From IMG/VR virus record IMGVR_UViG_3300037488_002392: 19,271 nt of DNA. The stretch is one strand, 5' to 3'. The translations under genes were made by a program, and so were the position numbers. Position 1 is the first letter of the stretch; the number at the start of each line of letters is the position of its first letter. This document shows positions 1-19,271 of this stretch, piece by piece. The stretch comes from a virus. Taxonomy: Duplodnaviria; Heunggongvirae; Uroviricota; Caudoviricetes. Below the pieces are notes generated by a model. It worked only from the letters and a program-made list of their open reading frames with translations, ran no database searches and had not been told where the DNA came from.

Positions 1-74
1 CTGTCCCAACGCTGTAGCGTATTCGTGGTTCTAGATACCAAACCCGCAAACTCATTTGGTCTATATGTATTCAT
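1..74 (-). CDS. N-terminus (partial, runs off the window) of a MerR-type HTH protein, probably IS607-family serine recombinase TnpA
   Basis: Manual translation from ATG at 74: MNTYRPNEFAGLVSRTTNTLQRWD, matching the IS607 TnpA-type pattern YxxxEFAxxxxxxxxTLxRWD. Only 24 codons visible. Confidence 0.55.
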   Translation of the reverse strand, partial: MNTYRPNEFAGLVSRTTNTLQRWD

Positions 75-81
75 TGTCCAC

Positions 82-111
82 ACTATAACATATGTTTATA
101 TACATTATCAA
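82..111 (-). promoter_or_regulatory. sigma70-like promoter for the gene starting at 74
   Basis: TTGATA (111-106), 18-bp spacer ending in TGT, TATAGT (87-82); ATG lies 7 nt downstream of the -10 box. Confidence 0.5.
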
Positions 112-320
112 CTACTCAGTTAATCTCCTTTTGCCACTCATACTTTTGCACTAATGCCCTCTGAGAGGTCAAAATTAGCGTTTTTTCTAGACTTACATCT
201 AATTGTACCACACCGACATGATTTGTGCAGTATAATTTATTGTACAGTCGGGGTAAATTGGGGAAACAACTGTTAGTTATTTTAGATTTAGTTGTTTTAG
301 GTATTTTCTTGTGCCATCAT

Positions 321-602
321 TTATTTCACAGTGACAACATACGCCGCCCTATCCTTTGCTATATATAGGGCTTCTTGTTCATCCAAGTTCTGAAACCATT
401 TATAGGTTCCCCATGAATCTTGGTAGCAAGCAGAACAAACTACGAAGCAATTCATATATTGATGTTTTTTAGTACGGTAAGGTATTGTTGCAAGGAAACG
501 GTCTGTTGCATCGGGCATAGTAGCATTGCATCTCAAGCAGTAATCTTGATGGCAAAGCTCAACCCTTGCTGCAAGCTCTTGCTTATCAGTAAGATTAATC
601 AT
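321..602 (-). CDS. Small Zn-binding protein with degenerate HNH-like layout (93 aa)
   Basis: CLRC ... NCFVVCSAC, reminiscent of HNH CxxC ... NxxxxCxxC; ATGA overlap with the polymerase stop (599-602). Confidence 0.55.
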   Translation of the reverse strand: MINLTDKQELAARVELCHQDYCLRCNATMPDATDRFLATIPYRTKKHQYMNCFVVCSACYQDSWGTYKWFQNLDEQEALYIAKDRAAYVVTVK

Positions 603-1768
603 AATTTGACCTCCTTATCTACCAGTACTCCATCTACCGCAATGTGGATGACGTGGTCAACTAAGTTATTATCCAATATAAAACGGGCAACTGCTAGGCG
701 AGTGCCTACCTCGACTTCGCACCCCCACGGAGCGTTAAAATATTCTCCTGCTGTTTCTCCAAAGTCAACTTGGAGACAGCGACCCCACATCCCAGACATA
801 ATTCTTTTTACAATCTTACGCTCCATACCCTTTGCAGTTTCCTTTTTGGTATAAAGCCATTCGATAATCTTCTTGAGAGGGTAGTTTATTTTTTCGGGGA
901 AGAACCACCAAGCTTCATCTAACTGGAAGTCACCGATGCCGTACTTTTTAATGAACTCGATTTCCTTCTTATTCAGGAATGTCTCCCATTCACCTTTGGG
1001 GGTATAGCTTACTTCATTAGTCTTAGAGTAGATAATGGGGGAGAAATCAGATGTTATGTTGACTATTCCTTTAGCATAACCGTAATAGGCATCCTCTTGC
1101 CACTTATCAGTTTTAATCCACGTTCCCAATCGGGTGTCGATGCACTTTGTTAGTTGGAAAGGATATGCGCTGACAATATCTAAGTCATAAACCTTGTCCC
1201 ATTTTCCTACCTGAAATGCTGAGACCCAAGGGCCGTGACAACAGTTATAAGCGTACTCAGATGCTTCGGGGGGGATATCTGCAAAATCGGGTAGGTTTAA
1301 TTTAGAGAATATCTCTTTATCAAATGCGGAAATAGGGCTTACAAGGGTCTTAGGGTGCAGTCCAAGTTTACTTAGGGCATTGTATACCTGCCCACCCAAT
1401 TTGCAGGCTTCCTTAGCCTTATTAAGGGGGTCTCCGACTAAATCCCATCGTTCCATGTACTGAGAAGCGTCAGCCATGACAACGAATTTATCCTCTTTCT
1501 CGATGGAGAAGAATTTCTTGGGGACATACTTAAATTTATATCCTGAAAGTTTTAGTTCGCTGGTTTCGTAGAGTTTGAGTAGATTTGCGTTGCTTATTTT
1601 CAGGATAGAGCATAAATTGCTGACCATGAAATCTAGATGATAACAGATACGTAACGTATCCTTCTCTTTAAGTAGGAATTCGATGTAGGGTGGTTCTTTG
1701 CATATGTCACCATTGGAAGTAACGATGGCACGGCTATCCCTGTCTAAATGATATCCAAGGATTTGCAT
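599..1768 (-). CDS. Short, divergent family-B DNA polymerase-like protein of the protein-primed/organellar-viral type (389 aa)
   Basis: Motif A YDLDIVSAYP, TPR1-like segment (TPKGEWETFLNKKEIEF...IIEWLYTKK), motif B-like KRIMSGMWG, motif C-like IAVDG; the protein ends 8 residues after AVDG. TAATG overlap with the upstream gene. Confidence 0.7.
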   Translation of the reverse strand: MQILGYHLDRDSRAIVTSNGDICKEPPYIEFLLKEKDTLRICYHLDFMVSNLCSILKISNANLLKLYETSELKLSGYKFKYVPKKFFSIEKEDKFVVMADASQYMERWDLVGDPLNKAKEACKLGGQVYNALSKLGLHPKTLVSPISAFDKEIFSKLNLPDFADIPPEASEYAYNCCHGPWVSAFQVGKWDKVYDLDIVSAYPFQLTKCIDTRLGTWIKTDKWQEDAYYGYAKGIVNITSDFSPIIYSKTNEVSYTPKGEWETFLNKKEIEFIKKYGIGDFQLDEAWWFFPEKINYPLKKIIEWLYTKKETAKGMERKIVKRIMSGMWGRCLQVDFGETAGEYFNAPWGCEVEVGTRLAVARFILDNNLVDHVIHIAVDGVLVDKEVKL

Positions 1769-2259
1769 TAACGAGTCCTACGAACCCGCCTAATGAGTTT
1801 GGGTCGGGAGGGGTAAAGAGGACGCTTGGGTATAGTGCGAACCTTAGTGGCTTCATGTAGGTGCCTAGCGTATAATTTTCCGAATGTACGGGTAAGCCTA
1901 CTTCTATTCCTTTTTTTAATGGACGACATAAAATCTGTGAGAGGCTCTTTTCTTCTATATTCGGCTTTGAGGAAATCCCAAGGATTTCGTTTAGCACCTA
2001 GCCTATAATACTCTGAGATTTTCCCCTTTATTTCCATGTCAGTCCATCCAGCTTTGCGAAGGTCTGCACAATATCGTCTACGACTTCTTCGCATCGCTAA
2101 AAATGGCTTAGAATTGAAATTGACATCTTGTTTAACTATATTCCTGGGGCTTGCAGGGGAACCTACGTTTCCACCCGTAGCACGGGAGAACGCTAAAATT
2201 TCCGAGATAGTGAACCCATCATCTAAAAGAAGGCGTTTTTGGTTCTTATTAAGTGCCAT
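1768..2259 (-). CDS. Highly basic hypothetical protein (163 aa), probable nucleic-acid binder
   Basis: Arg/Lys-rich. Start moved to ATG 2259 (MALNK), which has AAGGAG 8 nt upstream. Coupled to the polymerase gene. Confidence 0.75.
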   Translation of the reverse strand: MALNKNQKRLLLDDGFTISEILAFSRATGGNVGSPASPRNIVKQDVNFNSKPFLAMRRSRRRYCADLRKAGWTDMEIKGKISEYYRLGAKRNPWDFLKAEYRRKEPLTDFMSSIKKRNRSRLTRTFGKLYARHLHEATKVRTIPKRPLYPSRPKLIRRVRRTR

Positions 2260-3871
2260 AGTATAATCTCCTTTCACGTACTTGTATTGCTAATGCTGGT
2301 TGGAAAGGGTGGTCAATTCTGTTTCCTAGAGATATGTTGTCTTTCCCCCAAAGAGGGATTAAGTTGCTTTTATCCCAGCACCTACGGAAATCGTAATCAT
2401 TTGGCGTAGTGTAGTTAAACAAGCTGATAGGTATTTTATGATGAACATGCCAACCATGATTTTTGTTGCCGTAGTTATCCCAAGACATACCTTCAGTGAA
2501 GTTATTTTCTAAATGCTCTTTTAGTTCATCTGTTGTATATCCAACTAAATCTTGCCATCGTTTGCTGTTCTTATATCTACGTAGCGAAAGATATAAGTAG
2601 GTGCTCATATTGCTATTCAATCTAACTATTGGGTCTGTTTGTCTTCGTATTCTACATCTATTATTTCCTTTTATGCGTTGGCATTGTTTGCACGTAGTGC
2701 GTATTCCACTGTAAACACCCTCACCCTTCCTGAAGTAGTCAAGAGTAGCTGGGTATATATTATGACAAGTAGTGCATTCCTCTAACAATTTGTAAGCTTT
2801 TTCGAATTTACCCTTTTTATTATATTTGCTACAATCGTAGCACTGGTTTGTGCGTGGTATACCCTTCACTAATATTATCCAAAACCCATTATTGCAAGTA
2901 ATACATTCGTTATACAGGAAGCGAGAGTTACCTTTTCTGCCTATTTCTCTAGCATGTAGTATGTCTCCTATATTTGGAGTATATTTTTTGAGTTGGTCTA
3001 ACGTTAAATATGGGGTTTTAGTCATAGACTTACACATATTGCTTGCACGTATTCTATCGCAATCTAAGCAAGTGAGTGTTTCTGGCTTTCCTCGTTTCAA
3101 CCTTGACCATCTTGTTTTACCGCATGTAGCACAAGCATTCCATATGACCTTCCCTTTCTCTCCTAGCCCTAGTGCTTTACGGTGCCTTATGTCCCCAATC
3201 TGCGGTATATATAAAGATAACTCATTATCAGATAGGGGCTTGATAGCTCGTGATAGCTTGAAGCATTCTAAACATATGTAGCTTTTTTGATGCACTCCTT
3301 TTTTAGTTCTAATCCAATCTTGTTTTTTGCAACCATCACAAGCATACCATTCCCAATAACCACCACTTTCTAAGCCAATATATTTGCTATAACGGATATC
3401 TCCTAATTGCGGGGAATATTTAGCTATTTCTTCAGGAGTGGGAAACTTTTTATTATGTTCAGCTACCCTATGCTCATATCCACATTTAAGACAGCGTTGA
3501 GATACTGGTTTACCTTTCACACAATGAGACCATCTGCCGTTTTTGCAATCATGGCATACATTCCATATCCAGTTACCTTCCCAGCTAACAACCGCACCAA
3601 TTTCCTCAGATGTTCTTATTTCTCCCTCAACTGGGATATGGTCATTAGGAAGCTTAGGTTTTAGTGGAATAAAATTGTTTTCTCCCATAATAATATAGGC
3701 ACATTTGCGGCAATGTGGACTTTGTGGCTTACCTTTTTCATATTGTACCCATCTGCATTCACCACATTTCTCACATGGATACCAAATAAATCTATTTTTG
3801 AAAGAAGTATTGGTTTTGCCAATCTCATATCCCCGCCGTATCTCTCCCAGTTCTGGTTGTTCGATGCTCAT
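2249..3871 (-). CDS. HNH endonuclease with five tandem N-terminal Zn-ribbon repeats and a sixth, different Zn finger (540 aa)
   Basis: Five G[ED]I[RL]-x4-[IL]G...CxxC...W...G...CxxC units (aa ~6-347), then CTTC...CKQC, then a C-terminal GMSWDNYG...WHVHHKIP...NLIPLWGKDNISLGN HNH domain. Confidence 0.8.
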   Translation of the reverse strand: MSIEQPELGEIRRGYEIGKTNTSFKNRFIWYPCEKCGECRWVQYEKGKPQSPHCRKCAYIIMGENNFIPLKPKLPNDHIPVEGEIRTSEEIGAVVSWEGNWIWNVCHDCKNGRWSHCVKGKPVSQRCLKCGYEHRVAEHNKKFPTPEEIAKYSPQLGDIRYSKYIGLESGGYWEWYACDGCKKQDWIRTKKGVHQKSYICLECFKLSRAIKPLSDNELSLYIPQIGDIRHRKALGLGEKGKVIWNACATCGKTRWSRLKRGKPETLTCLDCDRIRASNMCKSMTKTPYLTLDQLKKYTPNIGDILHAREIGRKGNSRFLYNECITCNNGFWIILVKGIPRTNQCYDCSKYNKKGKFEKAYKLLEECTTCHNIYPATLDYFRKGEGVYSGIRTTCKQCQRIKGNNRCRIRRQTDPIVRLNSNMSTYLYLSLRRYKNSKRWQDLVGYTTDELKEHLENNFTEGMSWDNYGNKNHGWHVHHKIPISLFNYTTPNDYDFRRCWDKSNLIPLWGKDNISLGNRIDHPFQPALAIQVRERRLYYGT

Positions 3872-3893
3872 AACTATATTTTACCACATTCAC

Positions 3894-4118
3894 TTAAAGT
3901 TTTTTAAGGTTAGCCATTTTAGATTTATGGATTTCATATTCACGTTTGCCTACTTGTGTAATGGTATCTGTAGCGTTATCGTACACACAATAGGCTGTTT
4001 TCGTATTGATTTTATCTCTGATGATTGTGTAGAGTATATATAATCCAACCAATATAGCGAGTATGAATAGCCAAGGGAAGGCTATGAATAATATAATGGC
4101 TATTATTATTTTATCCAT
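3894..4118 (-). CDS. Small membrane protein (74 aa)
   Basis: Start moved to MDKIIIAIIL (4118), overlapping the upstream stop; long N-terminal hydrophobic stretch. Confidence 0.65.
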   Translation of the reverse strand: MDKIIIAIILFIAFPWLFILAILVGLYILYTIIRDKINTKTAYCVYDNATDTITQVGKREYEIHKSKMANLKKL

Positions 4119-4509
4119 TCTGTTGTCTTGCCTTAACTTCCCTAGCGTGCTCAATCAGGTTCTTAAATTCATCTTGTGGCATAGTACGTTTCCTGCGGGT
4201 TTTCTGCACAACCAAATCATCAATTGGAATTATGTGCAATTTGGTATGCATGTAGTCATTAAGCTCTTGTATGGGGTACTCAAGGGCTTTAGAACAGGCA
4301 ATAATGAATGGGTACTTGTAGGCTAATGTTAATCTGTCGGGGTTGATAGGGTCATTCTTGTCCTTGACCTTGTAGTCTATCCATATCTGGATGTTGCCTT
4401 TGCGTGGCTTTCCCATGTCATCGAGTAAGCGAAAACGTGCAATCCCTATATGGGGAGTTGTCCTGTCTCCGTACCAGATTGGTTGACGCAGATGTATCTC
4501 GTTCATCAA
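4111..4509 (-). CDS. Hypothetical protein (132 aa)
   Basis: ORF in the coupled minus-strand chain, with ATGA overlap at 4506-4509. Confidence 0.7.
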   Translation of the reverse strand: MMNEIHLRQPIWYGDRTTPHIGIARFRLLDDMGKPRKGNIQIWIDYKVKDKNDPINPDRLTLAYKYPFIIACSKALEYPIQELNDYMHTKLHIIPIDDLVVQKTRRKRTMPQDEFKNLIEHAREVKARQQNG

Positions 4510-4691
4510 AATTCACCTACCTCATCATTGATTATCTCCATATTGTATTTACCGTCATCACATTTTGGTGATATGCAGAGTAATTGTGTTTTGATTTTAC
4601 CGTTCTTTTCTACTATATCTATGGCGTTATGATAGCGTGATGATATGTAGAATATCGGTATTAACTCAGTTTTGCATTTAGGGCACTTCAA
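4506..4691 (-). CDS. Small Zn-ribbon protein (61 aa)
   Basis: CPKC ... CISPKCDDG; paralogous to 4688-4888. Confidence 0.65.
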   Translation of the reverse strand: MKCPKCKTELIPIFYISSRYHNAIDIVEKNGKIKTQLLCISPKCDDGKYNMEIINDEVGEF

Positions 4692-4888
4692 AACGGTAAA
4701 TCCTTTGACTCAGGCACGCTGGCATTATGTCTTCCATCATCACAAGAGGGGTTATTGCAGATTAACCAGCATTGGGGGAACCCCTGCTCGTCTTTTATCT
4801 CTATGGGGTTCTTGAAATCCATTGCTATTCCTGCGAAGACTGACTGTAACAATTTTCCGCATTTAACACATCTCATTCGTTTTTCCAC
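4688..4888 (-). CDS. Small Zn-ribbon protein (66 aa)
   Basis: CVKC ... CNNPSCDDG. Confidence 0.65.
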   Translation of the reverse strand: MEKRMRCVKCGKLLQSVFAGIAMDFKNPIEIKDEQGFPQCWLICNNPSCDDGRHNASVPESKDLPF

Positions 4889-5067
4889 TCCTCATGCTTG
4901 AAATATTTGTAGTCACGCTTAGACATGTGTGCCACTATTGCCATAAAGGTTACAATTGTACAGGCGAAGTATTCCCAAGTGTTATTATTGCCTATTATTG
5001 AGTCAATTGCCCAAGGAATAAGGAATCCTATGATTGCGTAAATAAAGTATCGCACGAAGTATTTCAT
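4873..5067 (-). CDS. Small two-TM membrane protein (64 aa)
   Basis: Two hydrophobic segments; GGAGG SD upstream. Confidence 0.65.
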   Translation of the reverse strand: MKYFVRYFIYAIIGFLIPWAIDSIIGNNNTWEYFACTIVTFMAIVAHMSKRDYKYFKHEEWKNE

Positions 5068-5309
5068 TTTGGTTCCTCCTCTATTCGTTTTTCGATAGCT
5101 ACTATGAAATCGCTTACTATTGTGACTAAGTTGCCCAAAGACTGTTTTAATGTGATGGATAAGTAGTGGGTTGATTGTAATCCAACAGTGTAGGATATTA
5201 TTCTACCAGAAAAGGTTTGACCTATTGTTGTGTGAATGGTTACAAATGGTTGCTCATCTACTGATTTACTGTTATCACAATAAGGCAATAAGAGTATTTT
5301 ATCTATCAC
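5064..5309 (-). CDS. Hypothetical protein (81 aa)
   Basis: GTG start next to the upstream stop; ATGA overlap downstream. Confidence 0.6.
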   Translation of the reverse strand: MIDKILLLPYCDNSKSVDEQPFVTIHTTIGQTFSGRIISYTVGLQSTHYLSITLKQSLGNLVTIVSDFIVAIEKRIEEEPK

Positions 5310-5310
5310 C

Positions 5311-5712
5311 TTACACTGCCGCCTTGAGGGAATTCCTCATCCACTCAAACGCCATTTCCTTCAAGTCTTCGGGGATTGATACTACACCCGAAACCATTAT
5401 ATCTGTAATACATTTTACTGCTACCTGAGCCTCAATTGAAATGTCCTTAGTGTTCTTGGGCTGCTGTTGAATCATTTTCTTTGCCTCCATTATATCCTGA
5501 CATCGCTCGATATCCTTTACATAATCTCTTCCAGTGGCAGCAGTTGCCATAATTAATTTTACGGCAGTTCCTGATTGGAGTATGCTCCACTTCTTTTCTA
5601 GCCATGAGCCAATACCATAGGTGTTCCCATCCTTATCGGTGAGCTTGATGTATTTTTTGCCATCCTTTTCGGCATCTTCTACGTGGTCTACGACAGTAAT
5701 CACATCGGTCAT
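5311..5712 (-). CDS. Hypothetical protein, possible OB-fold ssDNA binder (133 aa)
   Basis: Start moved to MTDVI (ATGA overlap at 5709-5712). Beta-rich N-terminus; C-terminal DISIEAQVAVKC motif shared with 12274-12603. Confidence 0.65.
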   Translation of the reverse strand: MTDVITVVDHVEDAEKDGKKYIKLTDKDGNTYGIGSWLEKKWSILQSGTAVKLIMATAATGRDYVKDIERCQDIMEAKKMIQQQPKNTKDISIEAQVAVKCITDIMVSGVVSIPEDLKEMAFEWMRNSLKAAV

Positions 5713-5882
5713 TTTATCTCTGGTTCCTTGCCACATTTGGGACAAAACTTGAAATGGTTAAGCAGTCTATCTCCGCACTGTGTACATTCCTTTAGGTCTT
5801 CCATCGCTGCACCGTCTTGGTGGCAAAATTTATGGGAATCGTTGATGGTTACGTTCTTGCATATTGGGCATTGTTTAGTCAT
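5709..5882 (-). CDS. Double zinc-ribbon protein (57 aa)
   Basis: Start moved to MTKQC (5882, AGGAAGGA upstream); CPIC...FCHQDG...CTQCG...FCPKCG. Confidence 0.7.
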   Translation of the reverse strand: MTKQCPICKNVTINDSHKFCHQDGAAMEDLKECTQCGDRLLNHFKFCPKCGKEPEIK

Positions 5883-6060
5883 CTTTTTCCTTCCTATTAA
5901 TAGATTTTCCGCATTTTGGGCAGCAATTGTAAAAATACAGCAAGTCCCTGCCGCACTCGCACCTTTCTCTTCCAGTAAGGGTTGCTCCACATTTATAGCA
6001 AAATGAGTCTCCTTCTACGTGTGAATCAAGGGGGTGGTTAACGCATACTAAGTTTGCCAT
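5875..6060 (-). CDS. Double zinc-ribbon protein (61 aa)
   Basis: CVNH...FCYKCG...CECG...CCPKCG; GGAGG SD. Confidence 0.7.
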   Translation of the reverse strand: MANLVCVNHPLDSHVEGDSFCYKCGATLTGRERCECGRDLLYFYNCCPKCGKSINRKEKDD

Positions 6061-6062
6061 AG

Positions 6063-6233
6063 CTAGTCCTCCTCTGTTAAGTCATATATTCTTTGTGTGA
6101 AATAGTCCTTAACCACTTCACGTATAGCTTTCTGTGATTCAGGGGATAAATTTTTATAAGGTATTCCGTACTTGAGAAGCGATTCTGCCTGTTTGGCTTC
6201 TTTAAAGGCTTTAGTAAGTTTATCTTCCTGCAT
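6063..6233 (-). CDS. Small hypothetical protein (56 aa, not in ORF track)
   Basis: MQEDKLTKAFKEAKQAESLLKYGIPYKNLSPESQKAIREVVKDYFTQRIYDLTEED; AGGAGG 4 nt before the ATG. Confidence 0.7.
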   Translation of the reverse strand: MQEDKLTKAFKEAKQAESLLKYGIPYKNLSPESQKAIREVVKDYFTQRIYDLTEED

Positions 6234-6408
6234 GTTTCCTCCTTAGATATTCATCAGCATCCTTTATTATCTGTTTCCTATCCACAAATCCAGCATAAGC
6301 TACAACAAGTGTTTCAGAGTCTCGTAACTCGTAAACCTTGGGGGCTATTTCTATAAGCCTTATTCCCTGCTCTTCTTGTGATGGTGATAGGATACCAAGC
6401 TTACGCAT
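6220..6408 (-). CDS. Hypothetical protein (62 aa)
   Basis: TAATG overlap with the upstream ORF. Confidence 0.6.
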   Translation of the reverse strand: MRKLGILSPSQEEQGIRLIEIAPKVYELRDSETLVVAYAGFVDRKQIIKDADEYLRRKHAGR

Positions 6409-6581
6409 TACGCTGTAATCCGTTTACCCATAACATTGATGGATATCTTGAGTCCAGTTCCTGGTACTTCCTTGAAGCCACCCGATGTGAATACCAACAT
6501 ACTTTTCCCTGAGTGGGAGCGTTTGGCGGGAGTTAGCTCCATCTTGACTGTTAGAATGTTGTCTTTAAGTGTTGCTTCCAT
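6408..6581 (-). CDS. Small beta-rich protein with an SxSGKS...TSGG motif (57 aa, not in ORF track)
   Basis: MEATLKDNILTVKMELTPAKRSHSGKSMLVFTSGGFKEVPGTGLKISINVMGKRITA; AAGGAG SD. Resembles a widespread ~60-aa bacterial/phage family of unknown function. Confidence 0.65.
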   Translation of the reverse strand: MEATLKDNILTVKMELTPAKRSHSGKSMLVFTSGGFKEVPGTGLKISINVMGKRITA

Positions 6582-6735
6582 CCTTCTTCTCCTTGCAATA
6601 AACCAATTTAAGGCATTTATTGCAGGTTATTTCTGAATCGTTATCAGTTAACCTATGTGTTTTGTGGCTCATCATCTTACCGCAAATTGCGAAAAGCGTG
6701 GAGTACCCATGCCGTTTATGAACCAGTTCTGTCAT
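6565..6735 (-). CDS. Small Zn-finger protein (56 aa, not in ORF track)
   Basis: MTELVHKRHGYSTLFAICGK...EITCNKCLK: H..CG..TCxxC layout; overlaps both neighbours. Confidence 0.55.
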   Translation of the reverse strand: MTELVHKRHGYSTLFAICGKMMSHKTHRLTDNDSEITCNKCLKLVYCKEKKDGSNT

Positions 6736-6877
6736 TCTTTTTCATCCTCTGTAGTTTAGGGCGGTGATTGAAATTCTTGCAGTCGCATTCTTCTACTAAG
6801 CATTTTCCTGCGTTGAGATTGTGCTGGTGCCGTGCGTGTTCACATTTACACACCTGCGCTTTGCCTGATTTTGTCAT
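6716..6877 (-). CDS. Small Cys/His Zn-finger protein (53 aa, not in ORF track)
   Basis: MTKSGKAQVCKCEHARHQHNLNAGKCLVEECDCKNF...; GGAGG SD 6 nt before the ATG. Confidence 0.65.
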   Translation of the reverse strand: MTKSGKAQVCKCEHARHQHNLNAGKCLVEECDCKNFNHRPKLQRMKKNDRTGS

Positions 6878-7055
6878 TCTTTTCCTCCATATTTAAGTTT
6901 GATATTGGTTTCCATCCGTGGTTACCCATTTTCATTATTATGCATGTAGGCGGTTTACCAGCGGCTTCCCATGCTTGGAATGTATCCTGTGTCCAATCAT
7001 CGTGGCATTCTTTTGTTGTGGGAACGAACACCCTATATTGTCTGTATTTTTCCAT
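6846..7055 (-). CDS. Hypothetical protein (69 aa)
   Basis: GGAGG SD; overlapping chain. Confidence 0.6.
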   Translation of the reverse strand: MEKYRQYRVFVPTTKECHDDWTQDTFQAWEAAGKPPTCIIMKMGNHGWKPISNLNMEEKNDKIRQSAGV

Positions 7056-7245
7056 AATGACCTCCGTTATTGAGCCTATTCGATAGTATCAAGTATCTAT
7101 CCGCAATGGCTTGTACCTGTGTTGACGTGGTATTTTGTGGCAAGTAATATATATCATTGCCTTCGGGGTTGATCAGTGATATCAAGTTTCCGTTAGGCTT
7201 AGAGAGTTTCAGTCCTGCCATTTTCTGCGTAGTGGTTAACTCCAC
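7033..7245 (-). CDS. Hypothetical protein (70 aa)
   Basis: GTG start with AGGAGG SD. Confidence 0.6.
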   Translation of the reverse strand: MELTTTQKMAGLKLSKPNGNLISLINPEGNDIYYLPQNTTSTQVQAIADRYLILSNRLNNGGHYGKIQTI

Positions 7246-7257
7246 AATAATATCCTC

Positions 7258-7770
7258 CTACTTTTTAATATGCGATTCAGCTACCGCTAGTTTGGATTTA
7301 TGGTATTCAATCTGTTTCTCAAATCCTTTGATTGCCTCAATATGGTATATGGCGTTCTGCGCCCATGTTTTCTCAGCCTTTTCTTTATTGTACTCCATCC
7401 TGCGTTTGTCCTCAGCCCTTTCCTGTTCTATCTTTGCCAATGCAAACGCCAGTGCTTCTTCCTTGGTAGCGAATACGTTGTCAAATCCCCAGCAACCAGA
7501 GCGGTAAGTTGTTTCCCTTTTGCCTTTCGTTGTCTTGACCTCGTACCCGTCAAGGACTACCTCATCAGCATTGGGGGTGTAGTCATACACGGCAACCTTG
7601 CCAGAACTTTTCCAATCTGATTCTGTGCAACAGGGGCATTCAATAGTTACTTCGGCTTTGTCCCCCATGATTACTGTTAAATACTTGCTACCTAAACAGT
7701 GGGGACAAGTTTCCCATTGTTTATCCTTGTGCCATCGTGCAACCCAGACTTTGTCACCAATATCAAACAT
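7258..7770 (-). CDS. Hypothetical protein with a DnaJ-like CxxCxG finger and C-terminal coiled coil (170 aa)
   Basis: CPHCLG...CPCC; first gene after the 7800-7828 promoter; GGGGGTG SD. Confidence 0.75.
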   Translation of the reverse strand: MFDIGDKVWVARWHKDKQWETCPHCLGSKYLTVIMGDKAEVTIECPCCTESDWKSSGKVAVYDYTPNADEVVLDGYEVKTTKGKRETTYRSGCWGFDNVFATKEEALAFALAKIEQERAEDKRRMEYNKEKAEKTWAQNAIYHIEAIKGFEKQIEYHKSKLAVAESHIKK

Positions 7771-7799
7771 AATGCACCCCCTTTAACCTTTGTATATAA

Positions 7800-7828
7800 A
7801 ATATAACATATTATACAATGGTTGTCAA
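7800..7828 (-). promoter_or_regulatory. sigma70-type promoter
   Basis: TTGACA (7828-7823), 17 bp, TATATT (7805-7800), in an intergenic gap; 29/32 identical to the promoter at 15198-15229. Confidence 0.75.
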
Positions 7829-7831
7829 TAG

Positions 7832-8050
7832 TTATTGCAGAAACTTTAGGGTTTCTTTCAATTCTTTTATTTCTGTAGCTAATTCAGCCGTCCGTAGGTT
7901 GATGTAGGCTATCATTGCTTCAGGGGGAATCTTCAATCGTTTCCCATCCCTGCTTGCCTTCAACCTGTTCCTTTTTATCAAGTTAGAGACACATTGAGTA
8001 GTCACCCCTAGTAGTCTGGCTGCTTGTGTTGCGGTATAAACTTTAGTCAT
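7832..8050 (-). CDS. Excisionase/MerR-like HTH DNA-binding protein (72 aa)
   Basis: YTATQAARLLGVTTQCVSNLIKRNRLKASRDGKRLKIP; GGAGG SD. Confidence 0.8.
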   Translation of the reverse strand: MTKVYTATQAARLLGVTTQCVSNLIKRNRLKASRDGKRLKIPPEAMIAYINLRTAELATEIKELKETLKFLQ

Positions 8051-8061
8051 ATATCCTCCAG

Positions 8062-8169
8062 TTATTTGAGTAAACCAATAATTACAGATAGTTGAACAAT
8101 AATGATTAACGATGCTGTCGCTATGGTTCCTAATGAAAATGCAATAATAAGTTCTATTGTTTTAGACAT
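8062..8169 (-). CDS. Hydrophobic peptide (35 aa, not in ORF track)
   Basis: MSKTIELIIAFSLGTIATASLIIIVQLSVIIGLLK; GGAGG SD. Confidence 0.7.
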   Translation of the reverse strand: MSKTIELIIAFSLGTIATASLIIIVQLSVIIGLLK

Positions 8170-8181
8170 AAATTCCTCCAG

Positions 8182-8298
8182 TCATTTAAGTAATCCGATA
8201 ATTGTTATTATTTTTATTAAGTTACCATTAATAAATATTAGAGTTGTTGCAATGCTTGAAAGTAGTGCAATGATGATAAAGCCTTGTAGGTTAGACAT
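8182..8298 (-). CDS. Hydrophobic peptide (38 aa, not in ORF track)
   Basis: MSNLQGFIIIALLSSIATTLIFINGNLIKIITIIGLLK; AGGAGG SD; paralog of 8062-8169. Confidence 0.7.
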   Translation of the reverse strand: MSNLQGFIIIALLSSIATTLIFINGNLIKIITIIGLLK

Positions 8299-9580
8299 AT
8301 ATCCTCCTATCATTATCCCATGCTAGGGGTATCGATATATCACTATCACCCTGCCTGTTTTTGGCAAGGATTAATTCGGCTGTTCCCCGTAATTCGGGGT
8401 TCTCCATCAAAAGTTCAGGATATTTATCGGGACGGAACATGAGCAGTGCTACGTCAGCGTCCTCCTCCAAGCGACCAGTTTCACGAAAACTAGTGAGAGT
8501 GGGTCTTTTGCTCTTATTGTGCTGGTCTTCTACACCCCTAGATAGTTGTGATAATATAAGTCCAGGCACTTCAAGGGCTTCTAACACTTGTTTTGTTCTT
8601 GTAGAGATTAAGGATACCCTTTCATATGGAGACTTCCCCCCGTCTGCAAATAGTTGAAGGTAATCCACTATGATAGCTGACAACCCATGCGTAAGTTTCA
8701 TAGTTTCTGCTATCCTAAACAGCATATCAGTGGTAACCCCTGCTCCAGTATTAAGTCCTCTTCCCAAAAAGTATATGTTTTTCTCTGCCATCTTAGGCAA
8801 AGTGTTGACTATTTGCTTATAAAACTCATCGTAGTAGTTTCCTATTCTGACAGAGCGAGGATGGACAGCTAACTCAGAGGATATCATTCTATCTAAGAGT
8901 CCTCTCCAATTCATCTCCAACGAAGCGAATAATATATTACCTTGTGTTTGCATATTGTCAGCAATTTGCATTGCAAGGCTGGTCTTTCCGTGGCTCGCAC
9001 GTCCTCCCAGTAGCCACATTTCTCCTTGGAACATTCCCCCCGTTTCATAATCCAATTGTTCGAAACCTGTTTTAATAGAAGTCTTTAATCCGTGAGAGAG
9101 GGTAGCGTATCTGTCTGCTCCCATCAGTGCAAGTTTGTTAGGGGTTATCAGGCTGTCAGTAAGCACTGATTTGCCTATTGTTGATAGCATCTGGTTAGCC
9201 TTTAATAGGTTGTCCTTGGGGTCAACGTTGAGGGATGCCATTGCGCTGATTTGTTCAGAAGCAGAAATAATCTTTCGGTTTACGGAACAGTCCTTAACTA
9301 CTCTGGCATATGATTCTACCCCAACAGATGTCACTGCCCTGGCTACTAAACCAACAATATAGCTAACTCCGCCAGCTTCTTCTAATTTCCCCATCCTATT
9401 TAATTCATGTGGTACAGTAATCTCGTTGGGGGTTTCGCATTTAAGCATGGCAGTATAGATAAGTTGGTGCTCAGAAAGGAAAAAGTCAGATGGCTCTAAA
9501 CTTAAGATTCTTATACAATCGGGGTCAATCAGGATGGCTCCCAGTACCGCCATTTCCCCGTCATCGTTGCGGGGTATCAT
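8291..9580 (-). CDS. dnaB: Replicative DNA helicase DnaB (429 aa)
   Basis: N-terminal EMAVLGAILID, Walker A GGRASHGKTS, IVDYLQL, LSQLSR, RETGRLEEDADV, ILAKNRQG. Start moved to the ATGA overlap at 9580. Confidence 0.93.
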   Translation of the reverse strand: MIPRNDDGEMAVLGAILIDPDCIRILSLEPSDFFLSEHQLIYTAMLKCETPNEITVPHELNRMGKLEEAGGVSYIVGLVARAVTSVGVESYARVVKDCSVNRKIISASEQISAMASLNVDPKDNLLKANQMLSTIGKSVLTDSLITPNKLALMGADRYATLSHGLKTSIKTGFEQLDYETGGMFQGEMWLLGGRASHGKTSLAMQIADNMQTQGNILFASLEMNWRGLLDRMISSELAVHPRSVRIGNYYDEFYKQIVNTLPKMAEKNIYFLGRGLNTGAGVTTDMLFRIAETMKLTHGLSAIIVDYLQLFADGGKSPYERVSLISTRTKQVLEALEVPGLILSQLSRGVEDQHNKSKRPTLTSFRETGRLEEDADVALLMFRPDKYPELLMENPELRGTAELILAKNRQGDSDISIPLAWDNDRRIYV

Positions 9581-9849
9581 TTCATCCACCAACGCCACCG
9601 TGGTAGAAAGGAGTTACTACCACGATGGCTAAGAGAGTAAAGAAGACTCACAAACCAAGAAGGTTTGTAAGCGGAAACGCTTATAGTGGTTATTGGTTTA
9701 TTGATATCAGAATGTTTAAATGAGAATGGTTTGAACCCCTCTACTATAGCACCCCAAGCCAAATCGTTCCACTTACCATGTATGAGCTTGGTGCGTAACT
9801 CTAACTGGGGGGTTCCCCATTCTATTGTGAAAGTAAATGTTTTATTCAC
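9577..9849 (-). CDS. Hypothetical protein (90 aa)
   Basis: Coupled ORF upstream of dnaB; GGGAG SD. Confidence 0.6.
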   Translation of the reverse strand: MNKTFTFTIEWGTPQLELRTKLIHGKWNDLAWGAIVEGFKPFSFKHSDINKPITTISVSAYKPSWFVSLLYSLSHRGSNSFLPRWRWWMK

Positions 9850-10225
9850 CTTCTATCTCTCCCCATTTATCAGGCAAGTCGGGGAATTTCCCCTCATGTC
9901 CTAAGGGTAGCTCAGGGAACTTACCCATCAGGTCAGTTAAGGCTGCGGATGATTTCATACTGAGTTTGAGTTGTTGCCACAGCTCATACAAAACTACTTC
10001 AGAGATGCTACCAAGTACCCGTTCCTGCGATTTATCGAACCTCAGCATCTGCTCTATCTGTTCCATCCACCACTTATCACGGGCAGCCGCTGTCTTGGAG
10101 TCCTGTGCTTTAATTAGGTCTGTAAAGAATGTACGAGGCAATATATAAGCATCAGTGGTGGGGAAAGATGGTGATATTATAACTTGCAATATCTCATCGT
10201 CAATCAATAACCGTTCATTTTCCAT
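9842..10225 (-). CDS. Modular family protein (RLL / AARDKWW / WQQLK), 127 aa
   Basis: ENERLLIDDEI, AQDSKTAAARDKWW, WQQLK. Confidence 0.75.
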   Translation of the reverse strand: MENERLLIDDEILQVIISPSFPTTDAYILPRTFFTDLIKAQDSKTAAARDKWWMEQIEQMLRFDKSQERVLGSISEVVLYELWQQLKLSMKSSAALTDLMGKFPELPLGHEGKFPDLPDKWGEIEGE

Positions 10226-10490
10226 TCCCTATCTCCTCCCTACGCTCTTGCCAGCATTGATAGCACTCCAGTTTGAGAGTATCTTCATCAAACTCTTTGG
10301 TATCAGGATTGAAGATATGGTTATGTGGGCAAGTGCTTTGTGCCCACCCTACCCATTCCTTATCACGAGCAGCGAGCATGGCAGAAGCACCAGCTTCAAA
10401 GTTCTTGTACATTGAACACTGTTGCTCAGGTGGTAAATCCTTGCAGTCACAAGTTTCTTCCCATCCTTCAGGTCGCCATTCTGTTTTCAT
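10215..10490 (-). CDS. Modular family protein (WRP / EAGASAML / RDKEW / CWQERR), 91 aa
   Basis: Start moved to MKTEW (ATGA overlap, AAGGAG SD). Confidence 0.75.
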   Translation of the reverse strand: MKTEWRPEGWEETCDCKDLPPEQQCSMYKNFEAGASAMLAARDKEWVGWAQSTCPHNHIFNPDTKEFDEDTLKLECYQCWQERREEIGNGK

Positions 10491-10669
10491 ATCCCTATCT
10501 CCTTGCGGCGGGATTGCCAACAGTTAAAACATGCACTCTTGGAAGTCCCATCTCGGCGGTGCATACATGTATCTTCTCCCCACTCTACCCACTCTTTATC
10601 ACGGGCAGCGATGGCTTCGTCCCATGCCTTCTCGCAGTCACCATAGGTTTGAAAGTATGGATTATTCAT
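10487..10669 (-). CDS. Modular family protein (AARDKEWVEW / CWQSRRKEIG), 60 aa
   Basis: Shared modules; ATGA overlaps on both sides. Confidence 0.75.
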   Translation of the reverse strand: MNNPYFQTYGDCEKAWDEAIAARDKEWVEWGEDTCMHRRDGTSKSACFNCWQSRRKEIGI

Positions 10670-10953
10670 AACCCTAACTCCTTCTTGAGTTGTTGCCAGC
10701 TCTCTATATGGCAGACTCCCGCTTTATCACAAATCAAACAATGTTCGGAGTCAACCTCCAGGCTTAGACAGGTGCCGATAAACTTCTCTATCCTCTCTAC
10801 CCACCACTTATCACGGGCAGCGGTAGACTTGACATCTTGGGCTTTGCAGAAGTAAGCAATCGAGATATCTCCCGCATGGTCGTAGGCTTCATCATCATTT
10901 AAGAGGTGACAAATTTCAATATTACTTAATAACCTATCCATTGGCTCATTCAT
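10666..10953 (-). CDS. Modular family protein (RLL / AARDKWW / WQQLK), 95 aa
   Basis: DRLLSNIEI, AQDVKSTAARDKWW, WQQLKKE. Confidence 0.75.
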   Translation of the reverse strand: MNEPMDRLLSNIEICHLLNDDEAYDHAGDISIAYFCKAQDVKSTAARDKWWVERIEKFIGTCLSLEVDSEHCLICDKAGVCHIESWQQLKKELGL

Positions 10954-11171
10954 TTCTCACCTCTTAATTCTGCCATACATTGAGGGCAGAGATAGCGATG
11001 TTTTATGTGTATCACATCTCCGCATCCACAATGCAAGGGGATTTTACACGGCTCATCCAAGTAGACCAGCAGGGCAGAGAGCATGGCAGAGGCACCAGCT
11101 TCACACGCTGACCTCTCAGGTTCATCAAATAAATTTCCCCAATCATCAGGTCGCCCATTTATCCAGTTCAT
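10950..11171 (-). CDS. Modular family protein (GRP / EAGASAML / CPxC-ELRGEK), 73 aa
   Basis: Shared modules; ATGA overlaps. Confidence 0.75.
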   Translation of the reverse strand: MNWINGRPDDWGNLFDEPERSACEAGASAMLSALLVYLDEPCKIPLHCGCGDVIHIKHRYLCPQCMAELRGEK

Positions 11172-11437
11172 AACACTCCCATATTTTTTTTGAGTTGTTC
11201 AAAAGCTTGGCATGAAAAAGAATGAACAGAACAAGTAAGTTTATGCTTACAGTTTCCTGAATAGCAACCATAAATTAACTCTTTGACTCCTGCTACCCAC
11301 CACTTATCACGGGCAGCGATGGATTGGTTGCTATGGGCAGCACAGCAACCCCATTTCGAGCAACTATCGCAATCAGGTACTTTTGCTAATGGGTCACGTT
11401 CTGCGCATGGAATACCACCAAGCATATCTTTACTCAT
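11168..11437 (-). CDS. Modular family protein (Cys-rich / AARDKWW / EQLKK), 89 aa
   Basis: Shared modules; ATGA overlaps. Confidence 0.75.
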   Translation of the reverse strand: MSKDMLGGIPCAERDPLAKVPDCDSCSKWGCCAAHSNQSIAARDKWWVAGVKELIYGCYSGNCKHKLTCSVHSFSCQAFEQLKKNMGVL

Positions 11438-11754
11438 TTCTCACCTCTTAATTCATTCATACAAGTAGGGCAGTCTTTACGATGCAAATAGCTTGCTTTA
11501 TATTTGCCGGTTGGGAGCAGGATTACTTCGACCCTACTCGCATCTACCCTATCTCGGTTATCCACCAGATGGGCAGGATTATCACACGGGGCATCCATAT
11601 ATTTCAGCAGTTTGCGTTGACCTTGACAAAGACTCTTGTAATGATCGTGAATTACGCATTGCCCACTTACTACACATTTATTGTATTTACTTTGGTAATG
11701 CTCTCGTGAACTGCATTTATCACACGGATTAACTGGTTTCCAGTCTGTAGCCAT
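11434..11754 (-). CDS. Modular family protein (WKP / CPxC-ELRGEK), 106 aa
   Basis: LLKYMDAPC...RKDCPTCMNELRGEK. Confidence 0.75.
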   Translation of the reverse strand: MATDWKPVNPCDKCSSREHYQSKYNKCVVSGQCVIHDHYKSLCQGQRKLLKYMDAPCDNPAHLVDNRDRVDASRVEVILLPTGKYKASYLHRKDCPTCMNELRGEK

Positions 11755-11939
11755 TAGATTCCCTCCCCTTTTTGTGGACTCATAACAAGTGCGATTCTTT
11801 CGTATTCAATCCTATCAATGTAGACAGCATATCCAGAGTACAAAATTACTCGGCACAGGTTATCATCACAGTATTCAACTCTGCATATATCAGATACCGT
11901 GAGGGGGCAATTCATATTTCTATTGTCTTGTATTTTCAT
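11754..11939 (-). CDS. Small Cys-containing protein (61 aa)
   Basis: Start moved to MKIQD (ATGA overlap; AAGGAG SD embedded in the upstream RKKEIG codons). Confidence 0.65.
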   Translation of the reverse strand: MKIQDNRNMNCPLTVSDICRVEYCDDNLCRVILYSGYAVYIDRIEYERIALVMSPQKGEGI

Positions 11940-12277
11940 AACCCTATCTCCTTCTTGCGTTCTTGCCAGTCCCCCAGGGCAAATTTGGATAGGCAATTGA
12001 ACTCTAAACCATAGTCAGTTTCATGGAATAGGTTAGATTCAAGCCACTCCACCCACTCTTTGTTGCAGGAATCAATGGCTATAGCGACAGCCTTGTTATA
12101 GGCATCTAACGATCCGCAGTTGTCAGCACATTTAATGTCGTCACGGCTATTAGCATTGTGACAATATTTGCAAACTACAGGTATAGATGCCTCGTATTCC
12201 TTCAATCTGTTGCAAGTGTCTGGATACAAGGGGCAATGCCGTATTTCAATCTCACAATTTAGGCAAGGAGTTTTCAT
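11936..12277 (-). CDS. Modular family protein (Cys-rich / NKEWVEW / WQERKKEIG), 113 aa
   Basis: Start moved to MKTPC (ATGA overlap). Confidence 0.7.
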   Translation of the reverse strand: MKTPCLNCEIEIRHCPLYPDTCNRLKEYEASIPVVCKYCHNANSRDDIKCADNCGSLDAYNKAVAIAIDSCNKEWVEWLESNLFHETDYGLEFNCLSKFALGDWQERKKEIGL

Positions 12278-12603
12278 TTCAGGGCACTCCGTATCCATTC
12301 GATTGCCATTGTCTTAATATCTTCCGGTACTTCTACGTTAGCAGCCATTAAATCCGTGACACATTTTACTGCAACCTGTCTTTCAATGCTTAAATCCCGT
12401 GGGTTTTTGGGTGCTGTCTGGCTCAATTCCGCCATTTTATCCATTGAAAGATCATAGCAAAGGTCGAAGTCCTTAACATAGATTTGCCCTTTGTATTCAT
12501 CCATCTGAAGTCTGACTGCTGCGTCCTGCTTTAAGAGCACCCACTTGGCTTCCATATTTCCTTTCCACATAGGATTTTCGCTTTCTAATAATCTCCTGGT
12601 CAT
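12274..12603 (-). CDS. N-terminally different paralog of the 5311-5712 protein (109 aa)
   Basis: DLSIERQVAVKCVTDLM...EWIRSALK aligns with DISIEAQVAVKCITDIM...EWMRNSLK. Confidence 0.7.
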   Translation of the reverse strand: MTRRLLESENPMWKGNMEAKWVLLKQDAAVRLQMDEYKGQIYVKDFDLCYDLSMDKMAELSQTAPKNPRDLSIERQVAVKCVTDLMAANVEVPEDIKTMAIEWIRSALK

Positions 12604-12890
12604 TTATTGGCCTCCTTTAATTCATTAAGACATTGAGGGCAGTCCTTACGATACTTATAAAACTTTTTTCCATTTATTTCTATCAATGGTGCGGCAGTGA
12701 ACCATCCATGCCTTTCATTACTACATGACCCATACATATATTTAACCACATCATGTAGCATGGCAGAGGCACCAGCTTCGTAGGAGTTGGCACATTCCAT
12801 TTCTACATAAGGATTATCAACATGGTCAGGATTGCGGAAATCATGCGGATTCATCCAATCAGTAGGTCGTCCTTTAATCCAGTCTGTCAT
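12600..12890 (-). CDS. Modular family protein (GRP / EAGASAML / CPQC-ELK), 96 aa
   Basis: Start moved to MTDWI (ATGA overlap). Confidence 0.75.
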   Translation of the reverse strand: MTDWIKGRPTDWMNPHDFRNPDHVDNPYVEMECANSYEAGASAMLHDVVKYMYGSCSNERHGWFTAAPLIEINGKKFYKYRKDCPQCLNELKEANK

Positions 12891-13414
12891 AACCCTACCT
12901 CCTTGCGGCGGGATTGCCACACGTTATAAGCGCAAACTTCCTTCCGCATTTCGGGACAATTTGTACACTGTAGATATTTCCGCTCCAAGCAAATGTACGG
13001 CAATAGGTTATGAAATAGTTTATCAAGCCACTCTACCCACTCTTTATCTGTCTTGGCGAGTTGGGCAGCGGATGCCATCTCAGCAAATTCCATCCCCTCA
13101 CACGGCTCTGCTTTCGCTTCGCACTCAAGCGAGTTGTCACAGTCCATACAAAATAATTCCACTAAGTCCATATCACGCAATAGTCTATTTTCGCTCATAA
13201 TCCTACACTCCTTTAGATAGTCACACGATAATCCTTCTTCGAGCAAACAGGGTTTACCATTTATATCACAAGTTGCAATTGGGTCGGTAGGTTGTTGATG
13301 CCCACATTTACCTAAGAGGCTATCAATATATTCTTCATACTGTTCAGATTCATGCCCACTAATTTGCCTGCTTTCATGTTCACGAATCTCATCATCAGAT
13401 GCTAACCTACTCAT
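12887..13414 (-). CDS. Modular family protein (two RL modules / DKEWVEW / WQSRRKEVG), 175 aa
   Basis: MSRLASDDEI and internal MSENRLLRDMDL, suggesting a fusion of two units. Confidence 0.75.
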   Translation of the reverse strand: MSRLASDDEIREHESRQISGHESEQYEEYIDSLLGKCGHQQPTDPIATCDINGKPCLLEEGLSCDYLKECRIMSENRLLRDMDLVELFCMDCDNSLECEAKAEPCEGMEFAEMASAAQLAKTDKEWVEWLDKLFHNLLPYICLERKYLQCTNCPEMRKEVCAYNVWQSRRKEVGL

Positions 13415-13776
13415 AATCCTATCTCCCTCCAGCAAATATCACAAGAATGTTTCTGCTTTATAGGCATATTCCCCGATGTGAAATGCGGGCAAGGTTCGTT
13501 CATATACTCCACCACATCTTTCAATATAGTAGATGCCCCTGCCTCGTAGGCTGCTACACAGATATGGCAAGCATCTGGGTGTTCTTCACAGCGTCCGCAG
13601 TAGTCAGGTTGGCCTACCCATTCTTGTGGTCTCCATTTTTCGAACCTCTGCGTGTTTCTCATTTCCTTTTCTCTTCGAGCTTTTCGTTTAAGTCTCCTAT
13701 CTAGTTCACGAGATAATTTACCACTCTTCCTAATTATTGTTACCTCACTATGCATTACTTCTACTTCTTTGTTCAT
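13411..13776 (-). CDS. Modular family protein (WRP / EAGASTIL / CDICWREIG), 121 aa
   Basis: Basic N-terminal extension plus shared modules; ATGA overlap at 13773-13776. Confidence 0.7.
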   Translation of the reverse strand: MNKEVEVMHSEVTIIRKSGKLSRELDRRLKRKARREKEMRNTQRFEKWRPQEWVGQPDYCGRCEEHPDACHICVAAYEAGASTILKDVVEYMNEPCPHFTSGNMPIKQKHSCDICWREIGL

Positions 13777-14405
13777 ATCCAACTCCTACTTACTGGCGTA
13801 TATTTTATTTCGATGGTCGCTCCTTCAATCATAGGCATTGGGTTGCCTTGAGCAAAAGCCATCTCCCCTGCTTTCCTCATTAAAGTCTCTGAAGGGATGC
13901 AGTATTCACGTGGCACAAGGTTAGGCTTTACTACTGTTACCTTTACATAAGTACGATAGTTAGTTGTTCCCATATTATGGTGGGAGGTTTTGGATAGAGC
14001 CGTGACACCAAGGTCGGGAAGGGGGATAATCTCACCAGTTTCCTTTGCATCCTCAGTTTTTTGCCAGAATTCTGTTGCCCGTGCCATCATCTCTTCATCG
14101 GTGGTTTCAATGAGTTTCTTGCGGTAGACTGACAGCGACCCATCTACTTTACTTATTAACCCATCAACGTTCATAATATAAGGTTTAAAGAGTGCCCTGA
14201 CACGCTTCTCTGACTCAAGGATAGGTTGGAGAAGGTTATCCAATTGCTCTTTAGCCTGTTTGCGTGCATATTTAAGTTCAGCACTGAGTTCCTCAACTCT
14301 TTTCTGCTCAACAATGTTGGTGATTTGGATGTTTTCTGCCCATTTCAATAGGTCAGCGTTTTTTTCTACTACCTTTGACAGGGCTTGCTGTGCGTTATCA
14401 ATCAT
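13773..14405 (-). CDS. Gp157/Mu-Gam-like coiled-coil phage protein (210 aa)
   Basis: Long amphipathic helical N-terminal half, then VVKPNLVPREYCIP...IEGATI, typical of this phage family. Confidence 0.55.
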   Translation of the reverse strand: MIDNAQQALSKVVEKNADLLKWAENIQITNIVEQKRVEELSAELKYARKQAKEQLDNLLQPILESEKRVRALFKPYIMNVDGLISKVDGSLSVYRKKLIETTDEEMMARATEFWQKTEDAKETGEIIPLPDLGVTALSKTSHHNMGTTNYRTYVKVTVVKPNLVPREYCIPSETLMRKAGEMAFAQGNPMPMIEGATIEIKYTPVSRSWI

Positions 14406-14406
14406 G

Positions 14407-14565
14407 TTATTTCCCCAATTTAGGCAAACGGCATATTTTGGGTATTGACTTTGTTGTGTCTATATTCTCGATATAGAGGCTTAATTCCTCGCACCATTCT
14501 CCAGCGGAGGCATTCTTGTTCAAGTAAGGGCATTGACTGCAAGTATTAACTTTTATTATTCTCAT
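14407..14565 (-). CDS. Small Cys-rich protein (52 aa, not in ORF track)
   Basis: MRIIKVNTCSQCPYL...WCEE...PKICRLP; ATGA overlap with the YopX-family stop. Confidence 0.7.
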   Translation of the reverse strand: MRIIKVNTCSQCPYLNKNASAGEWCEELSLYIENIDTTKSIPKICRLPKLGK

Positions 14566-14936
14566 TTCTTTTTCCTTGGTTTCTCATAAATGTTACCAAC
14601 TACTTCCATTGATTGAGAAAATTCTTTATCAAGCGGTTGTGTTTCAACGTGGGGAAAGTCTAGGCAGAATGAGCAATCGTCTTGGTTCCAGATGACTGTT
14701 CCTATGTTCCCGCCGTTATCTTTGAGTAGGTCTCCCTCGTAAATTTCCTTTTTATGTTTATCCTTAATTCCTGTATATTGATAACTGGGGCGGTCATCGC
14801 CATCCATTTTACCAAGCGGCAAGGTCAACCCATCAAAACCATGTCCAAGATATCCCCAGTGATGCCAATGGAAAGGTAGTGTTACTCCGACGGCTGACTG
14901 TTCTTTTATAGCCTGTTTAAATTTTATTATTCTCAT
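14562..14936 (-). CDS. YopX family protein (124 aa)
   Basis: MRIIKFK...QYTGIKDKHKKEIYEGDLL...EVVGNIYE. Confidence 0.9.
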   Translation of the reverse strand: MRIIKFKQAIKEQSAVGVTLPFHWHHWGYLGHGFDGLTLPLGKMDGDDRPSYQYTGIKDKHKKEIYEGDLLKDNGGNIGTVIWNQDDCSFCLDFPHVETQPLDKEFSQSMEVVGNIYEKPRKKK

Positions 14937-15169
14937 TTTTCCAACTCCTTTAGCTTATGATATTGTAAACCCATATAGACCCCCAATCCGAAGCATAACC
15001 TGCATGCCTTATACTTTTCATAGGAATTTGCCAACCTTTTAATGGATATTTCTGTGGCTGGCATATTCTCAATTGCCATCCTATCTTTAAATATTGGATC
15101 TTTAGGGTCGCAGCTATCAGCTACCGCATTTAAGAGATTATTCGATTCCTCTAATATTTGGTCATCCAT
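14933..15169 (-). CDS. Hypothetical protein (78 aa), first gene of the leftward operon
   Basis: AAGGAG SD; directly downstream of the 15198-15226 promoter. Confidence 0.75.
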   Translation of the reverse strand: MDDQILEESNNLLNAVADSCDPKDPIFKDRMAIENMPATEISIKRLANSYEKYKACRLCFGLGVYMGLQYHKLKELEK

Positions 15170-15197
15170 AGGGTACTCCTTTTAGTGTGATGTTGGT

Positions 15198-15226
15198 AAT
15201 ATAACACATTATACAAGGCTTGTCAA
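15198..15226 (-). promoter_or_regulatory. Leftward sigma70-type promoter
   Basis: TTGACA (15226-15221), 17 bp, TATATT (15203-15198). Confidence 0.8.
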
Positions 15227-15243
15227 TAGGTGTTTATGTAATG

Positions 15244-15272
15244 TTGACATATATTGTGGTTAGGTATATAAT
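15244..15272 (+). promoter_or_regulatory. Rightward consensus sigma70 promoter
   Basis: TTGACA (15244-15249), 17 bp, TATAAT (15267-15272); ATG follows after 6 nt. Confidence 0.88.
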
Positions 15273-15278
15273 GGGGAT

Positions 15279-15416
15279 ATGATTAAATTAAATCATTACT
15301 TAACAGACAAGCAAATGGAGTACCTAAAATCACTTTCTAAGGAAACTGGTCTATCGGTAGCAGAAATATTAAGGAGGCTAATTGATAAACAAATTGCAGA
15401 GGGTAAAAATGTATAA
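15279..15416 (+). CDS. Ribbon-helix-helix (CopG/Arc-like) regulator 1 (45 aa, not in ORF track)
   Basis: MIKLNHYLTDKQMEYLKSLSKETGLSVAEILRRLIDKQIAEGKNV: beta-strand plus two helices with G-x-S-x-A-E-x-x-R. Confidence 0.85.
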   Translation: MIKLNHYLTDKQMEYLKSLSKETGLSVAEILRRLIDKQIAEGKNV

Positions 15417-15435
15417 TAAAGGATATGGAGGGAAA

Positions 15436-16278
15436 ATGAGGTCTCTACTAATTCTAATGGCTATCTTATCGATAGCAATCACATCAATAAGTTGTTTGCC
15501 TACTAAAACTACCCCCACTGTTTCTACCAAAGATGTTGAGCAAGACGCTGCTATAGCTGAAGTCAGGCGTTCTGTACAGAGCGTAGACTCTTCAAAAGCT
15601 AACACTGGAGATTTCAATTTACTGAAGGGCAGGGTAGATACAATGGATGTGAAAGTTACCGCTGGAGGAGGCGGCTCAACAAATGTTTACGATAAAACCC
15701 AAACTTATACCAAGGTAGAAGTAGATGCCGCAATTGCCACCGCAATCTCTAATTTAAAAGCAGCCACTGACCAGACATGGATAAAAACAAGCGGAGGGAC
15801 TGGTGGTGGGACAACGGGGGGGACAAGCGCAACTGGTTCAGTAGTATTTGCTATAAATCCAGTATCAATCCCCCAGATATTCAGTTCATCAACGGGGGGC
15901 AACTCTAATCCGTGGATTATGACCATTAACAATCAGAGCACTACTTGGCAGTATGTCAAACCGATGATTTCTCTCAATGTAGCCTCTGGTCAACCCTCAA
16001 GCTTAGTAAGTGATGTATCCTTAATGGCAAGCGGGGGCAACTGTAGTTTAACGGGAACCCTCTTAATGCCAGGCAACTACACCTTCTCGCCCTCCAATAT
16101 GGCAACAGTAGCAACCCCCAGTGTTATAGTTTTCCCAATCTCAGGTTGCAACGGTTCGGGTGAATGGTATATCGGGCCTGGGCAACAGCAAGCTTACAAC
16201 ATCCAAATACAGGGTCTCAAAACCCCCAACCCTATCCTATGGAACGTGACCTGCTCTATCTCAGCAAGGTCTATGTAA
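15436..16278 (+). CDS. Lipoprotein with coiled coil, Gly/Thr linker and beta-rich C-terminal domain (280 aa)
   Basis: Start moved to MRSLLILMAILSIAITSISC (GGAGG SD; lipobox-like Cys); YTKVEVD motif; GGTGGGTTGG linker. Confidence 0.75.
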   Translation: MRSLLILMAILSIAITSISCLPTKTTPTVSTKDVEQDAAIAEVRRSVQSVDSSKANTGDFNLLKGRVDTMDVKVTAGGGGSTNVYDKTQTYTKVEVDAAIATAISNLKAATDQTWIKTSGGTGGGTTGGTSATGSVVFAINPVSIPQIFSSSTGGNSNPWIMTINNQSTTWQYVKPMISLNVASGQPSSLVSDVSLMASGGNCSLTGTLLMPGNYTFSPSNMATVATPSVIVFPISGCNGSGEWYIGPGQQQAYNIQIQGLKTPNPILWNVTCSISARSM

Positions 16279-16320
16279 TACCTTATATATATGTGCTTCT
16301 CTGCGGCAACAGAGGGGTGT

Positions 16321-16364
16321 ACCCCCGTCTTCTCCTTTCATAGGGGCGGGCGGGGGTTTCTTTG
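16321..16364 (+). terminator. Intrinsic terminator after the lipoprotein gene
   Basis: ACCCCCGTC pairs with GGCGGGGGT, followed by TTCTTT. Confidence 0.55.
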
Positions 16365-16373
16365 TGTCCTGAC

Positions 16374-16402
16374 TTGACTTTATGTGCAATAGTATGTATA
16401 AT
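16374..16402 (+). promoter_or_regulatory. sigma70-type promoter
   Basis: TTGACT (16374-16379), 17 bp, TATAAT (16397-16402); ATG follows after 6 nt. Confidence 0.8.
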
Positions 16403-16408
16403 GTCATT

Positions 16409-16555
16409 ATGAAAAGAATTAATTATCACTTAACAGACAAGCAAATCGAGCAATTGAAGGCTATTTCAAAGGAAACGGGTGCCCCCGTGGCGGAACTAAT
16501 ACGGCGGGCGGTGGATGCGTGGTTGCATGAACGGGGGAGGGGTGAAGTAAGATGA
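16409..16555 (+). CDS. Ribbon-helix-helix regulator 2 (48 aa, not in ORF track)
   Basis: MKRINYHLTDKQIEQLKAISKETGAPVAELIRRAVDAWL...; 21 of the first 36 residues identical to regulator 1. Confidence 0.85.
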   Translation: MKRINYHLTDKQIEQLKAISKETGAPVAELIRRAVDAWLHERGRGEVR

Positions 16556-16845
16556 GGGAAGGTTATAATAACTCATTTTATGGTAAGCACCATACTGAAG
16601 AAGCAAAACAGAAGAATAGGGAAGCGCACCTTGGCACCAAATTGAGTGAAGAGACTAAGATGAAGATGAGTGAATCCCATCGCCAAAATGATGTTTGGAC
16701 AGGACGTAAGCATAGTGAAGCATCTATCTTGAAGATGAAGATTGCTAAGTTGGGCAAAAAGGATAGCGAAGAGATGATTTGGGAGAAGTATTGGATACTT
16801 GATGGAGAGCTTTTAATAGGACAAATGTCATTTTTGTATCAATAG
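16552..16845 (+). CDS. NUMOD3-repeat protein without a nuclease domain (97 aa), possible homing-endonuclease remnant
   Basis: FYGKHHTEEAKQK, KLSEETKMKMS, GRKHSEASILKM, GKKDSEE; no GIY-YIG or HNH motif; ATGA overlap with regulator 2. Confidence 0.7.
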   Translation: MREGYNNSFYGKHHTEEAKQKNREAHLGTKLSEETKMKMSESHRQNDVWTGRKHSEASILKMKIAKLGKKDSEEMIWEKYWILDGELLIGQMSFLYQ

Positions 16846-16859
16846 TTCGCCTTCCCCCC

Positions 16860-16888
16860 TTGACAACCACTCTACATAATGTTAATCT
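16860..16888 (+). promoter_or_regulatory. sigma70-type promoter upstream of the intron-containing gene
   Basis: TTGACA (16860-16865), 17 bp, extended TGn-TAATCT (16883-16888). Confidence 0.65.
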
Positions 16889-17078
16889 AAAAACACAATG
16901 ATATGCATTATGCGTGTCGCCATATTCGGCAGTTCGCCGTCAGGTAGTTACGTTCTGTAACTATCGGACGAGCGATGTCTTTTAATTCAAATTGCGTCCC
17001 CATGAGTTCTCACTCTTCAAATGAGATTAAGCTGTCTGCTTGTGTATACGGTGGTTTGCCGAAAGGAAAACTAAGAAC

Positions 17079-17529
17079 ATGATTGGACAGGTCGTAATGC
17101 TCATGATGGTGGGCGTAATCGGCATGATAAGCTTCCAGGTCAATTGGCCCATTTATCTAGTGATAGATAAAATGAACCCAGCTAACTCGGTGAACCCTAA
17201 ACTCTTTGAGCATGGGAATACCGAACTAAATTCAACGAAAGTTGATAAATGCGTAGAGAGCAGAAACTGGGCTTCTCAACGAGAAGATGGTGTGCTCCGA
17301 ACTGCAAGGAAACTTGTAGAATGCTACAGAAATGATAGCGTCACATATCTAAAGATGTGTGGTAACAGATTGCGTGCGTGGCATCGCCACTTCTCTTTGC
17401 TCCAACACCACAGGTTGGTCAACGACAGAGAACGTGCTTATCTGCCAGATAGTAGGTATCGTAGTCGCTTTGGCGATTATAATCCTGCTGTTCATCCTCA
17501 TCGCCAAGTCTGCACAGGGTCTTACTTAA
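17079..17529 (+). CDS. Spliced CDS join(17079..17140,17373..17529): 72-aa two-helix hydrophobic protein, candidate major coat protein
   Basis: 62+157 nt = 73 codons: MIGQVVMLMMVGVIGMISFQVVRGIATSLCSNTTGWSTTENVLICQIVGIVVALAIIILLFILIAKSAQGLT; AAAGGA upstream; many C-ending codons in exon 2. Confidence 0.75.
17141..17372 (+). ncRNA. Group I self-splicing intron (232 nt, no internal homing endonuclease)
   Basis: P1 GGUC-AAUU-GGCC with U-G at the 5' splice site. P2 TTTATCTA-GTGA-TAGATAAA. P3 CCCAG/CTGGG. P4 TCGGT/ACCGA. P6a TCAAC-GAAA-GTTGA. P7 G(A)GAGCA/TGCTCC with bulged A and G-site pair. P8 CTTCTC/GAGAAG. P9 CTGCAAG-GAAA-CTTGTAG. P9.1 and P9.2 hairpins. Terminal G at 17372. Splicing restores a coherent reading frame. 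Confidence 0.9.
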
Positions 17530-17544
17530 ACTAAGTAGTGTCCC

Positions 17545-17575
17545 GTGGGTGGGGTCAATAAAAGGCTCCACCCAC
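17545..17575 (+). terminator. Stable 12-bp hairpin after the spliced gene (terminator-like or 3' stabilizer)
   Basis: GTGGGTGGGGTC pairs with GGCTCCACCCAC; no U-tract follows, so not a canonical intrinsic terminator. Confidence 0.45.
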
Positions 17576-17664
17576 AAAACTATCCATAAAATCTATGGAA
17601 CAAGGGATACAGGACGAAAGCAATAGAACAAAGAACATAAATAAAGGAATAAGGAGAAAAGGAA

Positions 17665-17754
17665 ATGGCGACAAAGAGATATTGCAACAAATGCAAAAAG
17701 TATCATATCAGTGCCAAGATGAAGGCAAAGCACCGCAAAAGCTTAAGGAAGTAA
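17665..17754 (+). CDS. Tiny basic CxxC peptide (29 aa, not in ORF track)
   Basis: MATKRYCNKCKKYHISAKMKAKHRKSLRK; AAGGAG/AAGGA SD. Confidence 0.55.
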   Translation: MATKRYCNKCKKYHISAKMKAKHRKSLRK

Positions 17755-17782
17755 CAAGAAGTAACGCTAAGGTAATCAAGTA

Positions 17783-17878
17783 GTGAGCAAAAACAACCTT
17801 AAGTGGCACATAGCAAAGATGCGGAAGCACAAACATCGCAAGGCATTGAAGAAGGACAGGAAGAAAAATAAAAAATAG
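17783..17878 (+). CDS. Tiny basic peptide resembling the bS22/COX24(mS38) motif (31 aa, not in ORF track)
   Basis: GTG start; MSKNNLKWHIAKMRKHKHRKALKKDRKKNKK; AAGGT upstream. Confidence 0.45.
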   Translation: MSKNNLKWHIAKMRKHKHRKALKKDRKKNKK

Positions 17879-17885
17879 GAGAACG

Positions 17886-18056
17886 ATGATGGCAAAGAAA
17901 GTAAAGAGAGCAAAGAGAAGCACAGGTAAGAAAGATGCGTATGGTTTTCCCAAGATAGCTACTAGGGATACCAAGGAAGTAGTTAAAGATTGGAAGAAAA
18001 CCTTCAAGACAGGCAAGGGCGGTTTCGGTTCTACGTATGCTGCTAGTGGGAAATAG
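17886..18056 (+). CDS. Small basic protein (56 aa, not in ORF track)
   Basis: MMAKKVKRAKRSTGKKDAYGFPKIATRDTKEVVKDWKKTFKTGKGGFGSTYAASGK; AGGAG SD. Confidence 0.65.
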   Translation: MMAKKVKRAKRSTGKKDAYGFPKIATRDTKEVVKDWKKTFKTGKGGFGSTYAASGK

Positions 18057-18121
18057 AGTGTAGCGTGTGTTTACCTGCACTCCATATAAGATGCAGGGTA
18101 ACTGTGAGGGAGGTGTAGGGA

Positions 18122-18337
18122 TTGAAAAAAATAATATGTAATAATGCTAGGTGGAAAGTGACAGACAGCCAATCTTGCAGAAGAAGGGCTGTTTTGTCTT
18201 ATGAAAAGGGTAATTTAACTAAGGCTGCTAACTATTGTAAGCATTTAGCCTATGTCTCAAATGATTTAGAGATAAAGAGGAAGGCTAAGTTGGATGGGTT
18301 ATATTTTAGGGAGAGGGCAAAGAGGAAGAATAAATAG
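18122..18337 (+). CDS. Small basic protein (71 aa)
   Basis: TTG start with GGAGGT SD; Lys/Arg-rich; TAGTG overlap with the next gene. Confidence 0.65.
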   Translation: MKKIICNNARWKVTDSQSCRRRAVLSYEKGNLTKAANYCKHLAYVSNDLEIKRKAKLDGLYFRERAKRKNK

Positions 18338-19271
18338 TGAAAATACTGAATACTTTTCTCTCTATCCTTATTATATGTCTGTGGTTGATGCCTGCTCCTG
18401 TGCAGGCAGACCCAATAGCAGACTTCTTGTTTCCGTGGATGAAACCTCCTGTTCCTGATTATGTAAGGATAGGGGACAAAGTAATCTACGAGGATGAGGA
18501 TGTTTATTTAGAAGCATCTCCAGCGATACTGACATCTTCGGGGTGGGTGATCTTTAAGTATAAGACAAAGACATTTACAGATGAGATGGATGTAGTGTAT
18601 GGGTTTAATGATAATCTTCAAATATCTAAACCACAGTTCTTAAATCCTTATGCAGTAAGGACAAAATATAATGAAGTAACATCAATAAAGACTGCTACCT
18701 TTGAGCCAAAATCAATAATATCAAGCGTTGAGCCTAAATATTATGTAAAGGCAGATGTGGGGGATAATGCATTAAACTCAAAAGTAGCAGTAGTAGACTG
18801 TGAGGTGGAGTCATCAATGATAGCGGGAATAGTAGGCAAAACTACAACCACTCGCCAAACACGGACGATAGCCTATGATACATTTGATGGGGTTAAATAC
18901 ACATATAAATATATAGCGACAGACCAAATTCCTTATACAGTAATAGAAGAAGGGATAGATGATATAAAGTCACCAATTACTACAAGTTCATTTAATTCTC
19001 AAGGGATGAATAAATGGCAGTCGGTTTATTCAGGGAAAACGGCTTACGCTAATCAGTTGAATGAAACAAAAGTATATATTGATATTCCTTTTGCAGGGAC
19101 AGAGAGGATAGAGGGGAAGTATTTAGTAGGGTTGAAACCCTCGTATTTAACAGTAGACCAAGCGAAAAGTGATGGGCAACTATGGTTGATTGACCCTTGG
19201 TATAATTCGTCATGGGGATATAAGAAGTCTATTGGCATAAATTGTGATACCAACCAGACCAATTACCAAAT
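18337..19271 (+). CDS. Large secreted/surface protein with a probable DUF2341-type domain (partial, >311 aa, not in ORF track)
   Basis: GTG start, signal peptide MKILNTFLSILIICLWLMPAPVQA, frame open to the window end; ends LIDPWYNSSWGYKKSIGINCDTNQTNYQ, the typical start of DUF2341 domains. Confidence 0.75.
   Translation, partial: MKILNTFLSILIICLWLMPAPVQADPIADFLFPWMKPPVPDYVRIGDKVIYEDEDVYLEASPAILTSSGWVIFKYKTKTFTDEMDVVYGFNDNLQISKPQFLNPYAVRTKYNEVTSIKTATFEPKSIISSVEPKYYVKADVGDNALNSKVAVVDCEVESSMIAGIVGKTTTTRQTRTIAYDTFDGVKYTYKYIATDQIPYTVIEEGIDDIKSPITTSSFNSQGMNKWQSVYSGKTAYANQLNETKVYIDIPFAGTERIEGKYLVGLKPSYLTVDQAKSDGQLWLIDPWYNSSWGYKKSIGINCDTNQTNYQ

Follow-up and report, generated by a model that had tools for sequence, protein, structure and literature searches.

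A phi29-like viral DNA polymerase probably encoded by two separate genes, its large chain ending just past motif C

The gene at positions 599-1768 of the window (the whole 19,271-nt stretch of viral DNA analysed here, from IMG/VR record IMGVR_UViG_3300037488_002392) very probably codes for the large subunit of a phi29-like (protein-primed-type) family B DNA polymerase (PolB) that is naturally split and active, so that what had the appearance of a minimal thumbless polymerase would be a two-gene enzyme. A preliminary description had read the gene as a minimal, degenerate PolB of the protein-primed type (pPolB) and had named a split polymerase as one of three options, beside a primer-synthesis or repair enzyme and a repurposed nucleotidyltransferase. 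The class assignment stands, phi29 polymerase being the best fold match, and the split is supported by a separate gene for the C-terminal piece in all three clade members that could be tested; the minimal stand-alone enzyme is not supported, as clade members keep that piece as a conserved gene at a distance.

RESULTS

A phi29-like chain that stops after motif C

The window covers one arm of what looks like a viral genome, with tightly packed small genes and a DnaB gene at 8291-9598. The polymerase gene and its parts are as follows.

599-1768, minus strand: gene for a 389-aa protein, the putative large (N) subunit of the split polymerase, with an exonuclease-fold domain, the palm up to motif C, TPR1, fingers and a stub TPR2
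1349-1768 (approximate boundary), minus strand: reduced 3'-5' exonuclease-fold domain, aa ~1-140, without the ExoI/ExoIII carboxylates and predicted, from fold and residues, to be inactive
1160-1180, minus strand: motif A, DIVSAYP, with D197 equivalent to phi29 D249 and invariant in 223 of 223 sequences
878-1147 (boundaries inferred), minus strand: TPR1-sized insertion, aa ~208-297, separating motif A from the fingers
782-808, minus strand: motif B variant KRIMSGMWG, with K321
734-781, minus strand: short beta-hairpin in the TPR2 slot
629-646, minus strand: motif C variant HIAVDG, from H375, with D379 equivalent to phi29 D458 and invariant, and the first Asp replaced by Ala
599-628, minus strand: putative split point, comprising the final residues and the stop codon; the corresponding stretch of fused relatives is the loop preceding a conserved GxW strand

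The length of 389 aa and the three motifs read as first described, with motif C taken as AVDG. The stop does lie close to motif C, although nine residues after AVDG (ten past the catalytic Asp) and not eight codons later. The TPR1-like insert is borne out, 124 aa separating the motif A Asp from the motif B Lys in a phi29-like fold, and the TPR2 slot measures 16-17 aa (motif B Gly to N345) in short and fused forms alike.

The AF2 model of the 389-aa chain has a mean pLDDT of 94.5 and contains the PolB palm/fingers fold, an exonuclease-fold N-terminal domain and TPR1. Its top Foldseek match was phi29 polymerase (E 2e-13), on which it aligns end to end over residues 6-470 (Z 18.6, rmsd 3.6 A, 359 residues aligned), far above the Z of 10 or less obtained with other (cellular) PolBs; the fold comparison proposed in the preliminary description thus returned a PolB palm fold. 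The model ends at phi29 residue 470, in agreement with the reported absence of the thumb and KxY region from the ORF; past that residue, phi29 polymerase has the final strands of its palm, which carry KxY, and then the thumb. The ORF matched PHROG 11768 ('DNA polymerase', E 3.6e-10) and a Pfam search with it was blank; PF03175 matched 6 of 36 homologs, and PDB sequence searches returned no polymerase, leaving fold comparison as the only route to recognition there. On sequence and model together, its identity as a PolB is far beyond chance.

The early stop is shared and under selection

About 15 of the first 50 homologs listed are 386-441 aa long and stop at the same place, and the others are 510-580 aa; the large family of single-chain relatives spans 510-570 aa. 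The short forms end 7-25 residues past the catalytic Asp, mostly at 10, and 24 non-redundant short forms make up one clade nested among 169 fused forms (FastTree support 0.99; 100/98 on a 19-row subset). Dozens of independently assembled sequences, at 45-91% identity, share this end. Against the 91%-identical relative L006, dN/dS was 0.028, and 0.029 over the last 70 codons; in comparisons between C-terminal proteins (below), synonymous sites are at or near saturation. The truncation is hence a common property of the short-form clade and not a frameshift or premature stop in a full-length gene, and the earlier argument against simple decay is upheld by the dN/dS of about 0.03 and the shared stop. 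The 389-aa ORF is real and not decaying, and is maintained by purifying selection. A pseudogene or assembly error, for which nothing speaks except the early stop, has a negligible probability and is already refuted by the homologs, given the recurrent end and selection up to the last codons.

Unusual motifs are family traits

In an alignment of 223 sequences D197 and D379 are invariant, in line with the claim that both metal-binding Asp residues are retained. Short and long forms alike show the pattern KR..G..G, have VDG and lack the ExoI acids. No sequence of the 223 has an acid at both ExoI positions, so the reported lack of an ExoI motif holds family-wide, the exonuclease-fold domain being nevertheless present; the ExoIII helix shows no conserved Tyr/Asp pair in the family alignment. 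The motif A Ser/Tyr and the motif B Lys are retained in the family (Lys in 100% of short and 90% of fused forms), the motif B Gly is invariant, and the residue preceding the last motif B Gly is Trp in 84% of short forms. Because these motif changes also occur in full-length single-chain relatives, they are no sign of degeneration of the short form, and the word 'degenerate' should be dropped: KRIMxGxWG, AVDG and the dead exonuclease are traits of a large single-chain family and not damage.

The wider family comprises 816 cluster representatives at E 1e-30 or better. The model of a long (fused) member (pLDDT 93.4) matches phi29 residues 6-575 (Z 21.5), and the best viral model for a fused relative was the pPolB of the spindle-shaped halovirus His1 (TM 0.81, E 6.6e-28). 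Inteins occur in motifs A and B, in split and fused forms (P0216, P0217, P0083, P0134, P0105, P0060 and P0061); the insertion site is motif B in the near relatives P0216 and P0217 and motif A in other short forms. The literature searched, mostly open-access, contains no account of this polymerase family, IMG/VR yielded distant relatives only, no close cultured phage or plasmid relative was found, and 400 Bacillota genomes held no relative. The bins of relatives are labelled Clostridiales and Patescibacteria and are possibly mis-binned.

The C-terminal piece is a separate gene in relatives

Searches with a C-domain profile, built from the final ~135 aa of the long forms, retrieve stand-alone proteins 113-155 aa in length. 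The piece consists of the GxW strand and the following palm strands, the thumb and a conserved KR motif, with SSG at the position where KxY is expected by order, and the stand-alone proteins retain the conserved C-domain residues. Such a gene accompanies the N gene in 3 of the 3 clade members in which the far arm was reached, a count that excludes six other short lineages (P0038, P0139, P0111, P0134, P0079 and L034). In these three relatives two genes of one genome together cover the single-chain homolog, 17-26 kb apart and on opposite strands:

Ga0265297_10001264: N gene 28,543-29,730 (minus strand) and C gene 5,148-5,573 (plus strand), 22,970 bp apart; its large chain is 71% identical to that of the window
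JAEAME010000129.1: N and C genes 26,407 bp apart
UBA4821 MAG: N and C genes on two contigs with an exact 150-bp overlap, 16,949 bp apart; both proteins are recorded from contigs of 64,348 bp

The position of the C gene is constant. It precedes an HTH gene and an operon for sugar modification, which is convergent with the N gene. In L003 (13579-21161), L055, L051 and L054 a long glycosylation operon converges on the N gene, with the C gene near the operon start; the operon encodes an STT3/AglB oligosaccharyltransferase, a DUF2206 protein, glycosyltransferases, DegT, a transketolase-like pair and epimerases.

The two halves tile, the distance from Asp to Trp being 19 in fused forms and split as 10 after the Asp and 6 before the Trp. 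The C genes begin 1-13 residues ahead of the Trp and often overlap the preceding gene, the N chain ends in a true stop that is often overlapped by the next gene, and in the long-form model the cut falls in an inter-strand loop. Stand-alone C proteins of the window-clade type form one clade (97/94). With no match in Pfam, PHROG or NCBIfam, this small half would escape any annotation. The stand-alone C subunits of the window clade P0198-P0204 carry acidic C-terminal tails, absent in most fused forms. An HMM search of the window, in which just 598 bp lie downstream of the polymerase gene, detected no C gene, and the virus's own copy would lie outside the window. A prediction of the complex of both halves with the upstream protein U (below), in which U was the scored partner, gave 0.00; it had neither controls nor N-C scoring and is evidence neither way.

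The same loop was split repeatedly

Because the short N forms and the stand-alone C proteins each form a single clade, the window clade derives from one old split with both halves kept. Other lineages show other arrangements. In L016 the N gene is followed by a NUMOD3 endonuclease-like gene and then the C gene, and a shared origin of this split and that of the window clade was rejected (p-AU 0.0006). Three-piece versions occur in two relatives:

L043, 2702-6490: three-piece polymerase, with a second split just before motif A
L052, 6913-10372: three-piece polymerase, likewise split a second time just before motif A

Genes for an HNH/NUMOD3 endonuclease or a DNA methyltransferase lie between the pieces in both, the methyltransferase between the N and C halves, and in the P0192 locus a 59-aa ORF separates the halves. 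The same loop was thus split independently at least three times. We suggest that the split may arise when a gene inserts into a tolerant loop and is coupled to it in translation, and that the small gene may move later. A loop cut several times by evolution also suggests a site at which two-part phi29-type enzymes could be made.

Neighbouring genes and genome size

Two further genes of this arm bear on the role of the polymerase.

1768-2259, minus strand: gene U, 163 aa, Arg/Lys-rich, upstream of the polymerase gene and translationally coupled to it (TAATG); candidate terminal/primer protein or accessory subunit
8291-9598, minus strand: DnaB replicative helicase, in the same arm

Both reported overlaps are present, TAATG with the 163-aa gene and ATGA with the downstream 93-aa gene. 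As to the two neighbours put forward as possible partners, U is indeed a conserved companion that lies upstream of the polymerase gene in distant members as well as in split and fused ones, with a Tyr at position 101 among its conserved residues; the 93-aa gene was rejected as a partner, being found in only one close relative (L044). U gave no family or fold match and resembles no known terminal protein. A second, shorter U paralog lies at 7009-7311 of L048, in the UBA4821 element, and an HNH gene (L037) or an HTH-repeat gene (L005) can lie between U and the polymerase.

The contigs measure 92.8 kb (92,815 bp, the window's own) and 103.6 kb; DnaB is present, and relatives encode DnaB and SSB. 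Two assemblies (L061 1-515 and L062 1-510) stop at points no more than 6 nt apart, in repetitive AT-rich sequence, and L054 (1-340) begins with ten GCAACC copies; these ends fit either a true genome end or assemblies that broke off at a control region rich in repeats.

DISCUSSION

Comparison with known polymerases

The family shares with phi29 polymerase and other pPolBs (PF03175) the fold, the domain order, the TPR1 insertion, the two catalytic Asp residues and a small gene directly upstream. It differs in being encoded by two genes, in the missing exonuclease acids, the stub TPR2, the lack of KxY and the motif C sequence IAVDG, and also in genome: pPolB viruses have been described as under 50 kb and generally without a helicase (PMC4889955), whereas the genomes here are ~93-104 kb with DnaB. 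The family is thus an exception to the rule by which pPolB-type enzymes are confined to small genomes without a helicase. With KxY and thumb outside the large chain, the C domain being a separate gene in the clade, we file these proteins as a divergent pPolB-type family that has the pPolB core yet departs from typical members in exonuclease, KxY and genome size.

Natural PolB splits are known from Methanothermobacter PolB, T4-like gp43A/B, RM378, phiKZ DNAP-N/C and Nanoarchaeum PolB, and have been attributed to inserted selfish elements (PMC3061061, PMC4104785, PMC13648687). As here, two genes are involved, sometimes far apart, and there the chains reassemble. Those enzymes, however, are of the RNA/DNA-primed class, and their break points lie in the palm, at the tip of the fingers or between the palm and the N-terminal domain, or a split intein divides them; in the present case the enzyme is of the pPolB type and the break comes directly after motif C, with both catalytic Asp residues in the large chain and the loop cut repeatedly. 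The literature searched, mostly open-access, holds no split pPolB and no PolB split at the post-motif-C site; our findings would extend natural PolB splits to the phi29 class.

The piPolBs of pipolins likewise have TPR1, a single motif C Asp followed by Gly and no KxY (PMC5695915); here the exonuclease is dead, the enzyme is split and the context is viral. The likeness to the xTDG motif of piPolB noted earlier does not amount to membership, since the family has H/S-I-A-V-D-G in place of SxTTDG, KH-x8-KTRG is absent from the C-domain consensus, and the exonuclease residues are missing. Archaeal PolB2/Dpo2 and the bacterial G2 group with arCOG07300 offer an analogy only, through a dead exonuclease, a lone motif C Asp often after His, a motif of the form D/E-x-K-R or D-R close to the C-terminus and a small helical partner gene (PMC7544198, PMC4104785); they differ from the phi29-like fold with TPR1 seen here, which scored Z 18.6 against phi29 and 10 or less against cellular PolBs, and no RadA-like gene was found among the listed neighbours.

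Alternative explanations

It might be argued, in line with the leading idea of the preliminary description, that the 389-aa chain acts alone, as a distributive primer-synthesis or nucleotidyl-transfer enzyme. Both catalytic Asp residues do lie in the N chain, no C gene was found within 10 kb downstream in L003, L005, L006 and L037, and the window itself was searched for one in vain. What makes this reading improbable is the conserved, monophyletic C gene present farther off in every testable clade member, together with the extent of the missing part, which includes palm strands and not the thumb only. We think it quite improbable, too, that both halves are kept in a protein which, once reassembled, is no longer a templated DNA polymerase, being used for protein nucleotidylation only, or structurally. 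Poxvirus F12 is an example of a structural role, and the family-wide loss of the exonuclease acids, the motif B Asn and KxY, the frequent motif B Trp and the presence of DnaB and SSB in these genomes could all be taken that way; both metal ligands are nevertheless invariant, the motif B Lys and motif A Ser/Tyr are kept, inteins interrupt motifs A and B, and piPolB and PolB2 are active despite similar substitutions (PMC5695915, PMC7544198).

Rejoining of the halves into one chain by RNA splicing, trans-splicing or a split intein has a precedent in Nanoarchaeum PolB, which is trans-spliced by an intein (PMC4104785), and would suit the homing-endonuclease-like gene between the halves in L016. We regard it as very improbable: the window-clade halves lie on opposite strands and far apart, the true stop of N, the C start close to the Trp and the gene overlaps leave no space for intein parts, the gene between the halves in L043 and L052 is a methyltransferase gene, and Rfam, a weak argument here, gave no intron match at either junction. 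For the split, active enzyme that we prefer, several points call for caution: the window yielded no C gene of its own, the predicted activity of the family has to be squared with a motif B that lacks its Asn and with a replaced KxY, and N and C lie in different operons, so that their co-expression is assumed.

Working hypothesis

Our current working hypothesis is that an ancestral gene of ~530 aa was cut in the surface loop just past motif C and that the remainder, of ~135-155 aa, became a separate gene in another, convergent operon. The two chains would be made separately and assemble non-covalently, as split PolB chains do elsewhere (PMC3061061, PMC13648687), with D197 and D379 binding the metals. 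A single motif C Asp is enough for activity in piPolB (PMC5695915). As the proofreading residues and KxY are lacking and TPR2, which is linked to processivity and strand displacement, is a stub implying low processivity (PMC4974454), the enzyme is probably a short-tract, low-processivity polymerase. Since relatives encode DnaB and SSB, bulk copying of ~100 kb by the split polymerase alone is unlikely; the DnaB gene in the same arm argues that bulk replication does not rest on the polymerase's strand displacement, and most of the genome may be copied by DnaB and host enzymes.

What an exonuclease-dead pPolB does beside DnaB is a question that these genomes raise. We give about an even chance to priming on U as a terminal-type primer, at ends or at an internal origin. 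In phi29, PRD1 and Bam35 the terminal protein gene is directly upstream of the polymerase gene; this position and the retained TPR1, which is the terminal-protein-binding subdomain (PMC4974454), make U a candidate terminal protein. Against such a role, U matches no known terminal protein and has a strongly basic composition, unlike the acidic priming domain of phi29 (PMC4974454); moreover, no terminal repeats have been demonstrated among records of which none includes both ends, and one distant relative is classed as a provirus. Alternatively, and with clearly less probability, the enzyme may fill gaps or bypass lesions on DNA primers; that it is the main replicase behind DnaB seems less probable again. 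A possible functional model, combining an internal origin with short protein-primed synthesis, is the patching of Streptomyces telomere ends by Tpg/Tap (PMC4513846); there is no homology, and protein-bound linear ends are hypothetical for these viruses.

It is tempting to go further and to see here a large new pPolB family, without proofreading and repeatedly split into catalytic and thumb subunits, as the dedicated protein-priming enzyme of ~100-kb viruses, which would load nucleotides on U and pass the primer to a DnaB-driven, host-type replisome. We hold this broader scheme to be possible but rather unlikely. If true, protein priming and a DnaB replisome would join two replication strategies held to be mutually exclusive, and the location of the thumb gene in a different operon might serve to time the activity.

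Other features of the window

Directly upstream of U, a gene at 2249-3871 (minus strand) encodes a 540-aa protein with repeated Cys-pair modules and an HNH-like C-terminus, a shorter homolog of which occupies the same place in L003. The genes at 5311-5745 and 12274-12603 (minus strand) form a paralogous pair that belongs to no known family; most close relatives have homologs of them upstream of the polymerase. An array of small genes with common 20-60-nt DNA blocks extends over 9842-13776. Promoter-like regions are duplicated at 7800-7836/15198-15234 and at 15267-15377/16397-16507, the latter pair containing a small DNA-binding-type ORF.

What the first reader, a model, noticed from the sequence alone, without database searches (positions are those of the whole stretch)
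9842..13776. Combinatorial mini-gene library: about 11 genes assembled from a few shared modules linked by ~20-nt identical DNA blocks
Seen: N-modules (RLLxDxE; W[RK]P/GRP), middle modules (EAGASAML; AARDKWW; DKEWVEW) and C-modules (WQQLK; WQxRRKEIG; CPxCxxEL[RK]) occur in different combinations. Examples: 10215 = WRP+EAGASAML+RDKEW+CWQ; 10950 and 12600 = GRP+EAGASAML+CPxC; 9842 and 10666 = RLL+RDKWW+WQQLK; 12887 = RL+RLL+DKEW+WQ. Module cores are conserved at DNA level (exact 19-22-nt repeats), while the intervening Cys-rich segments are unrelated. Inference: the repeats are recombination handles that shuffle hypervariable metal-binding segments on a shared helical scaffold, a homology-driven diversification system without a reverse transcriptase or dedicated invertase. 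The Gp157/Gam-like and putative SSB genes nearby could support it.
Basis: partly seen in the sequence, partly recalled or inferred. Interest (0 to 1): 0.8.

Follow-up and report, generated by a model that had tools for sequence, protein, structure and literature searches.

The report
Recombining mini-gene array in sediment phage
Eleven tiny neighbouring phage genes belong to one undescribed family of small, probably zinc-binding and probably paired proteins, and related phages in nature have swapped the halves of these genes at a 21-letter DNA block they all share.

Summary
Window 9842-13776 (minus strand) holds 11 paralogous mini-genes plus 2 unrelated ones, joined by ATGA stop/start overlaps. 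They share eight exact 19-26-nt blocks; with proteins fixed and codons resampled the mean is 0.15 and the maximum 3 in 1000 trials.

The "modules" are mostly variants of one homologous ~56-residue core: a long helix, C-x-H, a variable loop, CxxC and a C-terminal helix. The two subfamilies align with hhalign probability 90%. The family has at least 282 representatives and no Pfam, PHROG or fold match.

The recombination-handle idea holds at population level:
- The 21-mer encoding AARDKWW occurs in 32 metagenome contigs.
- In 36 instances, 21 left-flank types meet 21 right-flank types in 29 combinations. Similarity falls from ~97% to random within 0-5 nt of the block.
- Near-identical contigs differ by 298-, 679- and 797-nt indels whose junctions lie in this block.

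The block encodes the predicted homodimer interface. The C-terminal blocks carry the next gene's ribosome-binding site.

No dedicated machinery was found, and the Gp157/SSB claim is unsupported. This is a new variant of a known kind (compare T-even gp38 motif shuffling and PeSLs). Function is unknown; diversified binders of host factors is my guess.

The parts
13411..13776 (-). g13411, family member (B-type N half with WRPQEW and EAGASTIL, ends CWREIGL); its ATG at 13776 overlaps the stop of the upstream gene (ATGA)
   Evidence: its EAGASTIL uses different codons from the other copies
12887..13414 (-). g12887, family member (RLL motif, DKEWVEW, WQSRRKEVGL), 175 aa
   Evidence: its C half is 93% identical in DNA to L021, where it follows a different N half
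12600..12890 (-). g12600, family member (GRP, EAGASAML, CPQCLNELKEANK), 96 aa
   Evidence: P0041/L024 has the same N half and end with a different loop
12274..12603 (-). g12274, non-family gene; its first 16 codons are shared with a different (HNH-like) gene in L004 and L024
11936..12298 (-). g11936, family member (NKEWVEW, WQERKKEIGL); probable true start is the ATG at 12279, overlapping the g12274 stop
11754..11939 (-). g11754, non-family 61-aa gene inside the array
11434..11754 (-). g11434, family member (WKP, CPTCMNELRGEK), 106 aa
11168..11437 (-). g11168, family member (AARDKWW, FEQLKKNMGVL), 89 aa
10950..11171 (-). g10950, family member (GRP, EAGASAML, CPQCMAELRGEK), 73 aa
10666..10953 (-). 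g10666, family member (RLL, AARDKWW, WQQLKKELGL), 95 aa
   Evidence: 99% DNA identity to L024 across the g10950/g10666 boundary
10487..10669 (-). g10487, minimal family member (60 aa, core domain only)
10215..10490 (-). g10215, hybrid member: B-type N half (WRP, EAGASAML) joined to A-type C half (AARDKEW, CWQERREEIG)
9842..10225 (-). g9842, family member without cysteines (RLL, AARDKWW, WQQLK) and with a long tail
10067..10087 (-). AARDKWW handle (21-mer GCTGCCCGTGATAAGTGGTGG), copy in g9842
10797..10822 (-). AARDKWW handle copy in g10666 (26-nt exact match with 11293-11318)
11293..11318 (-). AARDKWW handle copy in g11168
10580..10600 (-). DKEWVEW 21-nt block in g10487 (exact partner at 13028-13048)
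13028..13048 (-). DKEWVEW 21-nt block in g12887; the 93% match to L021 starts here
11080..11102 (-). EAGASAML 23-nt block in g10950 (exact partner at 12757-12779)
12757..12779 (-). EAGASAML 23-nt block in g12600
10499..10519 (-). WQSRRKE 21-nt block in g10487 (partner at 12899-12919); its 3' end is the AAGGAG Shine-Dalgarno of the next gene
12899..12919 (-). WQSRRKE 21-nt block in g12887
10950..10970 (-). ELRGEK, stop and next-gene ATG block (SD AGAGGTGA, ATGA overlap); partner at 11434-11454
11434..11454 (-). Second copy of the ELRGEK/stop/ATG block

Best explanation
The locus is a tandem, translationally coupled array of 11 paralogues of one previously undescribed family of small phage proteins (55-175 aa). 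Their shared ~56-residue core is predicted to be a long helix, a C-x-H ... CxxC (probably zinc) knuckle carrying a hypervariable loop, and a C-terminal helix. It is predicted to form a symmetric homodimer through the conserved helix. The family diversifies by homologous recombination at very short identical DNA blocks, above all the 21-mer that encodes AARDKWW. These crossovers occur between paralogues in one array (unequal crossovers giving fusions, deletions and insertions) and between related phages. They re-join unrelated N-terminal halves with unrelated loop/C-terminal halves. The internal blocks are conserved because they encode the dimer interface and scaffold. Their extra identity at synonymous sites is best explained by repeated recombination or heteroduplex homogenisation across the shared gene pool. 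The C-terminal blocks (KEIGL-stop, ELRGEK-stop, ELKEANK-stop) are also constrained because they contain the Shine-Dalgarno site and overlapping ATG of the next gene. Shown here: the family, the array, DNA identity beyond codon expectation, and breakpoints at the blocks in natural relatives. Predicted by models: the fold and the dimer. Inferred: zinc binding, and a function as a diversified set of binders of host or rival factors (host takeover or counter-defence) expressed from the early leftward operon.
For: Family and single domain:
- All-vs-all blastp and phmmer link the 11 genes.
- The A and B subfamily profiles align with hhalign probability 90%, E 1.5e-6.
- A profile search finds 282 representatives at E<=1e-3, all 54-148 aa with the domain at the C terminus.
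- C54, C76 and C79 are near-invariant in 150 sequences.
- The AlphaFold model of g10215 has pLDDT 81.6, with H21-51, a hairpin and H77-87.

DNA identity beyond protein constraint:
- Eight exact matches of 19 nt or more, against a null mean of 0.15 and maximum of 3.
- Same-codon rate at identical residues is 329/609 against 246 expected, concentrated in some pairs and absent for g13411.
- RDKWW is coded identically in 47 of 47 instances, and CGT is used for Arg in 55 of 55 although it makes up 20% of Arg codons.

Recombination at the blocks:
- L004 and L005 are 100% identical over 334 nt, then unrelated immediately after the GASAMLSA block.
- 16 of 20 internal ends of long, high-identity matches lie within 9 nt of a block, although such positions cover only 2-19% of the sequence.
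- The exact 21-mer occurs in 32 metagenome contigs.
- In 36 instances, 21 left and 21 right flank types form 29 combinations. Seven left types have two or more right partners. Within-type identity is 96.6% and between-type identity is 33%.
- Identity stops 0-2 nt after the block or 0-5 nt before it.
- L051 equals L038 minus 797 nt, with the crossover inside CCCGTGATAAGTGGTGG, bracketed by diagnostic mismatches.
- Further 298- and 679-nt indel junctions lie in the same handle, and others lie at SD/gene-boundary blocks.
- Protein mosaics include P0036/P0067, P0003/g10215, P0016/g12887, P0041/g12600 and P0127.
- Arrays are common in the lineage: 129 family ORFs in 47 loci, up to 8 per 3.1 kb.

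Dimer:
- The model supports but does not show binding. The score is 0.53 against a best control of 0.04. That mark was reached by 20 of 30 proteins solved as pairs and 1 of 23 solved as single chains. The runs share at least 69% of contacts, and partner pLDDT is at least 74.
- The interface residues include 19-21, 23-25, 27-28 (the IAARDKEWV block) and 51, 55, 58, 60 (the C-terminal block).

Translational coupling:
- SD plus ATGA lie inside the last codons of nearly every gene.
Against: - Inside the window itself there is no long recent conversion tract. Paralogues share only the short blocks, so exchange within this particular genome is not directly seen.
- The flank network has no closed cycle (cycle rank 0), so a strict four-gamete test is not met in this sample.
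- The 32 contigs were found with the exact 21-mer, which biases the codon counts for that block. Unbiased instances are few (L002, L004, L005, L019, L021), though all are canonical.
- Homogenisation by recombination is an inference. A nucleotide-level function for the AARDKWW block is not excluded.
- Function, zinc binding and dimerisation are predictions only. Fold searches found nothing.
Confidence: 0.72

Rival explanations
1. This is ordinary tandem duplication and divergence. The blocks are identical only because the encoded residues are essential, and no exchange between copies occurs.
For: The motifs are constrained at the protein level. g13411 keeps EAGASTIL with different codons. GASAML and DKEWVEW vary freely at synonymous sites across the population. 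The blocks map to the predicted dimer interface.
Against: The codon-resampling null is rejected: 8 observed against a maximum of 3 in 1000 trials. RDKWW codons are invariant in 47 of 47 instances. Similarity switches abruptly from 97-100% to random at the block in many contig pairs. A precise parental/recombinant trio exists in L038a, L038b and L051.
Confidence: 0.05
2. This is a dedicated, programmed diversification system. The AARDKWW 21-mer would be an actively targeted recombination hot spot. The trigger could be a phage-encoded HNH-type or other free-standing endonuclease, or a Chi-like signal in its GTGGTGG end. Arrays would then be reshuffled at high frequency during infection.
For: Synonymous sites of this one block are extremely invariant, including non-preferred CGT and AAG codons, whereas other motifs of the same proteins vary. 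Crossovers are confined to about 17-26 nt. Several contigs end exactly at the block (L004; L033, L048 and L056), as expected if populations branch there. An HNH-like gene sits inside related arrays with borrowed gene ends. A NUMOD3 gene lies in the window.
Against: No recombinase, reverse transcriptase or confirmed endonuclease is linked to the array. The L024 gene has no Pfam HNH hit, and the window's 540-aa protein has no Pfam hit. Junctions also occur at other short repeats such as SD/gene boundaries, as general homologous recombination predicts. The resemblance to Chi is only partial and recalled from memory, and the host is unknown. No rate data exist.
Confidence: 0.12
3. The blocks are conserved at the DNA level because they are nucleic-acid signals (ribosome-binding sites, internal starts, regulator or RNA motifs). 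On this view recombination at them is a by-product.
For: This is clearly true for the C-terminal blocks. KEIGL-stop reads AAGGAGATAGGGTTATGA, and the ELRGEK-stop and ELKEANK-stop blocks likewise contain the SD, spacer and overlapping ATG of the next gene. The same ends are found on an unrelated HNH-like gene.
Against: The internal AARDKWW, DKEWVEW and EAGASAML blocks are mid-gene and have no downstream start. There is no Rfam match and no promoter or terminator consensus at them. No function is known for the 21-mer.
Confidence: 0.1
4. The apparent mosaics are metagenome assembly chimeras created at short repeats.
For: Most relatives are ~1-5 kb contigs from short-read assemblies. Every cluster checked is a singleton. 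Reads could not be inspected.
Against: The shared repeats are 17-41 nt, far below the final k-mers of the assemblers involved (contig names show k141). The same mosaic pattern appears in independent sources: JGI, ENA, Logan and IMG/VR. It also appears inside the 92.8-kb contig of the window. Several arrangements recur in different samples (L036/L057, L038/L051, L031/L044).
Confidence: 0.03

Closest known systems
gp38 adhesins and distal tail-fibre genes of T-even phages (conserved glycine-rich motifs separating hypervariable segments; Trojet et al. 2011, PMC3157838, citing Tetart et al. 1996/1998)
   Same: It is a small phage protein in which conserved motifs form the structural core and separate hypervariable segments. 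[quoted passage not shown] A large natural library of interchangeable segments exists.
   Different: The protein family and fold are unrelated. Here the genes are non-structural early genes in arrays of up to 11 paralogues, so exchange can be intragenomic (unequal crossover) as well as between phages. The main handle is a single 21-nt block that is invariant at synonymous sites. Specificity and function are unknown.
PeSL (promoter-early stem-loop) cassettes mediating modular shuffling in hyperplastic regions of T4-type phages (Arbiol et al. 2010, PMC2839356; Comeau et al. 2014, PMC4122927)
   Same: Short repeated sequences at the borders of small non-essential genes act as recombination points. 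They cause insertion, deletion and replacement of small ORFs between close relatives (abstract). The SD/ATGA gene-end blocks here behave in the same way.
   Different: PeSLs are intergenic promoter-terminator elements. Here the main handles lie inside coding sequence and swap halves of proteins, and the boundary handles are translational-coupling signals. Mini-circles were not tested.
Cassette exchange by gene conversion at conserved flanking DNA: Neisseria pilE/pilS mini-cassettes, and C-terminal toxin cassettes after the VENN (CdiA) or PxxxxDPxGL (Rhs) motifs (recalled from general knowledge, not checked here)
   Same: Variable coding cassettes are bounded by short DNA blocks conserved at the nucleotide level. 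These blocks serve as crossover points. Tandem stores of alternative cassettes exist.
   Different: Here all copies are complete genes that appear to be expressed and are translationally coupled, rather than silent or orphan cassettes feeding one expression site. The element is a virus. No toxin or immunity pairing is seen.
Diversity-generating retroelements and shufflons (programmed phage/plasmid diversification)
   Same: Both concern hypervariability focused on a displayed segment of a small scaffold protein in a mobile element.
   Different: There is no reverse transcriptase, template/variable repeat pair or adenine-specific substitutions. There are no inverted sfx-type repeats and no Rci-type recombinase. 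All repeats are direct, and variation is whole-segment replacement.

Membership tests
Any curated protein family (Pfam-A, PHROGs) | Significant profile match | tested here: not met
   No hit below E 0.01 for any of the 11 window members or for 10 diverse relatives. Foldseek against the PDB and AFDB clusters gave no match with E<=1.
Motif-mediated modular shuffling (T-even gp38 type) | Conserved motifs alternate with hypervariable segments in one protein family | tested here: met
   Alignments A1 and A3. Right-flank types show 33% identity between types, against 96.6% within types.
Motif-mediated modular shuffling (T-even gp38 type) | Natural chimeras whose breakpoints fall in or next to the conserved motifs | tested here: met
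Motif-mediated modular shuffling (T-even gp38 type) | Recombinants obtained experimentally, with changed specificity | not testable with these tools
PeSL-type regulatory cassette shuffling | Repeated promoter plus stem-loop terminator elements between the small genes | tested here: not met
   Genes overlap by ATGA with no intergenic space. No promoter or terminator consensus lies at the blocks. The boundary repeats are SD/start signals instead.
Diversity-generating retroelement | Reverse transcriptase gene and TR/VR repeat pair with A-specific differences | tested here: not met
   About 30 window ORFs scanned with Pfam show no RT. Differences between copies are segment replacements, not A-to-N substitutions. 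The rest of the ~93-kb genome could not be searched.
Shufflon / invertase switch | Inverted crossover repeats and a site-specific recombinase | tested here: not met
   All handles are direct repeats on one strand. Only weak, unrelated inverted pairs were found. No recombinase appeared in the Pfam scans of the window.
Zinc-ribbon/zinc-knuckle proteins (generic) | Four conserved metal ligands in two knuckles | tested here: inconclusive
   C54, C76 and C79 are at least 90% conserved, and C-P-H is common. However, the fourth ligand is not invariant, g9842 lacks cysteines, and no metal data exist.

The most novel reading that the evidence does not exclude
The 21-nt AARDKWW block, and perhaps the WQSLKQS block, may be an actively maintained recombination hot spot, for example the target of a phage endonuclease or a Chi-like signal. 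This would make the array a true combinatorial generator. It would continually produce new N-half/loop combinations of small dimeric proteins that share one interface, so heterodimers between paralogues would multiply the diversity. Such a system would serve as a reverse-transcriptase-free counter-defence or host-takeover repertoire.
Probability: 0.13. Interest if true: 0.9.

Novelty: new variant of a known kind. Interest (0 to 1): 0.68.

Why it matters
The locus is an unusually clean natural example of exon-shuffling-like evolution inside proteins of only 60-120 residues. The crossover point can be read to within a few bases, and parental and recombinant arrangements are both preserved in metagenomes.

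It defines a new, widespread but unannotated family of small phage proteins. It also suggests a general design: a conserved dimerising, probably zinc-stapled scaffold whose coding sequence doubles as the recombination handle for hypervariable parts.

If the variable parts bind host defence or takeover targets, such arrays would be a rich source of natural inhibitors. The scaffold plus handle would be a ready-made format for library construction. The locus also explains why these regions assemble poorly, with singleton ~1-kb contigs.

Tried and rejected
- DNA search of the phage collection with the whole locus found no match.
- A search for relatives of DnaB in IMG/VR found none.
- The whole genome is not held.
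- L003, most of L006-L017 and L016 were chance pattern hits and were ignored.
- Pfam and PHROGs found nothing for family members or relatives.
- The fold searches were empty. The Atlas returned only unnamed viral clusters scoring below 0.9.
- Rfam found nothing.
- The Gp157/Gam and SSB neighbours were not confirmed. The best result was a PHROG 'exonuclease' hit at E 0.014 for 13773-14405.
- I read the L024/L004 inserted gene as HNH-like from its CxxC...CxxCH pattern, but Pfam gives no HNH hit, so this stays a guess.
- The plus-strand ORFs (for example 10325-10855) were rejected as antisense shadows of the minus-strand genes.
- A DnaA-box reading of the reverse complement of the handle was rejected because it does not fit TTATNCACA.

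Full report
**1. What is there**

The stretch 9577-14565 is coded entirely on the minus strand. It belongs to a leftward operon that probably starts at the strong promoter-like site at 15226-15198. The operon runs on into a DnaB-type helicase gene at 8291-9598 (PHROG 19, E 1e-64).

Between 13776 and 9842 lie 13 tightly packed small genes. Eleven are mutually related by blastp and phmmer, and a family HMM finds exactly these eleven. Two genes (11754-11939 and 12274-12603) are unrelated.

Almost every gene starts with an ATG that overlaps the previous stop (ATGA). Each is preceded by a Shine-Dalgarno sequence lying inside the last codons of the upstream gene. For example, KEIGL-stop is AAG GAG ATA GGG TTA TGA. 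ELRGEK-stop and ELKEANK-stop are built the same way.

**2. The observation**

Exact direct repeats of 19-26 nt link different genes.

With the eleven proteins held fixed and codons redrawn from the window's usage (1000 trials), exact matches of 19 nt or more between genes average 0.15 and never exceed 3. Eight are observed. At aligned identical residues the same codon is used 329 times out of 609, against 246 expected. The excess is concentrated in particular pairs and is absent for g13411, which spells EAGASTIL with different codons.

So the motifs are constrained as protein, and in a subset of copies there is additional identity at the DNA level.

**3. One domain, not a box of modules**

An alignment of the C-terminal ~60 residues of all members gives one architecture:
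- a helix, in which EAGASAML is immediately followed by AARDKxWVxW in g10215;
- C-(P)-x-H;
- a loop of very variable length;
- CxxC;
- a short helix ending in the gene-junction residues.

Profiles of the two subfamilies, built without the hybrid genes, align with hhalign probability 90% (E 1.5e-6) and a four-residue indel at ARDK.

A profile search of 1.84 billion representative proteins finds 282 members at E<=1e-3. All are 54-148 aa with the domain at the C terminus. None of the window members or relatives scanned matches Pfam or PHROGs.

AlphaFold models are confident: pLDDT 78.6 for g10487, and 81.6 for g10215 with 150 sequences. They show a helix at 21-51, a hairpin and a helix at 77-87. 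Three cysteines are near-invariant. Foldseek finds nothing similar in the PDB or AFDB clusters.

A homodimer of g10487 passes the control test. The model supports binding but does not show it. The score is 0.53 against a best control of 0.04. That mark was reached by 20 of 30 proteins solved as pairs and 1 of 23 solved as single chains. The runs share at least 69% of contacts, and partner pLDDT is at least 74. The interface is made by residues 19-21, 23-25 and 27-28 (IAARDKEWV) and by 51, 55, 58 and 60. These are the residues encoded by the conserved blocks.

**4. Evidence from relatives that the blocks are crossover points**

(a) Proteins
- P0003 has the N half of g10215 (about 83% identical) joined to a B-type C half.
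- P0036 and P0067 share an identical N half through GASAMLSA, then carry B-type and A-type C halves respectively.
- P0016 has the C half of g12887 behind another N half.
- P0041 has the N half and end of g12600 around another loop.
- P0127 joins the N half of g10487 to a g11936-like loop.

(b) DNA
- L004 and L005, from two ENA samples, are 100% identical for 334 nt. They become unrelated immediately after the GASAMLSA block, and L005 continues with the canonical CGTGATAAGTGGTGG.
- Window-to-relative matches begin or end at blocks. L021 is 93% identical from 13048 (DKEWVEW) to the gene end. L024 is 99% identical from 10979 (CMAELRGEK) onward.
- In L024, a single HNH-like gene carries the first 16 codons of g12274 and the CMAELRGEK end. 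It stands where the window has six genes.
- Overall, 16 of 20 internal ends of long matches lie within 9 nt of a block. Such positions make up only 2-19% of the sequences.

(c) Population sample
- The exact 21-mer GCTGCCCGTGATAAGTGGTGG occurs in 32 JGI metagenome contigs.
- Among 36 non-redundant instances with full flanks, there are 21 left-flank types and 21 right-flank types in 29 combinations.
- Seven left types have two or more right partners, and four right types have two or more left partners. One right type is joined to four unrelated left halves.
- Flanks of the same type are 96.6% identical, while different types are at 33%, which is random level.
- Exact identity ends 0-2 nt after the block or 0-5 nt before it.
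- The network has no closed cycle, so a strict four-gamete test is not met in this sample.

(d) Parents and product
- L038 carries two paralogues, one with ATRDKWW and one with AARDKWW.
- L051, otherwise 99.6-99.8% identical, has the left gene up to the block fused to the right gene after it, and lacks the 797 nt between.
- Diagnostic mismatches confine the crossover to CCCGTGATAAGTGGTGG.
- Among contigs at least 95% identical, other indels of 298 and 679 nt have junctions in the same handle. One lies in a CPxC C-terminal block, and several lie at SD/start boundaries.

Arrays of this family are typical of the lineage: 129 family ORFs in 47 loci, with up to 8 in 3.1 kb. A more generic member sits alone in an unrelated 49-kb phage contig.

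**5. Which blocks are DNA handles**

Across all loci, RDKWW is always CGT GAT AAG TGG TGG (47 of 47). CGT is used in 55 of 55 RDK[WE]W instances, although it accounts for only 20% of Arg codons. WQSLKQS is also nearly invariant in DNA. By contrast, GASAML has 15 codon versions in 24 instances, and DKEWVEW has 5 in 6.

Most RDKWW instances were found through the exact 21-mer, so this count is biased. The instances found by other routes (L002, L004, L005, L019, L021 and the window) are all canonical. The RLL and WRP N-terminal motifs are conserved only as protein.

**6. Interpretation**

The best-supported reading has three parts.
- A fast-evolving multigene family diversifies by homologous recombination at short identical blocks.
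- The internal blocks encode the scaffold and dimer interface.
- The terminal blocks encode the translational-coupling signals.

Recombination both needs and renews the identity, so the handles evolve in concert. No recombinase, reverse transcriptase or inverted repeats were found in the window. The Gp157 and SSB claims have no profile support.

A dedicated hot-spot mechanism, such as an endonuclease target or a Chi-like signal, remains possible but unsupported. I note from memory that the handle ends in GTGGTGG, which only partly resembles E. coli Chi (GCTGGTGG).

Function is unknown. The arrays sit in an early operon, the loops and N-terminal parts are hypervariable, and turnover is rapid. 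On these grounds I favour a repertoire of small dimeric binders aimed at host or competitor factors, with confidence of about 0.3 for that part.

**7. Comparison with what is known**

The closest precedents are the following.
- T-even gp38 adhesins and tail-fibre genes, where exchanges occur in or near conserved motifs that separate hypervariable segments (PMC3157838).
- PeSL-mediated shuffling of small genes in T4-type hyperplastic regions (PMC2839356; PMC4122927).
- By analogy, and from general knowledge, pilS/pilE mini-cassettes and the toxin-tip cassettes of CdiA and Rhs.

The differences here are:
- an undescribed protein family;
- handles inside tiny early genes arranged in large arrays;
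- a 21-nt handle invariant at synonymous sites;
- coincidence of the handle with a predicted dimer interface.

I rate it a new variant of a known kind.

**8. Limits**

- The rest of the ~93-kb genome could not be searched.
- The fold, zinc binding and dimer are predictions.
I reached it independently and confirmed it.

Noticed in passing
L004:614-979 and L024:1421-1783; window 12556-12603: A 120-aa CxxC...CxxCH (HNH-like by eye, no Pfam HNH hit) gene sits inside related arrays. It carries the same first 16 codons as window gene g12274 (MTRRLLESENPMWKGN) and a family-type end (CMAELRGEK or CMAELKEIGL). Unrelated genes therefore share the same junction 'linkers'.
   Followed up: partly
L019:196-747 (also L020:1246-1797): A 183-aa protein just upstream of a related array matches the CRISPR Cas2 domain (PF09827, E 1.3e-5, 25.8 bits against a cut-off of 23.8). 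This is a Cas2-like gene in a phage-like contig.
   Followed up: no
L005:461-1039: A radical SAM gene (PF04055, E 1.4e-17) directly follows the recombinant mini-gene P0067. The otherwise identical contig L004 has an HNH-like gene at that position instead.
   Followed up: no
L004 end (1156-1176); L033, L048 and L056 ends: Several metagenome contigs stop exactly at or a few bases from the AARDKWW 21-mer. This is expected if the assembly graph branches there because the population carries several continuations.
   Followed up: partly
window 10203-10176 (-): A near-consensus sigma-70-like site (TTGACG, 16 nt, TATAAT; 11 of 12) lies inside the 5' part of g9842. It could be an internal promoter for the genes downstream of the array.
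   Followed up: no
window 9646-9672 (-): A terminator-like hairpin (11 pairs, then a T-rich tail) lies inside the 90-aa gene 9577-9849, between the array and dnaB.
   Followed up: no
Its identity remains open.
   Followed up: partly
window 5709-5990 (-), 7832-8050 (-), 16552-16845 (+), 14562-14936 (-): Other recognisable small genes are a double zinc ribbon (PF12773), an HTH_17 excisionase-like protein, a NUMOD3 protein (a homing-endonuclease DNA-binding motif) and a YopX protein.
   Followed up: no
L036, L047, L051, L057 (gene ending ...WQSLKQSLDTNWC...KKSLEVKE) vs L050 (...WQSLKQSLEVKE): A 32-codon Cys-rich insertion sits between two copies of a short K[QK]SL-EVKE repeat at the end of one mini-gene. 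This looks like another small repeat-bounded cassette.
   Followed up: no
L025:10001-10261: A generic single-copy member of the family (LLSDEEI..., CPH..., CWQSLKKEVG) sits at the head of an operon next to a divergent control region in an unrelated 49-kb phage contig. The family is older and wider than the recombining arrays.
   Followed up: partly

What the first reader, a model, noticed from the sequence alone, without database searches (positions are those of the whole stretch)
17141..17372. Hidden compact group I intron interrupting a tiny membrane/coat protein gene
Seen: a full P1-P9.2 set can be drawn by eye. P7 is a compensated variant (GAGCA/TGCTC rather than the usual GACTA/TAGTC) that keeps the bulged A and the G-binding pair. 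GNRA loops cap P2, P6a and P9; there is a U-G splice pair and a terminal G. Removing 232 nt joins CAG GT to C GTG CGT, restoring Gln-Val-Val-Arg and a continuous amphipathic helix. Known: phage group I introns mostly sit in DNA-metabolism genes and some late genes. Inference: an intron in a 72-codon structural gene is unusual, hides the gene from ORF callers, and could tie virion production to splicing conditions.
Basis: partly seen in the sequence, partly recalled or inferred. Interest (0 to 1): 0.9.

Follow-up and report, generated by a model that had tools for sequence, protein, structure and literature searches.

The report
Self-splicing intron splitting tiny phage gene
A 232-base self-splicing (group I) RNA intron really does interrupt a 72-codon membrane-protein gene of an uncultured sediment phage. 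It belongs to a family of introns without a gene of their own that has invaded the same tiny gene at four different spots in related phages.

Summary
Confirmed. Window 17141-17372 (+) is an intact group I intron with no gene of its own.

- **Junction.** Removing it joins CCAGGT to CGTGCG and gives a 72-aa two-helix membrane protein. At least 27 uninterrupted 71-74-aa homologues carry the same ISFQ-V-VRGIATS junction. One intron-less allele (L062) has the identical 17-nt empty site.
- **Rfam.** Rfam misses the intron at default settings. On a 291-nt slice it scores 29.1 bits over the full model, below the cut-off of 50. Eleven of the 18 family-copy matches in 17 related loci, including one copy in the same gene, score over 50.
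- **Structure.** A model built from four copies found 67 matches. In these, 92% of pair cells are paired and 60 of 66 pairs show double changes. The P7 pseudoknot, bulged A and G-binding pair are kept. The same model also finds the proven Twort orf142 and T4 nrdD introns.
- **Spread.** Relatives carry family members at codons 5, 11, 21 and 36/37 of this gene, up to three at once, nearly always after GGT.
- **Neighbour.** A slot for free-standing nuclease genes lies just upstream; in the window it holds a remnant.
- **Unexplained.** The family avoids stop codons in the frame entered from the upstream exon.
- **Not shown.** Splicing itself is supported only by relatives' RNA contigs. A coat function for the gene is not shown.

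The scan earlier reported a similar multi-intron tiny gene on other DNA.

The parts
16860..16888 (+). Candidate sigma-70-type promoter of the gene (TTGACA, 17 nt, TAATCT)
   Evidence: Read directly from the sequence. A TTGACA-17-TATAGT site sits at the equivalent place in L002. The consensus scan did not list it, because the -10 hexamer matches only 3 of 6. Candidate only.
17049..17061 (+). Small conserved hairpin in the 5' leader, just before the ribosome-binding site (AAGGA 17063-17067)
   Evidence: The stem changes with compensation between copies while the loop GGTYTG is kept: window CGG..CCG, L005 GAGG..CCTC, L002 GAAGC..GCTTC. Seen by eye only; no statistics were run.
17079..17140 (+). 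Exon 1: codons 1-20 plus the first two bases of Val21 (MIGQVVMLMMVGVIGMISFQ + GT)
   Evidence: tblastn of the spliced protein gives 100% over residues 1-21. Matches to intron-less alleles stop at 17140/17141.
17141..17372 (+). Group I intron, 232 nt, no gene of its own. P1 17138-17141/17146-17149; P2 17152-17171; P3 17177-17181/17267-17271; P4 17187-17192/17219-17224; P5 17195-17197/17214-17216 with hairpin 17202-17210; P6 17232-17245; P7 17256-17262/17293-17298; P8 17272-17286; P9 17302-17319; P9.1 17323-17339; P9.2 17342-17359; terminal G 17372
   Evidence: RF00028 scores 29.1 bits, E 8e-6, over the full model. The family model R1 scores 266.5 bits. The window copy keeps all 54 columns that are at least 90% conserved in 43 other distinct copies.
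17373..17529 (+). Exon 2: third base of Val21, codons 22-72 and stop TAA (17527-17529)
   Evidence: tblastn gives 100% over residues 22-72. Matches to intron-less alleles start at 17373.
17079..17534 (+). Read-through frame of the unspliced RNA: exon 1, the whole intron without a stop, then exon 2 out of frame (151 aa from the ATG; 164-aa ORF from TTG 17040)
   Evidence: It is held in the protein database as P0029. Avoidance of stops in this frame across the family is shown.
17545..17575 (+). Strong 10-bp hairpin after the stop codon, with no T-run
   Evidence: Read directly from the sequence. The terminator scan did not call it.
16552..16845 (+). 97-aa ORF with NUMOD3 motifs only: a truncated homologue of a free-standing NUMOD3+HNH endonuclease that occupies the same slot in L019
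   Evidence: Pfam NUMOD3 7.4e-13. PHROG homing endonuclease 4e-6. 53% identity to L019:7-693, which carries NUMOD3 plus HNH.
16382..16555 (+). Ribbon-helix-helix (Arc/CopG-like) protein, a conserved neighbour
   Evidence: Pfam RHH_3 1.7e-7; PHROG Arc-like repressor. 88% identical in L030 and L043.

Best explanation
Window 17141-17372 is a functional group I ribozyme intron in the pre-mRNA of a small phage gene.

**How it works (inferred from established group I chemistry).** The RNA folds into the standard P3-P9 and P4-P6 domains. The guide sequence GGCC pairs with the exon end GGU plus the first intron base, so U17140 sits in a U.G wobble. A free guanosine bound at the G-C pair of P7 attacks after U17140. 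The terminal G17372 then takes the same pocket, and the exons are joined to CCAGGU-CGUGCG. The spliced mRNA encodes a 72-aa protein made of two transmembrane helices.

**Mobility (inferred).** The intron carries no endonuclease gene. It belongs to a family of ~230-nt introns that sit after GGU at codons 5, 11, 21 and 36/37 of this same gene and in similar small genes. Its nearest relative (79% identity) sits at codon 5, where the exon context CAGGT^CGT is the same. I infer that it reached or moved between these sites either by reverse splicing into GGU sites or through free-standing nucleases encoded just upstream.

**Shown:** the structure, the conservation, the exact junction, and presence/absence of the intron among alleles. 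**Inferred:** catalysis, splicing in this phage, and the route of spread.
For: 1. **Exact junction.**
   - 27 database proteins of 57-74 aa (most 71-74 aa), 72-92% identical, cover 78-100% of the conceptual spliced product and are contiguous across ISFQ-V-VRGIATS.
   - The intron-less allele L062 has TTCCAGGTCGTGCGTGG uninterrupted, and blastn matches to intron-less alleles break at 17140/17141 and 17373.
2. **Ribozyme identity.**
   - RF00028 matches over its full length at 29.1 bits, E 8e-6.
   - Family copies in 17 related loci score 30-89.5 bits, and 11 of 18 are over the cut-off of 50. These include a copy at codon 36/37 of the same gene (70 bits).
   - The family model R1 finds the Twort intron triplet (65.9, 48.9 and 35.4 bits) and the T4 nrdD intron (49.5 bits).
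3. **Covariation.**
   - Four copies alone give 38 of 66 pairs with compensatory changes.
   - In 61 distinct copies, 92.1% of pair cells are paired, against 60.4% shuffled and 34-40% slid, and 60 of 66 pairs show double changes.
   - All six P7 pseudoknot pairs are kept in 46-52 of 51-52 rows, with covariation.
4. **Intactness.** The window copy keeps all 54 columns that are at least 90% conserved. Both exons keep their reading frame.
5. **Family behaviour.** The same gene carries introns at four sites. L001 carries three at once and still splices conceptually to the full protein. 31 of 44 distinct copies follow GGT.
6. **RNA hint.** Two contigs of a freshwater-sediment metatranscriptome join the exon 1 end directly to 17373. 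No such joint stands in the three DNA runs laid.
Against: - The window copy scores below Rfam's gathering cut-off (29.1 against 50). It is invisible to whole-window and 1.4-kb scans.
- There is no RNA evidence from this phage itself. The joined RNA contigs come from relatives 86-90% identical and could derive from intron-less alleles, which exist in nature, or from DNA in the RNA library.
- P1 offers only three exon base pairs and P10 is at best two pairs, so splice-site choice may need help.
- The upstream reading frame runs through the whole intron without a stop. By the rule stated in PMC3073962, this should let ribosomes disturb folding.
- No in vitro test exists.
- The tree cannot decide whether the codon-21 introns have one origin (AU p 0.36).
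Confidence: 0.92

Rival explanations
1. The unspliced RNA is also, or instead, translated. The 151-aa read-through protein (exon 1, about 77 intron-encoded residues, then exon 2 out of frame) would be a real second product, so the intron would be dual-coding.
For: - The exon-1 frame has no stop from 17079 to 17534.
- In the matching frame, 19 of 45 distinct family copies have no stop at all, against 0 of 45 in either other frame.
- In variable alignment columns, stops number 22 in this frame against 120 and 165 in the other two.
- 9 of 12 copies in this gene are entered by the upstream exon in this open frame.
- Database ORFs of up to 263 aa run through three introns in a row.
Against: - Intron lengths are mostly not multiples of three (228-247 nt), so the downstream exon is read out of frame and the tails differ between alleles.
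- The 'peptide' conservation follows the RNA core, and the variable parts change as base pairs.
- No protein family matches were seen.
- Stop avoidance could serve ribosome transit rather than a product.
Confidence: 0.15
2. The element is a dead relic. It was once a group I intron but no longer splices, so the gene is a pseudogene in this phage.
For: - The Rfam score is low.
- P7 is non-canonical.
- The neighbouring endonuclease gene is degenerate.
- Relatives carry tandem second copies of the gene that could compensate.
Against: - All 54 highly conserved columns are kept.
- The P7 changes are compensatory and recur in other copies.
- Both exons keep an intact frame, start, stop and ribosome-binding site.
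- No second copy of the gene was found in the window.
Confidence: 0.04
3. Route of spread, alternative A. The family moves at the DNA level through free-standing homing endonucleases encoded just upstream of the target gene. The intron breaks their target site and is co-converted with them.
For: - The slot between the RHH gene and the target gene holds a NUMOD3+HNH gene in L019, its NUMOD3-only remnant in the window, and a protein with five DUF4379 zinc fingers in L030/L043.
- The window's intron is closest to the L019 intron.
- Trans-acting endonucleases that mobilise introns lacking an ORF are described for T4-type phages (PMC3984707).
Against: - No cleavage site is known.
- Four sites in one 216-nt gene that share only GGT would need a very relaxed nuclease or several nucleases.
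- The association rests on a few loci.
Confidence: 0.35
4. Route of spread, alternative B. The family transposes by reverse splicing into GGU sites of RNA, followed by copying back into DNA.
For: - 31 of 44 distinct copies follow GGT, which matches the conserved guide sequence.
- Four of the seven GGT sites of this gene are used.
- Codons 5 and 21 share CAGGT^CGT and carry the most similar introns.
- The reverse-splicing model needs only 4-6 paired bases (PMC3984707).
Against: - No reverse transcriptase was seen in the window or the loci.
- The pathway has no direct experimental support for group I introns (PMC3984707).
- The preference for GGT is equally required for forward splicing after any mode of insertion.
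Confidence: 0.35

Closest known systems
Staphylococcus phage Twort orf142 introns (three group I introns in one gene; Landthaler and Shub 1999, cited in PMC3073962)
   Same: - Small group I introns without an ORF, several in one short phage gene.
- The family model built here finds all three Twort copies (65.9, 48.9 and 35.4 bits).
- They lie in an unannotated gap between ORFs, as here.
   Different: - No room here for the P7.1/P7.2 hairpins of subgroup IA2: only 4 nt lie between P7 and P3'.
- The host gene is half the size.
- Four insertion sites are used in different combinations among alleles.
- The family keeps the upstream frame open.
- Twort copies score 64-101 bits with Rfam, against 29 for the window copy.
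Phage T4 nrdD (sunY) and td introns
   Same: Same ribozyme class in a phage protein-coding gene. The nrdD intron is found by the family model at 49.5 bits.
   Different: - The T4 introns carry homing endonuclease genes (I-TevII is annotated inside nrdD).
- They sit in nucleotide-metabolism genes.
- Most group I introns are said to have an early in-frame stop (PMC3073962).
Compact bacterial tRNA introns of subgroup IC3 (Azoarcus tRNA-Ile, cyanobacterial tRNA-Leu)
   Same: From memory only: similar size (about 200-250 nt), no P5abc extension and no P7.1/P7.2. GNRA loops cap P2 and P9. P5 has a CCUAA...UGG-type internal loop that looks like a GAAA receptor.
   Different: Not tested here, because no subgroup models were available. 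The host is a protein-coding phage gene, not a tRNA, and there are extra P9.1 and P9.2 hairpins.
Free-standing endonuclease plus ORF-less intron pairs (T4 mobE with the nrdB intron; trans homing, PMC2790892; review PMC3984707)
   Same: An intron without its own nuclease lies next to a free-standing HNH-type nuclease gene.
   Different: No activity or target is known here. In the window the nuclease gene is reduced to its DNA-binding motifs.
Cluster J mycobacteriophage introns in capsid and tail genes (PMC3706429)
   Same: Group I introns in late or structural phage genes. Distant members of the present family also sit in major head protein genes.
   Different: These are single introns in large genes. 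No multi-site colonisation of one tiny gene is reported in the abstract seen; the paper was not read in full.

Membership tests
Group I intron (Rfam RF00028) | P1 helix with a U.G wobble at the 5' splice site | tested here: met
   U17140 pairs with G17147. The pair is UG in 39 of 51 rows of the family alignment.
Group I intron (Rfam RF00028) | Terminal G at the 3' splice site | tested here: met
   G17372. The empty-site allele fixes the boundary.
Group I intron (Rfam RF00028) | P3/P7 pseudoknot enclosing P4-P6 and P8 | tested here: met
   P3 is 98.1% paired, with all five pairs covarying. All six P7 pairs are kept, with covariation.
Group I intron (Rfam RF00028) | Guanosine-binding G-C pair in P7 next to a bulged nucleotide | tested here: met
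   G-C in 50 of 51 rows and bulged A in 52 of 54. Both are present in the window.
Group I intron (Rfam RF00028) | Score at or above Rfam's gathering cut-off (50 bits) | tested here: not met
   The window copy scores 29.1 bits and gives no hit at default settings. Close relatives do pass: 11 of 18 matches, up to 89.5 bits. PMC11878797 calls the Rfam model incomplete.
Group I intron (Rfam RF00028) | Removal restores a continuous, conserved coding sequence | tested here: met
Group I intron (Rfam RF00028) | Guanosine-dependent self-splicing | not testable with these tools
   Only an indirect hint exists: joined exons in RNA contigs of relatives.
Subgroup IA2 (T4 and Twort type) | P7.1/P7.2 hairpins between P7 and P3' | tested here: not met
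   Only GAAA (17263-17266) lies between P7 and P3'.
Subgroup IC3 | Match to a subgroup-specific model or alignment | not tested
   No subgroup models were available. The resemblance is from memory only.
Mobile group I intron with its own homing endonuclease | Endonuclease ORF in a peripheral loop | tested here: not met
   The 232 nt are all helices. The only open frame is the read-through frame.
Spindle-virus major capsid proteins (Pfam His1_capsid, VP1_VP3), for the host gene | Significant match to the family profile or fold | tested here: not met
   - No Pfam hit, even at E up to 10, for 23 homologues.
- Language-model likeness is 0.86-0.89, a lead only.
- The SSV19 chain ranks 24th at E 4.2 in the fold search.

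The most novel reading that the evidence does not exclude
This intron family is under selection to stay translatable. The unspliced precursor, even with three introns in a row, is one continuous reading frame entered from the upstream exon. Ribosome passage through the ribozymes would then be part of how these densely packed, near-identical introns fold and splice, or the frame would yield a second protein. In the same reading, the family multiplies within a 216-nt gene by inserting at GGU sites, which would be natural evidence for spread of group I introns by reverse splicing.
Probability: 0.25. Interest if true: 0.8.

Novelty: new variant of a known kind. Interest (0 to 1): 0.62.

Why it matters
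- **Annotation.** The gene is mis-annotated in public data as a 151-aa hypothetical protein. Standard Rfam scans miss the intron, so such introns are probably under-counted in phage metagenomes.
- **Intron mobility.** Related introns without a gene of their own sit at four GGT sites of one 72-codon gene, in different combinations. Intron-less alleles with identical empty sites exist, and a variable nuclease slot lies next door. This is a compact natural system for testing how ORF-less group I introns move, by reverse splicing or by trans-acting nucleases. Reviews state that this question lacks direct evidence.
- **Translation and splicing.** Stop-codon avoidance through a whole ribozyme runs against the usual rule of an early in-frame stop. 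It points to an unstudied interplay of translation and splicing.

Tried and rejected
- **Rfam at lower sensitivity.** Gathering threshold on the whole window and E-value mode on 1.4 kb gave no group I hit. Only a 291-nt slice did.
- **Public phage collections.** blastn of 16300-17700 against cultured phages gave no match. The exon-2 peptide and a 22-nt intron word found nothing in IMG/VR. No whole genome is held for the window.
- **Function of the 72-aa protein.**
  - Pfam and PHROGs gave nothing, and the PDB profile search gave only chance-level rows.
  - The AlphaFold model is a two-helix hairpin (pLDDT 79.5). Fold searches gave only generic membrane hairpins with E above 0.1.
  - The Atlas likeness to His1/SSV capsid proteins is below the level that counts.
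- **Tree tests.** AU tests could not reject one origin for the codon-21 introns (p 0.36) or for the codon-5-plus-window group (p 0.17).
- **Read laying.** Depth figures are per contig and cannot rank exon against intron. Uncovered parts say nothing. The joined RNA contigs are from relatives, not from this phage.
- **Earlier scan notes by sequence.** These returned only this same stretch. I could not show that the earlier 'six introns in one tiny gene' case is the same family.
- **Discarded results.**
  - One alignment row (L028) was taken from the wrong coordinates and is ignored.
  - The terminator-like site at 17378-17390 lies inside exon 2 and the promoter-like site at 17144-17173 lies inside the intron. 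Both are at chance level.
  - A two-pair 'helix' between the exon flanks in the model-fitted alignment was set aside as a likely fitting artefact.
- **Programmed frameshift or ribosome hop.** Considered and dropped, because the RNA is a complete ribozyme.

Full report
**The sequence.** The window is a piece of an uncultured phage.
- It carries a DnaB-type helicase at 8291-9598 and a DNA-polymerase-like ORF.
- Its own contig is at least 92.8 kb.
- Earlier notes of this scan describe a giant protein further along the same genome.

At 17079 an ATG follows AAGGA and opens MIGQVVMLMMVGVIGMISFQ. This frame then runs on without a stop to 17534, giving the 164-aa ORF 17040-17534. A second frame carries VRGIATSLC...AKSAQGLT up to TAA 17527-17529. 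Cutting out 17141-17372 joins CCAGGT to CGTGCG and gives a 72-aa protein.

**Is the junction real?** Yes.
- A search with the conceptual 72-aa product found 27 proteins that are 72-92% identical and cover 78-100% of the query. Most are 71-74 aa long.
- In the alignment the stretch ISFQ-V-VRGIATS is contiguous in all of them.
- DNA of intron-less alleles was fetched (L002, L005, L006, L061-L064). L062 reads TTCCAGGTCGTGCGTGG, letter for letter the window's exon 1 end plus exon 2 start.
- blastn matches of the window to these loci stop at 17140/17141 and resume at 17373.

So the 232 nt are a precise insertion relative to empty alleles.

**Is it a group I intron?** Rfam finds nothing in the whole window or in 1.4 kb. 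On 17110-17400 it aligns RF00028 from end to end at 29.1 bits, E 8e-6. That is under the gathering score of 50. The stretch folds better than all 200 shuffles (z = -3.3).

The stronger evidence is comparative.
- A relative of the same gene (L001) carries three related introns at other positions.
- Four copies aligned give 66 predicted pairs, 38 of them with compensatory changes.
- A covariance model of these four (R1) found 67 matches in 39 sources. The sources came from a core-motif scan that found 8 viral and 30 metagenome loci.
- On that alignment 92.1% of pair cells are standard pairs, against 60.4% after shuffling and 34-40% with partners slid. 60 of 66 pairs show changes on both sides. 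The caveat is that this alignment was fitted to the model.
- The one weak 'helix' in that count overlaps P7, which RNAalifold cannot draw. Counted as a pseudoknot, all six P7 pairs hold in 46-52 of 51-52 rows. The bulged A is present in 52 of 54 and the G-binding G-C pair in 50 of 51. The inner pairs covary.
- Most copies have GACUA/UAGUC.
- The window copy deviates at none of the 54 columns that are at least 90% conserved in 43 other distinct copies.

**Controls.**
- R1 finds three introns in Staphylococcus phage Twort (65.9, 48.9 and 35.4 bits). They lie in the unannotated gap where orf142 is published to lie.
- R1 also finds the T4 nrdD intron (49.5 bits).
- RF00028 scores those known introns at 64-105 bits and the L008 copies at 67-75 bits.
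- In 17 related metagenome loci, 11 of 18 family-copy matches pass the cut-off of 50. These include the codon-36/37 copy in L001 (70 bits). The codon-5 copy in L001 is just below, at 48.1 bits.

The window copy is therefore a divergent but connected member of RF00028. It lacks the P7.1/P7.2 hairpins of subgroup IA2. By architecture it looks like the compact IC3 type, but that rests on memory and was not tested.

**The family and its sites.** tblastn of the 72-aa protein and the model matches place introns at four sites of this gene.

| Site | Exon context | Loci |
|---|---|---|
| codon 5 | CAGGT^CGT or CAGGT^TGT | L001, L019, L021, L028 |
| codon 11 | ATGGT^ | L001, L017, L018, L022, L030, L043 |
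| codon 21 | CAGGT^CGT | window, L018, L022 |
| codon 36/37 | TGGT^C | L001, L017, L020, L030, L043 |

- L001 has three introns at once and still splices conceptually to the full protein.
- The spliced gene has seven GGT sites, and four are used. 31 of 44 distinct copies follow GGT, matching the conserved guide sequence.
- Other copies sit in similar small two-helix genes with an N-T-T/S loop, up to three per locus (L023 and others).
- More distant copies sit in major head protein genes: L009 strongly, L039 weakly.
- L008, an IMG/VR contig, holds eight or nine copies.
- The window has only one copy.
- By identity the window intron is nearest to the codon-5 intron of L019 (79%, support 85/99). 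It is further from the two other codon-21 introns (66-69%). The AU test does not reject a single origin for the codon-21 introns (p 0.36).

**How it may move.** The intron has no gene of its own. Just upstream of the target gene is a variable slot:
- L019 has a 228-aa NUMOD3+HNH endonuclease.
- The window has its 97-aa NUMOD3-only homologue (16552-16845, 53% identical).
- L030 and L043 have a 509-aa protein with five DUF4379 zinc fingers.

This fits homing driven by trans-acting nucleases, which is known for T4-type phages (PMC3984707). The GGT rule and the shared CAGGT^CGT context of codons 5 and 21 fit reverse splicing equally well. The same review says reverse splicing lacks direct evidence. 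I cannot separate the two routes.

**Splicing in nature.** One RNA library (freshwater sediment) holds two contigs that join the exon 1 end directly to 17373. The intervening letters TTCATTCCAGGT are simply a relative's version of the exon end.
- None of the three DNA runs laid shows such a joint.
- A DNA run of the same study holds an intron-bearing allele.
- The RNA contigs come from relatives 86-90% identical. Their leader resembles L028, which carries a codon-5 intron in DNA.

Because intron-less DNA alleles exist, this is a hint, not proof.

**An unexplained property.** PMC3073962 states that most group I introns have an in-frame stop just after the 5' splice site. Here the opposite holds.
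- In 9 of 12 copies in this gene, the upstream exon's frame stays open through the whole intron.
- In the frame anchored on AAT TCG GTG AAC CCT AAA, 19 of 45 distinct copies have no stop, against none in the other two frames. Mean stops are 2.2 against 6.1 and 6.5.
- Counting only stops that touch variable alignment columns, the figures are 22 against 120 and 165. Sixteen of the 22 come from two outlier copies.
- These loci were found by a DNA motif, not by ORF calling, so the signal is not a search bias.
- Distant copies (L007-L011) do not show it.
- Database ORFs of 237-263 aa run through three introns in succession, each time in this same intron frame.
- Lengths are mostly not multiples of three, so a constant second protein is unlikely.

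Selection for ribosome passage through unspliced RNA is my preferred guess, and it is untested.

**The host gene.** Its product is predicted as two long helices (2-33 and 40-71, pLDDT 79.5). It has a conserved C-x-N-T-T-G-W loop and a second conserved cysteine. No family could be assigned. A language-model likeness to spindle-virus capsid proteins (0.86-0.89) is only a lead. The labels 'coat' and 'structural' therefore remain open.

**Verdict.** As an object it is a group I intron, a known kind. As a family it shows unusual behaviour: dense multi-site colonisation of a tiny gene and stop-codon avoidance. This scan has seen a similar multi-intron tiny gene once before on other DNA (e1-1697703). 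I found no description of this behaviour in the papers I searched.

Noticed in passing
window 17079-17534; L001, L017, L018, L019, L020, L021, L023, L028, L029, L043: The intron family avoids stop codons in one frame over its whole length: 19 of 45 copies have none, against 0 of 45 in either other frame. That frame is usually the one entered from the upstream exon. ORFs of up to 263 aa run through three introns in a row. This is contrary to the usual early in-frame stop.
   Followed up: partly
window 16552-16845; L019:7-693; L043:4573-6102: A variable slot for free-standing nuclease-type genes lies directly upstream of the intron-bearing gene. It holds NUMOD3+HNH in L019, a NUMOD3-only remnant in the window, and a protein with five DUF4379 zinc fingers in L030/L043.
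   Followed up: partly
window 17049-17061; L002:2930-2950 and 3218-3240; L005:1556-1572 and 1896-1915 (approximate): A small hairpin sits just before the ribosome-binding site of every copy of the gene. Its stem changes with compensation and its loop GGTYTG is conserved. It may be a binding site for a translational regulator.
   Followed up: no
L002:2958-3174 and 3257 onward; L005:1585-1806 and 1931-2152; L022:909-1136: Intron-less relatives carry two tandem paralogues of the small membrane-protein gene. The window has a single, interrupted copy.
   Followed up: no
L008 (IMGVR_UViG_3300037067_001909), about 1113-5119: One 19-kb viral contig holds eight or nine related group I introns within 4 kb. 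Several of them score over Rfam's cut-off.
   Followed up: partly
L065:4814-5070 (OZ241372.1, Anaerolineae MAG chromosome): A family member (126 bits with R1) follows codon 89 of a ThyX-like ORF in a bacterial chromosome. No continuation of thyX was found in the next 700 nt, so this may be a gene remnant or phage-derived DNA. It is the only hit among 185,579 species genomes and a weak hint at the host lineage.
   Followed up: partly
L009:1122-1344; L039:2053-2273: More distant copies of the same intron model interrupt major head protein genes (PHROG 9953 at 1.6e-23 for L009; weak for L039).
   Followed up: partly
window 17545-17575: A ten-base-pair G+C-rich hairpin follows the stop codon without a run of T. 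It may be a stabiliser or a terminator of unusual type.
   Followed up: no
window 17079-17529 (spliced product) and homologues P0001-P0026: Protein-language-model features place the 72-aa protein nearest to clusters named His1 capsid and SSV VP1/VP3 (0.86-0.89). Profile and fold searches do not confirm this.
   Followed up: partly

What the first reader, a model, noticed from the sequence alone, without database searches (positions are those of the whole stretch)
17079..19271. Spindle-shaped-virus-like coat module in a virus with bacterial expression signals
Seen: the spliced protein is 72 aa with two long hydrophobic helices (IGQVVMLMMVGVIGMISFQVV; VLICQIVGIVVALAIIILLFILIA). Its short loop has a Cys pair and an N-T-T sequon, its codon usage differs from the AT-rich background, and it has its own promoter and a strong 3' hairpin. 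It is followed by four small basic proteins and a large secreted protein. No tailed-phage structural genes are in the window. Known: fusellovirus/halspivirus major capsid proteins (e.g. SSV1 VP1) are ~70-80-aa glycosylated hydrophobic hairpins accompanied by a basic nucleoprotein and a large adhesin; His1-type viruses encode pPolB; such viruses are described from archaea. Inference: this may be a lemon-shaped, filamentous or enveloped virus of a bacterium, possibly one with a reduced wall. The resemblance is pattern-level, from memory.
Basis: partly seen in the sequence, partly recalled or inferred. Interest (0 to 1): 0.9.

Follow-up and report, generated by a model that had tools for sequence, protein, structure and literature searches.

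The report
Intron-split hairpin membrane protein, unclassified virus
A tiny, very strongly conserved two-helix membrane protein gene, interrupted by a self-splicing-type intron, opens an operon of small basic proteins and secreted, membrane-anchored glycoprotein-like proteins in a ~100-kb virus-like genome with bacterial promoters. No tailed-phage parts were found in that lineage, and its relatives carry their own archaeal-type N-glycosylation enzyme, so it may be a kind of bacterial virus not seen before.

Summary
Removing 17141-17372 joins two exons into a 72-aa protein. At least 27 uninterrupted 72-aa homologues (75-92% identical) confirm the junction, and the insert is a covariation-supported group I intron. 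Relatives carry such introns at four different sites of this 219-nt gene.

The protein is a predicted two-helix hairpin with a conserved Cys pair and a conserved N-x-S/T sequon. It has its own sigma70-type promoter, a conserved 3' hairpin and a high GC3. The four small basic genes and the secreted protein are conserved, syntenic and real.

Three related lineages encode an AglB/STT3-type oligosaccharyltransferase; in two of them a large glycan-synthesis cluster (~20 kb in one) was seen beside it. No terminase, portal or HK97 capsid gene was found in the parts of relatives examined or in two MAG bins.

The protein has no detectable homology to SSV1 VP3, Pfam, PHROGs or PDB, so the fusellovirus likeness is architectural only. 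Promoters, lipoboxes and replication genes point to a bacterial host, probably Bacillota.

Best reading (0.45): a highly expressed, N-glycosylated major virion-membrane or coat protein of a non-tailed bacterial virus. Virion shape is untested. The OST was not seen in the window's own genome. Earlier notes of this scan cover the same genome.

The parts
15436..16278 (+). Lipoprotein gene (cluster C2), first conserved gene of the rightward operon. The ORF finder starts it at TTG 15382; the ATG at 15436 behind GGAGGG is the likelier start.
   Evidence: Signal peptide ending in a lipobox with Cys-Leu-Pro in 7 of 7 full-length homologues; syntenic upstream of the 72-aa gene in all long relatives; no Pfam or PHROG family.
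16552..16845 (+). 97-aa NUMOD3-only protein, a likely remnant or free-standing homing-endonuclease DNA-binding module next to the intron-bearing gene.
   Evidence: Pfam NUMOD3 7e-13 and PHROG homing endonuclease hits; clusters with 297-395-aa proteins in L023 and L021.
16860..16888 (+). Sigma70-type promoter of the 72-aa gene: TTGACA, 17 nt, TAATCT, with TG at 16880-16881 (extended -10).
   Evidence: Sequence; the same layout is kept upstream of the gene in L013, L025, L018, L007 and L024 although their leaders differ.
16889..17078 (+). 190-nt 5' leader. A small hairpin with a GGU-containing loop (about 17047-17063) sits directly before the AAAGGAAAA ribosome-binding site.
   Evidence: Alignment of 15 upstream regions: stems differ by paired changes, the loop and position are kept. 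Its folding energy alone is not significant (z -1.5).
17079..17140 (+). Exon 1 of the 72-aa gene (codons 1-20 plus two bases); ends in GGU.
   Evidence: tblastn exon map; uninterrupted homologues.
17141..17372 (+). 232-nt group I intron (site B); U.G pair at the 5' splice site, terminal G, P7 variant GAGCA/UGCUC.
   Evidence: Fold z -4.76; consensus structure with 39 of 54 pairs compensated across 11 related introns; relatives reach Rfam RF00028 at 67-79 bits; the window's copy is below every Rfam threshold.
17373..17529 (+). Exon 2 of the 72-aa gene (third base of codon 21, codons 22-72, stop).
17545..17575 (+). Conserved 12-bp hairpin with loop CAAUAAA after the stop codon; a transcript-end or stability element, not a canonical intrinsic terminator.
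   Evidence: -23.7 kcal/mol, z -5.5; stems covary and the loop is conserved in L013, L012, L029, L023 and L025; not picked up by the terminator scan because there is no T-run.
17665..17754 (+). 29-aa basic protein with a C-x2-C motif (K+R 41%).
   Evidence: AAGGAG ribosome-binding site upstream; 71-86% identical copies at the same place in L013, L021 and L025-L028.
17783..17878 (+). 31-aa basic protein with a KWHxxKMRKHKHRK core (K+R 48%).
   Evidence: 65-94% identical copies in 12 or more relatives, same order.
17886..18056 (+). 56-aa basic protein (K+R 30%).
   Evidence: Conserved at 34-79% in relatives, same order.
18122..18337 (+). 71-aa basic protein (cluster C3), always directly upstream of the large secreted protein.
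   Evidence: 35-82% identical in all long relatives; no Pfam family (homologue).
18337..19271 (+). N-terminal 311 aa of the large secreted, membrane-anchored protein (cluster C1); runs off the window.
   Evidence: Sec signal peptide; homologues are 1115-1426 aa with DUF2341 (tested on the L012 homologue), a conserved C-terminal multi-pass anchor and sequon excess z 2.4-4.2.

Best explanation
The stretch is the start of a membrane and surface-protein (probably virion) operon of a roughly 100-kb double-stranded DNA virus-like element with a bacterial, probably Bacillota, host.

Shown: the gene at 17079-17529 is interrupted by a group I intron, and removing that intron restores a 72-aa protein. 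The protein is predicted to fold as a two-helix hairpin.

Inferred: both ends lie in the cytoplasm, and a short helical stalk outside the membrane carries a Cys30-Cys45 staple and an N-glycan on Asn32. It is made in large amounts. That follows from its own sigma70 promoter, its ribosome-binding-site hairpin, its 3' hairpin, its biased codons and the frequent tandem duplication of the gene. It inserts into the host membrane and is glycosylated by the element's own AglB/STT3-type oligosaccharyltransferase. That enzyme and its glycan-synthesis cluster are shown in relatives only. The protein then forms the bulk membrane or coat component of a non-tailed particle. The four small basic proteins would condense the DNA. 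The lipoprotein, the 1200-1400-aa and ~600-aa secreted anchored proteins and two small membrane proteins would form the surface. A small P-loop ATPase found in relatives may drive assembly at the membrane.
For: The gene is real and under strong constraint. There are 27 uninterrupted homologues. Synonymous sites are near saturation while amino-acid identity is 75-97%. Neighbouring proteins are only 37-63% identical between the same genomes. Tandem copies occur in many relatives.

AlphaFold2 predicts a hairpin, helices 2-34 and 39-70, pLDDT 82.7. C30, C45, N32, G35 and F19 are invariant in the 20-sequence alignment; W36 is invariant in the first alignment and nearly so in the wider one. The sequon is kept as NTT, NTS, NAT or NYT.

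The operon is syntenic and made of secreted or membrane proteins: lipobox, Sec signal peptides, conserved anchors, and three conserved sequons in the ~100-aa cluster C16 protein.

An oligosaccharyltransferase sits convergent to the polymerase/DnaB operon in three relatives. The hits are STT3 plus AglB_core-like in Pfam and TIGR04154 at 3e-92; the protein has the WWDYG motif. It is preceded by a glycan cluster, about 20 kb in the Ace Lake lineage. No homologue was found in 200 other genomes of the class of the MAG that holds one relative.

No terminase, portal or HK97 capsid gene was seen in the gene tables of the left ~47 kb, in the ATPase regions, among the selected ORFs of three joined contigs of G001 that were scanned, or in family searches of two whole MAG bins. 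The lineage is absent from IMG/VR and from 50,697 phage records.

For a bacterial host: perfect or near-perfect sigma70 promoters lie at operon starts, and the element has DnaB, an IstB/DnaC-like loader, Sipho_Gp157, YopX and group I introns.
Against: No particle, transcript or protein has been observed; every functional step is inferred.

The 72-aa family has no detectable relative among known virion proteins, and a two-helix hairpin is a very common membrane fold.

The oligosaccharyltransferase and the ATPase were found only in relatives. The window's own left end shows no synteny with their flanks, and the rest of this genome could not be read here.

The sequon is lost in a few family members (L022, P0034, P0036). 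Most of the sequon excess in the large proteins comes from composition.

The right-hand ~45 kb of the longest relative (L023 contig, 103.6 kb) was not inspected, so divergent capsid genes could sit there. HK97-fold proteins often escape Pfam.

A walled Bacillota host would make budding hard to imagine.
Confidence: 0.45

Rival explanations
1. The element is an ordinary, very divergent or only partly sampled tailed phage. This operon would then encode proteins placed in the host envelope during infection, for example for superinfection exclusion, surface remodelling or membrane organisation, and the 72-aa protein would be an abundant host-membrane protein, not a virion part.
For: The replication genes, homing endonucleases, inteins and introns are typical of large lytic phages. 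Earlier notes describe giant polyvalent proteins and arrays of tiny basic proteins compared there with packaged phage proteins. Pectate-lyase-like beta-helix proteins, as in tailspikes, lie near the ATPase. Part of the genome remains unseen.
Against: No terminase, portal or capsid family was found in any region examined or in two whole bins. No unassigned ORF of terminase or portal size was noted in the regions annotated. A glycan cluster of about 20 kb plus an oligosaccharyltransferase is a heavy investment for an accessory function.
Confidence: 0.22
2. The element is not a virus but a plasmid-like or other mobile element. The operon would decorate the host cell surface with glycosylated adhesins, for example for cell-cell contact, and the 72-aa protein would be a pilin-like or anchoring subunit.
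For: There are no capsid genes. It has secreted, anchored adhesin-like proteins and polyvalent giant proteins, which also occur on conjugative elements. The contigs were binned with bacterial MAGs.
Against: No VirB4, coupling protein, relaxase or partition genes appear in any gene table. Dense homing endonucleases, four intron sites and an intein point to frequent co-infection, as in lytic viruses. No pilin family matched.
Confidence: 0.1
3. The 72-aa protein is a class II-type holin or pinholin, or an antiholin pair where the gene is duplicated.
For: It has the size and two transmembrane helices of a class II-type holin (own knowledge); holins are diverse and often lack family matches; tandem copies could be a holin and antiholin.
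Against: No endolysin is nearby or in any gene table. There is no charged C-terminal tail. Conservation is extreme compared with neighbours, which is unusual for holins (own knowledge). The Cys pair and sequon in the outside loop are conserved. The gene sits at the head of a surface-protein operon with a strong promoter. No PHROG or Pfam holin hit.
Confidence: 0.07
4. The protein is a true, very diverged homologue of the fusellovirus/halspivirus VP1-type capsid protein, and the particle is spindle-shaped.
For: The architecture is the same as SSV19 VP1, a curved hydrophobic alpha-hairpin (PMC9351363), and as mature SSV1 VP1 or VP3 with N-x-T sequons in the loop. The neighbourhood is the same: paralogous hairpin genes followed by a small basic protein. 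A DUF5658 protein occurs both in SSV1 and in a relative. The OST is of archaeal type.
Against: hhalign probability is 0.2% against VP3. No fold-search signal. The host signals are bacterial. The genome is five to seven times larger than fusellovirus genomes. No homologues of the SSV nozzle, adaptor or VP4 proteins were looked for or seen.
Confidence: 0.08

Closest known systems
Fuselloviridae VP1-VP3-VP2 module (SSV1, SSV19)
   Same: A ~70-85-aa hydrophobic two-helix hairpin coat protein (PMC9351363). N-x-T sequons lie in the loop of SSV1 VP1 and VP3. A paralogous second copy lies next to it, directly followed by a small basic DNA-binding protein. The virion adhesin is large and N-glycosylated at N-x-T.
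   Different: No sequence or profile similarity. The host signals here are bacterial. The genome is ~100 kb against 15-24 kb (fusellovirus range from own knowledge). The element brings its own oligosaccharyltransferase and glycan cluster. The loop has a conserved Cys pair. The gene carries group I introns.
Plasmaviridae (Acholeplasma phage L2) and Pleolipoviridae
   Same: Non-tailed particles built from a host-derived membrane with small integral membrane proteins and spike proteins; release by budding (ICTV profile PMC12662186, listed, for Plasmaviridae; Pleolipoviridae from own knowledge).
   Different: Those genomes are about 7-17 kb (own knowledge) with no glycosylation machinery. No shared genes were tested or found. 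The host here is not known to lack a wall.
Inovirus major coat protein pVIII with the Zot/pI assembly ATPase
   Same: A small hydrophobic coat protein stored in the membrane and assembled there by a P-loop ATPase (own knowledge). The ATPase of relatives has Zot-like proteins among its nearest predicted-structure clusters.
   Different: Here there are two helices, no cleaved signal peptide and no basic C-terminal tail. The genome is large and double-stranded. In PDB comparisons the ATPase ties with RecA, HerA, TcpA and STIV B204, so its subfamily is open.
Multi-intron phage genes (for example Staphylococcus phage Twort orf142, T4 td/nrdB/nrdD)
   Same: Group I introns sit in conserved phage genes, with homing endonuclease genes nearby (own knowledge; not checked in papers here).
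   Different: Four alternative insertion sites within one 219-nt gene, all after GGU, with up to two introns per copy. I know of no equally small gene with so many sites.
Archaeal AglB / bacterial PglB N-glycosylation systems
   Same: STT3-family enzyme with WWDYG, next to glycosyltransferases and sugar-modifying enzymes.
   Different: Encoded on a virus-like element with bacterial promoters. The best match is the archaeal subfamily model, below its cut-off (310 against 450 bits). A text search found no paper on a virus-encoded enzyme of this kind.

Membership tests
Fusellovirus/halspivirus VP1-type major capsid protein | Small protein of two hydrophobic alpha-helices joined by a short loop | tested here: met
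   AlphaFold2 on 20 homologues: helices 2-34 and 39-70, pLDDT 82.7. Hydrophobic segments are about 2-21 and 47-65.
Fusellovirus/halspivirus VP1-type major capsid protein | Detectable sequence or profile homology to VP1/VP3 | tested here: not met
   hhalign of alignment A2 against SSV1 VP3: probability 0.2%. tblastn against 50,697 phage and archaeal-virus records, which include SSV1: no match. VP1 itself and His1 VP21 were not aligned as profiles.
Fusellovirus/halspivirus VP1-type major capsid protein | N-glycosylated in the virion | not testable with these tools
   The support is indirect only: a conserved sequon and an oligosaccharyltransferase in relatives.
Fusellovirus/halspivirus VP1-type major capsid protein | Archaeal host | tested here: not met
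   Sigma70 promoters at operon starts, conserved across relatives; bacterial lipobox in 7 of 7 homologues; DnaB, DnaC-like loader, YopX and Gp157. This is indirect, and the host itself is unidentified.
Fusellovirus/halspivirus VP1-type major capsid protein | Forms a spindle-shaped shell | not testable with these tools
   Needs microscopy.
Group I intron (Rfam RF00028) | Conserved P3-P9 core supported by covariation, U before the 5' splice site, terminal G | tested here: met
   54 pairs, 39 compensated, P7 with five pair variants. The exon ends in GGU and the intron in G at all four sites.
Group I intron (Rfam RF00028) | Score at or above the curated Rfam threshold | tested here: inconclusive
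   The window's copy gives no hit even at E 10. Homologous introns in L021, L019 and L012 score 67-79 bits against a threshold of 50.
Caudoviricetes (tailed phages) | Large terminase, portal and HK97-fold capsid genes | tested here: inconclusive
   Not found in the window, in gene tables of relatives, or in two MAG bins with four Pfam models. No complete genome could be scanned, and divergent folds can escape these models.
Holins | Adjacent endolysin, charged C-terminal tail, match to a holin family | tested here: not met
   No lysin appears in any table. The tail is A-K-x-A-x-G-L. No Pfam or PHROG holin hit at E up to 1-10.
Type IV secretion pilins (VirB2/TraA) | Family match and accompanying VirB4 or coupling protein | tested here: inconclusive
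   No Pfam match. No such ATPases in the gene tables. The family was not searched for directly.
STT3/AglB/PglB oligosaccharyltransferase (relatives only) | STT3 membrane domain plus core domain with WWDYG | tested here: met
   Pfam STT3 at 61 bits and AglB_core-like at 35 bits, both above their cut-offs. TIGR04154 at 3e-92, below its cut-off. WWDYG is in the sequence. The enzyme is not shown for the window's own genome.

The most novel reading that the evidence does not exclude
This lineage is a large (~100 kb) non-tailed, membrane-clad or spindle-like dsDNA virus of bacteria. It would build its particle from an N-glycosylated hairpin protein, protamine-like basic proteins and anchored glycoprotein spikes, using an archaeal-type N-glycosylation pathway that it carries itself. 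That would be the first bacterial counterpart of the archaeal spindle and pleomorphic viruses, and a case of cross-domain transfer of a virion-building toolkit.
Probability: 0.3. Interest if true: 0.95.

Novelty: new variant of a known kind. Interest (0 to 1): 0.85.

Why it matters
All known bacterial viruses with large double-stranded DNA genomes are tailed. Hairpin-coat, glycosylated, membrane-associated particles are regarded as an archaeal speciality.

A bacterial lineage with that toolkit would change the picture of which virion designs are open to bacteria. So would its own oligosaccharyltransferase and glycan cluster, which no paper in the searched library describes for a virus. It would also give a natural, self-contained N-glycosylation cassette with bacterial promoters.

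The lineage is missed by virus catalogues (not in IMG/VR), which shows a blind spot of hallmark-gene-based virus detection. Separately, a 219-nt gene with four alternative group I intron sites is a compact natural system for studying intron homing and ectopic insertion.

Tried and rejected
- Rfam on the window, at gathering thresholds and at E up to 10: no intron hit. This was resolved through relatives.
- DNA and protein searches of phage records and IMG/VR: nothing.
- Exact look-up of two window proteins: not on record.
- The whole genome is not held, and the genome search cannot reach the metagenome records. The 103.6-kb contig behind L023 therefore could not be scanned beyond 20 kb.
- Pfam, PHROGs and PDB sequence searches of the 72-aa family: only chance-level hits.
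- Foldseek of the hairpin model against BFVD and PDB: nothing below E 0.3, only generic membrane hairpins. Fold comparison cannot separate coat, pilin and holin.
- The exhaustive profile search found only 9 cluster representatives, all the same narrow family.
- ESM Atlas for the lipoprotein: poor model, no usable match.
- The two larger unknown proteins near the ATPase in L054 look like a NUMOD3-type endonuclease and a pectate-lyase-like beta-helix protein, not capsid or portal (feature scores only).
- ATPase subfamily: RecA/Rad51, HerA, TcpA, FlaH and STIV B204 are tied in PDB.
- The polymerase-like 389-aa protein matches only a PHROG 'DNA polymerase' family and nothing in PDB. A protein-primed polymerase was not confirmed.
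- The homo-tetramer prediction of the 72-aa protein gave no verdict (score 0.27, mark 0.42).
- An archaeal host was considered because of the AglB-type enzyme, DUF2206, DUF2341 and DUF5658. It was judged less likely because of the conserved sigma70 -35/extended -10 architecture, the lipoboxes, the phage-type replication genes and the introns.
- The window's left end shows no similarity to genes flanking the OST in relatives.


Full report
**What is at the coordinates.** An ATG at 17079 opens a frame that stays open to 17534 (151 aa), but its last third reads like out-of-frame sequence. A second frame (17359-17529) ends in a clean transmembrane helix. I searched with that joined protein and found 27 uninterrupted proteins of 71-74 aa, 75-92% identical over the full length. 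All of them read straight through the proposed junction. Twenty-three further metagenome loci and two MAG contigs carry the gene. The spliced product is therefore the conserved one; the 151-aa read-through is not.

**The insert is a group I intron.** Rfam finds nothing in the window, even at E 10, but the 232-nt insert folds far better than shuffles (z -4.76). Relatives carry homologous inserts, and three of them reach RF00028 at 67-79 bits. A joint alignment of eleven inserts, the window's included, gives 54 pairs, 39 with compensatory changes. P7 occurs as GACUA/UAGUC, GAGCA/UGCUC (the window), GCGCA/UGCGC, GAACG/CGUUC and GAACA/UGUUC.

The inserts occupy four different sites of this 219-nt gene: after nt 14, about 32, 62 and about 106. 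Each site follows GGU, and some copies hold two introns. A NUMOD3-only protein lies just upstream in the window, and full-length relatives of it occur in L023 and L021.

**The protein.**
- *Constraint.* Synonymous sites are close to saturation while amino-acid identity stays at 75-97%. Neighbouring proteins are only 37-63% identical between the same genomes. The gene is tandemly duplicated in many relatives.
- *Fold.* AlphaFold2 gives two long helices, 2-34 and 39-70, pLDDT 82.7.
- *Conserved residues.* C30, C45, N32, G35 and F19 are invariant in the 20-sequence alignment; W36 is invariant in the first alignment and nearly so in the wider one. The sequon survives changes of its letters (NTT, NTS, NAT, NYT) but is lost in a few distant members.
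- *Family size.* An exhaustive profile search of 1.84 billion representatives found only nine, all this family. Pfam, PHROGs, PDB sequences, BFVD and PDB folds give nothing meaningful.
- *Fusellovirus comparison.* hhalign against SSV1 VP3 gives probability 0.2%. The likeness to fusellovirus VP1 is real at the level of architecture and neighbourhood, but it is not homology that can be shown.

**Expression features.** The promoter at 16860-16888 is TTGACA, 17 nt, TAATCT, with an upstream TG. Relatives with quite different leaders keep TTGAC[AT]-N17(..TGT)-TAnnnT. GC3 of the gene is 0.63 against 0.34-0.45 in four other genes. A small hairpin directly before the ribosome-binding site and a 12-bp hairpin after the stop (z -5.5) are conserved, with covarying stems. 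The 3' hairpin has no U-tract.

**The module.** In all long relatives the order is the same:
1. A lipoprotein, with a lipobox in 7 of 7 homologues.
2. Sometimes homing endonucleases.
3. One or two 72-aa genes.
4. The small basic genes. All four window genes are conserved in order.
5. A 1115-1426-aa secreted protein with a conserved multi-pass anchor. DUF2341 was found in the L012 homologue.
6. A ~600-aa paralogue with fn3-like signal.
7. A ~145-aa two-helix membrane protein.
8. A ~100-aa membrane protein with three conserved sequons.
9. The giant protein described in earlier notes.

Sequons are in moderate excess in the secreted proteins (z 2.4-4.2) and depleted in the giant protein.

**New context from relatives.** Three independent lineages were followed: L012, the MAG contigs C131 and C162 joined by a 150-nt end overlap, and the Ace Lake lineage followed by walking. 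All three have an STT3/AglB-type oligosaccharyltransferase convergent to the polymerase/DnaB operon. A glycan cluster was seen upstream of it in G001 and in the Ace Lake lineage, about 20 kb long in the latter. Between them these clusters hold several family 2 and 4 glycosyltransferases, dehydratases/epimerases, a DegT aminotransferase, split transketolase, a formyltransferase, a radical SAM enzyme, DUF2206 membrane proteins, and a UDP-glucose dehydrogenase that carries an intein.

The enzyme was not found in 200 other genomes of the MAG's class. I could not show it in the window's own genome.

Further right, relatives have a conserved 275-317-aa P-loop ATPase among small membrane proteins. 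Its predicted fold lies among Zot-like, HerA/FtsK, RecA and STIV B204-type ATPases without a clear winner.

**Tailed-phage genes.** None was found in any of these places:
- the ten largest ORFs of the window;
- the precomputed Pfam tables for the left ~47 kb;
- the operon itself;
- the ATPase regions;
- the selected ORFs of three joined MAG contigs (about 63 kb) that were scanned;
- four hallmark Pfam models run over two whole MAG bins.

The lineage is absent from IMG/VR. It was not fully run either, because about 45 kb of the longest contig remains unread.

**Host.** Perfect (12/12) and 11/12 sigma70 promoters sit exactly at the operon starts and are conserved in architecture across relatives. 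Together with the lipoboxes, DnaB, an IstB/DnaC-like loader, Sipho_Gp157, YopX and the group I introns, this points to a bacterium. One relative was binned in a Clostridia MAG and another in a Sulfuricurvum MAG, so binning is not reliable. The archaeal flavour of the glycosylation genes is better explained by gene transfer than by an archaeal host.

**Verdict.** The most likely function is a highly expressed, glycosylated virion-membrane or coat protein of a non-tailed bacterial virus (0.45). Membership in the fusellovirus coat family is not supported. The homo-oligomer prediction gave no verdict and is not used as evidence.

Noticed in passing
L018:9774-10005, L021:9518-9749 and 9768-10007, L024:614-846 and 877-1114, L025:778-1024 and 1098-1313: Related group I introns occupy four different sites of the same 219-nt gene in different relatives, always after GGU. 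Some copies hold two. This suggests repeated ectopic insertion guided by a short guide sequence.
   Followed up: partly
L012:252-2162; L034 (G001 C162):6076-20960; L046-L049: Relatives encode an AglB/STT3-type oligosaccharyltransferase. In two of them it is preceded by a glycan-synthesis cluster, about 20 kb in the Ace Lake lineage. In that lineage the UDP-glucose dehydrogenase is 642 aa and carries intein and LAGLIDADG signals.
   Followed up: partly
window 17047-17063 and the same place in 14 relatives: A small hairpin with a conserved GGU-containing loop sits directly before the ribosome-binding site of the 72-aa gene. The stems differ by paired changes, so it may be a binding site for a translational regulator.
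   Followed up: partly
window 17545-17575; L012, L013, L023, L025, L029 after the stop codon: The 3' hairpin keeps its loop, (U)C(A/G)AUAAA(A)GG, while the stems covary. The conserved loop suggests recognition by a protein and not just termination.
   Followed up: partly
L042 (G001 C127):4-816 with L035:3-155; P0037-P0056: A conserved 275-317-aa P-loop ATPase (Walker A G-x-F-G-x-G-K-S) without any Pfam or PHROG family. It is always preceded by three conserved small proteins, two of them membrane proteins. Zot-like and HerA-like proteins are among its nearest predicted folds.
   Followed up: partly
L049:1-600 and L051:1-600: Two contigs from different samples begin within 7 nt of each other, about 47 kb left of the 72-aa gene. 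In the 103.6-kb contig behind L023 the gene lies 47.6 kb from the contig start. This may be a physical genome end.
   Followed up: no
L049:1588-1902 (minus strand): A DUF5658 protein. The same family is annotated in SSV1 (SSV-1p18). It may be coincidence.
   Followed up: no
L023:16832-17134, L021:16918-17226, L036 (G001 C131 24148-24462): A ~100-aa two-helix membrane protein with three strictly conserved sequons (NGT, NAS, NAT) in its outside loop. It is a good reporter for testing N-glycosylation.
   Followed up: no
window 16552-16845: A NUMOD3-only 97-aa protein lies directly upstream of the intron-bearing gene. Homologues of 297-395 aa elsewhere suggest a truncated or free-standing homing-endonuclease module.
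   Followed up: partly
L054:2962-4344: A 460-aa protein with a weak Cas12f/TnpB-type signal lies inside the operon of tiny genes of a relative.
   Followed up: no
window 15198-15272, 7800-7828, 16374-16402: Perfect or 11/12 sigma70 promoters sit at every operon start, two of them back to back. The RHH gene at 15279 starts 6 nt after TATAAT, so it is probably leaderless.
   Followed up: partly

What the first reader, a model, noticed from the sequence alone, without database searches (positions are those of the whole stretch)
17079..19271. Spindle-shaped-virus-like coat module in a virus with bacterial expression signals
Seen: the spliced protein is 72 aa with two long hydrophobic helices (IGQVVMLMMVGVIGMISFQVV; VLICQIVGIVVALAIIILLFILIA). 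Its short loop has a Cys pair and an N-T-T sequon, its codon usage differs from the AT-rich background, and it has its own promoter and a strong 3' hairpin. It is followed by four small basic proteins and a large secreted protein. No tailed-phage structural genes are in the window. Known: fusellovirus/halspivirus major capsid proteins (e.g. SSV1 VP1) are ~70-80-aa glycosylated hydrophobic hairpins accompanied by a basic nucleoprotein and a large adhesin; His1-type viruses encode pPolB; such viruses are described from archaea. Inference: this may be a lemon-shaped, filamentous or enveloped virus of a bacterium, possibly one with a reduced wall. The resemblance is pattern-level, from memory.
Basis: partly seen in the sequence, partly recalled or inferred. 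Interest (0 to 1): 0.9.

Follow-up and report, generated by a model that had tools for sequence, protein, structure and literature searches.

The report
Intron-split membrane coat gene, bacterial virus
A tiny, very greasy two-helix protein gene, interrupted by a self-splicing intron, opens a block of membrane-anchored and DNA-coating protein genes in an undescribed large bacterial virus that shows none of the usual head-and-tail genes, so the virus may wrap its DNA the way many archaeal viruses do, although this is inferred and not yet shown.

Summary
Window 17141-17372 is a group I intron, supported by Rfam, by covariation over five copies and by intronless homologues. It has a conserved Cys pair and an N-T-T sequon at the hairpin tip, GC3 of 0.63 against 0.32-0.48 elsewhere, and a strong 3' hairpin. 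Four proteins of pI 10.2-11.8 follow, then a 1518-aa secreted, sequon-rich protein that ends in about three membrane helices.

The protein has no detectable homology to SSV1 VP1/VP3 or to any Pfam, PHROG or PDB family, and its fold matches are generic hairpins. The context does fit a membrane-containing, non-tailed virion. In a relative, nine of about 22 module genes are membrane- or lipid-anchored and six are strongly basic. 68 kb of that relative's 76-kb contig holds no recognisable terminase, portal, HK97 capsid or tail gene, but does hold an AglB-type oligosaccharyltransferase and a large glycan cluster.

Expression signals, DnaB, group I introns and a class II tRNA-Tyr point to a bacterial host. 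A weak lead points to Dehalococcoidales. Virion shape is unknown.

Best reading (about 0.5): the major glycosylated membrane or coat protein of a new non-tailed bacterial virus lineage.

The parts
15244..15272 (+). Sigma-70-type promoter, TTGACA-17-TATAAT (12/12), at the head of the rightward module
15409..16278 (+). Lipoprotein (lipobox Cys). It has N-terminal helices and a C-terminal beta-sandwich. It is the most conserved and most widespread protein of the module, with 66 clusters.
16382..16845 (+). Ribbon-helix-helix ORF (16382-16555) and a NUMOD3-only ORF (16552-16845). They occupy the place where relatives carry a free-standing HNH homing-type endonuclease.
16860..16888 (+). Possible promoter of the two-helix gene: TTGACA, a 17-nt spacer ending in TGT, and a weak -10 TAATCT. 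Inferred only.
   Evidence: sequence; not called by the scan
17079..17140 (+). Exon 1 of the two-helix protein gene (start codon, helix 1). The last base, U17140, pairs with G17147 in P1 (GGU / GCC).
17141..17372 (+). Group I intron of 232 nt with P1-P9b, no ORF of its own, and omega-G at G17372
17373..17529 (+). Exon 2: loop with the Cys pair and N-T-T sequon, helix 2, and the stop codon at 17527-17529
17545..17576 (+). Strong GC-rich hairpin 3' of the gene. Its loop (CAAUAAAAGG) is conserved in relatives, where a U tract follows.
17665..17754 (+). Basic protein 1: 29 aa, pI 10.6, 12 K+R, with a GGAG ribosome-binding site
17783..17878 (+). Basic protein 2: 31 aa, pI 11.8, GTG start
17886..18056 (+). 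Basic protein 3: 56 aa, pI 10.5
18122..18337 (+). Basic protein 4: 71 aa, pI 10.2. By eye it resembles the 74-79-aa protein that precedes the large gene in L001 and L003.
18337..19271 (+). 5' part of the large secreted protein. The full protein (P0003) is 1518 aa, with a signal-peptide-like N terminus, DUF2341, 37 N-x-S/T sequons and about three C-terminal membrane helices.

Best explanation
The gene at 17079-17529 is split by a self-splicing group I intron. It encodes a 72-aa helical-hairpin membrane protein. I read this protein as the abundant membrane or coat subunit of the virion of an undescribed, probably non-tailed, membrane-containing dsDNA virus of a bacterium.

Proposed mechanism (the steps below are inferred unless marked shown):
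1. The transcript is made from its own promoter and ends at the hairpin. The intron removes itself (structure shown, catalysis inferred).
2. The hairpin inserts into the cytoplasmic membrane with both ends inside. Its short Cys / N-T-T loop faces outside, where a virus- or host-encoded AglB-type oligosaccharyltransferase could glycosylate it.
3. The four small basic proteins condense the roughly 90-kb genome.
4. The lipoprotein and the large sequon-rich proteins, anchored by C-terminal helices, decorate the same membrane as spikes or fibres.
5. The particle forms by wrapping the nucleoprotein in this protein-loaded membrane or lattice.

The resemblance to fusellovirus VP1 + VP2 + VP4 is an analogy of design, not demonstrated homology.
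For: Shown:
- The intron and the exact splice product.
- The two-helix hairpin.
- The conserved LCxNTTxW loop and second Cys.
- GC3 of 0.63, shared only with basic proteins 1 and 2, at 0.60 and 0.66.
- A conserved terminator-like hairpin.
- A tandem duplicate of the gene in L002.
- Conserved order across the window, L001, L003 and L014: two-helix gene, then basic proteins; the large anchored protein follows in the window, L001 and L003.
- In L001, 9 of about 22 module proteins carry membrane helices or a lipobox, and 6 have a net charge of +9 to +16.
- Every large DUF2341 protein, including the window's own, ends in about three membrane helices. The window's has 37 sequons.
- The relative encodes an STT3/AglB-type enzyme with WWDYG: Pfam 25.9 bits against a cut-off of 24.5, and TIGR04154 at E 8.5e-58. 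It also has GT1, GT2 and GT4 enzymes and sugar-modifying enzymes.
- No terminase, portal, HK97 capsid, sheath or tube family was found in the window or in record positions 4,641-72,226 of the 75,858-base relative.

Precedent: IME1 elements of Dehalococcoides are proposed budding or filamentous dsDNA viruses with VP1-like small membrane proteins (bioRxiv 10.64898/2026.09.15.751708).
Against: - No virion data exist.
- The protein is not detectably related to any known capsid protein. Its fold is a generic hairpin shared with ATP-synthase c subunits and many uncharacterised viral membrane proteins.
- The sequon sits at the very tip of a 6-residue loop in the AF2 model, which may be too close to the membrane for an oligosaccharyltransferase.
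- The L001 type lacks the Cys pair.
- About 8 kb of the relative, and 73 kb of the window's own contig, were not seen.
- Pfam and PHROG profiles can miss very divergent head genes.
- A 34-tRNA array, a 76-93 kb genome, DnaB and a giant 1400-5257-aa helical protein are features better known from large tailed phages.
- No packaging or extrusion ATPase of any kind was recognised.
Confidence: 0.5

Rival explanations
1. The virus is a large tailed phage whose head and tail genes are too divergent to recognise, or lie in the unseen part of the genome. In this case the two-helix protein is an accessory membrane protein: a class II holin or pinholin-like lysis protein, or a superinfection-exclusion or membrane-remodelling factor.
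For: - Size and topology fit class II holins.
- Genome size, the tRNA array, DnaB, homing endonucleases and group I introns are typical of virulent tailed phages.
- The giant helical 1403-5257-aa protein could be a tape measure.
- A 411-aa fibre- or tailspike-like protein is present: PHROG E 1.7e-25, and an Atlas YadA-like lead.
- There is a weak Dit_C hit, E 0.044.
Against: - There is no significant holin family hit; the best is phrog_4237 at E 1.8.
- No endolysin was found next to the gene.
- There is no charged C-terminal tail.
- Strong codon bias, a monocistronic layout and tandem duplication suggest very high expression, which is unlike holins.
- The two small proteins before the giant protein each have two membrane helices, unlike tape-measure chaperones.
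- No terminase, portal or capsid family was found in 68 kb of the relative.
Confidence: 0.2
2. The virus is a tail-less icosahedral virus with an internal membrane, like PRD1, PM2 or STIV. The two-helix protein would be one of its many small internal-membrane proteins, and the true capsid protein would be an unrecognised jelly-roll protein.
For: - There are many small membrane proteins in the module.
- The lipoprotein ends in a well-predicted beta-sandwich, pLDDT above 90.
- Fibre-like proteins are present.
Against: - No double-jelly-roll capsid family and no FtsK/HerA-type packaging ATPase was found by Pfam or PHROG in the stretches seen.
- The beta-sandwich gives only unspecific matches, Z up to 6.9, and it is lipid-anchored behind a coiled coil, which is unlike a capsid protein.
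- From general knowledge, genomes of known members are 10-20 kb.
- An abundant set of basic proteins argues for a nucleoprotein core.
Confidence: 0.12
3. The protein is a true, very distant homologue of the fusellovirus/halspivirus major capsid protein, and the virion is lemon-shaped. This would make it the first spindle-shaped virus of a bacterium.
For: - It has the same size and design as mature SSV1 VP1: two hydrophobic helices with a Ser/Thr-rich loop carrying N-x-T sequons.
- An adjacent basic protein or proteins, and a large protein, parallel VP2 and C-792/VP4.
Against: - hhalign probability is 0.4 % against VP1 and 0.3 % against VP3.
- No PHROG hit was found, and phrog_11172 holds VP1 according to the IME1 preprint.
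- BFVD shows no VP1 among its best 50 matches.
- Gene order differs from SSV1.
- The genome is five to six times larger than SSV1's, and nothing constrains particle shape.
Confidence: 0.08

Closest known systems
Fuselloviridae structural set (SSV1 VP1/VP3 major capsid proteins, VP2 basic DNA-binding protein, C-792/VP4)
   Same: - A hairpin of two hydrophobic helices, about 70-80 aa.
- A Ser/Thr-rich loop with N-glycosylation sequons.
- Neighbouring small basic protein or proteins.
- A large exposed protein encoded in the same region.
   Different: - No sequence or profile similarity.
- The loop is much shorter.
- There are four basic proteins instead of one.
- The large proteins are 1200-1800 aa with three C-terminal helices.
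- The genome is 76-93 kb and carries DnaB, a tRNA array and an oligosaccharyltransferase of its own.
- Promoters are bacterial, and the gene is split by group I introns.
IME1 elements of Dehalococcoides, proposed budding/filamentous dsDNA viruses (bioRxiv 10.64898/2026.09.15.751708)
   Same: - A bacterial (Chloroflexota) context.
- No tailed-phage hallmark genes.
- Several small membrane proteins, some resembling VP1 in structure.
- Adhesin-like proteins with membrane anchors.
   Different: - IME1 elements are 21-28 kb, integrative, and carry a pI-like ATPase and a tyrosine recombinase.
- None of these was seen here.
- The lineage here is three to four times larger and looks virulent (tRNA array, DnaB).
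- Direct sequence comparison was not possible because the IME1 proteins were not at hand.
Pleolipoviridae (internal membrane protein VP3 and spike VP4) and Plasmaviridae
   Same: A small multi-helix membrane protein together with a secreted spike anchored by C-terminal helices. This is a membrane-vesicle-like design without a capsid shell. The comparison is from general knowledge and is a resemblance only.
   Different: - The hosts are archaea (Pleolipoviridae) or Acholeplasma, and genomes are 7-17 kb.
- They have no set of basic proteins.
- No homology was tested here.
Group I introns of bacteria and phages (Rfam RF00028), with free-standing homing endonucleases nearby
   Same: - The full P1-P9 core with the P3/P7 pseudoknot.
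- A U.G pair at the 5' splice site and a terminal G.
- GNRA loops.
- An HNH endonuclease gene directly upstream in relatives.
   Different: - The intron is compact (226-245 nt) and has no ORF.
- The family occupies four different sites, all after GGU, in a gene of only about 70 codons. Up to two introns are seen per gene.
- The likeness to Azoarcus-type IC3 introns is from memory only.
Class II holins / pinholins
   Same: A small protein with two membrane helices, encoded by a bacterial virus.
   Different: - No family match, no neighbouring endolysin and no charged C-terminal tail.
- A conserved extracytoplasmic sequon and Cys pair.
- Signs of very high expression.

Membership tests
Fusellovirus/halspivirus major capsid protein (SSV1 VP1/VP3; phrog_11172) | Detectable sequence or profile similarity to VP1/VP3 | tested here: not met
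   No PHROG hit at E <= 10 for six family members or exons. hhalign of alignment A3 against SSV1 VP1 gives probability 0.4 %, and against VP3 0.3 %. The profile is shallow (Neff 1.4), so very distant kinship is not excluded.
Fusellovirus/halspivirus major capsid protein (SSV1 VP1/VP3; phrog_11172) | About 70-90 aa with two hydrophobic helices joined by a Ser/Thr-rich loop bearing N-glycosylation sequons | tested here: met
   The product is 72 aa with GRAVY 1.54. Helices span 3-30 and 37-65. The N-T-T sequon is conserved. Compare VP1.
Fusellovirus/halspivirus major capsid protein (SSV1 VP1/VP3; phrog_11172) | Specific structural match to VP1 models | tested here: inconclusive
   The best BFVD match has E 1.1 and no VP1 appears in the top 50. 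PDB gives only c-subunit-like hairpins. A two-helix hairpin carries too little information to decide.
Fusellovirus/halspivirus major capsid protein (SSV1 VP1/VP3; phrog_11172) | Major component of purified virions | not testable with these tools
   This needs particles and mass spectrometry.
Group I intron (RF00028) | Covariance-model match | tested here: met
   The window intron scores 29.1 bits, E 8.4e-6, over the full model but below the gathering score of 50. L001 intron 2 scores 31.3 bits. L003 intron 1, at the same site as the window's, scores 58.6 bits, above gathering.
Group I intron (RF00028) | Conserved core helices P3-P8 with the P3/P7 pseudoknot, supported by covariation | tested here: met
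   95.7 % of cells are paired and 39 of 67 pairs are compensatory. P3 has 5 of 5 and P7 has 3 of 5 pairs with double changes. Slid controls give 25-37 %.
Group I intron (RF00028) | Exon U paired with G at the 5' splice site, a terminal G, and splicing that restores a conserved reading frame | tested here: met
   GGU|..GCC forms P1 in all five copies, and ...UUG| is the 3' end in all five. Spliced L003 equals uninterrupted L001. The window junction matches intronless P0017. Catalysis itself was not tested.
Class II holin / pinholin | Membership of a holin family, an adjacent endolysin, and a charged C-terminal tail | tested here: not met
   The best holin hit is phrog_4237 at E 1.8. No lysin family was found in the window. 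The C terminus has a single Lys.
Inovirus major coat protein / VirB2-TraA pilins | Family match; a signal peptide plus one helix and a basic C terminus (coat), or T4SS context (pilin) | tested here: not met
   No Pfam hit at E <= 10 apart from noise. The protein has two helices and no basic tail. No pI-like ATPase or T4SS gene was seen.
Caudoviricetes (tailed phages) | HK97-fold capsid protein, portal and large terminase | tested here: inconclusive
   None was found by Pfam or PHROG in the window, nor in positions 4,641-72,226 of a 75,858-base relative. The rest of the window's 92.8-kb contig was not retrievable, and no fold-level screen of all ORFs was possible.

The most novel reading that the evidence does not exclude
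A lineage of large (76-93 kb) dsDNA viruses of bacteria, possibly of wall-less, S-layer-bearing Dehalococcoidia, has no HK97 capsid or terminase. Instead it packages a nucleoprotein in a glycosylated membrane or lattice built from a 70-aa helical hairpin. This is an archaeal-virus-like architecture. It comes with the virus's own AglB-type N-glycosylation machinery, a near-complete tRNA set, and a coat gene colonised by group I introns at four sites.
Probability: 0.35. Interest if true: 0.9.

Novelty: new variant of a known kind. Interest (0 to 1): 0.72.

Why it matters
Almost all known dsDNA viruses of bacteria with genomes above 20 kb are tailed. Capsid-less, membrane- or hydrophobic-lattice-coated particles with basic nucleoproteins are regarded as a speciality of archaeal viruses, and this is often linked to the archaeal cell envelope.

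A bacterial lineage with that design would test whether virion architecture follows the host envelope rather than host ancestry. This holds especially if its hosts are the peptidoglycan-free Dehalococcoidia, for which one smaller candidate (IME1) has just been proposed.

Such a lineage would also add a virus-encoded N-oligosaccharyltransferase and the densest known colonisation of a tiny gene by group I introns.

There is a practical point too. Gene callers miss or mis-call this gene, because the intron leaves a spurious 151-aa open frame. Standard virus-detection resources also do not contain the lineage: there is nothing in IMG/VR or in GenBank phages.

Tried and rejected
- **Alternative readings of the gene.** I first considered a frameshift, an assembly error, translational bypass, or two separate ORFs (the 151-aa frame-1 ORF P0001, and GTG 17359). 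I rejected all of these once the intervening sequence proved to be a conserved group I intron and intronless homologues matched the spliced product.
- **Alternative 3' splice sites.** G17378 and G17381 are also in frame. I rejected them because all five introns end in ..GUAACA(N2-3)UUG, and because VVR is conserved in P0017. They are not formally excluded without RNA data.
- **Rfam on larger stretches.** The whole window, and a 900-base stretch, gave nothing. Only short stretches passed the filters.
- **Retrieving the source contig.** Exact look-ups failed.
- **IMG/VR.** Scans with the large protein, a 30-mer and the lipoprotein alignment found nothing.
- **GenBank phages.** No hit by DNA or tblastn.
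- **Chloroflexota genomes.** 401 genomes have no lipoprotein homologue. The Dehalococcoidales MAG itself has none either.
- **ESM Atlas.** For the hairpin it gave scores of 0.80 or below, at chance level.
- **PDB.** The sequence search was empty.
- **Homo-oligomer prediction.** Four copies of the hairpin returned no verdict.
- **Polymerase.** It has no Pfam, NCBIfam or PDB match, so the pPolB question stays open.
Full report
**What is at the coordinates**

From ATG 17079 one frame stays open for 151 codons (P0001). Only its first 21 codons are hydrophobic. Both hydrophobic parts therefore cannot be read without a change of frame.

The same roughly 180-nt sequence that separates them occurs twice around the homologous gene of a related metagenome contig (L001). 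That showed it to be a conserved nucleotide element, not coding sequence.

**The element is a group I intron**

- On short stretches, Rfam RF00028 matches over its full length. The window gives 29.1 bits at 17124-17319, E 8.4e-6. L001 gives 31.3 bits at 8403-8602. Both are below the gathering score of 50.
- The intron of L003 that sits at the same site as the window's scores 58.6 bits, above gathering.
- I aligned five copies (A4). The structure covers P2, P3, P4, P5, P6, P7, P8, P9, P9a and P9b, with P3/P7 as a pseudoknot. In it, 95.7 % of cells are paired and 39 of 67 pairs carry compensatory changes. None of 500 shuffles reaches this, and slid controls give 25-37 %.
- In every copy the exon ends in GGU, which pairs with a downstream GCC to form P1 with a U.G pair. 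Every intron ends in GUAACA-N2-3-UUG.
- Splicing L003 at these points recreates exactly the uninterrupted ALMV|GFIAS of L001.
- For the window, the 5' splice site follows U17140 and the terminal G is G17372. The product is 72 aa. It aligns without a gap across the junction with the intronless homologue P0017 at 37.7 % identity, and VVR is conserved at the junction. The profile of intronless homologues also finds exon 2 (E 1.9e-5).
- Two other in-frame 3' sites, G17378 and G17381, are less likely but need RNA data to exclude.
- My impression that the core resembles Azoarcus-type IC3 introns is from memory only.

**The protein**

- It is 72 aa with GRAVY 1.54.
- AF2 on an alignment of intronless relatives gives helices 3-30 and 37-65 with a 6-residue tip, at pLDDT 81.
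- The tip motif LC-x-N-T-T-x-W and a second Cys 15 residues later are conserved in most members. The L001/L003 type keeps N-T-S but has no Cys.
- The family is tiny and unnamed. It has six clusters among 5.8 billion proteins, and four representatives among 1.84 billion in an exhaustive profile search. This is an underestimate, because intron-bearing copies are mis-called.
- It has no Pfam, PHROG or PDB relative.
- hhalign against SSV1 VP1 and VP3, taken from GenBank X07234, gives probabilities below 1 %.
- Foldseek finds only generic hairpins: BFVD best E 1.1, and PDB best hits are ATP-synthase c subunits.
- Homology to fusellovirus coat proteins is therefore not supported. The likeness is one of design.

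**Signs of high expression**

- GC3 is 0.63 against 0.32-0.48 in other genes. Only basic proteins 1 and 2 share this, at 0.60 and 0.66.
- A conserved strong hairpin follows the gene, dG -29.7 and z -5.9. L001, L003 and L014 have a U tract after it; the window does not.
- L002 carries two tandem copies.
A 12/12 and an 11/12 sigma-70 consensus lie at 15244 and 16374.

**Surroundings**

Downstream come four proteins of 29, 31, 56 and 71 aa with pI 10.2-11.8. After them comes the start of a 1518-aa protein (P0003) with a signal-peptide-like N terminus, DUF2341, 37 N-x-S/T sequons and about three C-terminal membrane helices.

Upstream lies a lipobox lipoprotein (15409-16278). Its family has 66 clusters. 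Its model shows N-terminal helices and a confident beta-sandwich, and resembles fibre proteins only in outline: BFVD TM-scores of 0.27 or less, and PDB Z of 6.9 or less.

The order is conserved. The two-helix gene is followed by the basic proteins in the window, L001, L003 and L014, and the large anchored protein comes next in the window, L001 and L003. A roughly 600-aa fn3 protein that also ends in membrane helices, two small two-helix proteins and a giant 1400-5257-aa helical protein follow in L001, L003 and L004. L002 shows the same order in part.

In L001, nine of about 22 module proteins are membrane- or lipid-anchored, and six have a net charge of +9 to +16.

**The rest of a related genome**

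Walking the 75,858-base contig of L001 covered positions 4,641-72,226. No terminase, portal, HK97 capsid, sheath, tube or baseplate family appears, either in the precomputed Pfam hits or in my Pfam and PHROG scans of the larger unnamed proteins.

What does appear:
- A 523-aa STT3/AglB-type oligosaccharyltransferase with many membrane helices and WWDYG at residue 420. Pfam STT3 scores 25.9 bits against a cut-off of 24.5. AglB_core scores E 2e-4. NCBIfam archaeo_STT3 scores E 8.5e-58, below its subfamily cut-off.
- GT1, GT2 and GT4 glycosyltransferases, sugar epimerases, an aminotransferase, WbqC, methyl- and acetyltransferases, and two radical-SAM/SPASM proteins.
- An FtsH-like AAA protease.
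- An array of 34 tRNA genes.

A virus-borne N-glycosylation system fits the conserved sequon in the hairpin and the sequon-rich large proteins. These genes are in a relative whose large protein is about 38 % identical to the window's. They were not seen in the window itself.

**Host**

Bacterial features are:
- consensus sigma-70 promoters;
- Shine-Dalgarno sites and intrinsic terminators in relatives;
- DnaB;
- lipobox lipoproteins;
- group I introns;
- in the relative, a tRNA-Tyr with a long variable arm and an encoded CCA. From general knowledge, class II tRNA-Tyr is a bacterial trait.

The only hit among 185,579 species genomes is a 2.4-kb contig binned in an uncultured Dehalococcoidales MAG, at 44 % identity. 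That is weak evidence. The MAG lacks the lipoprotein, and so do 401 Chloroflexota genomes. STT3 homologues that are 30-38 % identical to the viral enzyme occur in 43 of 301 sampled genomes of that class, including the MAG. This is compatible with such a host but does not prove it.

A 2026 preprint proposes that the 21-28-kb IME1 elements of Dehalococcoides are budding or filamentous dsDNA viruses with VP1-like small membrane proteins. That is a precedent, though with different genes and size.

**Verdict**

Best reading (about 0.5): the hairpin is the abundant, probably glycosylated, membrane or coat subunit of a non-tailed, membrane-containing bacterial virus of an undescribed lineage, analogous to fusellovirus VP1 and not demonstrably homologous to it.

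Rivals are:
- a divergent tailed phage with an accessory membrane or lysis protein (0.2);
- an internal-membrane icosahedral virus (0.12);
- true VP1 homology with a spindle shape (0.08).

Shape cannot be inferred. The missing 73 kb of the source contig, and the lack of fold-level annotation, are the main gaps.

Noticed in passing
L001 8038-8266 and 8413-8652; L003 2659-2884 and 2987-3231; L013 2348-2583 and 2676-2832; L014 6210-6450 and 6610-6833; L022 2198-2428 and 2547-2797: The same compact, ORF-less group I intron family occupies four different sites, all after GGU: after codons 5, 12, about 20 and about 55. The host gene has only about 70 codons, and five relatives carry two introns each. 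L002 has two intronless tandem copies. This is an unusually high intron load for so small a gene.
   Followed up: partly
window 16382-16845; L001 7039-7950; L003 1827-2522; L014 up to 6125: Relatives carry a free-standing HNH endonuclease gene directly upstream of the intron-bearing gene. That layout is known from collaborative homing. In the same place the window has only a ribbon-helix-helix ORF and an ORF made of NUMOD3 repeats without a nuclease domain, which may be a decayed homing endonuclease.
   Followed up: partly
L006 14823-16394 (= L007 4836-6407) and L007/L009/L010 neighbours: The related virus encodes an AglB/STT3-type N-oligosaccharyltransferase (WWDYG at 420; TIGR04154 E 8.5e-58). 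It also has a glycan-biosynthesis cluster of about 25 kb: GT1/GT2/GT4, epimerases, DegT, WbqC, radical SAM/SPASM, methyl- and acetyltransferases, and Asn synthase. I could not find a precedent for a phage-encoded enzyme of this type in the paper library.
   Followed up: partly
L009 16304-19209: This is an array of 34 tRNA genes covering almost all amino acids. tRNA-Tyr is class II with an encoded CCA. The four tRNA-Leu are only 76-79 nt, which is short for a class II tRNA. One tRNA-like gene (16944-17018) has an odd anticodon loop that ARAGORN reads as a 4-base anticodon.
   Followed up: no
window 599-1768 (-) and 321-602 (-): The polymerase-like ORF (phrog_11768) aligns only with residues 1-393 of the relative's 535-aa protein. 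It stops right after a VDG motif. The next ORF is unrelated, so the window's gene is truncated, split or has a displaced C-terminal part. No Pfam, NCBIfam or PDB match exists, so its polymerase family is undetermined.
   Followed up: partly
window 10215-13782 (-): This is a run of paralogous small Cys-rich ORFs: 10215-10520, 11434-11754, 11936-12298, 12600-12920, 12887-13435 and 13411-13782. They share motifs such as MAIPPQG, EAGASAML and a C-terminal WQ.R.KE(I/V)GL. A second paralogous pair lies at 5311-5745 and 12274-12603. None has a family match in the scans made.
   Followed up: no
window 2249-3871 (-): A 540-aa protein with about five repeats of a CxxC...CxxC zinc-ribbon module. By eye, its C-terminal HNH-like end resembles the endonucleases upstream of the coat gene in L001 and L003. 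Pfam does not name it.
   Followed up: no
window 15409-16278 (+): The lipoprotein family is far larger (66 clusters at 90 % identity, on contigs up to 81.6 kb) than the two-helix family appears to be. It is a convenient marker gene for this virus lineage. JGI annotates some members as 'Lpp', which is probably wrong.
   Followed up: partly
P0004 contig (Logan SRR23086397), gene at 7978->; L003 12548->: The giant protein of the module reaches 5257 aa in one relative and more than 3300 aa in another. In L001 (1403 aa) it is helical, with a central hydrophobic stretch and a long Pro-Ala repeat. Its function is unknown.
   Followed up: no
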